A DNA stretch of 54,186 bases, taken from the IMG/VR virus record IMGVR_UViG_3300022744_000034, positions 1 through 54,186 of that record; one strand, given 5' to 3'. Shown piece after piece: positions 1 to 54,186 of this stretch. The translations under genes were made by a program, and so were the position numbers. The notes beneath the pieces were generated by a model. The model searched no databases, was not told the DNA's origin, and saw nothing but the letters and a program-made list of their open reading frames with translations. How positions within the stretch are numbered: the first letter of the stretch is position 1; each line of letters begins with the position of its first letter. The stretch is from a virus (taxonomy: Duplodnaviria; Caudoviricetes).

Positions 1-1477
1 CGGTAGAGGGCGTATCTCCGTTCAGGTTTTGGTTCAGGGTGGAGCCGCCATTGGAGGGCTCTTGCGGTTGCTGGGACGCCTGCGCGTTGTTAGATTTGAA
101 CATGGTGCCGGAGAGCGGTTTGTAGCCCGGAGGCGGCAACTTGCCGGTCAGCTTGAGGCTGGCTTCTTCGTCAGTGATGAGGCCGAGGCTCAATTGCTCC
201 AACAACATCATTTGTTGAGTTTGGCGGAATGCGGCCAGATCTGCTTCCGGGCGGAGGTCGATGTCCGCGTACCGGAACGTCACTACCACATCGAGGCCGA
301 ACAGCCGCAACGCCAGCGTAAACATCCGGCTGTAGAACTGGTCCAGCTTGTCCTTGATCGCACCTGTCGCCGACTTCATGAACAGCATGGTCTCGGCCGA
401 AGCGATATTGCTGCTGCCAGACTGGAAGCCCAGCACCGTACCCATCGTCTTCGAGCCCGTGGCCAGGCGCGAATCGCCGATGCTTTGCAGGACCTCGTAC
501 TCGGACGCAAGGCCGGCGTTTGACGGGTTCTCGACTTCGAACCCGAGCGAGTTGAAGTACACCAGCGCGTCTTCCGGGCGCAGGCCGTTGACTCGCGCCT
601 CGATGTCGGCGATGAGCGCGCTCATTTCCGCATTCGCGACGTTGCTGTCGACCTGTGCCTCCGGGCTCATGTGCTTGCGGAAGCGGTCCTCGTCGATGAC
701 AACCTTCAGGCGAGGGTGCAGGACCTTCTTGATGATTCGGTGGATGTCCTGCGCGAAGTCTTCCTTGAACAGGACAGGCTTGATCGCGGGTTCCAGCGGG
801 CTGGACGAGTAGGGGTCGAGTAGATCCTGGTCAAGGTTCAGCATCGCGAACGTCGGCACGTCAAGGTCGATTTCGTCCTGACCGATCTTCTGGAACGGCT
901 TGAGCCCCTTGCCTTCCGGCCGGAACTGGATCGTCGTCACGCTGATCGGCTGGATCGACATCGGCAGCCGCGACTTGTCCAGCACCAGTTCACCGGCCAT
1001 CGAGCCGTACATCAACAGTTCCTTGGCCAACGACTCGCTCAGCGACTTCAGGCTCTGGACGTTACTGAAGCCTTCCTCATAGGGCGTCAGCACGTCCATG
1101 CGCGTGATGATCTGCTGGAGCAGCGTCGTCGCCTCGACATCGATCGTGCCGTCGACCGCCGAACATGCGATCGCCGTGAACTTGCTCGGGATGCCAACAC
1201 GCAGGTAGGCCCAAACCGCCGCGCTCAGGTCCGGGCTGGCATACACGTAATCGTGCACGACCTTGCGCGAGTCCGCACCGTTGCGGAAACTCAGCGCATC
1301 GGTATTGGTCAGGCGCCGGTCCGAACGCGGCAACGCCGTCTTCGAATCCGGCTTCGTGCTGGCGAAGAAACTCGGAAACGCCCGCGAGCCCGGCCGCACC
1401 TTTGGCGGCGGGGGCGTCTGCAGCGTTGCCGCCTCCACCTTTGGGCGGCCAAACATGGACCTTAGTTTGTCAAACAT
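1..1477 (-). CDS. Probable portal protein (3' end runs off the window)
   Basis: Not in the ORF track because it is truncated. Manual translation from ATG 1477 (MFDKLRSMFGRPKVEAATL...SPDLSAAVWAYLR...ELLMYGSMAGELVLDK...GLITDEEA...) is open to position 2, more than 490 aa. Size and position downstream of terminase fit a portal. Confidence 0.7.
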   Translation of the reverse strand, partial: MFDKLRSMFGRPKVEAATLQTPPPPKVRPGSRAFPSFFASTKPDSKTALPRSDRRLTNTDALSFRNGADSRKVVHDYVYASPDLSAAVWAYLRVGIPSKFTAIACSAVDGTIDVEATTLLQQIITRMDVLTPYEEGFSNVQSLKSLSESLAKELLMYGSMAGELVLDKSRLPMSIQPISVTTIQFRPEGKGLKPFQKIGQDEIDLDVPTFAMLNLDQDLLDPYSSSPLEPAIKPVLFKEDFAQDIHRIIKKVLHPRLKVVIDEDRFRKHMSPEAQVDSNVANAEMSALIADIEARVNGLRPEDALVYFNSLGFEVENPSNAGLASEYEVLQSIGDSRLATGSKTMGTVLGFQSGSSNIASAETMLFMKSATGAIKDKLDQFYSRMFTLALRLFGLDVVVTFRYADIDLRPEADLAAFRQTQQMMLLEQLSLGLITDEEASLKLTGKLPPPGYKPLSGTMFKSNNAQASQQPQEPSNGGSTLNQNLNGDTPST

Positions 1478-1504
1478 GGGCGCACCTTGGGCGATAGTTG
1501 CACA

Positions 1505-1533
1505 AGATTAGCCCATAAGCAGATTTTATGCAA
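1505..1533 (-). promoter_or_regulatory. Sigma70-like promoter for the portal gene
   Basis: Minus strand reads TTGCAT-17 nt-TAATCT, about 27 nt upstream of ATG 1477. Confidence 0.45.
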
Positions 1534-1614
1534 CGAATAGCTTGTACACCGTTGGTCGTGGGCTTGGCGCCGTGCTACACTGCCTTCGTTCACATAAAAC
1601 AAATAAGTCCGAGC

Positions 1615-3435
1615 GTGAGAAAAAAGACCACTGCTGAATGGGTTGAACAGGCGATTGCCGTACACAACGGCAGGTACGCTTACCCTGACACCATCTATGC
1701 TGGGGCGAACAAAAAACTCCACATCCTATGTGGAGAGCACGGGATCTTCGAACAGGTGGCCAACAATCACTTGCGGGGAACGGGCTGCCCGAAATGTGGC
1801 GACTTCCGCAAGGGCGAGTCCAAGGTGGTTGGTTTTTCAGAGTTCGTGTCCCGAGTCCGGAAGCAGCACGGGGATAGCTACGCCTACGCCGAGGACTCCT
1901 ACTCAGCGATGTCGGCGCCCGTTCGAATCACGTGCCCCGAGCACGGAGCGTTCGAGCAGATCGCCAGCGTGCACGCCAAGGGTCACGGCTGCCCTAAATG
2001 TGGTGCCCAAAAGACAGGTCATGCGACACGACTTGGATCAAGGCGATTTATCGATAGCGCAGTTCGCGTGCACGGCGATCGCTACGATTACAGCAAGGTC
2101 GAGTACACCCGCAACTCATCCAAGGTGGAGGTCATTTGCCCGGACCACGGCACGTTTCGGGTATCCCCGCAAAATCACCTGGCAGGGAGGAAGTGCCCTG
2201 CTTGTGCACGCGAGCAATCTAAACTCGGCGCAGACGCCTTCATCCAGCGAGCGCAAACCATACACGGCGACGCATACGACTACAGCCGCGTCGAGTACCT
2301 CACGGCAGAGACACCTGTCGTAATGGGGTGCAAGGAGCACGGGTGGTTTGAACAGACACCGCACAGTCACCTGAAGGGGCGCGGCTGCCCCACCTGCGGC
2401 ATTGAAGCAAGGTCATCTGACACAGCCGAGTTCGTACGCAAGGCTGTGTCCGTGCACGGGGATCGGTTTGACTACGGTAAGGCTGTCTACCAGCACTGCG
2501 AAGAGAAGGTTGAGATTGTCTGCCAGAAACACGGCAGCTTTTTTCAGACCCCGTCGAATCACGTCAGCCAACAAACAGGCTGCCCTGCTTGCGCCAACGT
2601 CGGCCCGTCTGCACCACAAATAGAACTCGCTACATTTCTCTCGTCACTGACCGATGTCGAACTCGAATACCGAATGGGCCGTAAGCGTATTGACATCTTT
2701 CTGCCAAAATTCAACCTCGGCGTCGAATACCACGGCTTGATCTGGCACTCTGAAAAGTTCGCCAAGGAGCCGTGGCGGGATATGCTCAGGCATCTTGAGG
2801 CTGAAGATAACGGTATCAGGCTCATTCATGTCTTTGCTGATGAATGGTCCGATAAGCGGCAGATCGTGGAACAGACATTGAAAAGCATTCTTGGCCTGAA
2901 CAATAAGGTCGGGGCGCGGACATGCAACATTGTTCGTCCAGCGTGGGGTGCCGCGAAAGTCTTCCTTGACGCAAACCACCTGCAGGGCGCGGGTGTTAGC
3001 CGGGGTATGAATTACGCGCTTGAGTCTGAGGGTGAGATCGTAGCCGTCGCCGTATTCGGGCCGAGCCGATTCGGAACGGGCGACTGGGAACTTCTCCGGT
3101 TCGCGTCGAGTTGCAATGTGATCGGCGGCTTCAGCCGATTGCTCAAGGCGTTTCGCTCTGAATACGCTGGAAGCGTATTCAGCTTCTCGGACAACCGCTG
3201 GTTCACCGGCAACGTGTACGCCACGGCCGGGTTTAGAAAGTTGGGCGTGACGGACCCCGGCTACTTCTGGACCGACGGGTCTCGCCGTCTGCTCAGATAC
3301 GACACGCAAAAGCACAAGCTGAAAACGCTGTTTGCAGACTGCGACCCCGATACACAAACAGAGTCCCAGATCATGCAGAGCAGGGGCTTCTACAGGATCT
3401 GGGACTGCGGCAACACCCGATGGCTGCTGGAGTAG
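1615..3435 (+). CDS. Hef-like homing endonuclease: five DUF723-like Zn repeats, a Vsr/PD-(D/E)xK-like nuclease and a GNAT-like C-terminal domain
   Basis: Five repeats of HG..Y.Y...V.I.C..HG.F.Q....H..G.GCP.C; IDIFLP..NLGVEYHGLIWHSE...IHVFADEW; C-terminal FLDANHLQG...WELLRFAS...GGFSRLL. Start uncertain (GTG 1615 or ATG 1528). Opposite strand to its neighbours. Confidence 0.7.
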   Translation: MRKKTTAEWVEQAIAVHNGRYAYPDTIYAGANKKLHILCGEHGIFEQVANNHLRGTGCPKCGDFRKGESKVVGFSEFVSRVRKQHGDSYAYAEDSYSAMSAPVRITCPEHGAFEQIASVHAKGHGCPKCGAQKTGHATRLGSRRFIDSAVRVHGDRYDYSKVEYTRNSSKVEVICPDHGTFRVSPQNHLAGRKCPACAREQSKLGADAFIQRAQTIHGDAYDYSRVEYLTAETPVVMGCKEHGWFEQTPHSHLKGRGCPTCGIEARSSDTAEFVRKAVSVHGDRFDYGKAVYQHCEEKVEIVCQKHGSFFQTPSNHVSQQTGCPACANVGPSAPQIELATFLSSLTDVELEYRMGRKRIDIFLPKFNLGVEYHGLIWHSEKFAKEPWRDMLRHLEAEDNGIRLIHVFADEWSDKRQIVEQTLKSILGLNNKVGARTCNIVRPAWGAAKVFLDANHLQGAGVSRGMNYALESEGEIVAVAVFGPSRFGTGDWELLRFASSCNVIGGFSRLLKAFRSEYAGSVFSFSDNRWFTGNVYATAGFRKLGVTDPGYFWTDGSRRLLRYDTQKHKLKTLFADCDPDTQTESQIMQSRGFYRIWDCGNTRWLLE

Positions 3436-3441
3436 AGCGCG

Positions 3442-4917
3442 TTAATTCATGCTGCCAGGCACCGTCACGAACAGGGCCTGACGCGCCAAGGTGGCGAACA
3501 CCGACCTGCGCAACGCCGCGATATCTTCCTCGCTCGCCTGCAACTTCAGCAGCACATTGCCAGCGAAGTGGGCGTGCACGGCCGAGTCAACGATCAGGTC
3601 AACCAGCGTCGTCAGGTTCGTAGCCTCAGCCGTGTGTGCCTGCAAGGCATCCTGCACGGCCAGGGTGAGCGCCGTGTCCAGACTCAGGTTGCCTGCAGCG
3701 TGCGCGTGGAAGGCATCCTGGATGCTGAGACTCAGCCCGGCGTAGAGGTCTGCGCTGCTGGCCGCGTGCGCGTGCGCTGCGCCTTGGATAGCAAGAGCAA
3801 GGTCGGCAGACAGCAACACGTTGTCTGCCGCATGCGTGTGCGTTGCATCCTGCAGGATCAGGCTCAAAGCCGCAGACAGAACCGCCTGCGTGGCCGCGTG
3901 TGCGTGCGACGCATCCTGAATACCCAGGTTTGCGGCCGAGTCCGAACTCAGGGTTAGGTTGTCGGAGATATGCGCGTGGATAGCCGAATCGACGATCAGG
4001 CTCAGCGCCGCCGACAGCGCAACGACATCGGCTGCGTGGCCGTGACTTCCGCTCTGAATACTCAGGAAGGAGTCGGACGACAGGCTGAGTGCGTCAGTCT
4101 GATGTGCGTGTGCAGCATTTTCCGGCCCAAGAGACAGCCCTGAGTACAGCCCGAGGCTGTCCGCCAGGTGGCCGTGATTCGCTTCCGCCACCAAGAGGGC
4201 GAGGTCGGACGAAAGTGTCGTGCTGTCTGCTGCGTGGCTATGGGTCGCATTGGCAGATTCAAGGGACAAACCTGAGAACAGCCCGAGGTTGTTGGCCGCG
4301 TGTGCGTGCTCTGACGGCTGGATCGAAAGCGCTTGGTCCGCAGACAGCGTCAGGTTCTCGGCTGTTTGCTCGTGCGCTGCGTCCTGCACGGCAAGTGCAA
4401 GTGCCGCTGACAGCGTTAGATTGTCTGCGGGTTGCTCGTGTACCGCGTCCTGCACGGCAAGCGCAACAGCCGTGTCCAGCGTCAGCCCGTCTGCCGTGTG
4501 GGCGTGAAGGGCGTTTGCCACGACCAAAATGAGGTCAGCGGTCAACGTCGGGATGTCCGCGCCGTGGGCGTGCTGGCTGTCGGCCACGGAGATAGCCAGG
4601 TTGTAACTCAGGGTCAGGGTGTCGGACAGGTGGCCGTGTGATGCGTCTTGAATCGTGAGCGAGACTGAAGCCCCCGTCGTGCTCCACTCCGCGCTCGCAG
4701 TCGGCCCGACGGTCGTCGTGCCGTCGTCCCAGACTACATAAACTGCGTATGCGGTGCTTGCGGCCAGCCCCGAGACATCCGGGACGAACTGATGCTCACT
4801 CGGCGCTGCGGGAGACGTGTCGGCGTCGGTATACACCGGCGAGCCAGACCAGCCCGCCGTGCGATCCCACGTCGGTGACGCCCCGGCCGGATAGACGGCA
4901 AGGTACAGGATGGCCAT
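3442..4917 (-). CDS. His-x-His 22-aa repeat protein, probable virion fibre or decoration protein
   Basis: About 17 repeats of L.IQDA.HAH.ADNLTLS after a ~85-aa beta-rich N-terminus; lies in the structural operon. Confidence 0.6.
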   Translation of the reverse strand: MAILYLAVYPAGASPTWDRTAGWSGSPVYTDADTSPAAPSEHQFVPDVSGLAASTAYAVYVVWDDGTTTVGPTASAEWSTTGASVSLTIQDASHGHLSDTLTLSYNLAISVADSQHAHGADIPTLTADLILVVANALHAHTADGLTLDTAVALAVQDAVHEQPADNLTLSAALALAVQDAAHEQTAENLTLSADQALSIQPSEHAHAANNLGLFSGLSLESANATHSHAADSTTLSSDLALLVAEANHGHLADSLGLYSGLSLGPENAAHAHQTDALSLSSDSFLSIQSGSHGHAADVVALSAALSLIVDSAIHAHISDNLTLSSDSAANLGIQDASHAHAATQAVLSAALSLILQDATHTHAADNVLLSADLALAIQGAAHAHAASSADLYAGLSLSIQDAFHAHAAGNLSLDTALTLAVQDALQAHTAEATNLTTLVDLIVDSAVHAHFAGNVLLKLQASEEDIAALRRSVFATLARQALFVTVPGSMN

Positions 4918-5703
4918 TTACGTCAGCCCCACGGAAACACGACAACCCGACGCGGTGATGTTGCTGATCGAGGGCGTGCCGAGCGTCGGATATGGTGGGG
5001 AAGTCACGCCAACGCCGATTCGGCCCCCGTTCAGATAGAGCAGCTGCATCGGAGCAGCGTGCAGCGCAGCCATCTCCGCGCCAGAGAGTCGCCTGTTGAA
5101 GATGTAGGCGACATAGACCTCCGCATCTGCATTTAGCGAGGCGAGACCGCCCAGTCCTTGTGCGTAGCCAGCAGCAAGCGGGGCCGACGTTGAAGGCGCG
5201 TTGTATGTGATCGACGAAATCAGCCGCCCATCGGTGTAGCTTTTGCACCCGCTGCTTTCGCCGAACTGTATTGCGAGACCAAACGTTCGGATACCGGCCC
5301 TGTAAGGGCCGAAATTCAACCCGTTAGGGGGTGGGTCATTTGCGAAATTCGCCCCGTCGGTATAAACGCCGATCCCGATTTGGTTTGAAAATAGGTTCCC
5401 TGCAACAACACCAACGGTTGGCGCCCACACGGTTTTTGTTGGCAGCATCTGGACAAAGAAGGAGACCCCAGCACCGAGCTGAGCCATCTCATAGAACTTG
5501 TCGAACCGCGCAGCCCCCCGCGTACCAAGTCCGTTCTCGCAACGCCCAGGCACCACTTTCGATAGCGCAGCGAGGCGCTGTGACACGAGGTTGATTGGCT
5601 CAGTGCCAACAGCAGCAAATACCAGCCCGTGCGACAGCGAGTTAGACCAATCGACCTCGGACGGCCCGGTTGGTAAGCGACGCACTGCAACAAGCTCTGC
5701 CAT
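4918..5703 (-). CDS. LamG/concanavalin-like structural protein
   Basis: C-terminal VYVAYIFNRRLSGAEMAALHAAP resembles the end of LamG_3 domains; abuts both neighbours. Confidence 0.55.
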   Translation of the reverse strand: MAELVAVRRLPTGPSEVDWSNSLSHGLVFAAVGTEPINLVSQRLAALSKVVPGRCENGLGTRGAARFDKFYEMAQLGAGVSFFVQMLPTKTVWAPTVGVVAGNLFSNQIGIGVYTDGANFANDPPPNGLNFGPYRAGIRTFGLAIQFGESSGCKSYTDGRLISSITYNAPSTSAPLAAGYAQGLGGLASLNADAEVYVAYIFNRRLSGAEMAALHAAPMQLLYLNGGRIGVGVTSPPYPTLGTPSISNITASGCRVSVGLT

Positions 5704-6144
5704 TTATGCAGCAGCCTTTTCGCTGCGAGGCTTGACCTTCAGCGACCACCCCGCGGCGATGGTCTGTCCAGTGCCGTTGTTGTAGAGATAGTATTCGGCG
5801 ATCTCAGGCAGTTCGCGCGCTAGCAGAACCATCGTCTGCGCCGTTGTTACGTTGTCGACAACAAAAGACCCGATGACGCGCGTGGGGCGCGCAGCCTCTG
5901 GCACCTGAGCATCGGACGTGCCGTCTAAGTCGAGTGGCCTAGCGAGCAGGCTGACCACCGTGCTCTCGGTCGGCGCCGTAGAGAAAATAGCCGTCAGCAC
6001 GAACTCGGCGTCTGGGTAGCCTCCGCCGGTCGTCCCACTGTTGTAGCTTGTCGTTGCCGCTACAACAGCGTTATTCGCCACAGACGCGCCACTGGCTTCG
6101 AGCGTCGTTTGTGCGCCACGCACGATAATTCGTTCGCCTGCCAT
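5704..6144 (-). CDS. Hypothetical virion-associated protein
   Basis: 146 aa, beta-rich, tightly coupled in the operon. Confidence 0.65.
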   Translation of the reverse strand: MAGERIIVRGAQTTLEASGASVANNAVVAATTSYNSGTTGGGYPDAEFVLTAIFSTAPTESTVVSLLARPLDLDGTSDAQVPEAARPTRVIGSFVVDNVTTAQTMVLLARELPEIAEYYLYNNGTGQTIAAGWSLKVKPRSEKAAA

Positions 6145-6599
6145 CAGAGCACCATGCGACCTTCGGCGACGTTCAGGGCGTCGCTCACAGCGTTGTAGTG
6201 GATCGGATCAGCCTCGACGCCGAGTTGCAGCAGTGCGTTGATCCCGCCAGCAAGGCTTGGCACCGCTTGCGCATACGCCTGCATCTGGGTACGGGAGGCA
6301 GGCAAGCCCACATCGAACGCGCCACGCTCGATGAGCTTGAGCAACCACTTGATGTTCGGGTCGCTTGCGCCCATCGCCTCCAGCGAGTCGAGGAAAGCGC
6401 CGCCACTCGGTGCCATCACGGCAAGGATGGTGCCAATGCCGATCATGTGCGAGCGCAGACGGACGCGACCAGCGGACAAGACCGCCGCGATTTCCACGTC
6501 GTTCCGGGTCGGCAGCAGAAGGTCGATTGCCGTCACTTCCTCTGCTGTCAGCGTGCGCTTCGCCAGTCCTTCGAGTGCGGATTGTTGTTCAGGGGTCAT
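6144..6599 (-). CDS. Hypothetical phage protein
   Basis: 151 aa with stop/start overlap; N-terminus and ISDALN-like C-terminus resemble the next gene. Confidence 0.65.
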   Translation of the reverse strand: MTPEQQSALEGLAKRTLTAEEVTAIDLLLPTRNDVEIAAVLSAGRVRLRSHMIGIGTILAVMAPSGGAFLDSLEAMGASDPNIKWLLKLIERGAFDVGLPASRTQMQAYAQAVPSLAGGINALLQLGVEADPIHYNAVSDALNVAEGRMVL

Positions 6600-6600
6600 G

Positions 6601-7086
6601 TCAGTACCTGTTCAGTGCGTCGCTGATGTCGTTGAGCGAAACAGCGCCTTCCCATCCGAGCGTTGCAGGTGCGGCTTCGGTGCCGGTGCCGACCGCAAAG
6701 ATGCTCTCGGCGCGAGTCGCGGGGCGACGCCATAGGGCGTTGAGGGCTGCGCGAGTCGTTGCGCCAGCGGCCACGCTGAAGATGTCATCGAAGAACGCGC
6801 GCTGGTCGGCGCGAGCAGGCTCGACGGTCTCGTTCCACGCGGCGAAGTTGGCGAGCTTGTCATTGTTGCCCGCCGTGATGGCGGCCAAGGCCGAGGCGAC
6901 GAACGCCTTACCAACCTCGTTCTTGCTGACGCTGGATCGCCATACAATCCGCCCGCTCGGGGCGTTGTAAAGCTCGGCGAGGCGGAAGTCATTGCGGATC
7001 GCCAGGGCGGCGACCACTTCGGTGTCGGCGCTGGATCGGATCGCGCCAGCGAGGGCTTGGAGTTGCGCTTCAGTCATCATCTTCAA
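6601..7086 (-). CDS. Hypothetical phage protein
   Basis: 161 aa (MTEAQLQALAGAIR...RPATRAESIF); ATGA overlap with the upstream gene. Confidence 0.65.
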   Translation of the reverse strand: MKMMTEAQLQALAGAIRSSADTEVVAALAIRNDFRLAELYNAPSGRIVWRSSVSKNEVGKAFVASALAAITAGNNDKLANFAAWNETVEPARADQRAFFDDIFSVAAGATTRAALNALWRRPATRAESIFAVGTGTEAAPATLGWEGAVSLNDISDALNRY

Positions 7087-7487
7087 ATCCTAGATTTGCA
7101 GTAATCCCCAAGCGTGCCGGGGCTGTAGATTTGCGGGTTCGGCAGTTGCAAAGCAGCGGCGCACCACTCGCTGCAAAACCATCCTGCATCATCGCCAGGA
7201 CGATTGAACACCTGCCGCTTGAGCAGATCGAGCCAGCCGTAAGGCTCGCCCAGCGTTTGCGCGTAAAGCTGCTTGACGTTCGCCTCGCTCGCGCCGGTAA
7301 GCTCGACGAAATCCCAATGCTCCGCGCGCCAGTCGATGCGCTTCGCCCGCACCCCGCCATCACGCAGCGAGGACGTGTAGCCGATGCCGTCGATGACGAT
7401 CTCGCAATGGCTGTAAATCGACCGGCACCACCAGCGAATCAGCGCGTTGCCGATCTGGCCTTTGCCTTTGTAGAGGGCGAGGCGCAT
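7083..7487 (-). CDS. Permuted papain-like (NlpC/P60-related) amidase or peptidase
   Basis: His motif YSHCE precedes Cys motif WFCSEW, the permuted order; includes G.PYGW. Confidence 0.7.
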   Translation of the reverse strand: MRLALYKGKGQIGNALIRWWCRSIYSHCEIVIDGIGYTSSLRDGGVRAKRIDWRAEHWDFVELTGASEANVKQLYAQTLGEPYGWLDLLKRQVFNRPGDDAGWFCSEWCAAALQLPNPQIYSPGTLGDYCKSRI

Positions 7488-7493
7488 GCCAGA

Positions 7494-7718
7494 TCAGTTG
7501 TCGATCTGGAACGTCAGTGCGCCCGCGCCGAAGCTCGGCGCCGCGTCGCCGTTGTTGATCATCTTCGAGGTCGTCAGCGCGGCATGGATCAGCAGGTTCC
7601 CGGCGGTGGCGGCGTCGAAGATGCCCCAGTGCGTGACCATACCCCAGTTCGCGGTCGGCGCAGCCAGCGACGAGGCCGAGAACAGCGATAACAGGGCGGC
7701 AAAAATCATCTTCTTCAT
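7494..7718 (-). CDS. Short protein: signal-peptide-like leader joined to the C-terminal half of a common phage structural domain
   Basis: RBS AAGGA before ATG 7718; MKKMIFAALLSLFSASSLA followed by APTANWGMVTHWGIFDAATAGNLL...PSFGAGALTFQIDN. Confidence 0.55.
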   Translation of the reverse strand: MKKMIFAALLSLFSASSLAAPTANWGMVTHWGIFDAATAGNLLIHAALTTSKMINNGDAAPSFGAGALTFQIDN

Positions 7719-7722
7719 GGTT

Positions 7723-7968
7723 TCAGTCCTTTCTGTGAAGCTCGTTCCATCGCTCGATGGCACTGCGTTCGGCTTTGATATGGGGGCGGCCGTCAGGGTC
7801 GGCAGAAAACCGAACCTGAGACCCGCGACAACTGCAGGTAGAGCGTCGACATTCCACATAGACCACACGCTCGCAGTCGCCATACGGCTCTTGGACGACG
7901 CGAGCGGTGTAGCCGCACAGCCTGCAGTTCGAAACAGGCTGGCGGTCCAGGTTAGGTCGGGTCGGCAA
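7723..7968 (-). CDS. Lar-like (restriction alleviation) zinc-ribbon protein
   Basis: CRLCG...VEC...C...AIERWN pattern; start uncertain (TTG). Confidence 0.5.
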   Translation of the reverse strand: MPTRPNLDRQPVSNCRLCGYTARVVQEPYGDCERVVYVECRRSTCSCRGSQVRFSADPDGRPHIKAERSAIERWNELHRKD

Positions 7969-8332
7969 TTTCGAACTTCCACGCCGGGAAGTTCACGGTG
8001 TTGCCGCCGCCCGCCGTCAGCGCAAGGCTGGTGCAGGTCGTGACGTACAGCAGTTTGCTGTTGGTCACATCCAGCAGCGCCACGTGGTTCGCCGTGCCGG
8101 TCGTGGAGATGGTGACACCCGACTTTGCGGCCACGGTCAGCTTGCGGCCGCTGGTGTCGCCGTTGGCAGCAGTGAAGTCCGTGCTTGCCATCGTCACGTT
8201 GGCCAGCGCGTAGGTTGCGTTGGCTTCGACGAAGGTCGTCGGCTGGGCCGAGCATGCCACTTGGCGCGTGCAGTTGTTCTTGACGATGTTCAGCGAACCG
8301 TCGAGCACGTCATCATGTACGATCTTTGCCAT
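7952..8332 (-). CDS. Probable virion structural protein
   Basis: 126 aa, Thr/Ala/Gly-rich (GTANHVALLD...TVNFPAWKFEI). Confidence 0.65.
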   Translation of the reverse strand: MAKIVHDDVLDGSLNIVKNNCTRQVACSAQPTTFVEANATYALANVTMASTDFTAANGDTSGRKLTVAAKSGVTISTTGTANHVALLDVTNSKLLYVTTCTSLALTAGGGNTVNFPAWKFEIADPT

Positions 8333-8333
8333 C

Positions 8334-8561
8334 TCAGTTCACCTCGGGTGCGGCGTGCTCGTGGCCGCCAGCGTGGATTTCGATCGACGCCTCGACGCCT
8401 TCCGCGAGCGCAGCGCCTTCAGCGCCCGCTTGCGCAACCCAGCCAGCCAACAGCGCATCGGCCAACGCCTCGATCTCGAAGTTGGCGCCCGCAATGCGCT
8501 CGCCCTCGTAGTACTTGACCCGTCCGTCGAGGAAGGTCGTCTTCACGTCAAAAAAGTCCAT
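8334..8561 (-). CDS. Small hypothetical protein
   Basis: 75 aa, coupled in the operon. Confidence 0.6.
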   Translation of the reverse strand: MDFFDVKTTFLDGRVKYYEGERIAGANFEIEALADALLAGWVAQAGAEGAALAEGVEASIEIHAGGHEHAAPEVN

Positions 8562-8564
8562 GTG

Positions 8565-9179
8565 CTACTCCGTGGTGTTTTCAGGTAGAACCGTCAGTAC
8601 CGAGACTGCAAGGCAGAGGCGTTCGACTTCTCCGCCAGCCGTGACCAACTCGATGTCAAATACATTGTTTCCGGCCGTCAGCAGTGCCGTATCTGCAGCC
8701 GGTAGGCGGAACCAGATCGCGTGCTTGACCACGTCGATTTCCAGTTTCCCGTTGGCCGTGCTCCAGTTCGCCCGCAGAGTGCCACCCACCGTGGCCCGAA
8801 CGTTCGCCCGCGCCTGCGTGTAGATGCTCAGGTCCAGCGGCTTGCGCCAGGCCAGTTGCCCGCCGCCCGAATACTTGGCGAACCCTGCGCCGTTCACGTC
8901 GTTGAACTCGACGTGGTCCGCGTCGACGACCGTGACCTGACGCAGGTCGTCATCGCCGGGCGGGTTCGCCTCGGCGTTCAGGTCCTTGGGGCGGAGCACA
9001 TTCATGACCGCGACCCGCCAACCTTCAGGCAGGGCGTGGCCCGTGACCTTGAACTTGACCGGCGCCGTCTGGTAGATGAGTTCGATGGGCGCGTAAGCCC
9101 ACTCATCCGTTTCGACACGAAACGGAATGTTCTCGGTGCTGCCCTGCCGGATGGAGACTTCCAGTTTCGGGTAGTCCAT
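8565..9179 (-). CDS. BppU-N/Ig-like structural adaptor protein
   Basis: IRQGST...PLDLSIYTQARANVR...LPAADTALL...VFDIEL pattern; start ATG 9179 or TTG 9197. Confidence 0.55.
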   Translation of the reverse strand: MDYPKLEVSIRQGSTENIPFRVETDEWAYAPIELIYQTAPVKFKVTGHALPEGWRVAVMNVLRPKDLNAEANPPGDDDLRQVTVVDADHVEFNDVNGAGFAKYSGGGQLAWRKPLDLSIYTQARANVRATVGGTLRANWSTANGKLEIDVVKHAIWFRLPAADTALLTAGNNVFDIELVTAGGEVERLCLAVSVLTVLPENTTE

Positions 9180-9298
9180 GCTCACGCCTGCGTTCAACTT
9201 CAGTCACTTGCGACACGCGCAAAGTCTGTCCACATGCAAAACAAGGTGTGGGCAATTTCTCTGACTATAAACTGAATCTATGGCGCCATCAAGCAATT

Positions 9299-10030
9299 TT
9301 ATGCCTCGTACCGATCAAGGATTTGCTGGCAGAACCCGGACCGCACCACGTCCTGTCGAGTGAAGGTGACGACGCCGACGCCGCGCATGTCAGCGAGTTT
9401 GACCAAGGCGTCTGCGAGCCCGCTCTCGCGGCGCAGGTCCGACTGGCGGGTATCTCCTTCCAGACAAACTTTCGTGCCGTCGCCCACGCGGGTGAGCAGC
9501 ATCTTGATCTGGGCCGGCGTCGTGTTCTGTGCCTCGGTACAGTGGATGAAGGCATCCGAGAAACTCGATCCGCGCAAATAGGCCATCGGCGCCACACGAA
9601 TGCGCCCTGACTTCAGCAGCAACTTGACGTGTGAGGGGCCAAGGCGCTCTTCGAGAATGTCCATCATCGGCAGCGCCCAGAAGAACATCTTCGATTCGAG
9701 TTCGCCCGGCAGCGCGCCGATCTTCTCGTCCTCGCCATCCACCCCGATCAGGGGCCGAGTCAGAATCAGGCGATCAATCTTGTGCTCGGCCAGAAGTTGG
9801 GCCGCGTAGGCGAGTGCGACGTAGGTCTTGCCCGTGCCCGCGCTCCCTTCCGACAGCGTCAGGGTGTTCGAGCGCAGGCTGGAAAGCAGAAGCCGCTGGG
9901 CCTCGGTCTGAGGCGTCAGCGGCTTCGGGGGAGTAAACCTTTCCCGGTCAGGCTCTTGAACAAGGTGGAGGGCGGGGGTGTCTGGCTTGCGCTTGAACTT
10001 GGCCATCAGGGACTCCAGGGTTTGAGTCAC
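9299..10030 (-). CDS. phoH: PhoH-like ATPase
   Basis: GSAGTGKT, IGALPG, YLRGSSF, EAQN, LLTRVG, GD..QSD, VVRS motifs. Confidence 0.92.
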   Translation of the reverse strand: MTQTLESLMAKFKRKPDTPALHLVQEPDRERFTPPKPLTPQTEAQRLLLSSLRSNTLTLSEGSAGTGKTYVALAYAAQLLAEHKIDRLILTRPLIGVDGEDEKIGALPGELESKMFFWALPMMDILEERLGPSHVKLLLKSGRIRVAPMAYLRGSSFSDAFIHCTEAQNTTPAQIKMLLTRVGDGTKVCLEGDTRQSDLRRESGLADALVKLADMRGVGVVTFTRQDVVRSGFCQQILDRYEA

Positions 10031-10107
10031 TATAAGCCATTTCTATGGCAGCATCAACCTTCCTTATCGGCATGCGTTAACTTGGCACAGGATTTGAGTC
10101 TGACAAC

Positions 10108-10773
10108 TTAGGCGGTCACGGGCTTGCCACGGTCAGTACAGCGCTTTGACCTCGTTAAAGCGTCCTCCGGTGCCCATCCCATTTGTAACCTACGCGCAAC
10201 CACGCAGTATTCGATACCAAGCGGCTCGGCGTACTTGGCTACAGATTGCGCTAGGGTTAGTGTCTCACCCCATACAGTGATGAAGCGATTGCTTCTTCGG
10301 TTATTGGCCTGCTCAGTTTTTGTAGCCCACTTACAGTTTTCCCTAGAGTACGGACCGTCATTATCGATTCTCTCGATGGAGTACTCTGGCCCTGGCCTAG
10401 GCCCCATGTCATTGTAGAAGTTTTCATAGTCAGCCCACTCATCACAGACCGTGATGCCCCGCCCACCGTACAGCGGGTAACTTCGCACCCTCGGGTTTCG
10501 GCACCTGTTGTGAATGTTCTTCCAGGTTTTATACTCAGGGCACTTATTTGCCATACCGTGCGTAGTTAGCCTGGATATATTAATTGCTAGTTTGTGGCAT
10601 CCGCACGACTTAGTGTGCCCATTCGTAAGGTTGCAGGCTGCGACTACAACTTCGCTGCCGCAATTGCACATGCATAGCCACTGAACTCTACCTGTTGTCG
10701 AGTGCTTAGGGCCTTCACGCAAAACCGTTAAGAAGTTATACGTGTTGCCAGCTAGGTTTATTTTTCTTGTCAT
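10108..10773 (-). CDS. Free-standing HNH endonuclease
   Basis: C.CG...KSCGC...HG...YGGRGITVC..W...DMGPRP...SIERIDNDGPY...NCKWAT..EQANN; likely start ATG 10773. Confidence 0.85.
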   Translation of the reverse strand: MTRKINLAGNTYNFLTVLREGPKHSTTGRVQWLCMCNCGSEVVVAACNLTNGHTKSCGCHKLAINISRLTTHGMANKCPEYKTWKNIHNRCRNPRVRSYPLYGGRGITVCDEWADYENFYNDMGPRPGPEYSIERIDNDGPYSRENCKWATKTEQANNRRSNRFITVWGETLTLAQSVAKYAEPLGIEYCVVARRLQMGWAPEDALTRSKRCTDRGKPVTA

Positions 10774-10909
10774 TCTTATCAGCCTATAAAACGGGCTGAG
10801 GTCTGCACCCAAACCGTCTGAGAAGGGCGCAGGAGCCCACGGCTAAGGCACAGACCTCAGTACCCTGCAAAGTTCTCGGGCGTTCTCAGGCGCCGTGTCG
10901 AGAGTTTGC

Positions 10910-10938
10910 AATTTACTTTATCTAAGGCAGTCTGTCAA
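10910..10938 (-). promoter_or_regulatory. Sigma70 promoter for the HNH/phoH genes
   Basis: Minus strand reads TTGACA-17 nt-TAAATT, overlapping the terminase stop. Confidence 0.6.
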
Positions 10939-12629
10939 CTTACGCGGTTTTCTTTCACCTTAAAAGTCGACAACATTGGTAGTCTGACAGTTGACGAACG
11001 ACCTGCGTGGATCATATGGGCAGCTACCCATGCGTACAGTGTTGCATGCCAGGCGTGGTCGACCCCCTTTTGCGACTTTTGCCACTTCACGGATAGTTCG
11101 TGATCACGGTCAAAGGTCTTTATACGCTTCATGTCGCAGGCGTGCGCGATCCATGTCTCATCCGTATTATCCTTACGCTTCTTTACGAACCCCGACTTAA
11201 CATTCTCCATAAGAACGTCAAACGCACGATCTCGGTTGATGTTTACCATTCGCAGGTCGAGTTTCGCCTTGTCAATATTTGCCTCCTGGTCCCGAACAGT
11301 AAACGCTTCAACGCTCTTGTTCTTTGTGTAGACTGCCGCGAACAAATTCGCCGACTCAAGCTGCATTCGGTACACCGATTCGGAGTAGGGCATCGAATCG
11401 CAGACAGCCATTCTCACGTTGTACTGCCGTGCCAGTTCAGACCGTCGTTCCACTAGGCTCCTAAGTGGAATCGCCTCAACATGCACGACAATGATGGTTT
11501 GGTCAGGCATGACGGCCGCGATAACACAGTACGATTCAACGCCAAGGTCCAACCCCATAACATAGCTGAAACCCTTGGACGGCATCTCGTCGATGAGGCA
11601 TCGCCGCATATCCTCGCGCGTAAGCGTCGAGTCTTGTGACTGTGCGGTCAGACCGAGCGTGTTGTTCATCCAGTCTTCACGCAACGAGTATCTTGTGGCG
11701 GCCTCAATCATGTAGCCGGGCGTGTTGTAGCGAGGCACATCAATCGGGCTGATGTGCCAGCCGTGCCTGCGGCCTTTGTACCCAGTATTCTCTGGAACCC
11801 ACTCCCTGTACTCAGGCCCTAGATCCGGCTGTTGTCCGCAACTTGGGCATGCGACATATGCGTCAACATACGAGGGGTGTTTCTGCAGCAAGGAAGGGGT
11901 GATGTTGTAAAAGTCGAAGCCGGGAGCGTTAGGCACACGAACGTCATTGAAGAAATCGAACCAGTGCCACGACCCGCAGTGGGAACACTTGTACATCCGA
12001 TAATGCTTTAGAGAGTCCTTGAAATCTTCGTCAATAGCAAAATCCGGCAGTGTTGGCGTACTCAGACTAATCCTGTGCCGGTGCTCGCTGTGCGTAAGGC
12101 GGGACGTGTAGGCCGATAGAATGTCCTGATCGCAAAAACATGACTCGTCCATGTAAAGCGCTGAGGCCGGGATAGACACCGCTTGCGCCCCCGTAACAGC
12201 CCCTCGCGCGTAAATAAACGAGCTTCCAAAACGTTTCACCTCAGAAGAATTCAGTGCCGGGTCAACAGCATTGCGCATGGCGGGGCTGTCGTTGATGATC
12301 GGGTCAGCCCGCGTCTTCATGAACGTGGTGGCGAATTTGCTTGAGGGCAGGACGTAGATTACCGTATAGCCCTTCATGATGTTAACGCGAGCAAGTGCCC
12401 ATCGGATGGAAAGTTCCGATGCTCCGACCTGCGACGGTTTGATCAGTGCGTGCTCAGGCGCCTTGGACAGCAACGGGCCGAGTTGCCACTCGTGGTCCTT
12501 GAATGACCATGGCCTCCCATTAACAAAGGTATTCTTCTCCATCCAACTCGGTAAAAGGCCAAGGTTATTGTTATACGTCGCCGAGACCTTCAGCCGGTTG
12601 ATGTGTGTACTCCACAGTTCATTGCCCAT
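10935..12629 (-). CDS. terL: Terminase large subunit (GpA-like)
   Basis: KPSQVGASE Walker-A-like motif, YMDE Walker B, STPT coupling motif, CxxC pairs, MGLDLG nuclease motif, C-terminal DHAWHA. Confidence 0.88.
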   Translation of the reverse strand: MGNELWSTHINRLKVSATYNNNLGLLPSWMEKNTFVNGRPWSFKDHEWQLGPLLSKAPEHALIKPSQVGASELSIRWALARVNIMKGYTVIYVLPSSKFATTFMKTRADPIINDSPAMRNAVDPALNSSEVKRFGSSFIYARGAVTGAQAVSIPASALYMDESCFCDQDILSAYTSRLTHSEHRHRISLSTPTLPDFAIDEDFKDSLKHYRMYKCSHCGSWHWFDFFNDVRVPNAPGFDFYNITPSLLQKHPSYVDAYVACPSCGQQPDLGPEYREWVPENTGYKGRRHGWHISPIDVPRYNTPGYMIEAATRYSLREDWMNNTLGLTAQSQDSTLTREDMRRCLIDEMPSKGFSYVMGLDLGVESYCVIAAVMPDQTIIVVHVEAIPLRSLVERRSELARQYNVRMAVCDSMPYSESVYRMQLESANLFAAVYTKNKSVEAFTVRDQEANIDKAKLDLRMVNINRDRAFDVLMENVKSGFVKKRKDNTDETWIAHACDMKRIKTFDRDHELSVKWQKSQKGVDHAWHATLYAWVAAHMIHAGRSSTVRLPMLSTFKVKENRVS

Positions 12630-12681
12630 CGGTGCCTTCTTCTTTTTGTTGTTAGGCGACTGCTTGTTACAACTATAGCGA

Positions 12682-13131
12682 TTAGCCTATGGCTTTATTT
12701 TTTTCCGCAATCACTTCATATCGCTCGAAAAACGCGGCTTTCTCTTGATCCGGCAGTGTCTCAATTGCTTCAAGCAAGGATGTTTCCATCCGCTTGAGTT
12801 GTTCGTCGCGGCCAAGGTCGCTTTGCATCTTCACCAACTGCTGCAAAATACTCGCGACCGAATTGGTCACCTGCGCCTGCTGATTGGCCGGAATATCTTC
12901 CGACGACAACGTTTTCGCCTGCAATTCCACCACGCGATGGTATTGCAATACGAGTTCTTCCTCCAGATTCATCTGCTGAAGCGACGTTGAGGGCAGCGCC
13001 TTGTCGATAGCGCGACGCAAATCCAGTAATTCTTCGATTGATTTATAGCTCAGGTCCGGTAAACCATGCAGCGGTGGGCGAATAAACGCCTCACCGCTCT
13101 GGATTCGCCCTAATTTTTCGTGGTCGATCAT
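12682..13131 (-). CDS. Probable terminase small subunit
   Basis: 149 aa helical protein immediately upstream of terL; positional call. Confidence 0.5.
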   Translation of the reverse strand: MIDHEKLGRIQSGEAFIRPPLHGLPDLSYKSIEELLDLRRAIDKALPSTSLQQMNLEEELVLQYHRVVELQAKTLSSEDIPANQQAQVTNSVASILQQLVKMQSDLGRDEQLKRMETSLLEAIETLPDQEKAAFFERYEVIAEKNKAIG

Positions 13132-14156
13132 TCGTTTCCTTTGCCTCTGAAGTGGCTTTCCATCACCAACAGGATTTCAGCCACGGCCGCCTGGTGGTGC
13201 AGGCTCAAGGTCAGCGGCTCCATGTTCATTCTGGCGAGTTCGGCACGAAACAAGCCCTCGATCACGGCCGCGTCCCCGCCGCGCTCCTGTGCCAATTCCT
13301 CAAGGCTGATCTCGCCGTTCAAATAGGCGATCAACATGCGTCGTAGCGACGCTTCCCGCCAATTCTTGACTGGCATACTGCGTTTTTGCGTCTTTGTCAA
13401 GAGAAGATGGCGGGATTCAGCCCATTTCCGCCAGGCAACGGCGTGTCGCGGCATCTTCTTGTCAATTTCCCAGGCCAATGCCGAGCGAAAACTCGGGCTC
13501 CAGGCGCTCATCTCGTTCAACGTCTGCGGCCGCAGCACGCTTTCGACATAGCGATGCAGCGTTCGTTTCGAAATTCCGGTGGTTTCTGCGGCTTTGACCA
13601 CGCTCATGCGCCCCTTGATGATGTCAAGAGCGACGGGTTGCGCTTTTTTTGCCGTGAGTTTGTAGCGTCCGTCCGCCTTTGGCTTAGCCTTGATCGATCC
13701 GGGCGCCATCCCGTAGCGCCGACGCAGGTTGTGGACCGTGCTCAGGCTCATGCCCAGGCGCTCGGCCGCGTCCTTCGGGCTCAGCGTGCGGGCGTCGAGC
13801 GCCTTCAGCGTCTCAACCATGAGCGGCAGCCGGTCGTTCCAGTGGGTCAGGATGGTCTTGATCGCGGAGTCGGGCAGGGCGCTGGTGTAGGGGCGCCCTT
13901 CATAGGCGGCAAGCAGCGCGTCAAGGTCGCCGCGCTCCTTTTTCAGCGTCTTCACCGGCGTTGACTTGCGCTCGGCGAAGACCAGCAACTCGTTGATTTC
14001 CACGTCGAGGGCGTTGGCCAGCGCGATGACCCGCTTCGGAGGCACGGCGTTGTGCTTGATCCACTTGATGACGGCCGTTACGGACAGGCCCAGTTTGTGG
14101 GCCACCTCGGACGGCTTTTGAATGTAGTCAGAAAGTTTACTTATTTGTGTTTCCAT
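13128..14156 (-). CDS. Multi-HTH DNA-binding protein (Cro-like N-terminus plus three further HTHs)
   Basis: VAHKLGLSVTAVIKW; DAAERLGMSLSTVHNLRR; KAAETTGISKRTLHRY; ISLEELAQERG. Confidence 0.7.
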   Translation of the reverse strand: METQISKLSDYIQKPSEVAHKLGLSVTAVIKWIKHNAVPPKRVIALANALDVEINELLVFAERKSTPVKTLKKERGDLDALLAAYEGRPYTSALPDSAIKTILTHWNDRLPLMVETLKALDARTLSPKDAAERLGMSLSTVHNLRRRYGMAPGSIKAKPKADGRYKLTAKKAQPVALDIIKGRMSVVKAAETTGISKRTLHRYVESVLRPQTLNEMSAWSPSFRSALAWEIDKKMPRHAVAWRKWAESRHLLLTKTQKRSMPVKNWREASLRRMLIAYLNGEISLEELAQERGGDAAVIEGLFRAELARMNMEPLTLSLHHQAAVAEILLVMESHFRGKGNE

Positions 14157-14255
14157 CTTTTTATTGTAGTCCCTGTGTTTTCGCCCTCGCTCTTGGTTTT
14201 ATAGGGTGGACGTGTGTTGTTTTTGGAGCAACGGGTGGTTGTTTACCCGACATTA

Positions 14256-14284
14256 AGTTTAAAAACGCTATTAATTTGTGTCAT
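14256..14284 (-). promoter_or_regulatory. Sigma70-like leftward promoter
   Basis: Minus strand reads ATGACA-17 nt-TAAACT in AT-rich DNA upstream of the multi-HTH gene. Confidence 0.5.
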
Positions 14285-14471
14285 TCGTCACATACAATGC
14301 TGTCCTCGACGCTTAAGATGCCTCCGTTCCTGATGTGCAGGTCGGGTAGCATCGCAATTGTTCACGCCTTTAACTTATATGCCTGCTATTGGATGGCTGA
14401 AAACACATTTTGCAGAGTGCGTGGCACTGCACATGGCTAACGTGTTGACCTTTTCATGAGGTGTGTCAAGT

Positions 14472-14807
14472 TTAGTCGGCAGCAGGGTGTTGGGCAAGGT
14501 GGTCTTCGAGAATGATGCGGAGCACGCCCTCGAATGTGAGGTGGGTGCGGGCGATGACGCTTCTCAGGGTGTGGATGCGGTCCGGGTCCATGTAGACGGT
14601 CGTGGGTCGGACCGGGAGCGTGCTCGTGGCCCCGCGTTTGATGTGGCGGCTGATGGCTTCGGCGACGTGGCTGAGGTCGTTGGGCTTTTTCGTGCTGATA
14701 TAGCAGTCGAGGATGTTGTTCAGGGCGTCGCCCGTGGGGCCGCTCTGGCTCTTGATGTGGTCGAGGATGTCGTCGGGTAGGCGCATGGAGAGGGATTTTT
14801 TGGGCAT
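14472..14807 (-). CDS. Ribbon-helix-helix-like regulator, possibly two tandem RHH units
   Basis: KSLSMRLPDDILDHIK and TTVYMDPDRIHTLR...FEGVLRIILEDHL; RBS AAAGGA. Confidence 0.6.
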   Translation of the reverse strand: MPKKSLSMRLPDDILDHIKSQSGPTGDALNNILDCYISTKKPNDLSHVAEAISRHIKRGATSTLPVRPTTVYMDPDRIHTLRSVIARTHLTFEGVLRIILEDHLAQHPAAD

Positions 14808-14821
14808 GTCCGTGTCCTTTG

Positions 14822-14926
14822 AGGTCTATTTAAGTATAGATATAACTGCACTTGGGGGCAAGGTCTATTTAATAGTGACTAGAAAAGTTTGACGGCTGGC
14901 TATAGTTAATAGTAACTAGAAAAGTT
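14822..14926 (-). promoter_or_regulatory. Promoter of the RHH gene with two pairs of direct repeats (candidate operators)
   Basis: Minus strand TTGCCC-17 nt-TATACT (14861-14833). AGGTCTATTTAA at 14822 and 14861; TTAATAGT(G/A)ACTAGAAAAGTT at 14869 and 14906. Confidence 0.6.
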
Positions 14927-15084
14927 CCTGATTTTGGTTGGTTTGCAGAAGGGTGCTGTCTAGGCCCTCGATCCCCTTTCCGACACAAAAGCTCTCCCGT
15001 CACCGAACGGCGACCATGACAACATCATCGAACCATGCGCACCAGACGACAACAAATAATCACGTCGAAACCCACAAATAATGC

Positions 15085-15113
15085 TTGCACTACTATCTAG
15101 ATTGCACTATAGT
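15085..15113 (+). promoter_or_regulatory. Rightward (early) sigma70 promoter
   Basis: TTGCAC-17 nt-TATAGT, with TTGCACTA repeated inside. Confidence 0.65.
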
Positions 15114-15193
15114 TTAGTCACTGCAACACGAAACGCGCCGCTTCCAGGGAAGCGACCATTGCCCGGAACATCGGGCTTTTACTGGAGACTGAC

Positions 15194-15871
15194 ATGATCG
15201 CCACCGCCACCGCCACCGCCACCGCCACCGCCACCGCCGTCATGAGCGTGGCGGGCGTGGGCCTGCCCGCTTCCCTCCCGCGATGGGAGGCTGCCGCGCT
15301 AATCCGTTCCCTCATTGGGAACGAGAGCGCCATCATTGCCCTTGCATCGAACAAGGCGAAGGCTGAAGCCGCGCTAGCGGTTTCACTTGGGATCGCGCTG
15401 CAAAGCGCGATTTTCGGAGACCAATCCGCTCTCAAGCGGATTGAAGGTGCTGCGCGTGCCCATGCCGAAAAGCATGGGTTGTTGGCGAAAGCCGACAAGG
15501 CTGGCAATCGTGCCCTTAAGGGCACGCTCGGGAAAATGATCCAGTCCTTCAAAGGCGCTGCCACGTTTGGCAGCGCATACAGGGACTTGCAATCCCCACA
15601 CTTCGACTTGCAGGGGATGCTCGCATCCCCTCTTTGCCCGGCTTTGCCGGCGCCGAAGGCCGAAGCCACGACCGAAGCCACGACCGAAGCCACGACCGAA
15701 GCCACGACCGAAGCCACGACCGAAGCTCCGGAGCGCAGCGCACGGGAGCAGCAGCAGCGTGATCGTGCCGCAAAGGCACTGCGCAGCATGCGCGCCACCA
15801 TCCGGGCCATGAAAGCGGCGCAGGATGCGCCGGCCCTTCCGGCCAAGCGCCGCAGCAAAAAGGTGGCCTAG
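15194..15871 (+). CDS. First early gene: Ala/Lys-rich protein with (AT)6 and (EATT)5 repeats and a basic tail
   Basis: GGAGA RBS; 225 aa; ends PAKRRSKKVA. Confidence 0.7.
   Translation: MIATATATATATATAVMSVAGVGLPASLPRWEAAALIRSLIGNESAIIALASNKAKAEAALAVSLGIALQSAIFGDQSALKRIEGAARAHAEKHGLLAKADKAGNRALKGTLGKMIQSFKGAATFGSAYRDLQSPHFDLQGMLASPLCPALPAPKAEATTEATTEATTEATTEATTEAPERSAREQQQRDRAAKALRSMRATIRAMKAAQDAPALPAKRRSKKVA
15200..15238 (+). repeat. Tandem (GCCACC)x6.5
   Basis: Read directly; in frame. Confidence 0.95.
15662..15726 (+). repeat. Tandem (GAAGCCACGACC)x5.4
   Basis: Read directly; in frame. Confidence 0.95.
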
Positions 15872-16878
15872 GCCACTAGTCAAACCCCCGATCGGGGGTT
15901 TGACCAAAAGAGAATGCGTATCATTCTCTTTTGGTCAAACTCAGACCGGTGAAGCGAATCCAGCCGATGGTGATCCATCGGCATGGTGCAGCGAATCCGG
16001 GCGCTCTTTCGACCCTAGGGTCGTCGGCAAGGTTGAGCATCCTTGCCGGTCAAAATCCGGTTATCCGCTAATACATGGGGCAAAGCCTGTGCCGCGTGTG
16101 GTGCGATGAATCCTTGATGCGCCGGTAAAACGGTCGCAAGGTGCAATCAATCCAGACAAAGCCTGTGACAAGCAACATGGTGAGTGCGCGGATAAATCAG
16201 CAGCAGCTAGCACTCGCCCGAAAGGTGCAGAGTGCGCGCTTAACCCGGACAGGATCACTTGCCGAAAGCCCGACGTGGCTGGAAGCAGGGTAGGGGCTTG
16301 TCCAGGGCGTGCCAAAGCAGATGCTAATCCTGTCCTGATACGACGAAACGCACGGTTCCGTGCTTTGCGAAGTAGGCTATCGGACCCGCAGGGTTAGCAA
16401 AGATTGAGCATGTATGCGCAGTGCGGTAAGCCCCGTCGTGAGACTGGCGCGAAACCGCACCGATCGGGGAGTCATGACACGATACGAACCATGTACGGCG
16501 TAGCAAGCAGGCATGGCGTCCCCGGCCCGGCAGACAAGCCGGATCAAACACCCTTACAGCACAAATCGATCAGACGCACATTCCGGCCTATCGGGGATCA
16601 CTGCGCCGCGCTGTAAGGGCAGCAAGGATGATGTAAGACCCTAGGCGAGTCCCAAATTCGCCCTGAAGGGTCACGGTCCGGTCGCCAGTATGAAAGCCGA
16701 ACGCGATCGGAACCGAAACGTCATCCTCGACCTTGCTCGAAGCATTGGAAGTCAAGCGCATCCTTCGGGGTGTGCTTGACTGGCAATGTTGCCAAACGGC
16801 CGTCCGCGCCACGTTCAAGGCGCGGACAGGCTTACCCTTGTCCGCCCGCCTAGAAAGGCACCAGCGGGCGCTTTTTTG
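15872..16878 (+). ncRNA. Candidate ~1 kb highly structured non-coding RNA
   Basis: No credible RBS-led ORF. More than 12 local and long-range helices, G-U-compatible pairs, cUUCGg and GAAA tetraloops, ending in a terminator-like hairpin. Confidence 0.6.
16843..16878 (+). terminator. Intrinsic terminator-like hairpin
   Basis: CGCCCGC...GCGGGCG followed by CTTTTTT. Confidence 0.6.
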
Positions 16879-16890
16879 TTGGAGATAGGG

Positions 16891-17061
16891 ATGAACAAGA
16901 ACAGCAATCTTAACCGCGTGTTCCACGCACTAAAGAGGTACCACGCCGGCCGCAACATGAGCCGGCGCAAACTGAAGGCCCTGGCCGTTATCACAGTCAA
17001 GGGGAACCCATGGTTCCACAGGTTTGCGAAGGGGCGCGACACCGCCCCGTGGCTGGGATGA
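16891..17061 (+). CDS. Small basic protein (56 aa)
   Basis: GGAGA RBS; ATGA overlap with the next gene. Confidence 0.6.
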   Translation: MNKNSNLNRVFHALKRYHAGRNMSRRKLKALAVITVKGNPWFHRFAKGRDTAPWLG

Positions 17062-17285
17062 ACACCCCCAGCCCGCGCCGAAAACGGCGCAAGACCCTCA
17101 AGCAGGCCGCCTACTGGGCGGCTTTTTTCGTTGTGGCCGCGCTCTCGACCACGGCCGCGAGCCACATTGGCGCCTACATGGCCGACGCCAGCACGAGCCA
17201 AGCCAACGGGCTTGCCCTATTGGGCGGCCTGTTTGTGGCTCTAGTCAGCCTCATCGGCTGGCTTTGCTCGGTTTTAGAGGACTGA
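17058..17285 (+). CDS. Small two-TM membrane protein
   Basis: Basic N-terminus followed by two hydrophobic segments. Confidence 0.6.
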   Translation: MNTPSPRRKRRKTLKQAAYWAAFFVVAALSTTAASHIGAYMADASTSQANGLALLGGLFVALVSLIGWLCSVLED

Positions 17286-17339
17286 GAGGCGCTGAGCGCG
17301 AGCAGGCGCGATGAATTTTCACACGCCTAACAGCAAACC

Positions 17340-17757
17340 TCGATAGCAAACACCTATCGACAAGGAAGCTCGGGCACAAGGCATGGCCCATCGACCGCAA
17401 GGCAAGGCCATGCCAAGTGCATCCAGCCGCATGCCGAATCAATAAAAGTGTGACAGATTGCACAACTTTTAAGCAAACAGGCAAAAGTCCTTTCGGCAAG
17501 CCCTGCAAGCCTGCAAGCCAGTAACTGCAAGGCTTTGAGCCTCTTTCTCTATATAAGAAACTGTCACACTTATATATAAAAAGATTTGGTTGATTCTTTA
17601 GAGAGTAAATACAGAAAAAAATTAGAGGGCAACAAGCAAACGACTTGCCGAAACCCCCACTCCCCGCATCCTCGAAAAAAGTGTGACAGTTTCGAGGCTA
17701 ACCCCTTGATTTATAAGGGACCGACCTATCTGTGACAACCTGCACAATTTTTGTGCA
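17340..17757. promoter_or_regulatory. AT-rich element with TGTGACA repeats and an IHF site (origin- or packaging-site-like)
   Basis: AAGTGTGACAG at 17446 and 17679, inverted copy at 17557-17571, partial at 17731; IHF consensus TAACCCCTTGATT at 17699-17711. Confidence 0.55.
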
Positions 17758-17776
17758 GCCTTTATTGGAGAAGACC

Positions 17777-17950
17777 ATGAGCAAGTACCAGGGCTTGACA
17801 AGCATCTTGAAAAGTGCCTTGACCATTCAGCAGGACCTAGGCACGCCCGCTGCCGCAACCTTCCTCCGCGACAACAAGGTCAGCATGTGCATCGCCTTGT
17901 ACATGCTTGCAAGGAAGCCGAGCAAAGCCGAAAGCAAAGGGAAAAGGTGA
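17777..17950 (+). CDS. Small hypothetical protein
   Basis: TTATTGGAGA RBS; 57 aa. Confidence 0.65.
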   Translation: MSKYQGLTSILKSALTIQQDLGTPAAATFLRDNKVSMCIALYMLARKPSKAESKGKR

Positions 17951-17955
17951 CTCCC

Positions 17956-18180
17956 ATGCTCAGAACCTACATCCGCCCGCACCTTGAAGAAGGCGCGCTC
18001 CTGACTCGGTACGGGCACGATACCGACTCCCTATCAAAGGCAAAGGCCCGCATCGAGCGCCTGAGCCGTTCAACGACCCTGGACGAGGCCGAGATACGCG
18101 CCGTCATGAAAAACGGCTCTGAGCGGCTCCTGGCGGTACTGAGCAACGGTCTAGTCATCACCATAGGGCCGGAACAATGA
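17956..18180 (+). CDS. Small hypothetical protein
   Basis: Coupled to neighbours; alternative start GTG 17947. Confidence 0.55.
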   Translation: MLRTYIRPHLEEGALLTRYGHDTDSLSKAKARIERLSRSTTLDEAEIRAVMKNGSERLLAVLSNGLVITIGPEQ

Positions 18181-18503
18181 AATACCTGCCACCCGGAACA
18201 CTGACCAAAGCCCGAAGAAGGGCACGACTTGAAGGTGCCCTTGCAGCAACCTTGGCGATCGCCCTGCTAGGGGTCGTGCTCGTGGCCGCGACGCCAAGAG
18301 AGTTCTACACGTCCGCCCAAGCAAGCCCGACCCCGAGACCCCAAGAACCCTACAGGCACGAGCGCCACGCACTCCCACCTTGCACGGACATGCATGCAAA
18401 GGATTGCATGCAAGACCCAATCCCTATCCCCGAGCCCGGCACAGCAAGCCTCATAGGCGCGGCACTTGCCGGTGCCCTCTATACAAGTAGGAGGACAAAA
18501 TGA
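18177..18503 (+). CDS. Small PEP-CTERM sorting-signal protein
   Basis: N-terminal basic plus hydrophobic segment; C-terminal IPEPGTASLIGAALAGALYTSRRTK (PEP motif, TM helix, basic tail). Confidence 0.75.
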   Translation: MKYLPPGTLTKARRRARLEGALAATLAIALLGVVLVAATPREFYTSAQASPTPRPQEPYRHERHALPPCTDMHAKDCMQDPIPIPEPGTASLIGAALAGALYTSRRTK

Positions 18504-18811
18504 GTACCTTAAGCAGACTACAAGCCCATTTGGCTGCACCAGAAATCAAGCCGTTGGAGCAGGGTCGCGAATACAAAAGCCTTGCCCCGCACGTGAAGTG
18601 TGCAGACGGCAGCACCATGAGCGTTCAGGCCAGCGAATATCACTACTGCAACCCACGTGACAATTACGGTCCGTACCTGCACGTGGAAGTGTGGAATTGC
18701 GGCATCGTAGATGCGTGGGCGGAGTTTGTAGGCGACGAGGACCCCTATGCTTTCGTCCCAATTGCACTTGTGGCGGCCGAAATTGACCGTCACGGCGGCT
18801 TCGCAAACTGA
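18500..18811 (+). CDS. Conserved-type phage hypothetical protein
   Basis: CADG.TMSVQASEYHYC.PR...PY..VEV...IDRHGG; AGGAGG RBS. Confidence 0.75.
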   Translation: MSTLSRLQAHLAAPEIKPLEQGREYKSLAPHVKCADGSTMSVQASEYHYCNPRDNYGPYLHVEVWNCGIVDAWAEFVGDEDPYAFVPIALVAAEIDRHGGFAN

Positions 18812-18839
18812 CACAAAGCACGTTTTACAGGAGAAAGAG

Positions 18840-18932
18840 ATGGACATCATCAAATACAAAATCGTGGCAGCAATCACCGCCTTGGTCATCCTGTATGGAA
18901 GGTTCAGAGGCATGCGCATCGAGGACGAGTAG
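18840..18932 (+). CDS. 30-aa single-TM peptide
   Basis: ACAGGAGA RBS; MDIIKYKIVAAITALVILYGRFRGMRIEDE. Confidence 0.5.
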   Translation: MDIIKYKIVAAITALVILYGRFRGMRIEDE

Positions 18933-18934
18933 CC

Positions 18935-19093
18935 ATGACGAAAGAGCAAACCGCCTGCCGCTCCTGCGCCCATCTGGAAGTGCGCAGGAGCCCACACTCT
19001 GAAAGCCGTGTGTGTCTGAAAGGCAAGCACCAACCTTGCCAGTGGCACAGACCGGCCACGGCACCGATTCCTGGCGCACCGACGCCAGCCTAG
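18935..19093 (+). CDS. 52-aa Cys-rich peptide
   Basis: Manual translation MTKEQTACRSCAHL...VCLKGKHQPCQWH. Confidence 0.45.
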   Translation: MTKEQTACRSCAHLEVRRSPHSESRVCLKGKHQPCQWHRPATAPIPGAPTPA

Positions 19094-19168
19094 AGCACGC
19101 CGCTCTGACGTATCACTTGACTAACTATTCGTTACCTTGTGTGTGGACAACGTCAGGGCGGCACCTAT

Positions 19169-19234
19169 CAAGAACCCAAGGCAAGAACCCAAGGCAAGAA
19201 CCCAAAGCAGGAACCAAAGCAGGAACCAAAGCAG
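19169..19234 (+). repeat. Five 12-13 bp tandem repeats CA(A/G)GAACC(C)AA(G/A)G
   Basis: Read directly; lies just before the RBS of the next gene. Confidence 0.9.
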
Positions 19235-19256
19235 TATCTTTACAGGAGAAAAGACC

Positions 19257-21269
19257 GTGGCAAGACAATTCAACGAAGGCGACCGTGTCGTCGTCACCCG
19301 CAAAATCAACCCCGGCGAGGTCAACCCGGAAACGGGCGAGCGGTGTACCTGCGACTGGCTTGACGAGATGGACGACCTTGTCGGCCAAGAGCTAAAAGTG
19401 TGTTTTCACGGGCAGATGTCGAACCTTGGCGTCTGCATCGGGGCGCCTTCTGGCAAGACGTACTTTTTCCCGGCGTGGCTCGTCCAACACGTTGAAGATG
19501 AAGATGACAGACTTGAACAGGAAACCAAGTTGAGTCCGGAGCAGGCGCACGAGGAAAACTACGGCCGACTGTTCAACACCGTCTCCAACATCTGGGACTG
19601 GCGCGCCACGAACGCTTATTTCAACGACAGAAACATGCTTCTCAACCTTGTTCGTGCGAAGATTCAGCAAGTTGCGCGTGAAGCAAACTATCTGGCCTGG
19701 AAGCGCAGGCGAGCGGAAAAGCGCGAAGCCCTGAAGCTCCAGCTCGAAGCGCGCCCCGACCTTTACAGAAAGCGGAACGCTAAGAAGTGGTCAGGGCCGA
19801 AACAGCGCCTAGCAGGCGAAAAGGTCAAGCGCGTCGTCAAAGAACTGACTGCGTGGGCCGAGGGACGCAATCCGCAGGCACAGATCGGCCTTTTGTATGA
19901 GATCTACCGCACCCTCCCGCGTCAGGTGACGCTTAAATTGCCGCAGAAGGTAATCGAAGCGGGTGAAAGGTACTCCATGCAAAGGGGCGCGGCCTACAAG
20001 CCCGCCTGGGTCGCGCCCCTGCCTAACGGCGTCGAGGTGTTCAACAACACCCTCGTGCGTGTCTCCGACGACGACCTGACCAAGGTCTGTTATATCCAGA
20101 ACCTGACCAAGTTGATGCACGGCGACGACGGCCTGTGGACGCGCATCAAGCCGGGCCGCTTCCTCGCCAAGTTTCATCCTGAGTTGAGCGAGGACGAGAT
20201 CCGCAAATGGGCTGAGAAGCACGAGGCGGAGCACGCTCCGGTCCAGTTGAAGTTCATCGAGAACACGGACCCGGACGGGTGGGAGCGCGTGTACGAATCC
20301 GCGAGCGGATTCTCGTCCTGCATGCAATACGATCTCCCCAAATGTCGCTATCTGCACTACCTTGCTCACGGCGAGGACCACCCTGTGCGCAGTTACGCCT
20401 ATCCCGGCAACGGCCTGCGCCTAGCCTACATCGGCGAGGATGACAAGGTCTATGCCCGCACCATCGTCCGCGACGACGACGGGAAAAAAGGCTACATCCG
20501 CATCTTCGGCGACAGCCGCATCCACCTCGCCTTGGAGAAGGCGGGCTATAGCAATGAAGTTGACCTTCAAGGGGTCAAGATCGCGCACCGTGAAGCGAGT
20601 TGGGATAGAGGCTTGCTGCTTGTCCCGTATCTGGATTCGATCGGCAGCGTCAGCGACGAGGGCGACCACCTGGTGATCAGCCGATACGGCGAGATCAGTG
20701 CTACGGAATCGAGTGGGGTTGTGTCGCGCTATTTATGCGATCGATGCAACAGCGCTGTCGACGAGGATGAGACGCACTACTCGGAATACGAGAACACGTC
20801 GTACTGCATCCACTGCAAGGGCGACTTCGTGACCGCTGTCGTACATGTTGGCCGGTACGGCGAAGAGCGTGACGCTGTGCTCAGAGACAACGCGATCGAG
20901 GTCGGCGGCACGTGGTATGCGAACGACGAAGATTTGTTGGAAAAGGCGGGGCTCGTCAAGTGCGTGGAGTGTGACGAGTGGGAGGACGAGGATAACGTGA
21001 TAGAAACGTCGCGTGGATTCATCTGCGGCTGCACCGACCTAGTTGAACTCGATGAAGAGGACGACAACGGAAACACGTGGGCGCACCCGGGCGATGCCGT
21101 GAAGGCGCTGGGCCTGCCCGACCTGACCGAAGTCTGGCTGCACGAGGACAAGGAGTTCGACGACACCGGCCTGTCCGACTGCGAGGGCTATGTCCTGCCG
21201 CAAAGCGAAGCCCACCTTGCAATGGTTGCCTCGACGCAGCCGGCCGAACTCAACCTTGAAGCAGCATGA
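19257..21269 (+). CDS. Large early protein of unknown function with C-terminal CxxC motifs and an acidic tail
   Basis: ACAGGAGA RBS before GTG 19257; central KPGRFL...SSCM...LRLAY...ARTIV...YIRIFG...PYLD; CDRC, CIHC, CVEC. Confidence 0.75.
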   Translation: MARQFNEGDRVVVTRKINPGEVNPETGERCTCDWLDEMDDLVGQELKVCFHGQMSNLGVCIGAPSGKTYFFPAWLVQHVEDEDDRLEQETKLSPEQAHEENYGRLFNTVSNIWDWRATNAYFNDRNMLLNLVRAKIQQVAREANYLAWKRRRAEKREALKLQLEARPDLYRKRNAKKWSGPKQRLAGEKVKRVVKELTAWAEGRNPQAQIGLLYEIYRTLPRQVTLKLPQKVIEAGERYSMQRGAAYKPAWVAPLPNGVEVFNNTLVRVSDDDLTKVCYIQNLTKLMHGDDGLWTRIKPGRFLAKFHPELSEDEIRKWAEKHEAEHAPVQLKFIENTDPDGWERVYESASGFSSCMQYDLPKCRYLHYLAHGEDHPVRSYAYPGNGLRLAYIGEDDKVYARTIVRDDDGKKGYIRIFGDSRIHLALEKAGYSNEVDLQGVKIAHREASWDRGLLLVPYLDSIGSVSDEGDHLVISRYGEISATESSGVVSRYLCDRCNSAVDEDETHYSEYENTSYCIHCKGDFVTAVVHVGRYGEERDAVLRDNAIEVGGTWYANDEDLLEKAGLVKCVECDEWEDEDNVIETSRGFICGCTDLVELDEEDDNGNTWAHPGDAVKALGLPDLTEVWLHEDKEFDDTGLSDCEGYVLPQSEAHLAMVASTQPAELNLEAA

Positions 21270-21280
21270 AGGAGAAAACC

Positions 21281-22282
21281 ATGTTTCAACAACGTATCGA
21301 TACCGAAGTCAAGACCCTGCTCGACATGCTGACCTACAAGCGCCCGGCCTACAGCGAGGGCGAGGAAGCGTTCCTAGACAAGTTCGTCAGACCCTATGCG
21401 ACCCACCCCAACGTCACTACCGCGTGGACGGACGAGAGCGGGAACCTGTTCTTTGAAGTGTCAGGTGGAAGCCCGCAGCTTTTCACCTGCCACAGCGACA
21501 CCGTACATGCAAAAAGCATGTCCGACACGCCCGAATCGTTCAAGCAGACCGTGCTCTACGACGCGAACATGATGCTGGCCTACAAGGACGACGGGCTCCC
21601 GCTGGGCGCCGACGACGGCGCCGGGGTTTGGCTCTGCATGCAGATCATCGAGGCCGGCTTGCCCTGCACCGTGGCCGTGTTCAGGGCCGAAGAGCGGGGC
21701 GGGGTCGGGAGCAGCGCCAGTGCCGAAGCCTCGCCCGACTTCTACCGCCAGTTTGATTCCGCCGTAGCATTCGATCGCCGTGGCGCGTCTGACATCATCA
21801 CTCACCAGGCGGCCGGGCGCTGCGCCTCTGATGCGTGGGCGATGGCATTGGCCGACCAACTGGATGCACTCGGCCTGGACTATGCGCCGTGCAATGGCGG
21901 GATCTTCACCGATACCGCGAACCTGACGCATCTGATCCCCGAGTGCTCGAACATCTCGGTGGGCTATGAGAACGAGCACAGCGGGAACGAGACCCTGGAC
22001 GTGGCCCACCTGCTCGCCCTGCGCGATGCCGTGCTCAACGTCGAGTGGTCGGCCTTGCCGACCACTCGGGACCCGAACAAGGTCGACGTGTTGGACGCCT
22101 TCGCCCGTGGCGACGTGCTCTTCCGGGCAGACTTCAACAACAACGAAGAGGGCTATGAGCCGACGATCTACACGGTCGAGGACGTGATCCACATGAGCCA
22201 GGCGGAAATGGTCGACGCTGCAGCCCTGTACCCGGACGAGTTCGCGGCCGCCGTCTATCAACTCATCAACGAGGAATTTTGA
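21281..22282 (+). CDS. M28/M20-clan zinc peptidase
   Basis: HSDTV, LGADDGAG, AEERG, AFDRRG, FTDT, GYENEH metal-ligand motifs. Confidence 0.85.
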   Translation: MFQQRIDTEVKTLLDMLTYKRPAYSEGEEAFLDKFVRPYATHPNVTTAWTDESGNLFFEVSGGSPQLFTCHSDTVHAKSMSDTPESFKQTVLYDANMMLAYKDDGLPLGADDGAGVWLCMQIIEAGLPCTVAVFRAEERGGVGSSASAEASPDFYRQFDSAVAFDRRGASDIITHQAAGRCASDAWAMALADQLDALGLDYAPCNGGIFTDTANLTHLIPECSNISVGYENEHSGNETLDVAHLLALRDAVLNVEWSALPTTRDPNKVDVLDAFARGDVLFRADFNNNEEGYEPTIYTVEDVIHMSQAEMVDAAALYPDEFAAAVYQLINEEF

Positions 22283-22434
22283 TGTTCTACGTAGCAACCA
22301 ATCAGGGTTTTGTGGGAGAGCGCAAGCCTGTCATCAACGTGCGATGGGCCAAGAACTTCGATTCGTTCGATGAGGCGGACGGGTTCGCCCGCTACATCGG
22401 GCTTCGTTACTATGCTGTGCTCAGGAGTTGCTGA
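22282..22434 (+). CDS. 50-aa hypothetical protein
   Basis: TGATG coupling; MFYVATNQGFVGERK... Confidence 0.5.
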   Translation: MFYVATNQGFVGERKPVINVRWAKNFDSFDEADGFARYIGLRYYAVLRSC

Positions 22435-22435
22435 C

Positions 22436-22663
22436 ATGGTCGAACTCGCTGGTTTCATCATCACCTTCGTAGCCGTCCCGCTGTGCTGCATCATGGAGCA
22501 CCATGACCTCGACAACCACCTGATGGTCGAGTATTTCGACAGGTGGCAGGAAGACCTTGAAGAAGACCTGTGGTCGGGCGACGAGAAGTCGGTGCGCGAG
22601 GCTCAAATTCGCTGCGCAGGCTGGGACTTGTTCTTTGCTGTGCGTTTGGACCGTGCGAGATAA
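22436..22663 (+). CDS. Small hypothetical protein
   Basis: AGGAG RBS before ATG 22436. Confidence 0.5.
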   Translation: MVELAGFIITFVAVPLCCIMEHHDLDNHLMVEYFDRWQEDLEEDLWSGDEKSVREAQIRCAGWDLFFAVRLDRAR

Positions 22664-22668
22664 AGAAG

Positions 22669-22872
22669 ATGATCGACAACTTTTACATCGTCACCGACAT
22701 GGACGGCAAGATGCCGATGCTGTGCCGGGGCACGCCGAGCCATCCTGGAATGCCGAAGATGGCGTGGGTGAAGTACGTGTCTGATCGGCCGGTGGAGGCC
22801 AAGCCGTACAACGGCCAGGACACGGTCTGCAGATTACTATCTGCAGGAATTTCTCGCCTTGCACGTCGGTAA
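22669..22872 (+). CDS. Small hypothetical protein
   Basis: MIDNFYIVTDMDGK...; fills the operon. Confidence 0.45.
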   Translation: MIDNFYIVTDMDGKMPMLCRGTPSHPGMPKMAWVKYVSDRPVEAKPYNGQDTVCRLLSAGISRLARR

Positions 22873-22923
22873 GAAGACGTGTGGCGGGCGGGACATGCCG
22901 CTTTTTAAAGGGAAGATCATCAA

Positions 22924-23277
22924 ATGAAAGCGATCGATTTCACTGCCGACAACGGCCTCAGGTACAAGGCGCGGCTCCTGACGGGCACCGACAGGTTTGG
23001 CCTGAGCGGCTGCCTGAATCACCTGCGTAAGCACACCAGGGGGCCTGTAGTCGAGTTCTACGTGCAGACCGGCGACATGGTGCATAAAGACCTTGCCTGG
23101 GCCGGCGTCGATGAGCCCTGGTACTTCGTCAGCCGCTACTACCTGAGCAGTTATCGCGGCAATCAAGATCGCCGGCACACCGGCCTGTGCCTGAGCGGCT
23201 ATGAACCCGAGTTCAACCTGAGCGCAGACGACTGCGCCTTCGTTGACCTGTGGCTGAAGAAGGTTCATGGCGTCTAG
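22924..23277 (+). CDS. Hypothetical phage protein
   Basis: GDRFG-like, VEFY, FVSRYYL and GLCL.G..P motifs seen in phage early proteins. Confidence 0.7.
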   Translation: MKAIDFTADNGLRYKARLLTGTDRFGLSGCLNHLRKHTRGPVVEFYVQTGDMVHKDLAWAGVDEPWYFVSRYYLSSYRGNQDRRHTGLCLSGYEPEFNLSADDCAFVDLWLKKVHGV

Positions 23278-23290
23278 GATCTGTAACCGG

Positions 23291-23335
23291 CAACACACAC
23301 ACACACAACGGGCCACGCTTGCTGTGGCCCTCTTT
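23291..23335 (+). terminator. (CA)n tract followed by a hairpin and T-run
   Basis: CAACACACACACACACAAC then GGGCCAC...GTGGCCC TCTTT. Confidence 0.45.
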
Positions 23336-23350
23336 ATTTGGAGAAAGACA

Positions 23351-23587
23351 ATGAAAGTCTGGGTCGTTGTTTACGACAATAAGTACGGGGCCGACTGCAT
23401 GGCGTTTGATAGCCTAGAGAAGGCGCGTGCGCAGCGTGTGCACATAGCTAACTCCTATTGGGACAAGGACATGCCTAGTGAGGCTGTTAAGCCTGAAGAC
23501 GCTGAGATAATGGCCGATGCTTATTTCGACTACGTACGTGACTTTCTTGGCGAAACTTTAAGCATCTGCGAATACACCGTAAAGTAA
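23351..23587 (+). CDS. Hypothetical protein, flanked by a 20-bp direct repeat
   Basis: TTATTTGGAGAAAGACAATG precedes both this gene and the next. Confidence 0.7.
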   Translation: MKVWVVVYDNKYGADCMAFDSLEKARAQRVHIANSYWDKDMPSEAVKPEDAEIMADAYFDYVRDFLGETLSICEYTVK

Positions 23588-23620
23588 ACTAGGTTAGCTG
23601 TACTTATTTGGAGAAAGACA

Positions 23621-24010
23621 ATGCACAACTATCATACCCGTGTCCTCGTCCTCAATTACAGCGACGAGGACATGCCGCAATTCGAAACGCAAAAGGAAAT
23701 CGACGCCTGGTATCAGGCCGTGGGCCGAATGGTGCTCTACGGCATGCGCAAGGACGCGGCCGAGGGCACGATCCAGCTTGTGACAGCAAGGCTGAGCAAG
23801 AGCCCGACCGAACTGTGTGCTTCGTATTACCCGACGCTGCCCGCCTGCGCCGAGAAATGCTCGGACGGTTTTGGGCGCTACATCGGCAGCATGTCCGAGG
23901 TCGTGGACAATCTCACGGACCAACTTCACGAGCGTAGCCAAGAGCAAGGCCGTGCCTTCGTCATGGGCGCCGTGCTGCATTCGGACGGCACGTGGGGCTT
24001 TCATAGTTAA
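23621..24010 (+). CDS. Hypothetical protein
   Basis: GGAGA RBS; ends FVMGAVLHSDGTWGFHS. Confidence 0.7.
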   Translation: MHNYHTRVLVLNYSDEDMPQFETQKEIDAWYQAVGRMVLYGMRKDAAEGTIQLVTARLSKSPTELCASYYPTLPACAEKCSDGFGRYIGSMSEVVDNLTDQLHERSQEQGRAFVMGAVLHSDGTWGFHS

Positions 24011-24036
24011 CTGCCAGATTTACAGGAGAGAACCAA

Positions 24037-24231
24037 GTGACGGAAAATATTCTCGGCGTCGTGCAGATCGAGGTCGACGACCCGATCCGTGTCGCGATGG
24101 GCGACTGCCCGCAAGCCGTGCGAACAGTGGTCATCACGACCGAACACATGGGTGTGCGCCGCAAGCACACCATCAACCTGTACGGCAGGCGCGTACAGGA
24201 CCTTGAATTGCTGGCTTTGACGGAGAGTTGA
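24037..24231 (+). CDS. Hypothetical protein
   Basis: ACAGGAGA RBS. Confidence 0.6.
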   Translation: MTENILGVVQIEVDDPIRVAMGDCPQAVRTVVITTEHMGVRRKHTINLYGRRVQDLELLALTES

Positions 24232-24232
24232 A

Positions 24233-24490
24233 ATGGAAACGATTACGGTGAATGGCGTCGACTGCAAAGTGGACCTTCGATGGGACGGCGACGTGGTTGA
24301 TGTGTATGACATCAACGGCGACCCGGTTGCGTCAGCCGAGTATGCCCATGGTACGGAACAGGTCTATTACAGTTACATCGGCGATGAAGGTATGATGGAC
24401 GAGTTCGACGGCGTATCAGCCGACCTGTTTCACAACTTCGCGCCGCTGCAGGTGGCGCAGTGGTTGTGCGCTACCCACCCGGAGAACTAA
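24233..24490 (+). CDS. Acidic hypothetical protein
   Basis: GGAGA RBS; 85 aa. Confidence 0.65.
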   Translation: METITVNGVDCKVDLRWDGDVVDVYDINGDPVASAEYAHGTEQVYYSYIGDEGMMDEFDGVSADLFHNFAPLQVAQWLCATHPEN

Positions 24491-24491
24491 G

Positions 24492-24644
24492 ATGACGACC
24501 CTGGATTGGCAGGAAGCCTTCGCCACGTGCCTGGAGAACCTGATCCACACTCGGCAGGAACTCCAGGCACTGCGCGAGGATTACGAGGACGTGTGCGATG
24601 AACTGGCCGAGTTGCGGGCCGAGATCGAGATGATGGAGGTTTGA
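24492..24644 (+). CDS. 50-aa coiled-coil peptide
   Basis: Manual translation MTTLDWQEAF...ELRAEIEMMEV; GGAGA RBS. Confidence 0.6.
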   Translation: MTTLDWQEAFATCLENLIHTRQELQALREDYEDVCDELAELRAEIEMMEV

Positions 24645-24645
24645 G

Positions 24646-24843
24646 ATGCCAAAATACCTAGTGGAAGTCAGATGGCTCACGAAGCACGTGGAGCGGGCGA
24701 CGGTCGAAGTTGAAGCGGACGATGCGCGCAGCGCGGAAGATATCGCGTATGAAATGGTGCTTGATGATGCTCTAACTTTCGATGGGAGCGACGAGATTGT
24801 GGATGGAGAATACTTCACTGAAACCATAGAGGAACTGAAGTGA
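24646..24843 (+). CDS. Small acidic hypothetical protein
   Basis: GGAGG RBS; VEVEADD..SAEDIA pattern. Confidence 0.7.
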   Translation: MPKYLVEVRWLTKHVERATVEVEADDARSAEDIAYEMVLDDALTFDGSDEIVDGEYFTETIEELK

Positions 24844-25067
24844 ACTACAACGTAGAAACCCTGTTTACCCCGAACATGGAGCTATCTGGCGAGTACCATA
24901 CAGACTGCAATGACATGCTCGAAGAAATCGCCTCACTCCGCGCCCAGGTCGCCACGCTCACCGAGACCATCGCCTCAGCATCCGCTGCGCTCGCATCGGC
25001 TCCTGCATGGCACCAGGGGATTAGGGATGCCATTGATACGCTGAAGAACTACGAGGTGAAGAAATGA
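24840..25067 (+). CDS. Hypothetical protein
   Basis: GTGA and ATGA overlaps with neighbours. Confidence 0.6.
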   Translation: MNYNVETLFTPNMELSGEYHTDCNDMLEEIASLRAQVATLTETIASASAALASAPAWHQGIRDAIDTLKNYEVKK

Positions 25068-25711
25068 GCACGGCAAACGAAAGATCGCTTGCGCTTGCAG
25101 AAGTGAAGGCTGATCTGATGGAGCAATGCCGCTTGCTTGGCGAACAGGAATTGAAGCACCTTGCACAGATCGAATCGCTTGAGCATGAGCGCGACGCCCT
25201 TCGCGCTGAACTAGATGCGCTGAGGGTGCAGAGACCGTTTGACGCAGAAGAAGCGCCATTTCGTTCTGCATTCGAAGCGTGCATCAAAGACGGCCAGTGG
25301 CCAGTAAAACGAAAGGGTGAAGGGTACAGGTCACCGATGACTCAAATGGCGTTTGAGATCGCTTTTTGTGTAGTTAATAAACTCAAATTATACGCCCGCC
25401 ACATCCCTGCGCAGAGCGTGTGCGGAGATCGGGAGGAACATGCAATGAACGAAATCAACAACGGCGGCCCCCGCGTAACGGTTGAACACGGCGAATATCC
25501 AATGCTGTGTTCTGGTATGACGCTGCGCGACTACTTCGCAGCGAAGATCGACATGACCGACGTTCCAATTAGCGCGTTTGAAGCGCTGATCGGAGAGTTC
25601 CCGTCATACGCATCTCCGAAAGACAAGCAGGACTGGCATGCAAAAGGCGAGGCGGCTTTCAGGTTTCACAGGGCCGACGCCATGCTCAAAGCACGGGAGG
25701 CGAAGTCGTGA
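25064..25711 (+). CDS. Mosaic hypothetical protein (coiled coil plus GMTLRDYFAA...ADAML domain)
   Basis: Motif read from translation; internal GGAGG before MNEINNGGP. Confidence 0.7.
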   Translation: MSTANERSLALAEVKADLMEQCRLLGEQELKHLAQIESLEHERDALRAELDALRVQRPFDAEEAPFRSAFEACIKDGQWPVKRKGEGYRSPMTQMAFEIAFCVVNKLKLYARHIPAQSVCGDREEHAMNEINNGGPRVTVEHGEYPMLCSGMTLRDYFAAKIDMTDVPISAFEALIGEFPSYASPKDKQDWHAKGEAAFRFHRADAMLKAREAKS

Positions 25712-26073
25712 GCGACATCATTAGAAGGTTCAACTCGTTGCCGCTGGACAGGCAGGAAAATATCAAGCAGATCATCGCCAGATACGACGAGAAATGCTTT
25801 CACAACGACGGCAAAGAGAACGACTGGTCACACCTGAACTGCCCGTCATGCGGAGGAAGCGGCCACGTCGAAGATGCTACCGCAGAGCAGGACTCTCGCC
25901 AGAAGCAGGCGCGGATTGAGCGGCTGGAAGCTGCGGTGAAGGAGTTGCGGGATTCGCTTTTCGGGCTTACCGAATACGCAGCAACAAGCGACGAGTGTCA
26001 ATATGGAACGCTTGCCACGTCGTTTGTTCGAAACGTCGCACTAGAAGCACTCAAGAACACGGAGGATGTGTGA
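25708..26073 (+). CDS. Hypothetical protein with CPSCGGSG motif
   Basis: GGAGG RBS; overlap coupling. Confidence 0.65.
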   Translation: MSDIIRRFNSLPLDRQENIKQIIARYDEKCFHNDGKENDWSHLNCPSCGGSGHVEDATAEQDSRQKQARIERLEAAVKELRDSLFGLTEYAATSDECQYGTLATSFVRNVALEALKNTEDV

Positions 26074-26213
26074 TGGAACTCGGTATCGCGCTATTTCTGG
26101 CCTTCACGCCAATCCTCATGTACTTCAACGCACAAGAAAGGCGGACTCACCTGGAAATAATGAAGAGCTTGGAGGTTGAGCGCCTGAAATATGAGGCGCT
26201 GCTGAAAGAATGA
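26073..26213 (+). CDS. 46-aa membrane peptide
   Basis: TGATG coupling; MELGIALFLAFTPILMYF. Confidence 0.55.
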   Translation: MELGIALFLAFTPILMYFNAQERRTHLEIMKSLEVERLKYEALLKE

Positions 26214-26455
26214 TCCACTTCAAAGACAAGACCTTCTGTGCCGATGCAGATCAATGCGCCACTCAAGACTGCCACCGCAGGCTGACTGATGACGACATGG
26301 AAAACCCCAATCTCATTGGACTGCCAACCTCAATGAGTTCGTTCAAGGAAGGGTGCATCATTTTTACACTACCGAATAAGGAGAGAACCATGAAAGTGAT
26401 CATCGAGAAGTTCGTGATCAACAACTTCGTGCTGTACCGTGCGAAACGAGGCTGA
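26210..26455 (+). CDS. Cys-containing hypothetical protein
   Basis: FKDKTFC...C...C.R pattern. Confidence 0.6.
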   Translation: MIHFKDKTFCADADQCATQDCHRRLTDDDMENPNLIGLPTSMSSFKEGCIIFTLPNKERTMKVIIEKFVINNFVLYRAKRG

Positions 26456-26458
26456 ATC

Positions 26459-26815
26459 ATGAAGATCAAAACCAGTGAGATCCTCGGCCCTGCCCTGAAT
26501 TGGGCGGTGGCTGTAGCAGCAAAGAAGCTCCCAATCAGTCACCTACCCTCCAGCAAACACTTCTGGAGCCCCTCAACCATTTGGGCACAAGGCGGGCCGA
26601 TCATCGATCGTGAGAAGATAAAAGTCGCCCCAAATCTAGGCGGTACATGGAGCGCTCAAATCCGCCACACCAAGGATCATCCGCTAGTAGCCCACCCCGT
26701 TCTGACGGGTTGGACAAACAAACATGGCCCCACACCCCTCATCGCTGCCATGCGGTGCTATTGCGCCTCTGTCCTGGGGGACGAGGTTGATGTTCCTGAG
26801 GAGCTACTGAAATGA
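26459..26815 (+). CDS. DUF2591/NinX-like protein
   Basis: GPALNWAVA...SPST.WAQGGPII...GPTPLIAAMRC...LGDEVDVPEEL. Confidence 0.8.
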   Translation: MKIKTSEILGPALNWAVAVAAKKLPISHLPSSKHFWSPSTIWAQGGPIIDREKIKVAPNLGGTWSAQIRHTKDHPLVAHPVLTGWTNKHGPTPLIAAMRCYCASVLGDEVDVPEELLK

Positions 26816-27102
26816 CCAAGCAACGGTTGGGTTTAAAAGAAGCCTGCCGAAAGTACGTTCACCGCTTTACCATGGAGCATGTGCCTGCGTGGGGACTCAG
26901 GCGCCCCATCGACCACGGAGGTACCGCAACTTGGTACTACGCTCCACTGTACCGTACCGACCAGGAGTGGTACGACAATACGATCTTCTTTGGTGAGCCG
27001 GGTTTCATTGGACCGAATGCCGATTCATGCTACTCCGCTAATCATACCTGGCCGCTGGGGCAACACCTTGATCAACCTTTCAGGAAAGAGATGAAGTCAT
27101 GA
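26812..27102 (+). CDS. Hypothetical phage protein
   Basis: YVHRFTMEHVPAW...YAP.Y.TD.EWY...TWPLG. Confidence 0.7.
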   Translation: MTKQRLGLKEACRKYVHRFTMEHVPAWGLRRPIDHGGTATWYYAPLYRTDQEWYDNTIFFGEPGFIGPNADSCYSANHTWPLGQHLDQPFRKEMKS

Positions 27103-27335
27103 AACCTTACAACGGCCACAAAAGCTACGACTACTGGAACGTGTCCCTGTGGATCAACAACGATGAGGGGCTGTACCGCCACGCTTTGAGCCTGCTAAGG
27201 GAAGAGAAATTACCTCGGTTGGAAGCGGCTCGGCGTATGCTGGACGATCTTCACGAAATGGACATCACCCATACTCCAGATGGGGCCAGATACAACATCC
27301 GGCGCATTTACCATGCAATGGAAGGCATGGTTTAG
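27099..27335 (+). CDS. Hypothetical phage protein
   Basis: YNGH..Y..WNVSLWINNDEGLY...TPDGARY. Confidence 0.75.
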   Translation: MKPYNGHKSYDYWNVSLWINNDEGLYRHALSLLREEKLPRLEAARRMLDDLHEMDITHTPDGARYNIRRIYHAMEGMV

Positions 27336-27476
27336 GTGAGGCGGTTCCACCGCTGTGGTAAAGTACGACTGGTCTCCGTAAGGGACCACCTATAAGCAAG
27401 CCGCCGACCCTGGGAGTCGCGCTCCGGGGCGTTTCTTGATAACAACAGCCTTCGGGATAATGGCGGCGGCTTCCTT

Positions 27477-27553
27477 GTGGGTGTAGCTCAGTTGGTAGAG
27501 CGGGACGTTTATTCTAGATAGTCTGCGCGCTGGTTCGAGTCCAGCCACCCACT
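27477..27553 (+). tRNA. tRNA-like gene with irregular anticodon arm; best 7-nt loop gives anticodon CUA (amber-suppressor-like)
   Basis: Acceptor GTGGGTG/CACCCAC; D arm GCTC-AGTTGGTA-GAGC; T arm GCTGG-TTCGAGT-CCAGC; loop TTCTAGA; ends T-TCA, not CCA. Confidence 0.7.
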
Positions 27554-27569
27554 TCAATTTTTACCAACC

Positions 27570-27594
27570 AAACCCGCCTCGTGCGGGTTTATTT
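27570..27594 (+). terminator. Intrinsic terminator after the tRNA-like gene
   Basis: AAACCCGC-CTCGT-GCGGGTTT ATTT. Confidence 0.6.
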
Positions 27595-27608
27595 ATGGAG
27601 AAACTGAA

Positions 27609-27821
27609 ATGAACATAAAAGACGAACTGCACTGCGTTGCGCTGGGCCACCCCAGCGAAGGTAGCCGCTACTTCATCTTCAACGCAGAAGACGACGTTGA
27701 TGCAAGGGCTATTGCCAAAGAGTTTGCCAATAGTTGGCTGGACGAAGGCTGGCACATGATCGGCTTTGGCCCTGCCATTGACTACTGTGACGGCAACATC
27801 CTTGAAATCTGCACGTTCTGA
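27609..27821 (+). CDS. Hypothetical protein
   Basis: GGAGA RBS. Confidence 0.65.
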   Translation: MNIKDELHCVALGHPSEGSRYFIFNAEDDVDARAIAKEFANSWLDEGWHMIGFGPAIDYCDGNILEICTF

Positions 27822-27833
27822 GGAACCTCAGAA

Positions 27834-28022
27834 ATGACCAACAAGTGGGTCGTTGTCATTTATGCAGGTGAAGACCGCCAAGAGGTTGTTTGCGAGTGCC
27901 GTACTTACGACGATGCCTGGACTGCGTACCATGAGCAGTTCACCAACGACGATGAGCGCGACGAATTGGGCGCCGACATCATGAAGCGCCTGGACGACGG
28001 AAGCCTGACTACGGAGTATTAA
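27834..28022 (+). CDS. Acidic hypothetical protein
   Basis: GAGG RBS; ends DDGSLTTEY. Confidence 0.65.
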   Translation: MTNKWVVVIYAGEDRQEVVCECRTYDDAWTAYHEQFTNDDERDELGADIMKRLDDGSLTTEY

Positions 28023-28023
28023 A

Positions 28024-28239
28024 ATGGTCGATATGGGGCAGGCCGACGGGTCGCTGAGAATACGTCAGCCCACACTGCGATACGGCTGGGAAGACGTTAA
28101 AGATCCGGTAAGCGTAAGTAATGGCGATTTGTGTGTTATCAGGTCCAGCAATGGAAGCCCTGAGGTTCTACGAATTGAACCGCAGACTTCCTATAGGGAA
28201 TGGGCTGGCTGTTTCACGTACTGCGGAGTACTGAAATGA
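28024..28239 (+). CDS. Hypothetical protein
   Basis: GGAG RBS; ATGA overlap with ardA. Confidence 0.5.
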   Translation: MVDMGQADGSLRIRQPTLRYGWEDVKDPVSVSNGDLCVIRSSNGSPEVLRIEPQTSYREWAGCFTYCGVLK

Positions 28240-28724
28240 AAGTGTTTGTCTCAACATATGCCAAATATTACGCCGGTAGCCTCGAGGGCGAGTGGCTGGA
28301 CCTTGAAGACTACAAAGACAAGGACGAGTTTCTGGAGGCGTGCAAGAAACTGCACGACGATGAAGGCTACCCCGAGTTTATGTTCCAGGACAGCGAGGGT
28401 ATCCCGTCCGGGATGGTGAGCGAGTCCTACATCGATGAGAAGTGCTGGGAAGTGCTCGAAGCCTACGACGAGTTTGACGAGGATGCGGTGAAGGCGTATT
28501 GCTACATCTTCTCCGGCTGGGACAAACAGGATTTCCAAGACCGCTACCACGGCAAATACGAGTCGTGGGGGGACATGGCCGAAGAATTGCTGGAAGAGAC
28601 CGGCGAGATTGAGTCGATCCCGGAGAACCTGCGCTTTTACTTCGACTACGAGAAGTACGCTAACGACCTCCGCATCGGTGGCGACTTCTGTGAGCATGAC
28701 GGGTATTACTTCTGGAACCACTAA
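28236..28724 (+). CDS. ardA: ArdA antirestriction DNA-mimic protein
   Basis: TYAKY.AGSL.GEWLDL...EFMFQD.EGIP...IPENLRFYFDYEKYANDL; very acidic. Confidence 0.9.
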   Translation: MKVFVSTYAKYYAGSLEGEWLDLEDYKDKDEFLEACKKLHDDEGYPEFMFQDSEGIPSGMVSESYIDEKCWEVLEAYDEFDEDAVKAYCYIFSGWDKQDFQDRYHGKYESWGDMAEELLEETGEIESIPENLRFYFDYEKYANDLRIGGDFCEHDGYYFWNH

Positions 28725-28726
28725 TC

Positions 28727-29116
28727 ATGAAACCTGTACCACTTTACAGAAGGTTGGCAACTCTCGTGACGGCGATTCGTAACTGCGAGCGGAGCGGTAA
28801 CGTAGCGTGGGGAGATAAGCACAAGGTGCTGCTGGAACACCTAGTGCGCGAGAACATGCCGAGCGGTGGCGGATTTGACAGCGGTACCAAGTTTGACATC
28901 GAGGCGTCGACGCCGGAAAAGTTGGTGTTCGATACATCTTTCCACCACATGGATGATTTTGGTGGTTACGCGGGTTGGACCCACCATCGAATCACGGTCA
29001 AGCCATCGCTGATGCTCGGCTTTCACCTCGTCGTCAGCGGCCGCAACCGTAATGAGATCAAAGATTACATTTACGAAGCATTCGACAACTCTCTTCGCAC
29101 GGAGGTGTCAGAATGA
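28727..29116 (+). CDS. Hypothetical phage protein
   Basis: MPSGGGFDSGT...FHHMDD.G.Y.GWT.H motif. Confidence 0.75.
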   Translation: MKPVPLYRRLATLVTAIRNCERSGNVAWGDKHKVLLEHLVRENMPSGGGFDSGTKFDIEASTPEKLVFDTSFHHMDDFGGYAGWTHHRITVKPSLMLGFHLVVSGRNRNEIKDYIYEAFDNSLRTEVSE

Positions 29117-29508
29117 AACTTCACGCACCCTTCAAAATCAGCGCCCGCCTCGGGCCGTCGCTGCAGATCGGCGATAGTTGGATCACGCTCATGGGGGTAA
29201 AGCCTGACCCTAGTGGGCGAGAGCGCGCCACGTTCGCTATCGACACCCCGGACTTCGAGCACGTCGACAGCGATCTGCAGTCAGGTATTGGCGGCTTTCG
29301 CTCGATGGTGGAAGTGTTCGAGAGCTACCTCGCTTTCCTAGAAGCGGCTGCTGAAGCCTACGGGTATGGGCCGAAGTCCGAAAACTACAACCTGTTCCCG
29401 CCCAATGTGACGGAGTGGGCTCATGCGCATAACAACGACCTGTCGATGGCGCGATCCGACATATGCGACGAGAACGGCAACGTTCTCGAAGACCTGATTA
29501 CGCTGTAA
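29113..29508 (+). CDS. Hypothetical protein
   Basis: GGAGG RBS; ATGA overlap. Confidence 0.7.
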   Translation: MKLHAPFKISARLGPSLQIGDSWITLMGVKPDPSGRERATFAIDTPDFEHVDSDLQSGIGGFRSMVEVFESYLAFLEAAAEAYGYGPKSENYNLFPPNVTEWAHAHNNDLSMARSDICDENGNVLEDLITL

Positions 29509-29525
29509 CGACCTGGAGAAACGAA

Positions 29526-29816
29526 ATGGGAATCGAATTTTCTGCCGTGCTGATGGTCGGCCTGCCATACAACGACGTGGCCGAGGTCAAAGGTATCGAC
29601 GACATGCTACATGAGGGCACGATCGACTATGCTTCACCATACTACGACGCACCACTCCTGGAGTGGTGCGTCGGCATCCGTGTCGCTGGTAGTGGGGATT
29701 ACTCGTACTCGAAGATTGCGCCGCTGGATTCAGACGTACTCGAAGCGGCGAAGTGTAAGTTCCGGGAAATGACCGGGATGGAAGGCAAGGTGTATATCTC
29801 TGTCGATGCTTCGTGA
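29526..29816 (+). CDS. Hypothetical protein
   Basis: GGAGA RBS before ATG 29526. Confidence 0.65.
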   Translation: MGIEFSAVLMVGLPYNDVAEVKGIDDMLHEGTIDYASPYYDAPLLEWCVGIRVAGSGDYSYSKIAPLDSDVLEAAKCKFREMTGMEGKVYISVDAS

Positions 29817-29891
29817 GGTGACGTGACTGCCAGCCAGCCACAACGTTGAAGAATCGGTGAAAGCCGTAGATGTACTTTGAGGAGAGTTGAG

Positions 29892-30110
29892 ATGGGGTAC
29901 TACTGTCAGCCCTGCAAGACGGCAGGGCAGATTAGCCTAGCGGGCAAGGTGCGCATGGAGGTTGTTCTGTGCAAACCCGACGAAGCGGAGTTCTACGGAT
30001 GCTATCGCAAGTTCGAAGACGGCTCGTGTTCCTGGGTGGCAGACTTTGCGTCGCAGTCTGACGCAGTGGAATTCTGTTACTACAGAAACAAGGAGGCCGA
30101 TGAGTATTGA
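29892..30110 (+). CDS. Hypothetical protein
   Basis: GAGGAGA RBS before ATG 29892. Confidence 0.55.
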   Translation: MGYYCQPCKTAGQISLAGKVRMEVVLCKPDEAEFYGCYRKFEDGSCSWVADFASQSDAVEFCYYRNKEADEY

Positions 30111-30173
30111 CCGTCAGCCAGCCTATGAAGTAGCCACATTCGATAGGTGTCGCAAATTTAAGGAGATGCTACG

Positions 30174-30455
30174 ATGAACATCACTTTCTCAGCCATCGGC
30201 CTCGATTTCGAGGCCGATGTTTCCTTTACGCCGGGGGTTCCAGGCACCTACTGGGACCCGCCCGAGGAAGGTGAGTTTGAGATCGGCAGCCTAACGTGCG
30301 ACGGGGTCAACGTCGAGTTCCTGCTGGACTCACAGGTCGGCGACACGATCTTCTCTGCAGCCTGGGACGCGGCCGAGAAGCGGGACAAGGCAGTTGCGCG
30401 GGAGCACATGGAAGATCGCGCGGCCGATCGCTTGCTGGATACGCAGGAAGCCTGA
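30174..30455 (+). CDS. Acidic hypothetical protein
   Basis: AAGGAG RBS; YWDPPE motif. Confidence 0.7.
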   Translation: MNITFSAIGLDFEADVSFTPGVPGTYWDPPEEGEFEIGSLTCDGVNVEFLLDSQVGDTIFSAAWDAAEKRDKAVAREHMEDRAADRLLDTQEA

Positions 30456-30561
30456 CGCAGCACACAACTCAGCACAATACTCAGCACTGAAAGCAAAACA
30501 AAAGAACAGGATTTACATGTCACCTTAAGCAACATAGCACACAAACTATCAGGAGACTCAA

Positions 30562-30836
30562 ATGGAAAGGACCTACGTTGTCAGCACCACGATTGACTGC
30601 CTGGCTATGTCAAGAACACCCTTTTTGTCCGGTTCAAGTCCGGCTGCTCGTACAGTTACGACGGGGTGAGGTACAGCGTTTTTGACGCCTTGAGCAAGGC
30701 TGAGAGCGTGGGCAGTTCTTTCCATCGCCTGATAAAAGGGAAGTATCGATACACCAAATTGGGCTATGACCCTTTCGCTGCCAAAAAGGATAACAATGTT
30801 GCTCGACATTCAGACGAACGCTTCGGGTTTGTATGA
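30562..30836 (+). pseudogene. KTSC-domain gene split by a 1-nt frameshift near 30602
   Basis: AGGAGA-ATG gives MERTYVVSTTIDCL; the -1 frame continues GYVKNTLFVRFKSGCSYSYDGV...AESVGSSFHRLIKGKY, a KTSC consensus. Confidence 0.75.
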
Positions 30837-31158
30837 ACTACGGCCCACTTCAGGCCCGTTGAAAGGCCTACTTGTGGCCACTGCGGAGGTCATCGTGCCG
30901 TATATTGAAACGCGCGAGGGATCTCAACTGCGCAGCGCGTGGGGTATAAGCATCAAGAACGACGCTATTCACGACTACCCGGAACTGTTGCAGGCGATGG
31001 GCATCCGGCGCAGACTGAACGTTCCGCCCGCCCTTCGGGCGAGGAAAGTGCGTGACTGGCGCACGGCGCGTATGCCGGACCGGGACAATGCGGAGTACCT
31101 GGCCCATCGCAAAGAGGAGGGGTTGAAGCGGGCTAAGCGGCATCTGGACCGAGTCTGA
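30796..31158 (+). CDS. Hypothetical protein
   Basis: AAGGA RBS before ATG 30796. Confidence 0.55.
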   Translation: MLLDIQTNASGLYELRPTSGPLKGLLVATAEVIVPYIETREGSQLRSAWGISIKNDAIHDYPELLQAMGIRRRLNVPPALRARKVRDWRTARMPDRDNAEYLAHRKEEGLKRAKRHLDRV

Positions 31159-31212
31159 CCGTCAGCGCGGCGCATAGCCATGTCGGTGTGCGCCGCCTAC
31201 TTTGGAGGAACA

Positions 31213-31620
31213 ATGGGAATCCTTGAAGCCAACGTTCGTTATTTTCCGTATGAAATGCCGAGCGTCCGATGGACGCAACAAAACTTCTGTGTTGACAAGA
31301 TCAAGATGAACTTGCTGTGGCTTGTCATGCCCGAGGTCGACGACCTCGTCACCCAGCCGTGGGCGGGCAACGACATCAGCCGCAGCATCGACACCTACCT
31401 ATACCGGGATCTGCGACGATCCCTGTCCGGCCCGCCGATCGAGTTCATGCGCGACTTCATGATGCTCGACAGCGACAGCCTGGAACTTACCGCGCCGTGG
31501 CCCTCAGACTACCTCAAGACCATGTGGGCGAGGGCGCGAGAGGCCAACGCGAGACTGATTGGCGAACTGGGCGTCAACGTTGTCCGCGTTGACTTCACGA
31601 CAGGCAGACGATTCGGATAA
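31213..31620 (+). CDS. Hypothetical protein
   Basis: GGAGG RBS; C-terminal NVVRVDF. Confidence 0.65.
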   Translation: MGILEANVRYFPYEMPSVRWTQQNFCVDKIKMNLLWLVMPEVDDLVTQPWAGNDISRSIDTYLYRDLRRSLSGPPIEFMRDFMMLDSDSLELTAPWPSDYLKTMWARAREANARLIGELGVNVVRVDFTTGRRFG

Positions 31621-31659
31621 AAAGAACTTACGCCGATAACTATAACAATAGGGCGCAAC

Positions 31660-33072
31660 ATGAACGCAGTTATTTCAGAGGTCGATAGCTACGACTTCGT
31701 CAGGAGCGAAGGAAAGTTTCCGATCGAGTTGTATCCATTTCAGCAGAAGTCCGTGCGTGAGTTGTCTGCACTAGATAGGCTGGCGCTCTACTTCGACGTA
31801 GGCACCGGCAAGACTTTAACAAGCCTTGCAATAGCAAAGTACAAGCTGATGACTGCCATGGTCGACACGGTACTTATTATCGTGCCGCCCGTCTTGCTGA
31901 CCAACTGGTCGAGAAACATTGCGCGCCTGCCGAACTCGACGCAGGTTGTGTATGCCGGTACGCCAGTTCAGCGCAAAAAACTGGACCTCGACAAGCAGTT
32001 TGTCATCGTCGGCATTCAGATTTTCAAGCGCGACTACAAGTACCTCGTTGATCATCTCGGCGACAAGGCTGTGTTTGGCATCGTCGACGAGGCGCAGATG
32101 CTGAAGAACCCCGGCTCCGACAACTTCAGGAAGGTCCGCGACTTCTTCGTGTCCAAGCAGTTGTGCCTGCTGACGGGGACGCCGATGTCCGTACCAGAAG
32201 ACGCCTACGCGCTCATTAAGTTGGTGTCGCCAAAGGTTTATGCGACGCAGTATCAATTTGAGTCCATTCACGTTACTGAGCGCGACTTCCTAAGTAACAA
32301 GCCAAAAGCCTATGGCAACCTAGATATGCTTACCCGCAACCTGATGTTGAATGCGCATCGGGTTCTTAAAGAGGACGTGCTCCACGATCTACCTGAACTC
32401 ACCTACACACCACTGTACTACGACCTTGACCCTGAACACCTGCGCCTATATCAGAAGCTCGCCGATGAGCAGATGGTCAAGCTGACCAATGGCGAGAAGA
32501 TCGACCTCACGAATGTCAGCGCGCTTTACCAGGCGCTGCAGCAGATCCCGAACAACGCCGAGCACTTCAGCGAAGGTAAGGTACAGAGCACGGTGCTGGA
32601 CCTGATCGACGAGGTGCTTGAAGAATTGAATGGGCGCAAACTCGTGATCTTCTGCCACTACAGAATGACGACTCAGCGGCTGCTCAAGCATCTGGAGCGG
32701 CTCAATGCTGTTGCTCTGTTCGGTGGTACGGCTTCGTCTGAACGTCAGAAGAACATCGACAGGTTTGTTGAAGACGCAAACTGTAAAGTCATTATCCTTC
32801 AACATAAGTCAGGAGGCGCTGGTATAGATTCGCTCCAGCATGTATGTCGCGACATTTTAATGGTGGAGTTGCCCTATCGTGCTGCTGACCTTCATCAAGC
32901 AGTTGCCCGCGTCCATCGTGCAGGGCAGAAGAACGGGGTCAACTGCCGGATCGCCATCGCGCAGAAGACCTTGCAGGTCCGGCTGTGGCAGTTCGTTCAG
33001 GACAACGACAGCCTGATTAACACGGTGATCCGAGGCCCGCAAGATATTCGGGACGCGATCGCTGGCCGGTAA
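31660..33072 (+). CDS. SNF2-family (SF2) helicase
   Basis: LYPFQ, GTGKT, IVDEAQ, LTGTP, VIFC, GAGID, QAVARVHRAGQ. Confidence 0.9.
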   Translation: MNAVISEVDSYDFVRSEGKFPIELYPFQQKSVRELSALDRLALYFDVGTGKTLTSLAIAKYKLMTAMVDTVLIIVPPVLLTNWSRNIARLPNSTQVVYAGTPVQRKKLDLDKQFVIVGIQIFKRDYKYLVDHLGDKAVFGIVDEAQMLKNPGSDNFRKVRDFFVSKQLCLLTGTPMSVPEDAYALIKLVSPKVYATQYQFESIHVTERDFLSNKPKAYGNLDMLTRNLMLNAHRVLKEDVLHDLPELTYTPLYYDLDPEHLRLYQKLADEQMVKLTNGEKIDLTNVSALYQALQQIPNNAEHFSEGKVQSTVLDLIDEVLEELNGRKLVIFCHYRMTTQRLLKHLERLNAVALFGGTASSERQKNIDRFVEDANCKVIILQHKSGGAGIDSLQHVCRDILMVELPYRAADLHQAVARVHRAGQKNGVNCRIAIAQKTLQVRLWQFVQDNDSLINTVIRGPQDIRDAIAGR

Positions 33073-33180
33073 GGTTGCCACAACCAGCAGCACGCTCAAG
33101 TTTCAAGAACATCAATTTGCGGAGACCCGTGGCGTTGGGTTACGCTCGACCGCCTGCCAGAATAATAAGGATAAAAGGCC

Positions 33181-36111
33181 GTGTTCTTTTTTGTACAGCC
33201 GACCGGCGGAAGTACCGTCTGGGAATGCGCCCTGGCGTCCGAGCGGGACCGGATTGTCAGTGAGTTAAAGCCCGAGTTTGTGACTGTCCTCGACGTGGAC
33301 AACAGTTTTACCCAGCCGTTGACGGCTGAAGAACAGCAGGCGGTCAAGTATCGGGCGCCGTATGGGTTCTACACGGACTTCGACGGCGACCTTGACGAGG
33401 TCCTGAACCAGGCTCGTGTCTTCCTGCTGAAGCTGGAAAAGGAGCACGGCTTCGACAAGAGTCAGGCGCGTCTGTGGTTCACGGGTGGGCGCGGGGTTCA
33501 TATCGAGATCCCGATCGAGTGTTTCGTGGCGAAGGTGCCGCCTGCCGGCATCGCAATGTTGCCCGCGATCTTCAAAGAGATGGCGATGTCAACATACGTT
33601 GACACACTCGACATGCGTATTTTTTCCGCAAAAAAAGGGCGACAGTGGCGGGTACCTAACGTCAAGCGTGACAACGGTCTGTACAAGGTTCAGGTCACGC
33701 TCAACGAGTTCATGACGGCGTCGGTCGAAGATTACAAATCGATCTGCTCTGCGCCACGGGCTGCGCTGCCGATTACGCCGCCGACCTGCAATGCGAAGTT
33801 GAGCTTGCTGTTCACCCTCGCAAGAGAAAAGGTCGACCTCGCGCTCAAGCGCAGGAAGGCGAAGAAGACCAGCAACGAGCACGTGCAACGGTTTGAAGGC
33901 AAGTGGCCGGACTCGTTCCGTCTGCTGCTCACGGGCGAGGGCGTGCGCGAGACCGTGGGCTGGAACCAGATCGCGATGCAGGTTGCGTCCTTCGGTCTCG
34001 CACTGGGCAAGTCGGAACAGGAGATCATCGACGATGCCAAGGGGCTGATCGATACCCACAGCGGGGACAGCGACCGCTACGGCAGCCCGCGCAAGCGCGA
34101 GCGAGAACTGCGTAACCAGATCCGCTACCAGGACGAAAACCCAGGGTACGAATTTTCCATCGGCGGCATCAAGAGCCTGTTCGCGAAGGGCGCCTACGCG
34201 GAAGACCTTGACTGGTCGGGTGTCGAAACTGCTGAGGCTGACGAAGATGGTGAGCCGGATGAGGGCGACGAGGGTGACGATAGTGCTGAGCCGCTGACGG
34301 ATGAGGAAGCCGAGGCCGAGCGGGCGGCACTGCGGGAGGCGATCAAGAAAGCCACGCAGGAGACGCTGGAGCGCCTTGCCGTAACGTACTCCAGGCAAGG
34401 CGTATTCATGAAGACCGAGAACGGCCCGGTCAAGGTGAGTTCGGCAGGCTTCGCCAAGCCGGTGCGGCTGGGCAAATTGTCTGACGGCAGCAGTATCGGG
34501 TACGAGGTCGAGGTCATTGTCGACGGCCTGAGCCATGGGCGGCGCATCCTGCCGATGGCGTCGATGACCTCGAAGGCGTCTTTTCAATCGTGGCTGTCGA
34601 CATTTGGAACATCCATTTCCGCACCCGACACCGTGGTCCCGCAACTAACGGACCTTTTTAGAATCAGAACACGCGGAGCCATCATGATTACCGTATCGCG
34701 CGAGGGAGTTGATGTGATCACGCCCCCGACCACGCCGGAGTCTAGAACTCAGCGCCCAACCGAGATCATCTTTTCATCGTCGGACAAGGTCCTGAGCCTT
34801 AACGGGACCCAACTTCGTTTCCGTGGGATGAACGACCCGGACGGCGCGTTCAAATCCGACCTTTGGTCGTCACCGTCACTGGAAGACACTGACGAGACAC
34901 GGGAGTTTTTCGACAATTTGTGGGAGATCAATGACCGCGTCACGCTCGGGAAAATGGTCGGCTGGTTTACCGCCTGCTTCATGTGCCAGCCGATCCGTGA
35001 AGCCTACAAACAGTTCCCGATCATGCAGGTGTGGGGTCAGGCCGGCTCAGGAAAGTCGAAGACAACCGAGTTGTTCAACCACATGCACTACTGGCGCCAC
35101 GACCCGAAGAAACTCTCGGCCACGGGATCGACCTTCTTCCCAATCATGGCGGCGGTCACGCAGTCGGCCAGCATCCCGGTGCTGTTCGACGAGTACAAGC
35201 CGCGTGAGATGAGCAAGCACAACAAGGATCTACTATCGAACATTTTCCGCAACAACTATGAGGGCGGGCAGATCGAGCGTGGCTCGTTGACCAAGGACGC
35301 GGGCAATAAGGAGGTCGTGATCAACAGCTATTCCAACGTCGCCCCCGTAGGCTTCATCGGCGAAGCGATCGAGTCACAGACTGCCATCCTTGAGCGTTCG
35401 GTATCCGTGCCGTTCTCGAAGGCGAGCCGGGCGGGGCGCGGCAAGCATTTCGCCTATGTGTTTGCGCGGCGTCGTGCTGGGCCGTTGTCGCAGTTGGGCA
35501 AGTCCCTGGCACAGGCCGTGATGTCGTCCGATGTGCGCTCAATTGCCGCGACGGTCGAGCACTATCAGGAGCAACTTCGCACCCGCGTCGGCGACGCGGT
35601 CAGTGACGACATCGAGCGCCCGATCTTCAACCTGTCCGTTGTGCTGGCAGGCCACGACCTGCTGAAGCAGGTTCTGTCTTCCGTGTTCGGCGACCGCTAC
35701 GACGACAAAGTTGATGCGATGAAGGAGGCGTTGCTCGGCACGGTCGGCCACCTTGTTGTGATGACGATGTCGGAAGCGGCCAAGGTCCTTGACGTCATGG
35801 CTCAACTGAGTCGTGAGCGGGACATTCAGTACAAGCTGGAGAAGAACGTCGAGTTCTACACCGACGAGGTCAACGTCGATATCAAGCTGAAACTGGCGTT
35901 TGCGAAGTACGTCCGCTACAGGAAGTCACTCGGCATGGAGGTTCTGTTCGATAACGAGGACGCCTTCATCGCTGGCATGCGGTCTTACGCAGGTGTCGTG
36001 AGCCTTGACTGCATGGACTCGCCGATACGCAAGACGCCGTTCGAGAAGATTTTCCGTTTCTCATGCGCTCATATGAGCAAGGAGGGGATTGAATCGTTTT
36101 TCGATATGTAA
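33181..36111 (+). CDS. Primase-helicase (AEP-like primase plus P-loop ATPase)
   Basis: YTDFD, FTGGRGVH and WRVPN in the N-terminus; GQAGSGKS and LFDE in the C-terminus; acidic linker. Confidence 0.8.
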   Translation: MFFFVQPTGGSTVWECALASERDRIVSELKPEFVTVLDVDNSFTQPLTAEEQQAVKYRAPYGFYTDFDGDLDEVLNQARVFLLKLEKEHGFDKSQARLWFTGGRGVHIEIPIECFVAKVPPAGIAMLPAIFKEMAMSTYVDTLDMRIFSAKKGRQWRVPNVKRDNGLYKVQVTLNEFMTASVEDYKSICSAPRAALPITPPTCNAKLSLLFTLAREKVDLALKRRKAKKTSNEHVQRFEGKWPDSFRLLLTGEGVRETVGWNQIAMQVASFGLALGKSEQEIIDDAKGLIDTHSGDSDRYGSPRKRERELRNQIRYQDENPGYEFSIGGIKSLFAKGAYAEDLDWSGVETAEADEDGEPDEGDEGDDSAEPLTDEEAEAERAALREAIKKATQETLERLAVTYSRQGVFMKTENGPVKVSSAGFAKPVRLGKLSDGSSIGYEVEVIVDGLSHGRRILPMASMTSKASFQSWLSTFGTSISAPDTVVPQLTDLFRIRTRGAIMITVSREGVDVITPPTTPESRTQRPTEIIFSSSDKVLSLNGTQLRFRGMNDPDGAFKSDLWSSPSLEDTDETREFFDNLWEINDRVTLGKMVGWFTACFMCQPIREAYKQFPIMQVWGQAGSGKSKTTELFNHMHYWRHDPKKLSATGSTFFPIMAAVTQSASIPVLFDEYKPREMSKHNKDLLSNIFRNNYEGGQIERGSLTKDAGNKEVVINSYSNVAPVGFIGEAIESQTAILERSVSVPFSKASRAGRGKHFAYVFARRRAGPLSQLGKSLAQAVMSSDVRSIAATVEHYQEQLRTRVGDAVSDDIERPIFNLSVVLAGHDLLKQVLSSVFGDRYDDKVDAMKEALLGTVGHLVVMTMSEAAKVLDVMAQLSRERDIQYKLEKNVEFYTDEVNVDIKLKLAFAKYVRYRKSLGMEVLFDNEDAFIAGMRSYAGVVSLDCMDSPIRKTPFEKIFRFSCAHMSKEGIESFFDM

Positions 36112-36125
36112 GAAAGCAAAAGATG

Positions 36126-36154
36126 TTGCCAAACTTCAGGGTTTGGTCTACATT
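36126..36154 (+). promoter_or_regulatory. Sigma70-like promoter
   Basis: TTGCCA-17 nt-TACATT. Confidence 0.5.
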
Positions 36155-36231
36155 ACGAATCAAGGGCCAGCGTGATCTGGCCCTTGTCACCGGCAGAAAT
36201 TGCCAACCCACACTCAAGAGTGAATACGAAA

Positions 36232-36969
36232 ATGGCCCTCAAAGACATGCAAGCTGACAACACCCTTTCCGCTTCCGCCCCCGCCTTCGAAACCGAGGAT
36301 GAAATCATGACCGCACCTGCTGCCGAAACCACTGCTGTTGCCCCTGTTGCTGCCACCGCTGTTGCTGCACCTTCCGCAGCCAAGTTCAAGATGGCGTTCG
36401 CCGACCTGCAGAACGCCTTCCCTGAAGACGCCGTCGTCGGCCTGTCGCTGGCCGTCCCCCGCATCAAGGCTGAGCAGGGTTCTGCGTACATCGCGGATAA
36501 GAGTCTGGGCGAGAAGTTCAAGATCGAGGTCGAAAGCTGGAACCACCGCACTCTCGTCAGTGCTGGACTGGACTCGAAGGACCCTGGCTATCAAGAGTCG
36601 ATGGAGTACCTGCGCACGTCCTACGATGGCAAGACGATTCATGGCGATGGCCAGACGATTGACGAGTACATCGAGTTCCTGAAGTCGCTCAGCTACACGA
36701 AGGCGCGCTCGTCGAAGTACATCGATCTGTTCGGCTTCCTGACCTGGACTGCGAAGGACGGCGCGGTTGATCCCGAAAAGCGCGAACTGTGTCTCGTGCA
36801 GTTGTCGCAGACCTCGGCCGGAAACTTCGCTGCCTTCTGCACCACGCAAGGTTTGCTGCAGTCGAAGGGTCTGTCGAAGGGTGGCTCGAACGTGATCGAG
36901 ATTCAGGCGGTTGCTCGCTCAAAAGGGGCGATGAAGTATAGTAATTTCGCCTTCGCCGCAGCCAAGTAA
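36232..36969 (+). CDS. Probable ssDNA-binding or annealing protein
   Basis: Follows the primase-helicase with its own promoter; Ala-rich N-terminus, beta-rich core; function positional only. Confidence 0.5.
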   Translation: MALKDMQADNTLSASAPAFETEDEIMTAPAAETTAVAPVAATAVAAPSAAKFKMAFADLQNAFPEDAVVGLSLAVPRIKAEQGSAYIADKSLGEKFKIEVESWNHRTLVSAGLDSKDPGYQESMEYLRTSYDGKTIHGDGQTIDEYIEFLKSLSYTKARSSKYIDLFGFLTWTAKDGAVDPEKRELCLVQLSQTSAGNFAAFCTTQGLLQSKGLSKGGSNVIEIQAVARSKGAMKYSNFAFAAAK

Positions 36970-37230
36970 TCTTCGCCGCCAGCCGGAGGCGGTAGTGTCC
37001 GGCGCCCATGTAACTGCGGAGCTTTCGCGCAGACCCTGAAGGGCAAAGACATCAGGGGGTGTCTCCAACCGCTCGTCACGGACTGAAAGCGCGACGATAT
37101 AACGCCGACCCAGAACACCTTCGGGTGTGGAGCACTGCAACTGAGCAGTCGGACTATGGGTTCACGGGGTCCTCGGCGTAGCGGTCGAGGACCCAGACTA
37201 AGGCGTCTTCAGCGGGCGTCTTAGTCTGGG
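36970..37230 (+). ncRNA. Candidate structured RNA upstream of the HNH gene
   Basis: About 8 hairpins including ACACC-TTCG-GGTGT, GGGTCCTCG/CGAGGACCC and CCCAGACTAAG/CTTAGTCTGGG. Confidence 0.45.
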
Positions 37231-37260
37231 CAAAGTTGTCAAAATAATAAGAAGAACTAA

Positions 37261-37920
37261 ATGTCGCACATCAGAGCCAAAACAAAATCCAAAATTGGAA
37301 GGAAGTTCAACAGACTGACGTTTGAGTCTGTTGCATGGAATGACACAACTGAAAGTGCGATCGGCACTTTCAGTTGCGATTGTGGGAACACATATACGGG
37401 GAACCCCTATAGCGTGTTCACTGGCAACACTAAATCCTGTGGGTGCCTAGCTAGAGACATTCTGAATGCTAGGAATCACAAGCACGGCATGGCAAGATCG
37501 AAGATATATCAAATCTGGGCGGACATGGTCGCTAGATGTGTAAGACCTACCCACAAGAGATGGTCTGACTATGGCGGCCGGGGTATCACCGTAAGTGAAG
37601 ACTGGCTTAACTTTGAGGCTTTTTACCGAGACATGGGTGATCGCCCGCACGGGTGTAGCCTGGATAGGGTGGACAACAATCTGGGGTATTCTGCATCTAA
37701 TTGCAGATGGGCTACAAGCCATGAGCAAGCAACCAACAAGCGGAACAATAGATACTTAGAGGCGTTTGGTTTCAGCCTACCAATTACATGGTGGGGCCAA
37801 CTGATTGGCATGGGCTCGTCAGACCTTGGGCGCAAACTTAAGTCTGATCTCAGCCTAGAAGACATCGTGGTGGCACGAGTCGGCTTGGCCGGGGCCGAGT
37901 ATATTTGGAGTCATTCATGA
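37261..37920 (+). CDS. Free-standing HNH endonuclease (same family as 10108-10773)
   Basis: CDCG...KSCGC...HGM...YGGRGI...DMGDRP...SLDRVDNNLGY...NCRWAT..EQ..N. Confidence 0.85.
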   Translation: MSHIRAKTKSKIGRKFNRLTFESVAWNDTTESAIGTFSCDCGNTYTGNPYSVFTGNTKSCGCLARDILNARNHKHGMARSKIYQIWADMVARCVRPTHKRWSDYGGRGITVSEDWLNFEAFYRDMGDRPHGCSLDRVDNNLGYSASNCRWATSHEQATNKRNNRYLEAFGFSLPITWWGQLIGMGSSDLGRKLKSDLSLEDIVVARVGLAGAEYIWSHS

Positions 37921-38603
37921 GAAATCAATGGCTCTATGCCGACGTTGAAACCACTGGAGTTACGCAGGGCTCTGGAGTTGTTGAAGTTGCGTGGATACTC
38001 GTTGATGACTATCTGGTTGTACATGATAAGGGCCACAGCATCATCGACCCCGAGATGCCTATTCCACCAGAATCCAGCGCGGTTCACGGCCTAACAAGCA
38101 GGGACGTAGTCGGTGCTCCGACCCTTGACGAGTATTTTTCTATCGTGCTAGGCGGCATCTTTAGTGCGTGCGATGTTATTTTTTGCGCGTACAACAGCCC
38201 GTTTGATTACAGGTTTTTGCACCAATACCTGCCAGACTGGACTCCGCAAATGGATCTCCTTCGCCTTGCGCGGAGGATATACCCAACGGCGCCTAACCAT
38301 AAACTCTCAACAATGGTTTACTTCCTTGATCTAAATGTGGACAAGGGAAGATTTCACTCAGCCGATGGTGACGTGAGTGTTCTTCTGGACATGACAAAAC
38401 GAATGTCCGACGACACGGGCCGCAGCCTGTACGAGTTGTTCGAATTGGCCAATGCGCCGGTCGAGCACTTAACCATGCCATTCGGCAAGCACCTTGGCCT
38501 GCCGCTGAAGGATGTCCCTCCGCACTACGTCAAGTGGTTCATGACCAAGGCTGAGAACCCGGACCCGGACCTTGTCCGAGCCTTCAAGAAACTGGGTTAC
38601 TGA
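37917..38603 (+). CDS. DEDDh 3'-5' exonuclease (ExoX/DnaQ-like)
   Basis: DVETTG, YNSPFD, HSADGD, C-terminal MPFGKH.G. Confidence 0.88.
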   Translation: MRNQWLYADVETTGVTQGSGVVEVAWILVDDYLVVHDKGHSIIDPEMPIPPESSAVHGLTSRDVVGAPTLDEYFSIVLGGIFSACDVIFCAYNSPFDYRFLHQYLPDWTPQMDLLRLARRIYPTAPNHKLSTMVYFLDLNVDKGRFHSADGDVSVLLDMTKRMSDDTGRSLYELFELANAPVEHLTMPFGKHLGLPLKDVPPHYVKWFMTKAENPDPDLVRAFKKLGY

Positions 38604-38677
38604 CCCGAACCTCTGCGGCGGCAAGCGGGTGTCGCAGGGGCCAACTATCCCGCTGACAACAATAAGAAGGAAAAATC

Positions 38678-38950
38678 ATGTCTGCTATCACTCTGTATCG
38701 CGCCACCGACGGTTTCCTGTTCGAGACCGAAGGCGAGCAACTGGCACATGAGGCCCTGCTGGAAAACAAGGCCCGCATCGACGCTTTCGTTGATCGTCAC
38801 TTCCCGATCCCGGAACCCGAACTGCTGTTCAACGAAGACGGTTCGCCGAAGCTGAACGAGAAGGGCGAGCAGGAGAAGAAGGTCAAGCAGGCGGCGGGTC
38901 GCGGCCCGGTGCGTAAGGCGATCGCACTCTGGATCGCTGAAAACGCCTGA
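38678..38950 (+). CDS. Hypothetical protein
   Basis: AAGGA RBS; Y.ATDG.LFET pattern. Confidence 0.7.
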   Translation: MSAITLYRATDGFLFETEGEQLAHEALLENKARIDAFVDRHFPIPEPELLFNEDGSPKLNEKGEQEKKVKQAAGRGPVRKAIALWIAENA

Positions 38951-38975
38951 CACTTCAGCGCTTAATCAGAACACG

Positions 38976-38999
38976 GACCCCGTCATTGACGGGGTCTTT
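38976..38999 (+). terminator. Intrinsic terminator-like hairpin
   Basis: GACCCCGTCA-T-TGACGGGGTC-TTT. Confidence 0.55.
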
Positions 39000-39022
39000 A
39001 CTTGGCCTACTTCAAAGACAAG

Positions 39023-39922
39023 ATGAGCGCCTACTACAACGAGATTGACCCGTTCGCTGCGCAGTGGCTGAGAAACCTCATCTCGGCCGGACTGATTGCG
39101 CCGGGCGAGGTCGATACGCGGAGCATTGAAGATGTCAGACCTGACGACCTACGAGGATTCACCCAATGTCACTTCTTCGCCGGAATCGGCGTCTGGTCTC
39201 ACGCCCTACGACAGGCGGGATGGCCGGATAGCAAACCCGCCTGGACCGGATCATGCCCGTGCCAACCTTTCAGCACGGCAGGCAAAGCAGGCGGGTTTGA
39301 TGATGAGCGGCACCTGTGGCCTGCCTTCTTCCACCTCATCTCGGAGTGCAGACCTCGCGTCGTGTTTGGCGAGCAGGTTGCAAGCGCGGACGGCCTCGGC
39401 TGGTTCGACCTTGTACAGACTGACCTGGAAAACGAGGGTTACACCGCAGCAGCGATCGATCTTTGCGCTGCGGGCGTCGGTGCCCCGCACATCCGCCAAC
39501 GCCTCTACTGGGTGGGTCACGCCGACGACGAGGGATTGGAAGGATACGCCGGGGATGGCGACAGCGAGCCGCAACCCCGATGGCACTATCAGGCGGAGGC
39601 TGGACCAGTTACCGCGTCAGGCGTTTCAGTGGGCAGGGCGGGTCACTCCGACAGCAACAGATTCGAAGAGAGGTTGCAAACCCCCGAGGCCGCACGACAA
39701 GGACGTACCGCTGACGCAGATGGCCGGACTTCTGGATTCTGGGCAGATGCCGACTGGCTGCCCTTCCTCGATGGAAAGTGGCGTCCTGTTGAATCCGGGA
39801 CTTTCCCGGTGGCTTATGGGTCTCCCGGAAGCGTGGGACGACTGCACGCCTACGGCAACGCCCTCGTAGCGCCACTCGCCACAGAGTTCATTACAGCATT
39901 CATGCAAACACAAGGAGCATAA
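39023..39922 (+). CDS. C5-cytosine DNA methyltransferase (alpha-type polypeptide)
   Basis: FFAGIG (motif I), SCPCQPFS (IV), GEQV (VI), PHIRQRLY (VIII), YGNALV (X); no motif IX in this frame. Confidence 0.88.
   Translation: MSAYYNEIDPFAAQWLRNLISAGLIAPGEVDTRSIEDVRPDDLRGFTQCHFFAGIGVWSHALRQAGWPDSKPAWTGSCPCQPFSTAGKAGGFDDERHLWPAFFHLISECRPRVVFGEQVASADGLGWFDLVQTDLENEGYTAAAIDLCAAGVGAPHIRQRLYWVGHADDEGLEGYAGDGDSEPQPRWHYQAEAGPVTASGVSVGRAGHSDSNRFEERLQTPEAARQGRTADADGRTSGFWADADWLPFLDGKWRPVESGTFPVAYGSPGSVGRLHAYGNALVAPLATEFITAFMQTQGA
39132..39869 (+). CDS. Nested +1-frame polypeptide carrying methyltransferase motif IX (beta-subunit-like)
   Basis: About 245 stop-free codons inside the MTase; WVTPTTRDWKD, TPTATDSK and LNPGLSRWLMGLPEAW; start uncertain. 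Confidence 0.65.
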   Translation: MSDLTTYEDSPNVTSSPESASGLTPYDRRDGRIANPPGPDHARANLSARQAKQAGLMMSGTCGLPSSTSSRSADLASCLASRLQARTASAGSTLYRLTWKTRVTPQQRSIFALRASVPRTSANASTGWVTPTTRDWKDTPGMATASRNPDGTIRRRLDQLPRQAFQWAGRVTPTATDSKRGCKPPRPHDKDVPLTQMAGLLDSGQMPTGCPSSMESGVLLNPGLSRWLMGLPEAWDDCTPTATPS

Positions 39923-39925
39923 CGG

Positions 39926-40282
39926 ATGGATATCAGCACCTACGAGATCAAGACGGCGGGCCTTCTCAAGAACCTAGACACGCCGACGGACGACCTTGCG
40001 CACATGGCAATGGGCTTGGCCGGGGAGGCGGGCGAGGTCCTTGACGAAGTCAAGAAGCATTTTGCCTACGGCCGGCAACTCAACCGCGACAAGGTAATCG
40101 AGGAACTTGGCGACTGCATGTTTTATGCCAATGGGCTGTGCCAATTTCTCGACCTGAGCCTGGGAGATGTGCTTGACATCAACATCAAGAAACTCGAAGC
40201 TCGCTATCCCGACTTGAGGTTCGATGCCGAGCGGGCCAACAATCGGGACGTGGTTGCTGAGGCGGCCGCGATGAAGCGATGA
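39926..40282 (+). CDS. MazG-like nucleotide pyrophosphohydrolase
   Basis: GLAGEAGEVLDEVKK...EELGD...NIKKLEARYP. Confidence 0.88.
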   Translation: MDISTYEIKTAGLLKNLDTPTDDLAHMAMGLAGEAGEVLDEVKKHFAYGRQLNRDKVIEELGDCMFYANGLCQFLDLSLGDVLDINIKKLEARYPDLRFDAERANNRDVVAEAAAMKR

Positions 40283-41127
40283 AGCCGATTCCGCGTGCGA
40301 GACTGCTGCGCGCGATCGCCGACCATCTCGTGACGCGCTTCCCGCCCGGCAGCGCGTACCAGAAGAAGCGCCGCGTCGAGATTCCAATCCCGCCCATGCT
40401 GACGCAGCTGGCGTTCGAGGGCGAGTCGCTGGCCGACTTCATGATCCCGACACTCAACATCCGTCATGACGTTGCGATCGATGCGTTCTCGAAGATTCTG
40501 TTTCAGGACATGCAGCCCGAAGTTCTGGATGGGGAGCGCGTCAGGGGAGCCATCTCGGACCAGGTGCTACGCCTTGTGCGCGGCAGCCCTGAACGATACA
40601 TCGTCTGGCTTGGTCAGCAGCCGGGATGGGAGATGGTGCAGGGGCCGAACTCCCTGTACGCACACAACGAGGTCGATGTCGTCGGAATCATGGATGGCGT
40701 CGTCAAGTGCCGGTATTCGGAGTGGCTGACGAGCCCTAAGCGGGACGTGCGTTGGCCCGACATCAACGACTGGAGTACGTATGGAACGCATGACAAGGCG
40801 CTGATCTACATCTCGGAGCGGCTGGAAACCGAGTACGACCGCGCCCTGCTTGGCGCGTGTGCGATGGTTCACATCACCAAGTTCATCAACCTCTTCGCTC
40901 CTGCTGTCCGGCGCGTTCCACAAGACCTGAAGGAGCAGGCGATCGAGATCGTGACCGGGCGGCACGACATCATGGGCAAACTCTTCAAACTGCTGGTCCC
41001 CGCCGTCGTTGACAAGCGCACTTTTTACCGAATGTTCGGTTGCCCGTCACGATGGAAGTTGCGTTACCCCGAGTACCTGCGCGAGCGACTGTATCTCAAG
41101 CTCAAGAACGCGGGACTCATTGACTGA
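40279..41127 (+). CDS. Hypothetical protein (282 aa)
   Basis: ATGA overlap; no motif recognised. Confidence 0.7.
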   Translation: MKPIPRARLLRAIADHLVTRFPPGSAYQKKRRVEIPIPPMLTQLAFEGESLADFMIPTLNIRHDVAIDAFSKILFQDMQPEVLDGERVRGAISDQVLRLVRGSPERYIVWLGQQPGWEMVQGPNSLYAHNEVDVVGIMDGVVKCRYSEWLTSPKRDVRWPDINDWSTYGTHDKALIYISERLETEYDRALLGACAMVHITKFINLFAPAVRRVPQDLKEQAIEIVTGRHDIMGKLFKLLVPAVVDKRTFYRMFGCPSRWKLRYPEYLRERLYLKLKNAGLID

Positions 41128-41149
41128 CAATACAAATAGAAGAACTCAA

Positions 41150-41719
41150 ATGCCTAAACTGATTTGCATCACCGGCAAGGCCGGCAGCGGTAAGGACACG
41201 ATGGCTGACCGCCTATGGGAGAACCACGGCTTCGTGAAGATCGCTCTTGCGGATCCACTCCGCCTTGCGGCCAGTGCCGCGTTCGGCGTCGGCGCCAATT
41301 TCTTCTTCGATCGCGAGAAGAAGGAGGAAGTCATGGAGTATTGGGGGATGTCGCCCCGAACCATGCTCCAGAAGTTGGGCACTGAAGCGGTCAAGGGCAC
41401 GTTCGGCGAGGATGTATGGCTCAAGCGGTGGTACCTGTCCTTCGCCGCCCTCAAGGACACGGATCATATCGTGGTCCCCGATGTGCGCTTTGAGTTGGAG
41501 GCAGACTTCTTCCGCCGTATCGGCGGCACCGTCGTGCATTTGTCTCGACCTGGGGCAGGGCTGGCGGGTGCAGCGGGTTCGCATTCCAGTGAGCAGGGTG
41601 TGGCTGTGTGCGTGGGAGACATTGAGGTTACCAACGTCGGCACACTGCAGCATCTTTTCGAAACGACCGATACCGTTGTTGACATGGTCGAGGATCGCGA
41701 GAACCGCATCAAGGACTGA
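41150..41719 (+). CDS. Deoxynucleoside monophosphate kinase
   Basis: GKAGSGKDT, ADPLR, PRTMLQKLGTE, DVRF, HSSE. Confidence 0.88.
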   Translation: MPKLICITGKAGSGKDTMADRLWENHGFVKIALADPLRLAASAAFGVGANFFFDREKKEEVMEYWGMSPRTMLQKLGTEAVKGTFGEDVWLKRWYLSFAALKDTDHIVVPDVRFELEADFFRRIGGTVVHLSRPGAGLAGAAGSHSSEQGVAVCVGDIEVTNVGTLQHLFETTDTVVDMVEDRENRIKD

Positions 41720-41723
41720 GCGC

Positions 41724-41951
41724 ATGGCAGATGAGATCGACCGCGCCAACCACCTTGCTGAGTTGGCGACACAGGACTCGGTCGCGCACTACCGGCGCCT
41801 CGCGGCGCCGGAACAGGACCCGGACAACCTCGACCCTTATTGCGCAGACTGTGGCGACGAGATCGAGGATGCACGATTACTTATGTGCAAGATGCGCTGC
41901 TTCAGTTGTCAGAGCGCGAAAGAAATTCGGGAAAAGCAACACGCACGATAG
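41724..41951 (+). CDS. TraR/DksA C4 zinc-finger protein
   Basis: MADEIDRA (DxxDxA), CADCGDEI..AR, RCFSCQ. Confidence 0.85.
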   Translation: MADEIDRANHLAELATQDSVAHYRRLAAPEQDPDNLDPYCADCGDEIEDARLLMCKMRCFSCQSAKEIREKQHAR

Positions 41952-41962
41952 CGAGGTTAGGG

Positions 41963-44900
41963 ATGAAACGTTTGATCGTGGACATGTCGTCGGTCATCAA
42001 GCGGTGTTTGTTCGCAGGCGTCGACGCAGAAAACGGGAAGAAGGTCGAGTTCAACGGGAAGGAGGTTCAGGTCAACAGCGGGGTCTATGGTTACGACAAT
42101 GCGATCAACAGCATCGTCGCCTGCCTTGAGACGCTGAACATGGTGCCGGCCGACATGATTCTCGTAGTCGAGTCGGGCCAGTCGAAGTCTCGTCGGCAGC
42201 AGATCTACAAGGGCTACAAGGAGGCACGCGAAGAGCGTCCGCCTGAACTGAATGCGGCCTACGCGGAAGCGCTCGACCTCGTGGTCACGGCGATGCGCAA
42301 CCTCGGCGCCACGGTCGTCACCCAGCCGCACATCGAGGCGGACGACGTGATCGCCTACCTTGCCCGGAACCTGAAGGGGGCGAAGGTCATCTTCTCAGAG
42401 GATGGCGACCTAGCCACGCTGCTTGGCCCGGACGTGTCGCTGTACCGGCAAGGGCAACTCGTTACCGAGAACCCTTACGGCCCGTTCGAGCCGAAGTTCA
42501 TTCCGCTCATGAAGTCGCTGGTTGGCGATGGCAACGAGTACAAGGGCGCGGCCGGGTTCGGGCCGAAGGCGTGGCTTGACCTCCTGGTCAACTACGGCAA
42601 CTACCTCGGCGCACTCGAAACGCTGATCCGGGATCGGCGGCTCGAAGAACTGGAGGACGACGCCAAGGACTTCAAGCCGTTCCGCAAGGTGATCGATGGC
42701 GCGGCCCACGTCTACGAGTCGTATCAGTGTGCACTGCTGCATTCGGAGTGGGTGAATCAGCCCGGAAAGCCGTGGCAGGTTCAAGGTCCGATTCGCGGCG
42801 CTGAAGTGCAGGACTACCGGCTTCGCAGTTTCGGCGCCACAACATCGGTGGTCACGCCGAACTTCACGACGCTGGCCGCGATCACGGCACCGGAAGACGA
42901 CACGAATGTCAAGCGTCGATTCGTCGCGTTTGACTCCGAAATCATTGGCGACGAGCGGCCTGTGTTCCTGACCTGCGCGCAGATGATCGACACGGGCGAG
43001 CAGTTCTCGTTCTGGGCGCACAAGCCGGGCGACATGGCGGCTCTCGCGAAGATGCTGTCGCGCAAGGACCTGACGTGGGTTAGTTTCAACGGTATCAACT
43101 TCGATGCGCCGATCAACGCGCTGGCCGTGTTCGAGGCTTCGGACACGGAAGGGCAGACGCAAGAGCGCGTGTGCGACATCAAGGCGATGGCGCAGGCGAT
43201 CATCGTCGAGAACGTCAAGCCGTGGGAGTTGGGCGAGCGATTCACCTTTCGGGAACTCAGTTTCGATCACATCGACCTCGCTGAGCCGGCGCCAGGTGTT
43301 CGCATCAGCCTGAAAGCCTACGCAGCACGGCTGGCCTACAAGACGATGGTCGACATGCCGTTTGCGCACGACCAGGATCTGACTGAAGACCAACTGCCCG
43401 ACCTTGAACGGTACTGCTTCAACGACCTTGGCGTGACGATCGAACTCTTCAACGCGCTGCGGCCCGAACTCGAACTGCGGGCAAAGATGGGTGCCGAGTA
43501 CGGGGTCGAGTTGCGGAGCAAGTCTGATGCGCAGGTTGCTGAAGCGGTGCTGCGCAGCGTGCTCGGCATCCGTGGTCGCGTTGAGCGCGAGATTCCGCGT
43601 CGCGTTCGCTACACACCGCCGTCGTTCATTCAGACGGATAGCGAGGTGATCCTCGATCTGATGGAAAAGTTGAGCGCGCATGAGTTCGTGGTCAACTACG
43701 CCAATGGATCACCCGAGGCGCCGTCGTTCCTGGATGAACCGATCGAGTTGGGTCACGGCACCTACAAGGTCGGGATCGGTGGCCTGCACAGCACGCATGA
43801 CAAGTCCGTGTTCAAGGAGGCGACGCAGTTCCGATCAATCAGCGACTTCGACGTAGCGTCTTATTACCCAAACATCATGATGAATGCGGGTATCCTGCCG
43901 ACGTTTGGCGGGGACGCCGACCTTGGCAAGAAGTTCATCGACACCTACCGCGACATTTACGAACGGCGTGTCGCTGCGAAGCGAAGCGGGGACAAGTCTG
44001 CGGCCAACACATTGAAGATTGTCCTGAACGGAACGTTCGGCAAGTTGGGCTCACCGTACAGTGCCTTTTACGACCCCGCGCTGATGCTCGGCGTTACGAT
44101 CACGGGCCAGTTGAACTTGATGTGCCTGATCCATGAACTGGAGAAGTTGCCGGGCGTGCTTGTCCTGTCGGCCAACACGGACGGCGTCATGGTTTCGTAT
44201 GGCAACGGTCAGCGTGACAACGTGCTGAAGGCGATCGCGGACAACGCCACGCGCACCGGCTTTGAGTACGAAGAGACGCCCTACGCAAAGGTCGCGGCGA
44301 AGGATTTGAACAACTACATCGCCATCACAGCCGAGAAGGACGCGGCAATCATCAAGCCTGGCGACGTTATCGAGTTGAGCAAGTCGAAGGGCGGTAAGGC
44401 GAAGCGCAAGGGGCTGTATGCGTCCAGCCGCAAGGAAGAGAACCCGCTCTTCCTGATGAAGAACCCGACGATGGAAGTGTGCAGCCGTATGGCGATCGAC
44501 TATCTCATCGACGGCACGCATCCTCGCGAGGCGATCACGAAGTACACGGAAATGCGCGACTTCGTGGCTGTGCGCAGTGTGAAGGGTGGGGGAATTCAGC
44601 CCGATGCAGCCGTTCCGGTCGATGACTGGGTCCTGGTCGTTGACAACGGCAGCGCCAAGAACCTGTGGATGAGGCAGAAGCACATCGACGAAGGGTTCAC
44701 ACCTGACGACAAGTGCGTGGCGATGCGCAAGTCCAAGCCGCATCCTGTCGAAGAGTACATCGGCGGCGAACCGTTTGGCCGACTGGCGCGATGGTACATG
44801 ACGACGGACAAGTTGCCGCCGATCGTCTACGCCAGCAACCGAAACAAGGTTCCGAAGACGGAAGGCGCGAAGATTTGTATGACGCTGCCTGACGAACTGC

Positions 44901-44998
44901 CGACCGACCTTGATCGTGAGTGGTACATCAACGAGACGCTGGAGATTCTGGCAACGCTCGGCGTTCAAGTCACGGAAGAAGTCGCCACAACCGAATAG
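41963..44998 (+). CDS. Family B-type DNA polymerase with N-terminal 5'-3' (FEN/PIN-like) nuclease and 3'-5' exonuclease
   Basis: EADDVI, SEDGDL, LVGD...GFGPKA; FDSE, FNGINFD, YCFND; DVASYYP, KIVLNGTFGK, NTDG. Confidence 0.88.
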   Translation: MKRLIVDMSSVIKRCLFAGVDAENGKKVEFNGKEVQVNSGVYGYDNAINSIVACLETLNMVPADMILVVESGQSKSRRQQIYKGYKEAREERPPELNAAYAEALDLVVTAMRNLGATVVTQPHIEADDVIAYLARNLKGAKVIFSEDGDLATLLGPDVSLYRQGQLVTENPYGPFEPKFIPLMKSLVGDGNEYKGAAGFGPKAWLDLLVNYGNYLGALETLIRDRRLEELEDDAKDFKPFRKVIDGAAHVYESYQCALLHSEWVNQPGKPWQVQGPIRGAEVQDYRLRSFGATTSVVTPNFTTLAAITAPEDDTNVKRRFVAFDSEIIGDERPVFLTCAQMIDTGEQFSFWAHKPGDMAALAKMLSRKDLTWVSFNGINFDAPINALAVFEASDTEGQTQERVCDIKAMAQAIIVENVKPWELGERFTFRELSFDHIDLAEPAPGVRISLKAYAARLAYKTMVDMPFAHDQDLTEDQLPDLERYCFNDLGVTIELFNALRPELELRAKMGAEYGVELRSKSDAQVAEAVLRSVLGIRGRVEREIPRRVRYTPPSFIQTDSEVILDLMEKLSAHEFVVNYANGSPEAPSFLDEPIELGHGTYKVGIGGLHSTHDKSVFKEATQFRSISDFDVASYYPNIMMNAGILPTFGGDADLGKKFIDTYRDIYERRVAAKRSGDKSAANTLKIVLNGTFGKLGSPYSAFYDPALMLGVTITGQLNLMCLIHELEKLPGVLVLSANTDGVMVSYGNGQRDNVLKAIADNATRTGFEYEETPYAKVAAKDLNNYIAITAEKDAAIIKPGDVIELSKSKGGKAKRKGLYASSRKEENPLFLMKNPTMEVCSRMAIDYLIDGTHPREAITKYTEMRDFVAVRSVKGGGIQPDAAVPVDDWVLVVDNGSAKNLWMRQKHIDEGFTPDDKCVAMRKSKPHPVEEYIGGEPFGRLARWYMTTDKLPPIVYASNRNKVPKTEGAKICMTLPDELPTDLDREWYINETLEILATLGVQVTEEVATTE

Positions 44999-45056
44999 TG
45001 TGGTAAGTTAACACCTAGGCGCCCTTACGGGCGCCTCACCATTGAGAAGAACAAGA

Positions 45057-45269
45057 ATGCAAACCAGAAAATGGTCCATGATCGAGGCGCTGAGCAATGT
45101 CGGTGTCGGGTTTGTTGTCTCGTTGGTCAGCCAACTCGCGATCTTCCACCTGTACGGGATCGAGTTGGCGCTGCTGGACAATATCGCAATCACGCTATGG
45201 TTCACGTTGATTTCTATAGTCCGCAGCTATGCCCTGCGTCGTGCCTTCAACAAGTTTAGGGTGGCGTGA
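45057..45269 (+). CDS. Small two-TM phage membrane protein
   Basis: MQTRKWSMIEALSNV.VGF...ISIVRSY.LRR.FN. Confidence 0.75.
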   Translation: MQTRKWSMIEALSNVGVGFVVSLVSQLAIFHLYGIELALLDNIAITLWFTLISIVRSYALRRAFNKFRVA

Positions 45270-45733
45270 TGGCAAGGAAGTTCTCTCCTGAGTGGTGGGC
45301 CGAGCAGCGGCCGGAAGTGGTTGGCAAGGCGACCGAGAAGTTGATCGAGGACGTGTTCGATGAGCTAAACAAGTCGATGTTCTTTGCCTGGCATCGTCTA
45401 CCAGATTCGAAGGCAGCACGTGGCGTTCTCGCGGCACAGCCGGCCGATCACGTTTTCTTCCACATGGGTGTCGGCGGCTTCATCGAGATTAAGGCTCTGA
45501 AGCATGCGTTCCGACTACCTCGTGATCGTGTTTCGCAACTGGCTGTACTGCACAAGTTCGATCATGCCGGTTCGCGCAACTTCGTCATTGTCCACCACTA
45601 CATGACGGGCGTGTGGCGCGTGCTGCCGACGACCAGCCTTGAGGTCGGAGTCCCGAGTTGGGACCTTCGCCCGTTCCCGGAATATCGATCCGCCAACGAG
45701 GCGGTCGCGGCGGTGCTTTCGAGCCTTAACTAG
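45266..45733 (+). CDS. RecU-like PD-(D/E)xK nuclease / Holliday junction resolvase
   Basis: GKATE...RLPD...PAD...IEIK...Q. Confidence 0.65.
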   Translation: MMARKFSPEWWAEQRPEVVGKATEKLIEDVFDELNKSMFFAWHRLPDSKAARGVLAAQPADHVFFHMGVGGFIEIKALKHAFRLPRDRVSQLAVLHKFDHAGSRNFVIVHHYMTGVWRVLPTTSLEVGVPSWDLRPFPEYRSANEAVAAVLSSLN

Positions 45734-45742
45734 GATGACGAC

Positions 45743-46615
45743 ATGAGCAATTTCAAACCGCTGCTCGCAGCAACCGCAGACCTGGACAAGGTCCAGTTCC
45801 CGTGCCTGATTTCGAGAAAACTCGACGGCATCCGTGTGGTCGGGATGAATGGCAAGGCGATGACTCGCACGATGAAGGAGTTGCCAAATAGATTCGTGCA
45901 GTGGGTCTTTGCCACGGGCGCGTTCGATGGGCTCGACGGGGAGATCATCGTGGGTCCGGCCAATGCGCCTGACGTATATCGCGTCACCAACAGCGCGGTA
46001 ATGAGCCGTGACGGCGAGCCGGACTTCCGCTTCCACGTTTTCGACTCCTGGCCACAGCCTTTCCTCGGGTTCGAGGCCCGCCTTGAGACCCTCGTCGAAA
46101 GCACGCACCCGCGCATCGTCCCGGTCAAGCAGATCAAGGTGCACGACATGGCGGGCCTGCTCGATATGGAAGAACAGTGGTTGAGTGAAGGCTACGAAGG
46201 TGTGATGGGTCGGTCACTCGACGGGATTTACAAGCACGGCCGATCCACGATGAAGGAGGGCATCCTTTGGAAGCTGAAGCGCTTTGCCGACCACGAGTAT
46301 GAGGTCGTCGGCTTTGAAGAGTTGCTGCACAACAATAACGAGGCCACGATCAATGAGCTTGGCCGTACTGAAAGAAGTTCGCATATGGAAAACAAGTTCG
46401 GCGGAGGCGTTCTCGGCGCACTTGTAGTCCTACACCCGGAAGCGGGGGAGTTTAGATGCGGTACTGGGTTCAGCGCCTTGGACCGAGCCGAGATTTGGGC
46501 CAATCGCGACAGCTATCTTGGCCGCATGGCCAAGATCAAGCACTTCGAGATCGGTGTTAAGGACAAGCCTCGGTTCCCTGTCTGGTTAGGTTTTCGTGCT
46601 TTGGAGGACATGTAA
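45743..46615 (+). CDS. ATP-dependent DNA ligase
   Basis: KLDGIR, LDGEI, FHVFD, EGVM, KLK, GTGF, PRFP. Confidence 0.92.
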   Translation: MSNFKPLLAATADLDKVQFPCLISRKLDGIRVVGMNGKAMTRTMKELPNRFVQWVFATGAFDGLDGEIIVGPANAPDVYRVTNSAVMSRDGEPDFRFHVFDSWPQPFLGFEARLETLVESTHPRIVPVKQIKVHDMAGLLDMEEQWLSEGYEGVMGRSLDGIYKHGRSTMKEGILWKLKRFADHEYEVVGFEELLHNNNEATINELGRTERSSHMENKFGGGVLGALVVLHPEAGEFRCGTGFSALDRAEIWANRDSYLGRMAKIKHFEIGVKDKPRFPVWLGFRALEDM

Positions 46616-46758
46616 TGGGTCCTGTCACTATCATTGCTATGCTGGAAATTTTGTTAATTGTGGCATTAGTTGTTGCCTGTCTTGTTTTCGCCGGCATGGG
46701 CGCCCACATCTGGTTTCTCTTTTTCAAGGACTTCTCTGAGTGGAGAAAGGGCAAGTGA
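46615..46758 (+). CDS. 47-aa membrane peptide
   Basis: TAATG and GTGA overlaps at both ends; MGPVTIIAMLEILLIVALVVACLVFAGMG... Confidence 0.55.
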   Translation: MGPVTIIAMLEILLIVALVVACLVFAGMGAHIWFLFFKDFSEWRKGK

Positions 46759-47780
46759 AAGTCAAACTGACTACTGACTGGCACCTTGCCAGCAAGCGAG
46801 TGGCGGGCGCGACGCCTGCTTCCAATCAAGCCCTGCAACAGTATCTGGTCGATAGCCTAGATTCTGCGCTGGACCCGGCCTACCCCCACCTGATTTGCGG
46901 CGACCTGCTCAACGACTTCACGGTGGACGCCGGCAACCTGATCGCAGCCTACGGGGTTCTGGCAAAGTTCCTCTCCACGGGCCAGGAAATGGCTGTGCTT
47001 CGGGGCAACCACGACCACCATCCGCGCGGCTTGCAGGTCAGTTCCTTCGACCTGCTGATGTCGATCCTGGAGGCGCAGTTCCCGCGCAATCTGACTGTCG
47101 TGCGCGAGGTACGGCACTGGGCACACTTCATCCTTGTGCCGCATCTGCCCAATAACGAGATTCTGAAGATCGAAGTCGAGAAGTTGGCCGATGTGCGCGA
47201 CAAGGTCGTCGTCTTCCATGCCAACTACGACAACTTCCATGCCGCCGACACGGCTCATTCCCTCAACGTTACACCCGAAATGGCTGCGATGCTGATCGGC
47301 AACGGCAACGTGCTGGTGTTCGGCCATGAGCACGATCATCGCACGCTGTTCGGCGGCAACCTGCTCGTGCTCGGCAACGGCGCCCCGGCCTCAGTCTCGG
47401 ACTGCCTCGGGTCCGGCTGCAAGTTCTCGGCCCTGTTCGATGGTCTGAACTACGAACTGGAGAAGATGGTTGTCATCGACGACGTGTTCGCTCGCGTCGA
47501 TTGGCGCAACGTGGCCGACGCCCCGGACAAGAAGTTCATCCGGGTCGAGGGCGAGGCCACGGCAGCGGAGGCGGCCGAGGTCGTGAGCGCGGCCTCGGCC
47601 CTGCGCCAGCGATCCAATGCGTTCGCCATTTCCAACGCGGTCAAGGTCGACGGCGTGGCCGAGTTCGAGGCGCTGACCGAGATGTCGCTCGATCAAATCA
47701 CTGCGTTCTCGGTGCTTGACGCCTTATTGGCTGAACTCGAACCGCGAGAGCAGGACGTTGTCAAGGAGTTGCTGAAATGA
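46755..47780 (+). CDS. SbcD/Mre11-like metallophosphoesterase nuclease
   Basis: DWH, GDL, GNHD, GHEH. Confidence 0.85.
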   Translation: MKVKLTTDWHLASKRVAGATPASNQALQQYLVDSLDSALDPAYPHLICGDLLNDFTVDAGNLIAAYGVLAKFLSTGQEMAVLRGNHDHHPRGLQVSSFDLLMSILEAQFPRNLTVVREVRHWAHFILVPHLPNNEILKIEVEKLADVRDKVVVFHANYDNFHAADTAHSLNVTPEMAAMLIGNGNVLVFGHEHDHRTLFGGNLLVLGNGAPASVSDCLGSGCKFSALFDGLNYELEKMVVIDDVFARVDWRNVADAPDKKFIRVEGEATAAEAAEVVSAASALRQRSNAFAISNAVKVDGVAEFEALTEMSLDQITAFSVLDALLAELEPREQDVVKELLK

Positions 47781-49873
47781 TCAAGTCGCTGACGCTGACC
47801 TGCTTCGGCAAGCACGAGCAGGCTATCTTTAATTTTTCAGAAGGTACAACGGTCTGGAGGGGTGCCAACGAGAGCGGCAAGTCGACGGCGCTATCCGGGC
47901 TGGCCTACGCGCTGTTCGGTAGCCGTACGTTACCCTCCACCCTTGAGGATATGGTGACGTGGGGCCGCAATGTGCGCGAACTCAAGGTCGTCGTCGAGTA
48001 CGGGGACTTCACGATCACGAGGTCGAAGGCCGGCGCTGAAGTCACGAGCATGGGGCAGGTTCTCGTGACAGGTCAGGTCGAGGTCACGAAGTTCTGCGAG
48101 AACCTGCTCGGGTGCGATGCCAGCACCGCGACAAACATGATGTTCGCCGGGCAGACAGGGCTGCGCGGCGTGCTGGAGTCGGGGCCAAAAGCCACGGCAA
48201 CTTTGCTTGAGCAGGTGTCTGGATTTGACCTGTTCGACCGGGTGCTCGATGCTGCACAGAGCCAGATGTCGCTGGGCTCGGCGGCGATCCAGGAAGACCG
48301 ACTGCGCAACCTCCTGTCTCAGTTGGAAGCGCTGCCCCGAGTCGAGGCGCCGGACGAGGTTTCGTACCAAGCTGCGGTCGGATCGATGAACAGCCGCTCG
48401 ACCGAGATCGCAGACGAACTCAAGGCGCTTCAGCCGAACCTCGACGAGGTCGATGCGGCGATCGCGGCTGAGGTTCATGTCCGCACCCAGCGCGATCAGG
48501 CGGTCTCTGAAATCAACCGCGTTCAGAAGCAGATCAAGGACAACGACGCGGAAACCGCCCGCATCCCGCGCGACGGCAAAGTCAGTGACACGTCTGCACT
48601 TGAGAACCAGATCGCTTCTGCTGCCGAGCACGCGACAACGTTGGCGGCCTATCAGAAGTTTCAGGCTGTGCCAGAGGTTGAGCGGTGGGCTCGTGCGGAG
48701 TTTGATACACACCTGGCAGACATTGACGCTGCGCTCAAAGCAGAGCAAGGCCGTAAGGTGGATCTGAGTCAAGCCACCAAAGTGGCTGAGGCCAAGCTGA
48801 TTTCTAGCAGCACGTGCGGGTTCTGTGGGCAGGACGTGAGCGCGTTTCCCGAAGTGGCCCGGAAGAACGCCGAACTGCAGGCTGAGATTCAGGCAAGTGC
48901 AAACGCACTGACGGAAGCGGATCGGACGATCAAGCACCTTGAGTCCTGCCGCCACGATCTTCTGTCTATTCAAGTGCGGGCACCCCGTGTTCTGGCTGCA
49001 GTCAAGGGCATTGAAGCCTATCTTGACCGTGACGACAACCTTGTCCCGCCGAAATTCTCGTGGCGCGGCGAGGTACCGTCTGCGGAGCAGGTTGACGTTG
49101 CCGCACTGCAGAAGGAACTGGCTACGCTGAAGGAGGCGAACCGTGCCACAATAGCGAACACTGCCAAGTTGGAGTTGTTGATCGAGCAGGGCGCGAAGTT
49201 GCAGGCTCGGCTGCGAGAAGTGACCGAGCGCCGTGACAAGATCCGCGTCATGGGCGACGACGATTTTCAGTACCTGATGAATAAGTCGACGGTGCTGCGG
49301 GCAACGATCGAGTCGCTGGGCAAGGAGCGGGAGAAGGTCGCGGCCGAGGCGCTGGCGCTGGAGCAGGCGTACACCAAGGCACTGGATCAGTGGCGGCAGA
49401 GCGAGAAGGCGAGGGTCGACATCCAGGCCCGTATCGAAGAGACGAAAGCCGAGATCGAGACGTTACAGTTCAACAACCTGCTGGTGCGCAAGATCCGCGC
49501 CGCGCGCCCTGTCGTCGGCAACAAACTGTGGTCGATGGTGCTGGCCAGCGTGTCCGCGATCTTCTCCCAGATGCGGGGCGAGGACTCGATCGTGCAGAAG
49601 GGCGAGGCCGGGTTCCTGATCAATGGCAAGGCGGCAACATCGTACAGCGGCTCGACCCTTGATCTACTGGGCTTGGCGCTGCGCTGTGCTCTGATCAAGA
49701 CGTTCGTGCCGAACTGCAGTTTCCTCGTGCTCGATGAGCCGAGCAGCGCGTGCGATCAGGCCAGGACGAACGCCATGCTTGGCTACATTGCCGCGAGCGG
49801 ATTCAAGCAAGTGCTGCTGGTGACGCACAACGAGGCGAGCGAGAGTTTCGCAGACAACCTGATTGAGTTGTAA
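47777..49873 (+). CDS. SbcC/Rad50-like SMC ATPase
   Basis: GANESGKS, Q-loop, coiled coils, CGFC zinc hook, LVLDEP, VTH. Confidence 0.88.
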   Translation: MIKSLTLTCFGKHEQAIFNFSEGTTVWRGANESGKSTALSGLAYALFGSRTLPSTLEDMVTWGRNVRELKVVVEYGDFTITRSKAGAEVTSMGQVLVTGQVEVTKFCENLLGCDASTATNMMFAGQTGLRGVLESGPKATATLLEQVSGFDLFDRVLDAAQSQMSLGSAAIQEDRLRNLLSQLEALPRVEAPDEVSYQAAVGSMNSRSTEIADELKALQPNLDEVDAAIAAEVHVRTQRDQAVSEINRVQKQIKDNDAETARIPRDGKVSDTSALENQIASAAEHATTLAAYQKFQAVPEVERWARAEFDTHLADIDAALKAEQGRKVDLSQATKVAEAKLISSSTCGFCGQDVSAFPEVARKNAELQAEIQASANALTEADRTIKHLESCRHDLLSIQVRAPRVLAAVKGIEAYLDRDDNLVPPKFSWRGEVPSAEQVDVAALQKELATLKEANRATIANTAKLELLIEQGAKLQARLREVTERRDKIRVMGDDDFQYLMNKSTVLRATIESLGKEREKVAAEALALEQAYTKALDQWRQSEKARVDIQARIEETKAEIETLQFNNLLVRKIRAARPVVGNKLWSMVLASVSAIFSQMRGEDSIVQKGEAGFLINGKAATSYSGSTLDLLGLALRCALIKTFVPNCSFLVLDEPSSACDQARTNAMLGYIAASGFKQVLLVTHNEASESFADNLIEL

Positions 49874-49890
49874 CAACACGGAGAAGAAGA

Positions 49891-50094
49891 ATGAACGGTG
49901 CTGTTCTGATTGGCCTCGTCCCTGGCGAGGAAGGTTACAAAATCGGCATGTCGATCAATGGGCAGAAGATGACGACCATCGGGCTCGACCAAGCCCTGTC
50001 TGTAGCGGAAACGCTGACGACCTTGCTGGACGGGCTGGGCTTCTTCGGTGAGGAAGAGGGTGAAGATGAAGGTGACGCAGGGAGAGTGCATTGA
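49891..50094 (+). CDS. Small acidic hypothetical protein
   Basis: GGAGA RBS; 67 aa. Confidence 0.6.
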   Translation: MNGAVLIGLVPGEEGYKIGMSINGQKMTTIGLDQALSVAETLTTLLDGLGFFGEEEGEDEGDAGRVH

Positions 50095-50537
50095 TTAAGC
50101 CTCATCCCACGGAAGACAAGTGGGATCACAGATTCCTAGATCTGGCGGAACATATCGCGCTGTGGTCAAAGGACGATAGCACGAAAGTTGCTTCCGTTAT
50201 TTCCGACTCTACGCACCGCATCATCAGCCTCGGATACAACGGATTCCCGAGAGGCGTCGACGACTCGATACTGAGTCGTGAGCAGAAACTCATGCGGACA
50301 ATTCACGCCGAGGCTAATGCGCTACATTTCGCAGGCCACAACGTATCCGGGTGCAGCCTCTACGTCACGCACCCGCCCTGCAGCCACTGTGCTGCGCACA
50401 TCATTCAGCGGGGTATTGCTCGCGTGGTGTTCAACCGACCTGACGAGCAGTTCTTGAGCCGATGGTATGCGTCATACCAAGAGTCACTTGCTATGTTTAG
50501 TGAGGCCGGAACGATTGTTCTTGAGAGATTAAAATGA
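50091..50537 (+). CDS. dCMP deaminase
   Basis: GYNGFP, HAEANA, PCSHC. Confidence 0.9.
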   Translation: MIKPHPTEDKWDHRFLDLAEHIALWSKDDSTKVASVISDSTHRIISLGYNGFPRGVDDSILSREQKLMRTIHAEANALHFAGHNVSGCSLYVTHPPCSHCAAHIIQRGIARVVFNRPDEQFLSRWYASYQESLAMFSEAGTIVLERLK

Positions 50538-51334
50538 AGAAAGAAGCTATCTCGTGCGAATACATCATGCATATGGGCGACGACCTGAACGTAGTCAACA
50601 ACGCCCGCGTGTCTTTTGACAAGGAAAGCGACGCTCTGACTGAGAGTGATGCGGGTCTTATCCGCTTCCTAGCCACGGGCTTTCGCAAGTCCGAGTGGAA
50701 TAGGATGATCCGTGGCGTTCGGACGATGAGCGACCTAGAAGTCCATCGCCTGTTCCTGATGTTGCGCCGACACGCCACGCATTGGGCACCAATGGCCCAC
50801 CCGCATGTGCAGATGCGGATCACTGCGCCGCTGTTCCTGGCTCGCCAGTACGTGAAGCACCAGGTCGGCCTGACGTGGAGCGAGGTGTCACGCCGCTACG
50901 TGGATGATGCGCCCAGCTTCTGGTTCCCGGATGGGTGGCGTGCTCGCCCTGAGGGCGGGATCAAGCAGGGGTCAAGTGACGCCCTCGTGACCTCGCTGAA
51001 GGCTAAAGACGGCAACGGGGAGTTCTACGTTGACCCGGCCAACGTCTCTGAGGAGCTTGCCGCGATCAACCTAGAGGTCTACATCGAGATGGTCAGGGCG
51101 GGCATCGCCCCCGAGCTTGCTCGCATCAACCTGCCGCAGAACATGATGGTCACGTGGCGCTGGACGGGCAGCCTCGCTGCGTTTGCTCGCGTTTGCCAAC
51201 AGAGGCTCGATGAGCACGCGCAAAAGGAAGCGCAAATTCTTGGCAAACAGATCAGCGAAATTCTTCAGCCTCTGTTTCCGGTCAGTTGGGATGCGATGGT
51301 CGGGGAGTGCTTGGGTCACTTGGAGATAAAGTAA
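50534..51334 (+). CDS. thyX: Flavin-dependent thymidylate synthase
   Basis: VVNNARVSF, HWAP, ARQYVKHQ...SEVSRRY, APELAR..LPQ, R...HAQKE. Confidence 0.9.
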   Translation: MKKEAISCEYIMHMGDDLNVVNNARVSFDKESDALTESDAGLIRFLATGFRKSEWNRMIRGVRTMSDLEVHRLFLMLRRHATHWAPMAHPHVQMRITAPLFLARQYVKHQVGLTWSEVSRRYVDDAPSFWFPDGWRARPEGGIKQGSSDALVTSLKAKDGNGEFYVDPANVSEELAAINLEVYIEMVRAGIAPELARINLPQNMMVTWRWTGSLAAFARVCQQRLDEHAQKEAQILGKQISEILQPLFPVSWDAMVGECLGHLEIK

Positions 51335-51396
51335 TGGTTGCCCCACCGCTTCCAGGCAGGATGCCTCCACCGCCCGACAAGCAATAACTAGTCACC

Positions 51397-51489
51397 GCCC
51401 GCCTGTGGGGCCACTCGGCCCAGGCTATCGTCAGGTCAGCATGACGAGCATACTGAATAAAGGATGCTGCGGGAAAAACGCAGGCGGGC
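51397..51489 (+). ncRNA. Candidate cloverleaf-like structured element upstream of the xis-int genes
   Basis: GCCCGCCTG/CAGGCGGGC closes three inner hairpins. Confidence 0.35.
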
Positions 51490-51510
51490 ACCTCAACTAG
51501 GAGAAGCAAG

Positions 51511-51852
51511 ATGACTTGCCACTACTGCGGGGAATACGACACGCGCTCGATAGACGACGAGCGCGTGTGCATTTACTGCTTCGAACATCTGCAGAATGTT
51601 CAGAATGTTCAGAAAGACGACAGGAAAGGATTCATCGACGCTAGGCTTCAGAAACTCTACGACCTGCTTGTCGTGGCGCAGTCGCCTTCACCCTACATCA
51701 AGGGTTGGGTGGAAAGCGTTGTGCGCCGGCTGGCCTTTCTTCGACACGCAGCATCTGTTGCAGTGACTGTTGAGAAGGTCGAGGTTGTCGCACCTGCTGC
51801 ACCTGCCAAGAAGTCCGCCCCGCTAAAACTAAAGATCAAGAAGTTTCGATGA
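51511..51852 (+). CDS. Zinc-finger hypothetical protein with basic tail
   Basis: CHYC...CIYC; AGGAGA RBS. Confidence 0.7.
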   Translation: MTCHYCGEYDTRSIDDERVCIYCFEHLQNVQNVQKDDRKGFIDARLQKLYDLLVVAQSPSPYIKGWVESVVRRLAFLRHAASVAVTVEKVEVVAPAAPAKKSAPLKLKIKKFR

Positions 51853-52148
51853 TGGAGACGATGAACCTTGAAGAGGCGGCGGCGTTCCTGAAGCTGCACC
51901 CGACCACGCTTTCCGAGATGGCGCGGCGCAAGGAAGTTCCATGTGCCAAGCCCGGAAAGCGTTACGTTTTCATCAAGGAAGACCTGGTCGGCTGGATCAG
52001 GTCTTCGTACAAACAGGAGTCAGTGCAATGCCCATCTTCCTCCGAGGCGGTGTCTATTGGATCGATATTCGTCACGGCAAAAAGCGTGTCCGCAAAACTA
52101 CAGGGACTTCGGTCGAAGCCGACGCGCAGCGGCTACACGATGAACTGA
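51849..52148 (+). CDS. xis: Excisionase-like HTH protein
   Basis: MNLEEAAAFLKLHPTTL...PCAKPGKRYVF..EDL..W; overlaps int. Confidence 0.75.
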   Translation: MMETMNLEEAAAFLKLHPTTLSEMARRKEVPCAKPGKRYVFIKEDLVGWIRSSYKQESVQCPSSSEAVSIGSIFVTAKSVSAKLQGLRSKPTRSGYTMN

Positions 52149-53044
52149 AGGCTGCGCTCTGGAAGAGTGAAAAACTCGGGGCGCCGCTACCCTACACGTT
52201 CGCCCAGGCCGTCGACAAGTGGGTCGATGAGCACAGCAGCAAGCGATCGATTGCGACGGACGCCTTCCGCCTCACCTGGCTGATTGACCATATCGGCGAT
52301 ACCAAACTCGTCGACATCGACGAGCGCGTCGTCGAGGGGCTGATCACGGCGAAGAAAAAGGAGAAGCGGCGGGGTGGGGCGGTCAGCAATGCTACCGTCA
52401 ATCGCCATCTTTCAGCCCTGTCCGTGGTGCTCAAGGCGGCGGTCAAGTGGAAGTGGCTGGAGCGCGTGCCCCCGATCCGGCGCCTCGGTGAGTCGCTACC
52501 CACGCCCCGGTTCTACAGCCGCGAGCAGGTCGTGGCGCTAGTCAGCCACCTGCCGATGCTTCACGCCAGCATCTTTTCCTTCGCCCTGGCTACCGGGCAA
52601 CGCGCAGCAAACGTCCTGTCCCTGAAGTGGGAGCAGGTCGACATCGAGAACGCCTGCTTCTGGATCATGGGCGAAGACTTCAAGAACAAGGCAGCCCACA
52701 ATGTGCCGCTGAACGCGGACGCGCTCGCTGTCCTGCACCTGATGGCGGGCGAGAACGATACCTACGTCTTCGCCGGGCGGGGCGGCAGGCCGCTCAAGCG
52801 CATCAGCGGCGAGGCGTGGTACGGGGCGATGGGCAAGGCCGGCATCCCGCATGGGCAACGCAAAGGTTTCACCTTCCACCACACTCGCCACACATGGGCG
52901 AGTTTTCACACTATGAACGGCACGCCGAAGGAGGCGTTGCTGGCGCTGGGCGGATGGAAGACTGCGGCGATGGTCGAGCGCTACGCCCACCTTGCCCCAG
53001 GGTTTGCAGCCCAGTACGCGAACAACACCAAGATCAACCGTTAA
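52028..53044 (+). CDS. int: Tyrosine integrase
   Basis: Arm-binding N-terminus (YWIDI...RKTTGT); catalytic R (TGQR), K, HxxR (HHTRH), W (GGW), Y (RYAH). Confidence 0.92.
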   Translation: MPIFLRGGVYWIDIRHGKKRVRKTTGTSVEADAQRLHDELKAALWKSEKLGAPLPYTFAQAVDKWVDEHSSKRSIATDAFRLTWLIDHIGDTKLVDIDERVVEGLITAKKKEKRRGGAVSNATVNRHLSALSVVLKAAVKWKWLERVPPIRRLGESLPTPRFYSREQVVALVSHLPMLHASIFSFALATGQRAANVLSLKWEQVDIENACFWIMGEDFKNKAAHNVPLNADALAVLHLMAGENDTYVFAGRGGRPLKRISGEAWYGAMGKAGIPHGQRKGFTFHHTRHTWASFHTMNGTPKEALLALGGWKTAAMVERYAHLAPGFAAQYANNTKINR

Positions 53045-53049
53045 ACTTG

Positions 53050-53297
53050 GTAGACACAAAATGGCCACACCCCTCGGCGTGGCCATTGATTTATAAGGGC
53101 TTTCAGCCTTATCGCACTGGATTTAGGTTCCAGCGCCGCAAGGCGTGAGAGTTCGAGTCTCTTTCCCCGCACCACTTTAGAATCAACAACTTAGCTCGAT
53201 TACGTAGTCTGTAAGCAGAGCCAGAAAGTTGTCAGACTGAGACCAAATATGGCCGTGTTGGGCACAGTTTGGTCACAGTCGGACACAGTTTGGGCAC
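53050..53297 (+). mobile_element. attP: core is the 3' 62 nt of tRNA-Leu(UAG) (53113-53174), with an IHF site and arm-type repeats
   Basis: CGCACTGGATTTAGGTTCCAGCGCCGCAAGGCGTGAGAGTTCGAGTCTCTTTCCCCGCACCA without the 5' acceptor strand; AATCAACAACTTA (53181-53193) matches WATCAANNNNTTR; GGNCACAGTY at 53260, 53271, 53281. Confidence 0.85.
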
Positions 53298-53302
53298 TCG
53301 CC

Positions 53303-54186
53303 TCAGACCCGCAACACGGACACGCTGTGCTTCTGCAGGCTCAACAGGCTGCTTCTCGACGACTCCAACTCGATCGTCAGTTGCGTATCCCCCGGAGGGA
53401 CGAGTTGCTCAGGCGGCGTGAATGCTGTGGTATGCAGGGCCGTGCCCTTGATGATGTAAAGGTCCTGAATGTAGCCTGCGTACTCATTTGTTGTAGTGTT
53501 GTTGGCGCCAACATACACGATGTTCTGAACGGCGTTGTATGCCGCAAGGCTCCCGCTCGCAGCAAGTGCGCCATTCAAGAACAGGTACCAGTTAGAGCCG
53601 CTGCGGTTTACCTCAAGGTGGTGCCAAGCGTCCTGAGTGACTGCCCCAGCAGTTGCGGCAACCACAGTCGTGTATCCGGCCGAATACGTAGCTAGGTAGG
53701 GGGCACACTCATTGGCGACACCCGCGTTAGCATAAAGCCAAAGGCCGCCGTTAGTGTTGTCGTTTCCGAACTGGACCAACCTTTGGTACGTTTGCGCATC
53801 GCCCGACTTCTTGTTGAACCACATCCCGATCGTGAAGTCGCCCGTGCCGAGGTTGAAGTCGGCGTGAGACGCGGCACTCAACCTATCGCCGGACCCATCG
53901 AAATACCCGCTCGAACCGTAGTATTTGCTCGTACTTGTTACTGTTACCGCACCACTTCGAGTAATGGTTTTCGGCACAGTGGAGTAATCAGTGAACGCAG
54001 TGCCGTTATTTGCCCCGAACATGGGCAGCAGCAGGGCGATTGTGCCCGACAGCGAGGTGCTGGCCTGCGTGTACGTGTACGTCGTCCCGGACAAGCCCGA
54101 GAGCGATCTGCGTAACACACCTCCGTCCCCGTAGACTCGCAGATTGTATGTTGTTCCTGCCTCCGGGCCGATGTTCCCCGCAGTGG
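53303..54186 (-). CDS. C-terminus of a tail tip/host-specificity protein containing a LamG domain (5' end outside the window)
   Basis: Frame open to the edge (TAGNIGPEAGTTYNLRVYGDGGVLRR...); SGYFDGSGD, GDFTI..W, WHH....RSG...LFLNG, GYIQD..I.KGTA...FTPP. Confidence 0.75.
   Translation of the reverse strand, partial: TAGNIGPEAGTTYNLRVYGDGGVLRRSLSGLSGTTYTYTQASTSLSGTIALLLPMFGANNGTAFTDYSTVPKTITRSGAVTVTSTSKYYGSSGYFDGSGDRLSAASHADFNLGTGDFTIGMWFNKKSGDAQTYQRLVQFGNDNTNGGLWLYANAGVANECAPYLATYSAGYTTVVAATAGAVTQDAWHHLEVNRSGSNWYLFLNGALAASGSLAAYNAVQNIVYVGANNTTTNEYAGYIQDLYIIKGTALHTTAFTPPEQLVPPGDTQLTIELESSRSSLLSLQKHSVSVLRV

What the first reader, a model, noticed from the sequence alone, without database searches (positions are those of the whole stretch)
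15872..16878. ~1 kb ornate non-coding element behind the first early gene: candidate new large phage ncRNA
Seen: in a genome where genes otherwise abut, about 1 kb has no RBS-led ORF but is tiled by nested helices. Examples are GCCGATGG/CCATCGGC (15963/15975), CGGCAAGG/CCTTGCCG (16025/16041), TTATCCGC/GCGGATAA (16061/16188), GCACTC/GAGTGC around a GAAA loop (16210/16230), GGACAGGAT/ATCCTGTCC (16247/16327), GTGCGGT/ACCGCAC (16421/16454), CCCTTACAGC/GCTGTAAGGG (16551/16610), AGGATGATG/CGTCATCCT enclosing a multi-way junction (16625/16719), a 13-bp stem with cUUCGg loop (16751-16780) and GTCCGCGCC/GGCGCGGAC (16802/16819), followed by a terminator. G-U pairs and tetraloops read correctly on the + strand, which favours RNA over DNA cruciforms. 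Known: large phage-associated RNAs (GOLLD, ROOL) and put-type antiterminator RNAs exist; I cannot match this to any by eye. Inference: an immediate-early RNA (scaffold, decoy, ribozyme or antiterminator) co-transcribed from the 15085 promoter with the basic 225-aa protein, possibly as an RNP.
Basis: partly seen in the sequence, partly recalled or inferred. Interest (0 to 1): 0.9.

Follow-up and report, generated by a model that had tools for sequence, protein, structure and literature searches.

The report
Structured untranslated RNA behind phage early gene
A one-kilobase gene-free stretch behind a phage's first early gene carries two clusters of RNA hairpins and ends in a terminator, so it is more likely a regulatory piece of the early transcript than one giant new RNA machine.

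Summary
The window is a 54-kb uncultured phage record. The stretch 15872-16878 has no credible gene: no frame scores as coding, the shadow ORFs match no family, and reading TAG as sense opens no frame. The excess folding energy comes only from the two ends. The 5' module (15872-16050) has z -7.7 and the 3' module (16620-16878) has z -7.8. The 571-nt middle has z -1.5 against a genome background of -0.6 +/- 1.4, so "tiled by nested helices" holds for about 45% of the stretch.

RNA on the + strand is favoured. In a roughly 90%-identical relative from a sequencing run, 36 substitutions break 7 predicted + strand pairs where 13.4 are expected (P=0.008). The same test on the - strand shows no such bias.

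Two paralogous 56-58-nt hairpins share conserved internal loops. Five of their 11 common pairs changed on both sides.

No Rfam family matches. The only distant relative I could fetch, a complete 83-kb phage, has a gene-poor stretch at the same place with unrelated sequence.

My best reading (confidence 0.4) is a modular, cis-acting untranslated part of the immediate-early transcript. A single ornate 1-kb RNA is not supported. No expression data exist.

The parts
15194..15871 (+). First + strand gene. It encodes a 225-aa Ala-rich basic protein with an Arg-rich C-terminal helix and is itself full of hairpins.
   Evidence: GGAG lies 6 nt before the ATG. The codon score is +10 to +20 per 180 nt. 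Three homologs at 43-60% identity share blocks such as SPLCPxLPAPK and RDRAA. pI is 10.1. It matches no Pfam or PHROG family. The stretch 15395-15605 folds with z -6.1.
15861..15940 (+). Three hairpins at and just behind the stop codon: a palindrome over the TAG (15861-15876), a 13-bp palindrome (15879-15904) and a perfect 19-bp stem (15898-15940). The last two share 7 nt. None has a U-tail.
   Evidence: I1, I4; z -7.5 for 15855-16060. In the run X4 relative the 19-bp stem has no change, its 5-nt loop has 4 changes, and the 13-bp palindrome loses one C and one G symmetrically.
15945..16000 (+). Element I, a hairpin with two 4x4 internal loops. Each strand carries GGTG-N5-AATCC.
   Evidence: (z -4.1). 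The fold is unchanged by 3 changes in the X4 relative.
16002..16048 (+). A boxA-like GCTCTTT core (16003-16009), then a 5-bp hairpin (16010-16023) and an 8-9-bp hairpin (16025-16048).
   Evidence: GCTCTTT occurs once on the + strand in the whole window, and twice on both strands against 7.8 expected. The segment folds with z -4.2. In the X4 relative five changes turn the small hairpin into a 6-bp stem with a GNRA loop.
16098..16155 (+). Element II, a paralog of element I with the same architecture.
   Evidence: Alignment A3 has 11 common pairs with 22 of 22 cells paired and 5 pairs changed on both sides; slid controls give none. Model R1 finds only these two copies.
16156..16550 (+). Weakly structured, non-coding middle.
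   Evidence: z is -1.5 for 16050-16620. None of the 19 120-nt windows falls below z -2. One helix, 16210-16215 with 16230-16235, shows a T-A to G-C double change in X4.
16551..16830 (+). The 3' module: a 10-bp closing helix (16551/16610), a three-way junction (16625-16727), a 14-bp cUUCGg hairpin with a 7-bp outer stem (16741-16790) and a 9-bp GC hairpin (16802-16827).
   Evidence: z -7.4; junction z -6.9, hairpin z -7.3. It is more stable on + than on -. In X4, 4 changes in the junction keep or improve the fold.
16843..16877 (+). Terminator-like site T1: a 7-bp GC stem, a 14-nt loop, then C and U6.
   Evidence: Read and folded. The scan does not list it because its loop exceeds 8 nt. The next ATG is at 16891, with GGAGATAGGG in front of it.
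16891..17285 (+). Two small genes right behind T1 (56 aa, and 75 aa with a membrane helix), with no room for a promoter of their own.
   Evidence: codon score positive. The 75-aa protein is 40% identical to its G001 counterpart. In X4 a joint skips 16873-17159.

Best explanation
The stretch is the untranslated continuation of the phage's immediate-early + strand transcript, and it works in cis as a set of RNA modules rather than as one fold.

Shown: it is non-coding, and it has two strongly folding modules separated by about 0.5 kb of ordinary sequence. It ends in a terminator-like hairpin with U6 that sits 13 nt before the next gene's start codon. Its local hairpins are kept in a roughly 90%-identical relative in a way that fits + strand RNA.

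Inferred:
1. The hairpins right behind the stop codon, including a perfect 19-bp stem, protect or process the 3' end of the upstream message.
2. The boxA-like GCTCTTT with its following hairpin, the duplicated double-loop hairpins and/or the 3' junction act on the transcribing polymerase. This would resemble nut, put or canT sites, either alone or with the basic Arg-rich early protein. They would keep transcription going through 0.9 kb of untranslated RNA and set how much passes T1 into the two small genes behind it.
For: - Non-coding status.
- Modular structure.
- Strand: the 3' module has z -7.8 on + against -4.4 on -, and the cUUCGg hairpin has two G-U pairs.
- Selection on pairing, substitutions: of the 36 substitutions listed for run X4 inside the stretch, 19 fall in unpaired positions, 9 keep a pair (one of them a double change) and 7 break one. 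Random placement expects 13.4 breaks (P=0.008). On the - strand there are 8 breaks against 8.9 expected (P=0.44).
- Selection on pairing, folds: applying all listed X4 changes keeps the fold in 8 of 10 segments.
- Elements I and II: 5 of 11 common pairs changed on both sides and none is broken, while the loop sequences are kept.
- Layout: T1 lies directly in front of an RBS-led gene, so that gene must be reached by read-through.
- More terminator-like hairpins precede the ATGs at 15194 and 17778 and lie inside the 75-aa gene.
- boxA-like core: GCTCTTT is the first 7 of the 11 positions of the gamma-proteobacterial consensus GYTCTTTAANA (PMC5725501, passages). It is the only + strand copy in the window.
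- G001 has this core on the early strand only twice in 83 kb. Both copies flank its early gene, and one lies about 50 nt behind the stop codon and is followed by a hairpin.
- Precedent: a 452-nt multi-stem-loop antiterminator RNA (canT) lies upstream of a terminator T1 in Tn916, and put and EAR are further examples (PMC11658703, passages).
Against: - There are no transcript data of any kind, and the promoter is only a guess.
- The boxA match covers 7 of the 10 specified consensus positions in the window. The host, and so its own consensus, is unknown.
- No N-type protein family matches the early protein.
- G001 has neither the modules, nor the GGTG-N5-AATCC motif on that strand, nor a terminator-like site on that strand in the syntenic stretch. 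The layout is therefore not conserved at that distance.
- Hairpin density continues into the coding gene, which suggests a more general role such as RNA stability or a DNA property.
- The substitution test rests on a list that the tool cut to the best-supported rows, perhaps from several strains, and on a structure predicted from the window itself.
- Two segments lose their predicted fold in the relative (16070-16100 and 16245-16337).
Confidence: 0.4

Rival explanations
1. A stable trans-acting non-coding RNA, or several cut from the transcript (for example the roughly 330-nt 3' module ending at T1). It would act as a decoy, scaffold or ribonucleoprotein with the basic early protein.
For: The 3' module ends in a terminator, as small RNAs do, and folds with z -7.4. 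Elements I and II keep their internal-loop sequences while their stems change, which is the usual sign of a binding site. The neighbouring protein is basic with an Arg-rich helix. The perfect 19-bp stem could be a cutting site that frees the RNA (that RNase III prefers long perfect stems is recalled).
Against: No promoter-like site lies inside the stretch on +. No Rfam relative exists. Nothing comparable is present in G001. There are no expression data. The middle half has no detectable structure.
Confidence: 0.25
2. A DNA-level element at the leading end of the early arm: an origin, a packaging or injection signal, or an array of protein-binding sites such as the four GGTG-N5-AATCC copies.
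For: Four exact motif copies lie within 206 bp on one strand, against 0.33 expected in the window; 0 of 100 shuffles reach 4. The 5' hairpins are perfect palindromes that fold equally well on both strands (z -7.7/-7.0). The stretch lies next to the divergent region between the packaging arm and the early arm. G001 has 30-nt tandem repeats at the same place. The hairpin-rich zone ignores the gene boundary.
Against: The substitutions spare + strand pairs only. Several kept pairs are G-U, which would be mismatches in the other strand. Stems between the motif copies change on both sides, which a duplex binding site does not need. The motif spacing is 37, 115 and 40 bp, with no AT-rich tract beside it. 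The motif was found after looking, so its statistic is generous.
Confidence: 0.15
3. A fast-evolving spacer or gene remnant with no function of its own beyond a few terminator or stabiliser hairpins.
For: The middle 571 nt is indistinguishable from shuffles. The relative G001 has unrelated sequence there, and even the neighbouring proteins have diverged (40% identity, or none detectable). Other ORF-poor stretches exist in the window.
Against: One X4 contig piece over 15856-16163 differs by 23 letters and 7 gaps in 308 nt. That is within the range of the pieces over neighbouring genes (17 of 691 to 51 of 468), not above it as free sequence should be. There are compensatory changes. A 1-kb idle stretch is costly in a phage.
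Confidence: 0.15

Closest known systems
canT RNA of Tn916, and likewise conAn2 of pLS20, EAR of Bacillus and put of phage HK022: cis-acting processive antiterminator RNAs
   Same: A long, multi-stem-loop untranslated RNA near the start of a mobile element's operon, lying upstream of an intrinsic terminator that must be passed to reach downstream genes. canT needs 452 nt and has left and right parts with at least three stem-loops each (PMC11658703, passages).
   Different: No sequence or model comparison was possible, and anti-termination was not tested. This stretch is twice as long with an unstructured middle, and it lies behind a protein gene rather than directly behind the promoter.
Lambda-type nut site (boxA plus boxB, with N and the Nus factors) and rrn/Nus boxA leaders
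   Same: A GCTCTTT core followed at once by a small hairpin, placed behind the first early gene and before a terminator. A basic, Arg-rich early protein lies next to it. BoxA elements also prevent Rho termination in untranslated RNA (PMC4807359 and PMC5725501 abstracts).
   Different: Only 7 of the 10 specified positions of GYTCTTTAANA match. The hairpin loop is CUAG in the window. There is no N-family match. The phage is not lambdoid: it is about 80 kb and encodes its own DNA polymerase, primase and helicase.
GOLLD, ROOL, OLE and HEARO large ornate RNAs
   Same: Size class, absence of coding, and a freshwater or phage setting. That GOLLD occurs in lake samples and phages is recalled; of PMC12286853 I saw only the start of the abstract in a search listing.
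   Different: There is no match to any Rfam model even at E up to 10. More than half of the stretch is not structured. No conserved family exists. The long-range helices are not kept in the near relative.
RNase III processing hairpins and 3' stabiliser hairpins of phage early messages (T7 early region, lambda sib). Recalled; no paper read.
   Same: Long perfect stems without a U-tail directly behind an early gene, and hairpins directly in front of each following gene.
   Different: Cleavage was not tested. This does not explain elements I and II or the three-way junction.

Membership tests
Any Rfam 15 family, including GOLLD, ROOL, OLE, HEARO, group I/II introns, EAR and RsmY | Match to the family covariance model at or above its gathering score | tested here: not met
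   the only match in the window is the tRNA at 27477-27553; 10 matches at E up to 10 in 15700-17100, all far below gathering (best is RsmY, 33 against 57 bits).
Lambda-type nut site | boxA sequence | tested here: inconclusive
   GCTCTTTCGAC against GYTCTTTAANA matches 7 of the 10 specified positions. It is the only + strand copy of the core in the window. The host consensus is unknown.
Lambda-type nut site | boxB hairpin with a GNRA-like loop just downstream of boxA | tested here: inconclusive
   A hairpin follows at once (16010-16023). Its loop is CUAG in the window and GNRA-type in the X4 relative.
Lambda-type nut site | N-family antiterminator protein encoded nearby | tested here: not met
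   The 225-aa protein matches no Pfam or PHROG family. Its Arg-rich C-terminus is only a resemblance.
put, canT or EAR-type antiterminator RNA | Makes polymerase read through downstream terminators in cis | not testable with these tools
   Only the layout, with structured RNA upstream of T1 and an RBS 13 nt after T1, is seen.
Intrinsic terminator | GC-rich stem directly followed by a U run | tested here: met
   A 7-bp GC stem at 16843-16849 and 16864-16870, then C and U6. The loop of 14 nt is long, so the scan does not list it.
Iteron-type origin | Direct repeats in helical register next to an AT-rich tract | tested here: not met
   Four motif copies at spacings of 37, 115 and 40 bp. G+C is 0.58-0.60 with no AT-rich tract.
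Type III antitoxin-like tandem RNA repeats | Near-identical head-to-tail repeats | tested here: not met
   Only 9 specified positions recur, and the units differ otherwise.

The most novel reading that the evidence does not exclude
The stretch encodes a new, lineage-specific phage early RNA built from protein-binding modules. These are the duplicated double-internal-loop hairpin with its conserved GAAU/UGCA loop and a three-way junction with a UUCG hairpin. Together with the basic Arg-rich early protein encoded just upstream, it would form a ribonucleoprotein that reprograms host transcription, or soaks up a host factor, in the first minutes of infection.
Probability: 0.15. Interest if true: 0.75.

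Novelty: new variant of a known kind. Interest (0 to 1): 0.45.

Why it matters
Early regions of uncultured phages are where host take-over is decided, and they are almost never annotated beyond "hypothetical". If this stretch is a cis-acting RNA that lets polymerase cross a terminator, it would add a Gram-negative-style freshwater phage to the short list of RNA-based antitermination systems (put, EAR, canT, conAn2). It would also supply a compact, testable motif in the duplicated double-loop hairpin. If it is only a stabiliser and terminator spacer, the finding is ordinary. Either way it shows that a strong whole-region folding score can come from a few perfect hairpins.

Tried and rejected
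Homolog hunting.
- blastn of the stretch against GenBank phages and plasmids: no match.
- Protein-guided scans of viral contigs with the 225-aa, 710-aa and 342-aa proteins: no relative. A scan with the early-protein alignment A4: none.
- A scan with the 75-aa alignment A2 found only G001.
- Terminase alignment A1 in metagenome contigs: 46 loci. The four close ones (L004, L005, L008, L011) stop short of the syntenic place. blastn of 12601-19200 against all loci found nothing there.
- A1 in genome contigs: 3 loci, all at 29% identity or less.
- A1 in viral contigs: 39 loci. Only L053 (G001, 77%) and L054 (55%, too short) are close.
- An exact 24-nt word of the stretch in viral contigs: 0 matches.
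- The loop-and-closing-pair pattern of elements I and II in viral contigs: 15 loci with 23 matches. All are 18-nt coding tandem repeats, so all are false positives.
- Model R1 found no further copy in the window, in the G001 loci or in the whole of G001.

Other readings tried and dropped.
- Coding under TAG read-through, prompted by the CTA-anticodon tRNA.
- A tRNA-like reading of the AATCC motif, dropped because no T-stem pairing exists.
- A second copy elsewhere in the genome, as a diversity-generating template would have: one search found only self matches.
- The G001 early protein as a member of the 225-aa family: BLASTP E 6.6 and hhalign E 0.057.

Sequencing runs. No RNA holder is listed for the stretch. 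Run X6, labelled RNA-Seq but "probably DNA", gave one 164-letter contig at 16145-16307. This says nothing on expression. Parts without cover in run X4 (for example 15204-15470) and the small-share runs X3, X5 and X7-X9 are not used as evidence. I did not use depth to rank conservation.

Supplements of papers were not asked for; Supplementary Table 2 of PMC5725501 (boxA variants) may bear on the boxA call.
Full report
What the window is. The window is a complete IMG/VR virus record of 54,186 bp, classed as linear and about 70% complete. The left arm (1-14,800, - strand) carries packaging and structural genes. These include a GpA-type large terminase at 10935-12629 and a multi-HTH protein at 13128-14156. 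The right arm (+ strand from 15,194) carries early and replication genes: helicase, primase, DNA polymerase, SbcCD-like nuclease and an integrase. The best GenBank phage terminase is only 31% identical. The stretch in question is the second feature of the + arm, directly behind a 225-aa gene.

Noticed in passing
window 27477-27553 (+): The phage tRNA (Rfam tRNA, 50 bits) is read by ARAGORN as anticodon CTA at an odd position (38) and labelled tRNA-Pyl, which makes it an amber-suppressor type. TAG ends 5 of 37 hand-picked ORFs, including the early gene. It lies in a 2.1-kb stretch without long frames (26074-28196).
   Followed up: partly
window 17286-17777: A second gene-poor stretch. GTGTGACAG occurs at 17448 and 17681, with its inverted copy at 17561, around an AT-rich tract. 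A hairpin with a U run lies right before the ATG at 17778. It looks like an operator/promoter region or an origin.
   Followed up: no
window 15395-15605 (+): Six near-perfect hairpins lie inside the 225-aa coding gene (z -6.1; 0 of 200 shuffles fold as well). The gene also has (GCCACC)n at its start and five 12-nt repeats coding EATT.
   Followed up: partly
window 16873-17159: In the run X4 relative a contig joins 16872 to 17160, skipping 287 nt. The 56-aa gene behind the terminator and the start of the 75-aa gene are therefore variable or replaced.
   Followed up: no
G001 (L092/L093) record ends: The 57-nt 'direct terminal repeat' of this IMG/VR record lies inside a 30-nt tandem repeat. The end call may therefore be an assembly break in a repeat rather than a true terminal repeat.
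   Followed up: partly
G001, L092 about 1700-1910 (- strand): The intergenic stretch between the 101-aa and 71-aa genes folds with z down to -7.4. It carries two copies of a 12-nt direct repeat and a repeated GGCCGCGGCG...ATTTTCGG unit.
   Followed up: no
window 1528-3435 (+): A 635-aa HNH/homing endonuclease gene lies on the opposite strand amid the - strand structural genes (PHROG 559, E 1e-128).
   Followed up: no
L103-L117 (IMG/VR contigs): Fifteen viral contigs carry long arrays of an 18-nt unit that reads as a Gly-Ala-Lys-Asn-Pro-Gly coding repeat. They matched my RNA pattern only by chance of periodicity.
   Followed up: partly
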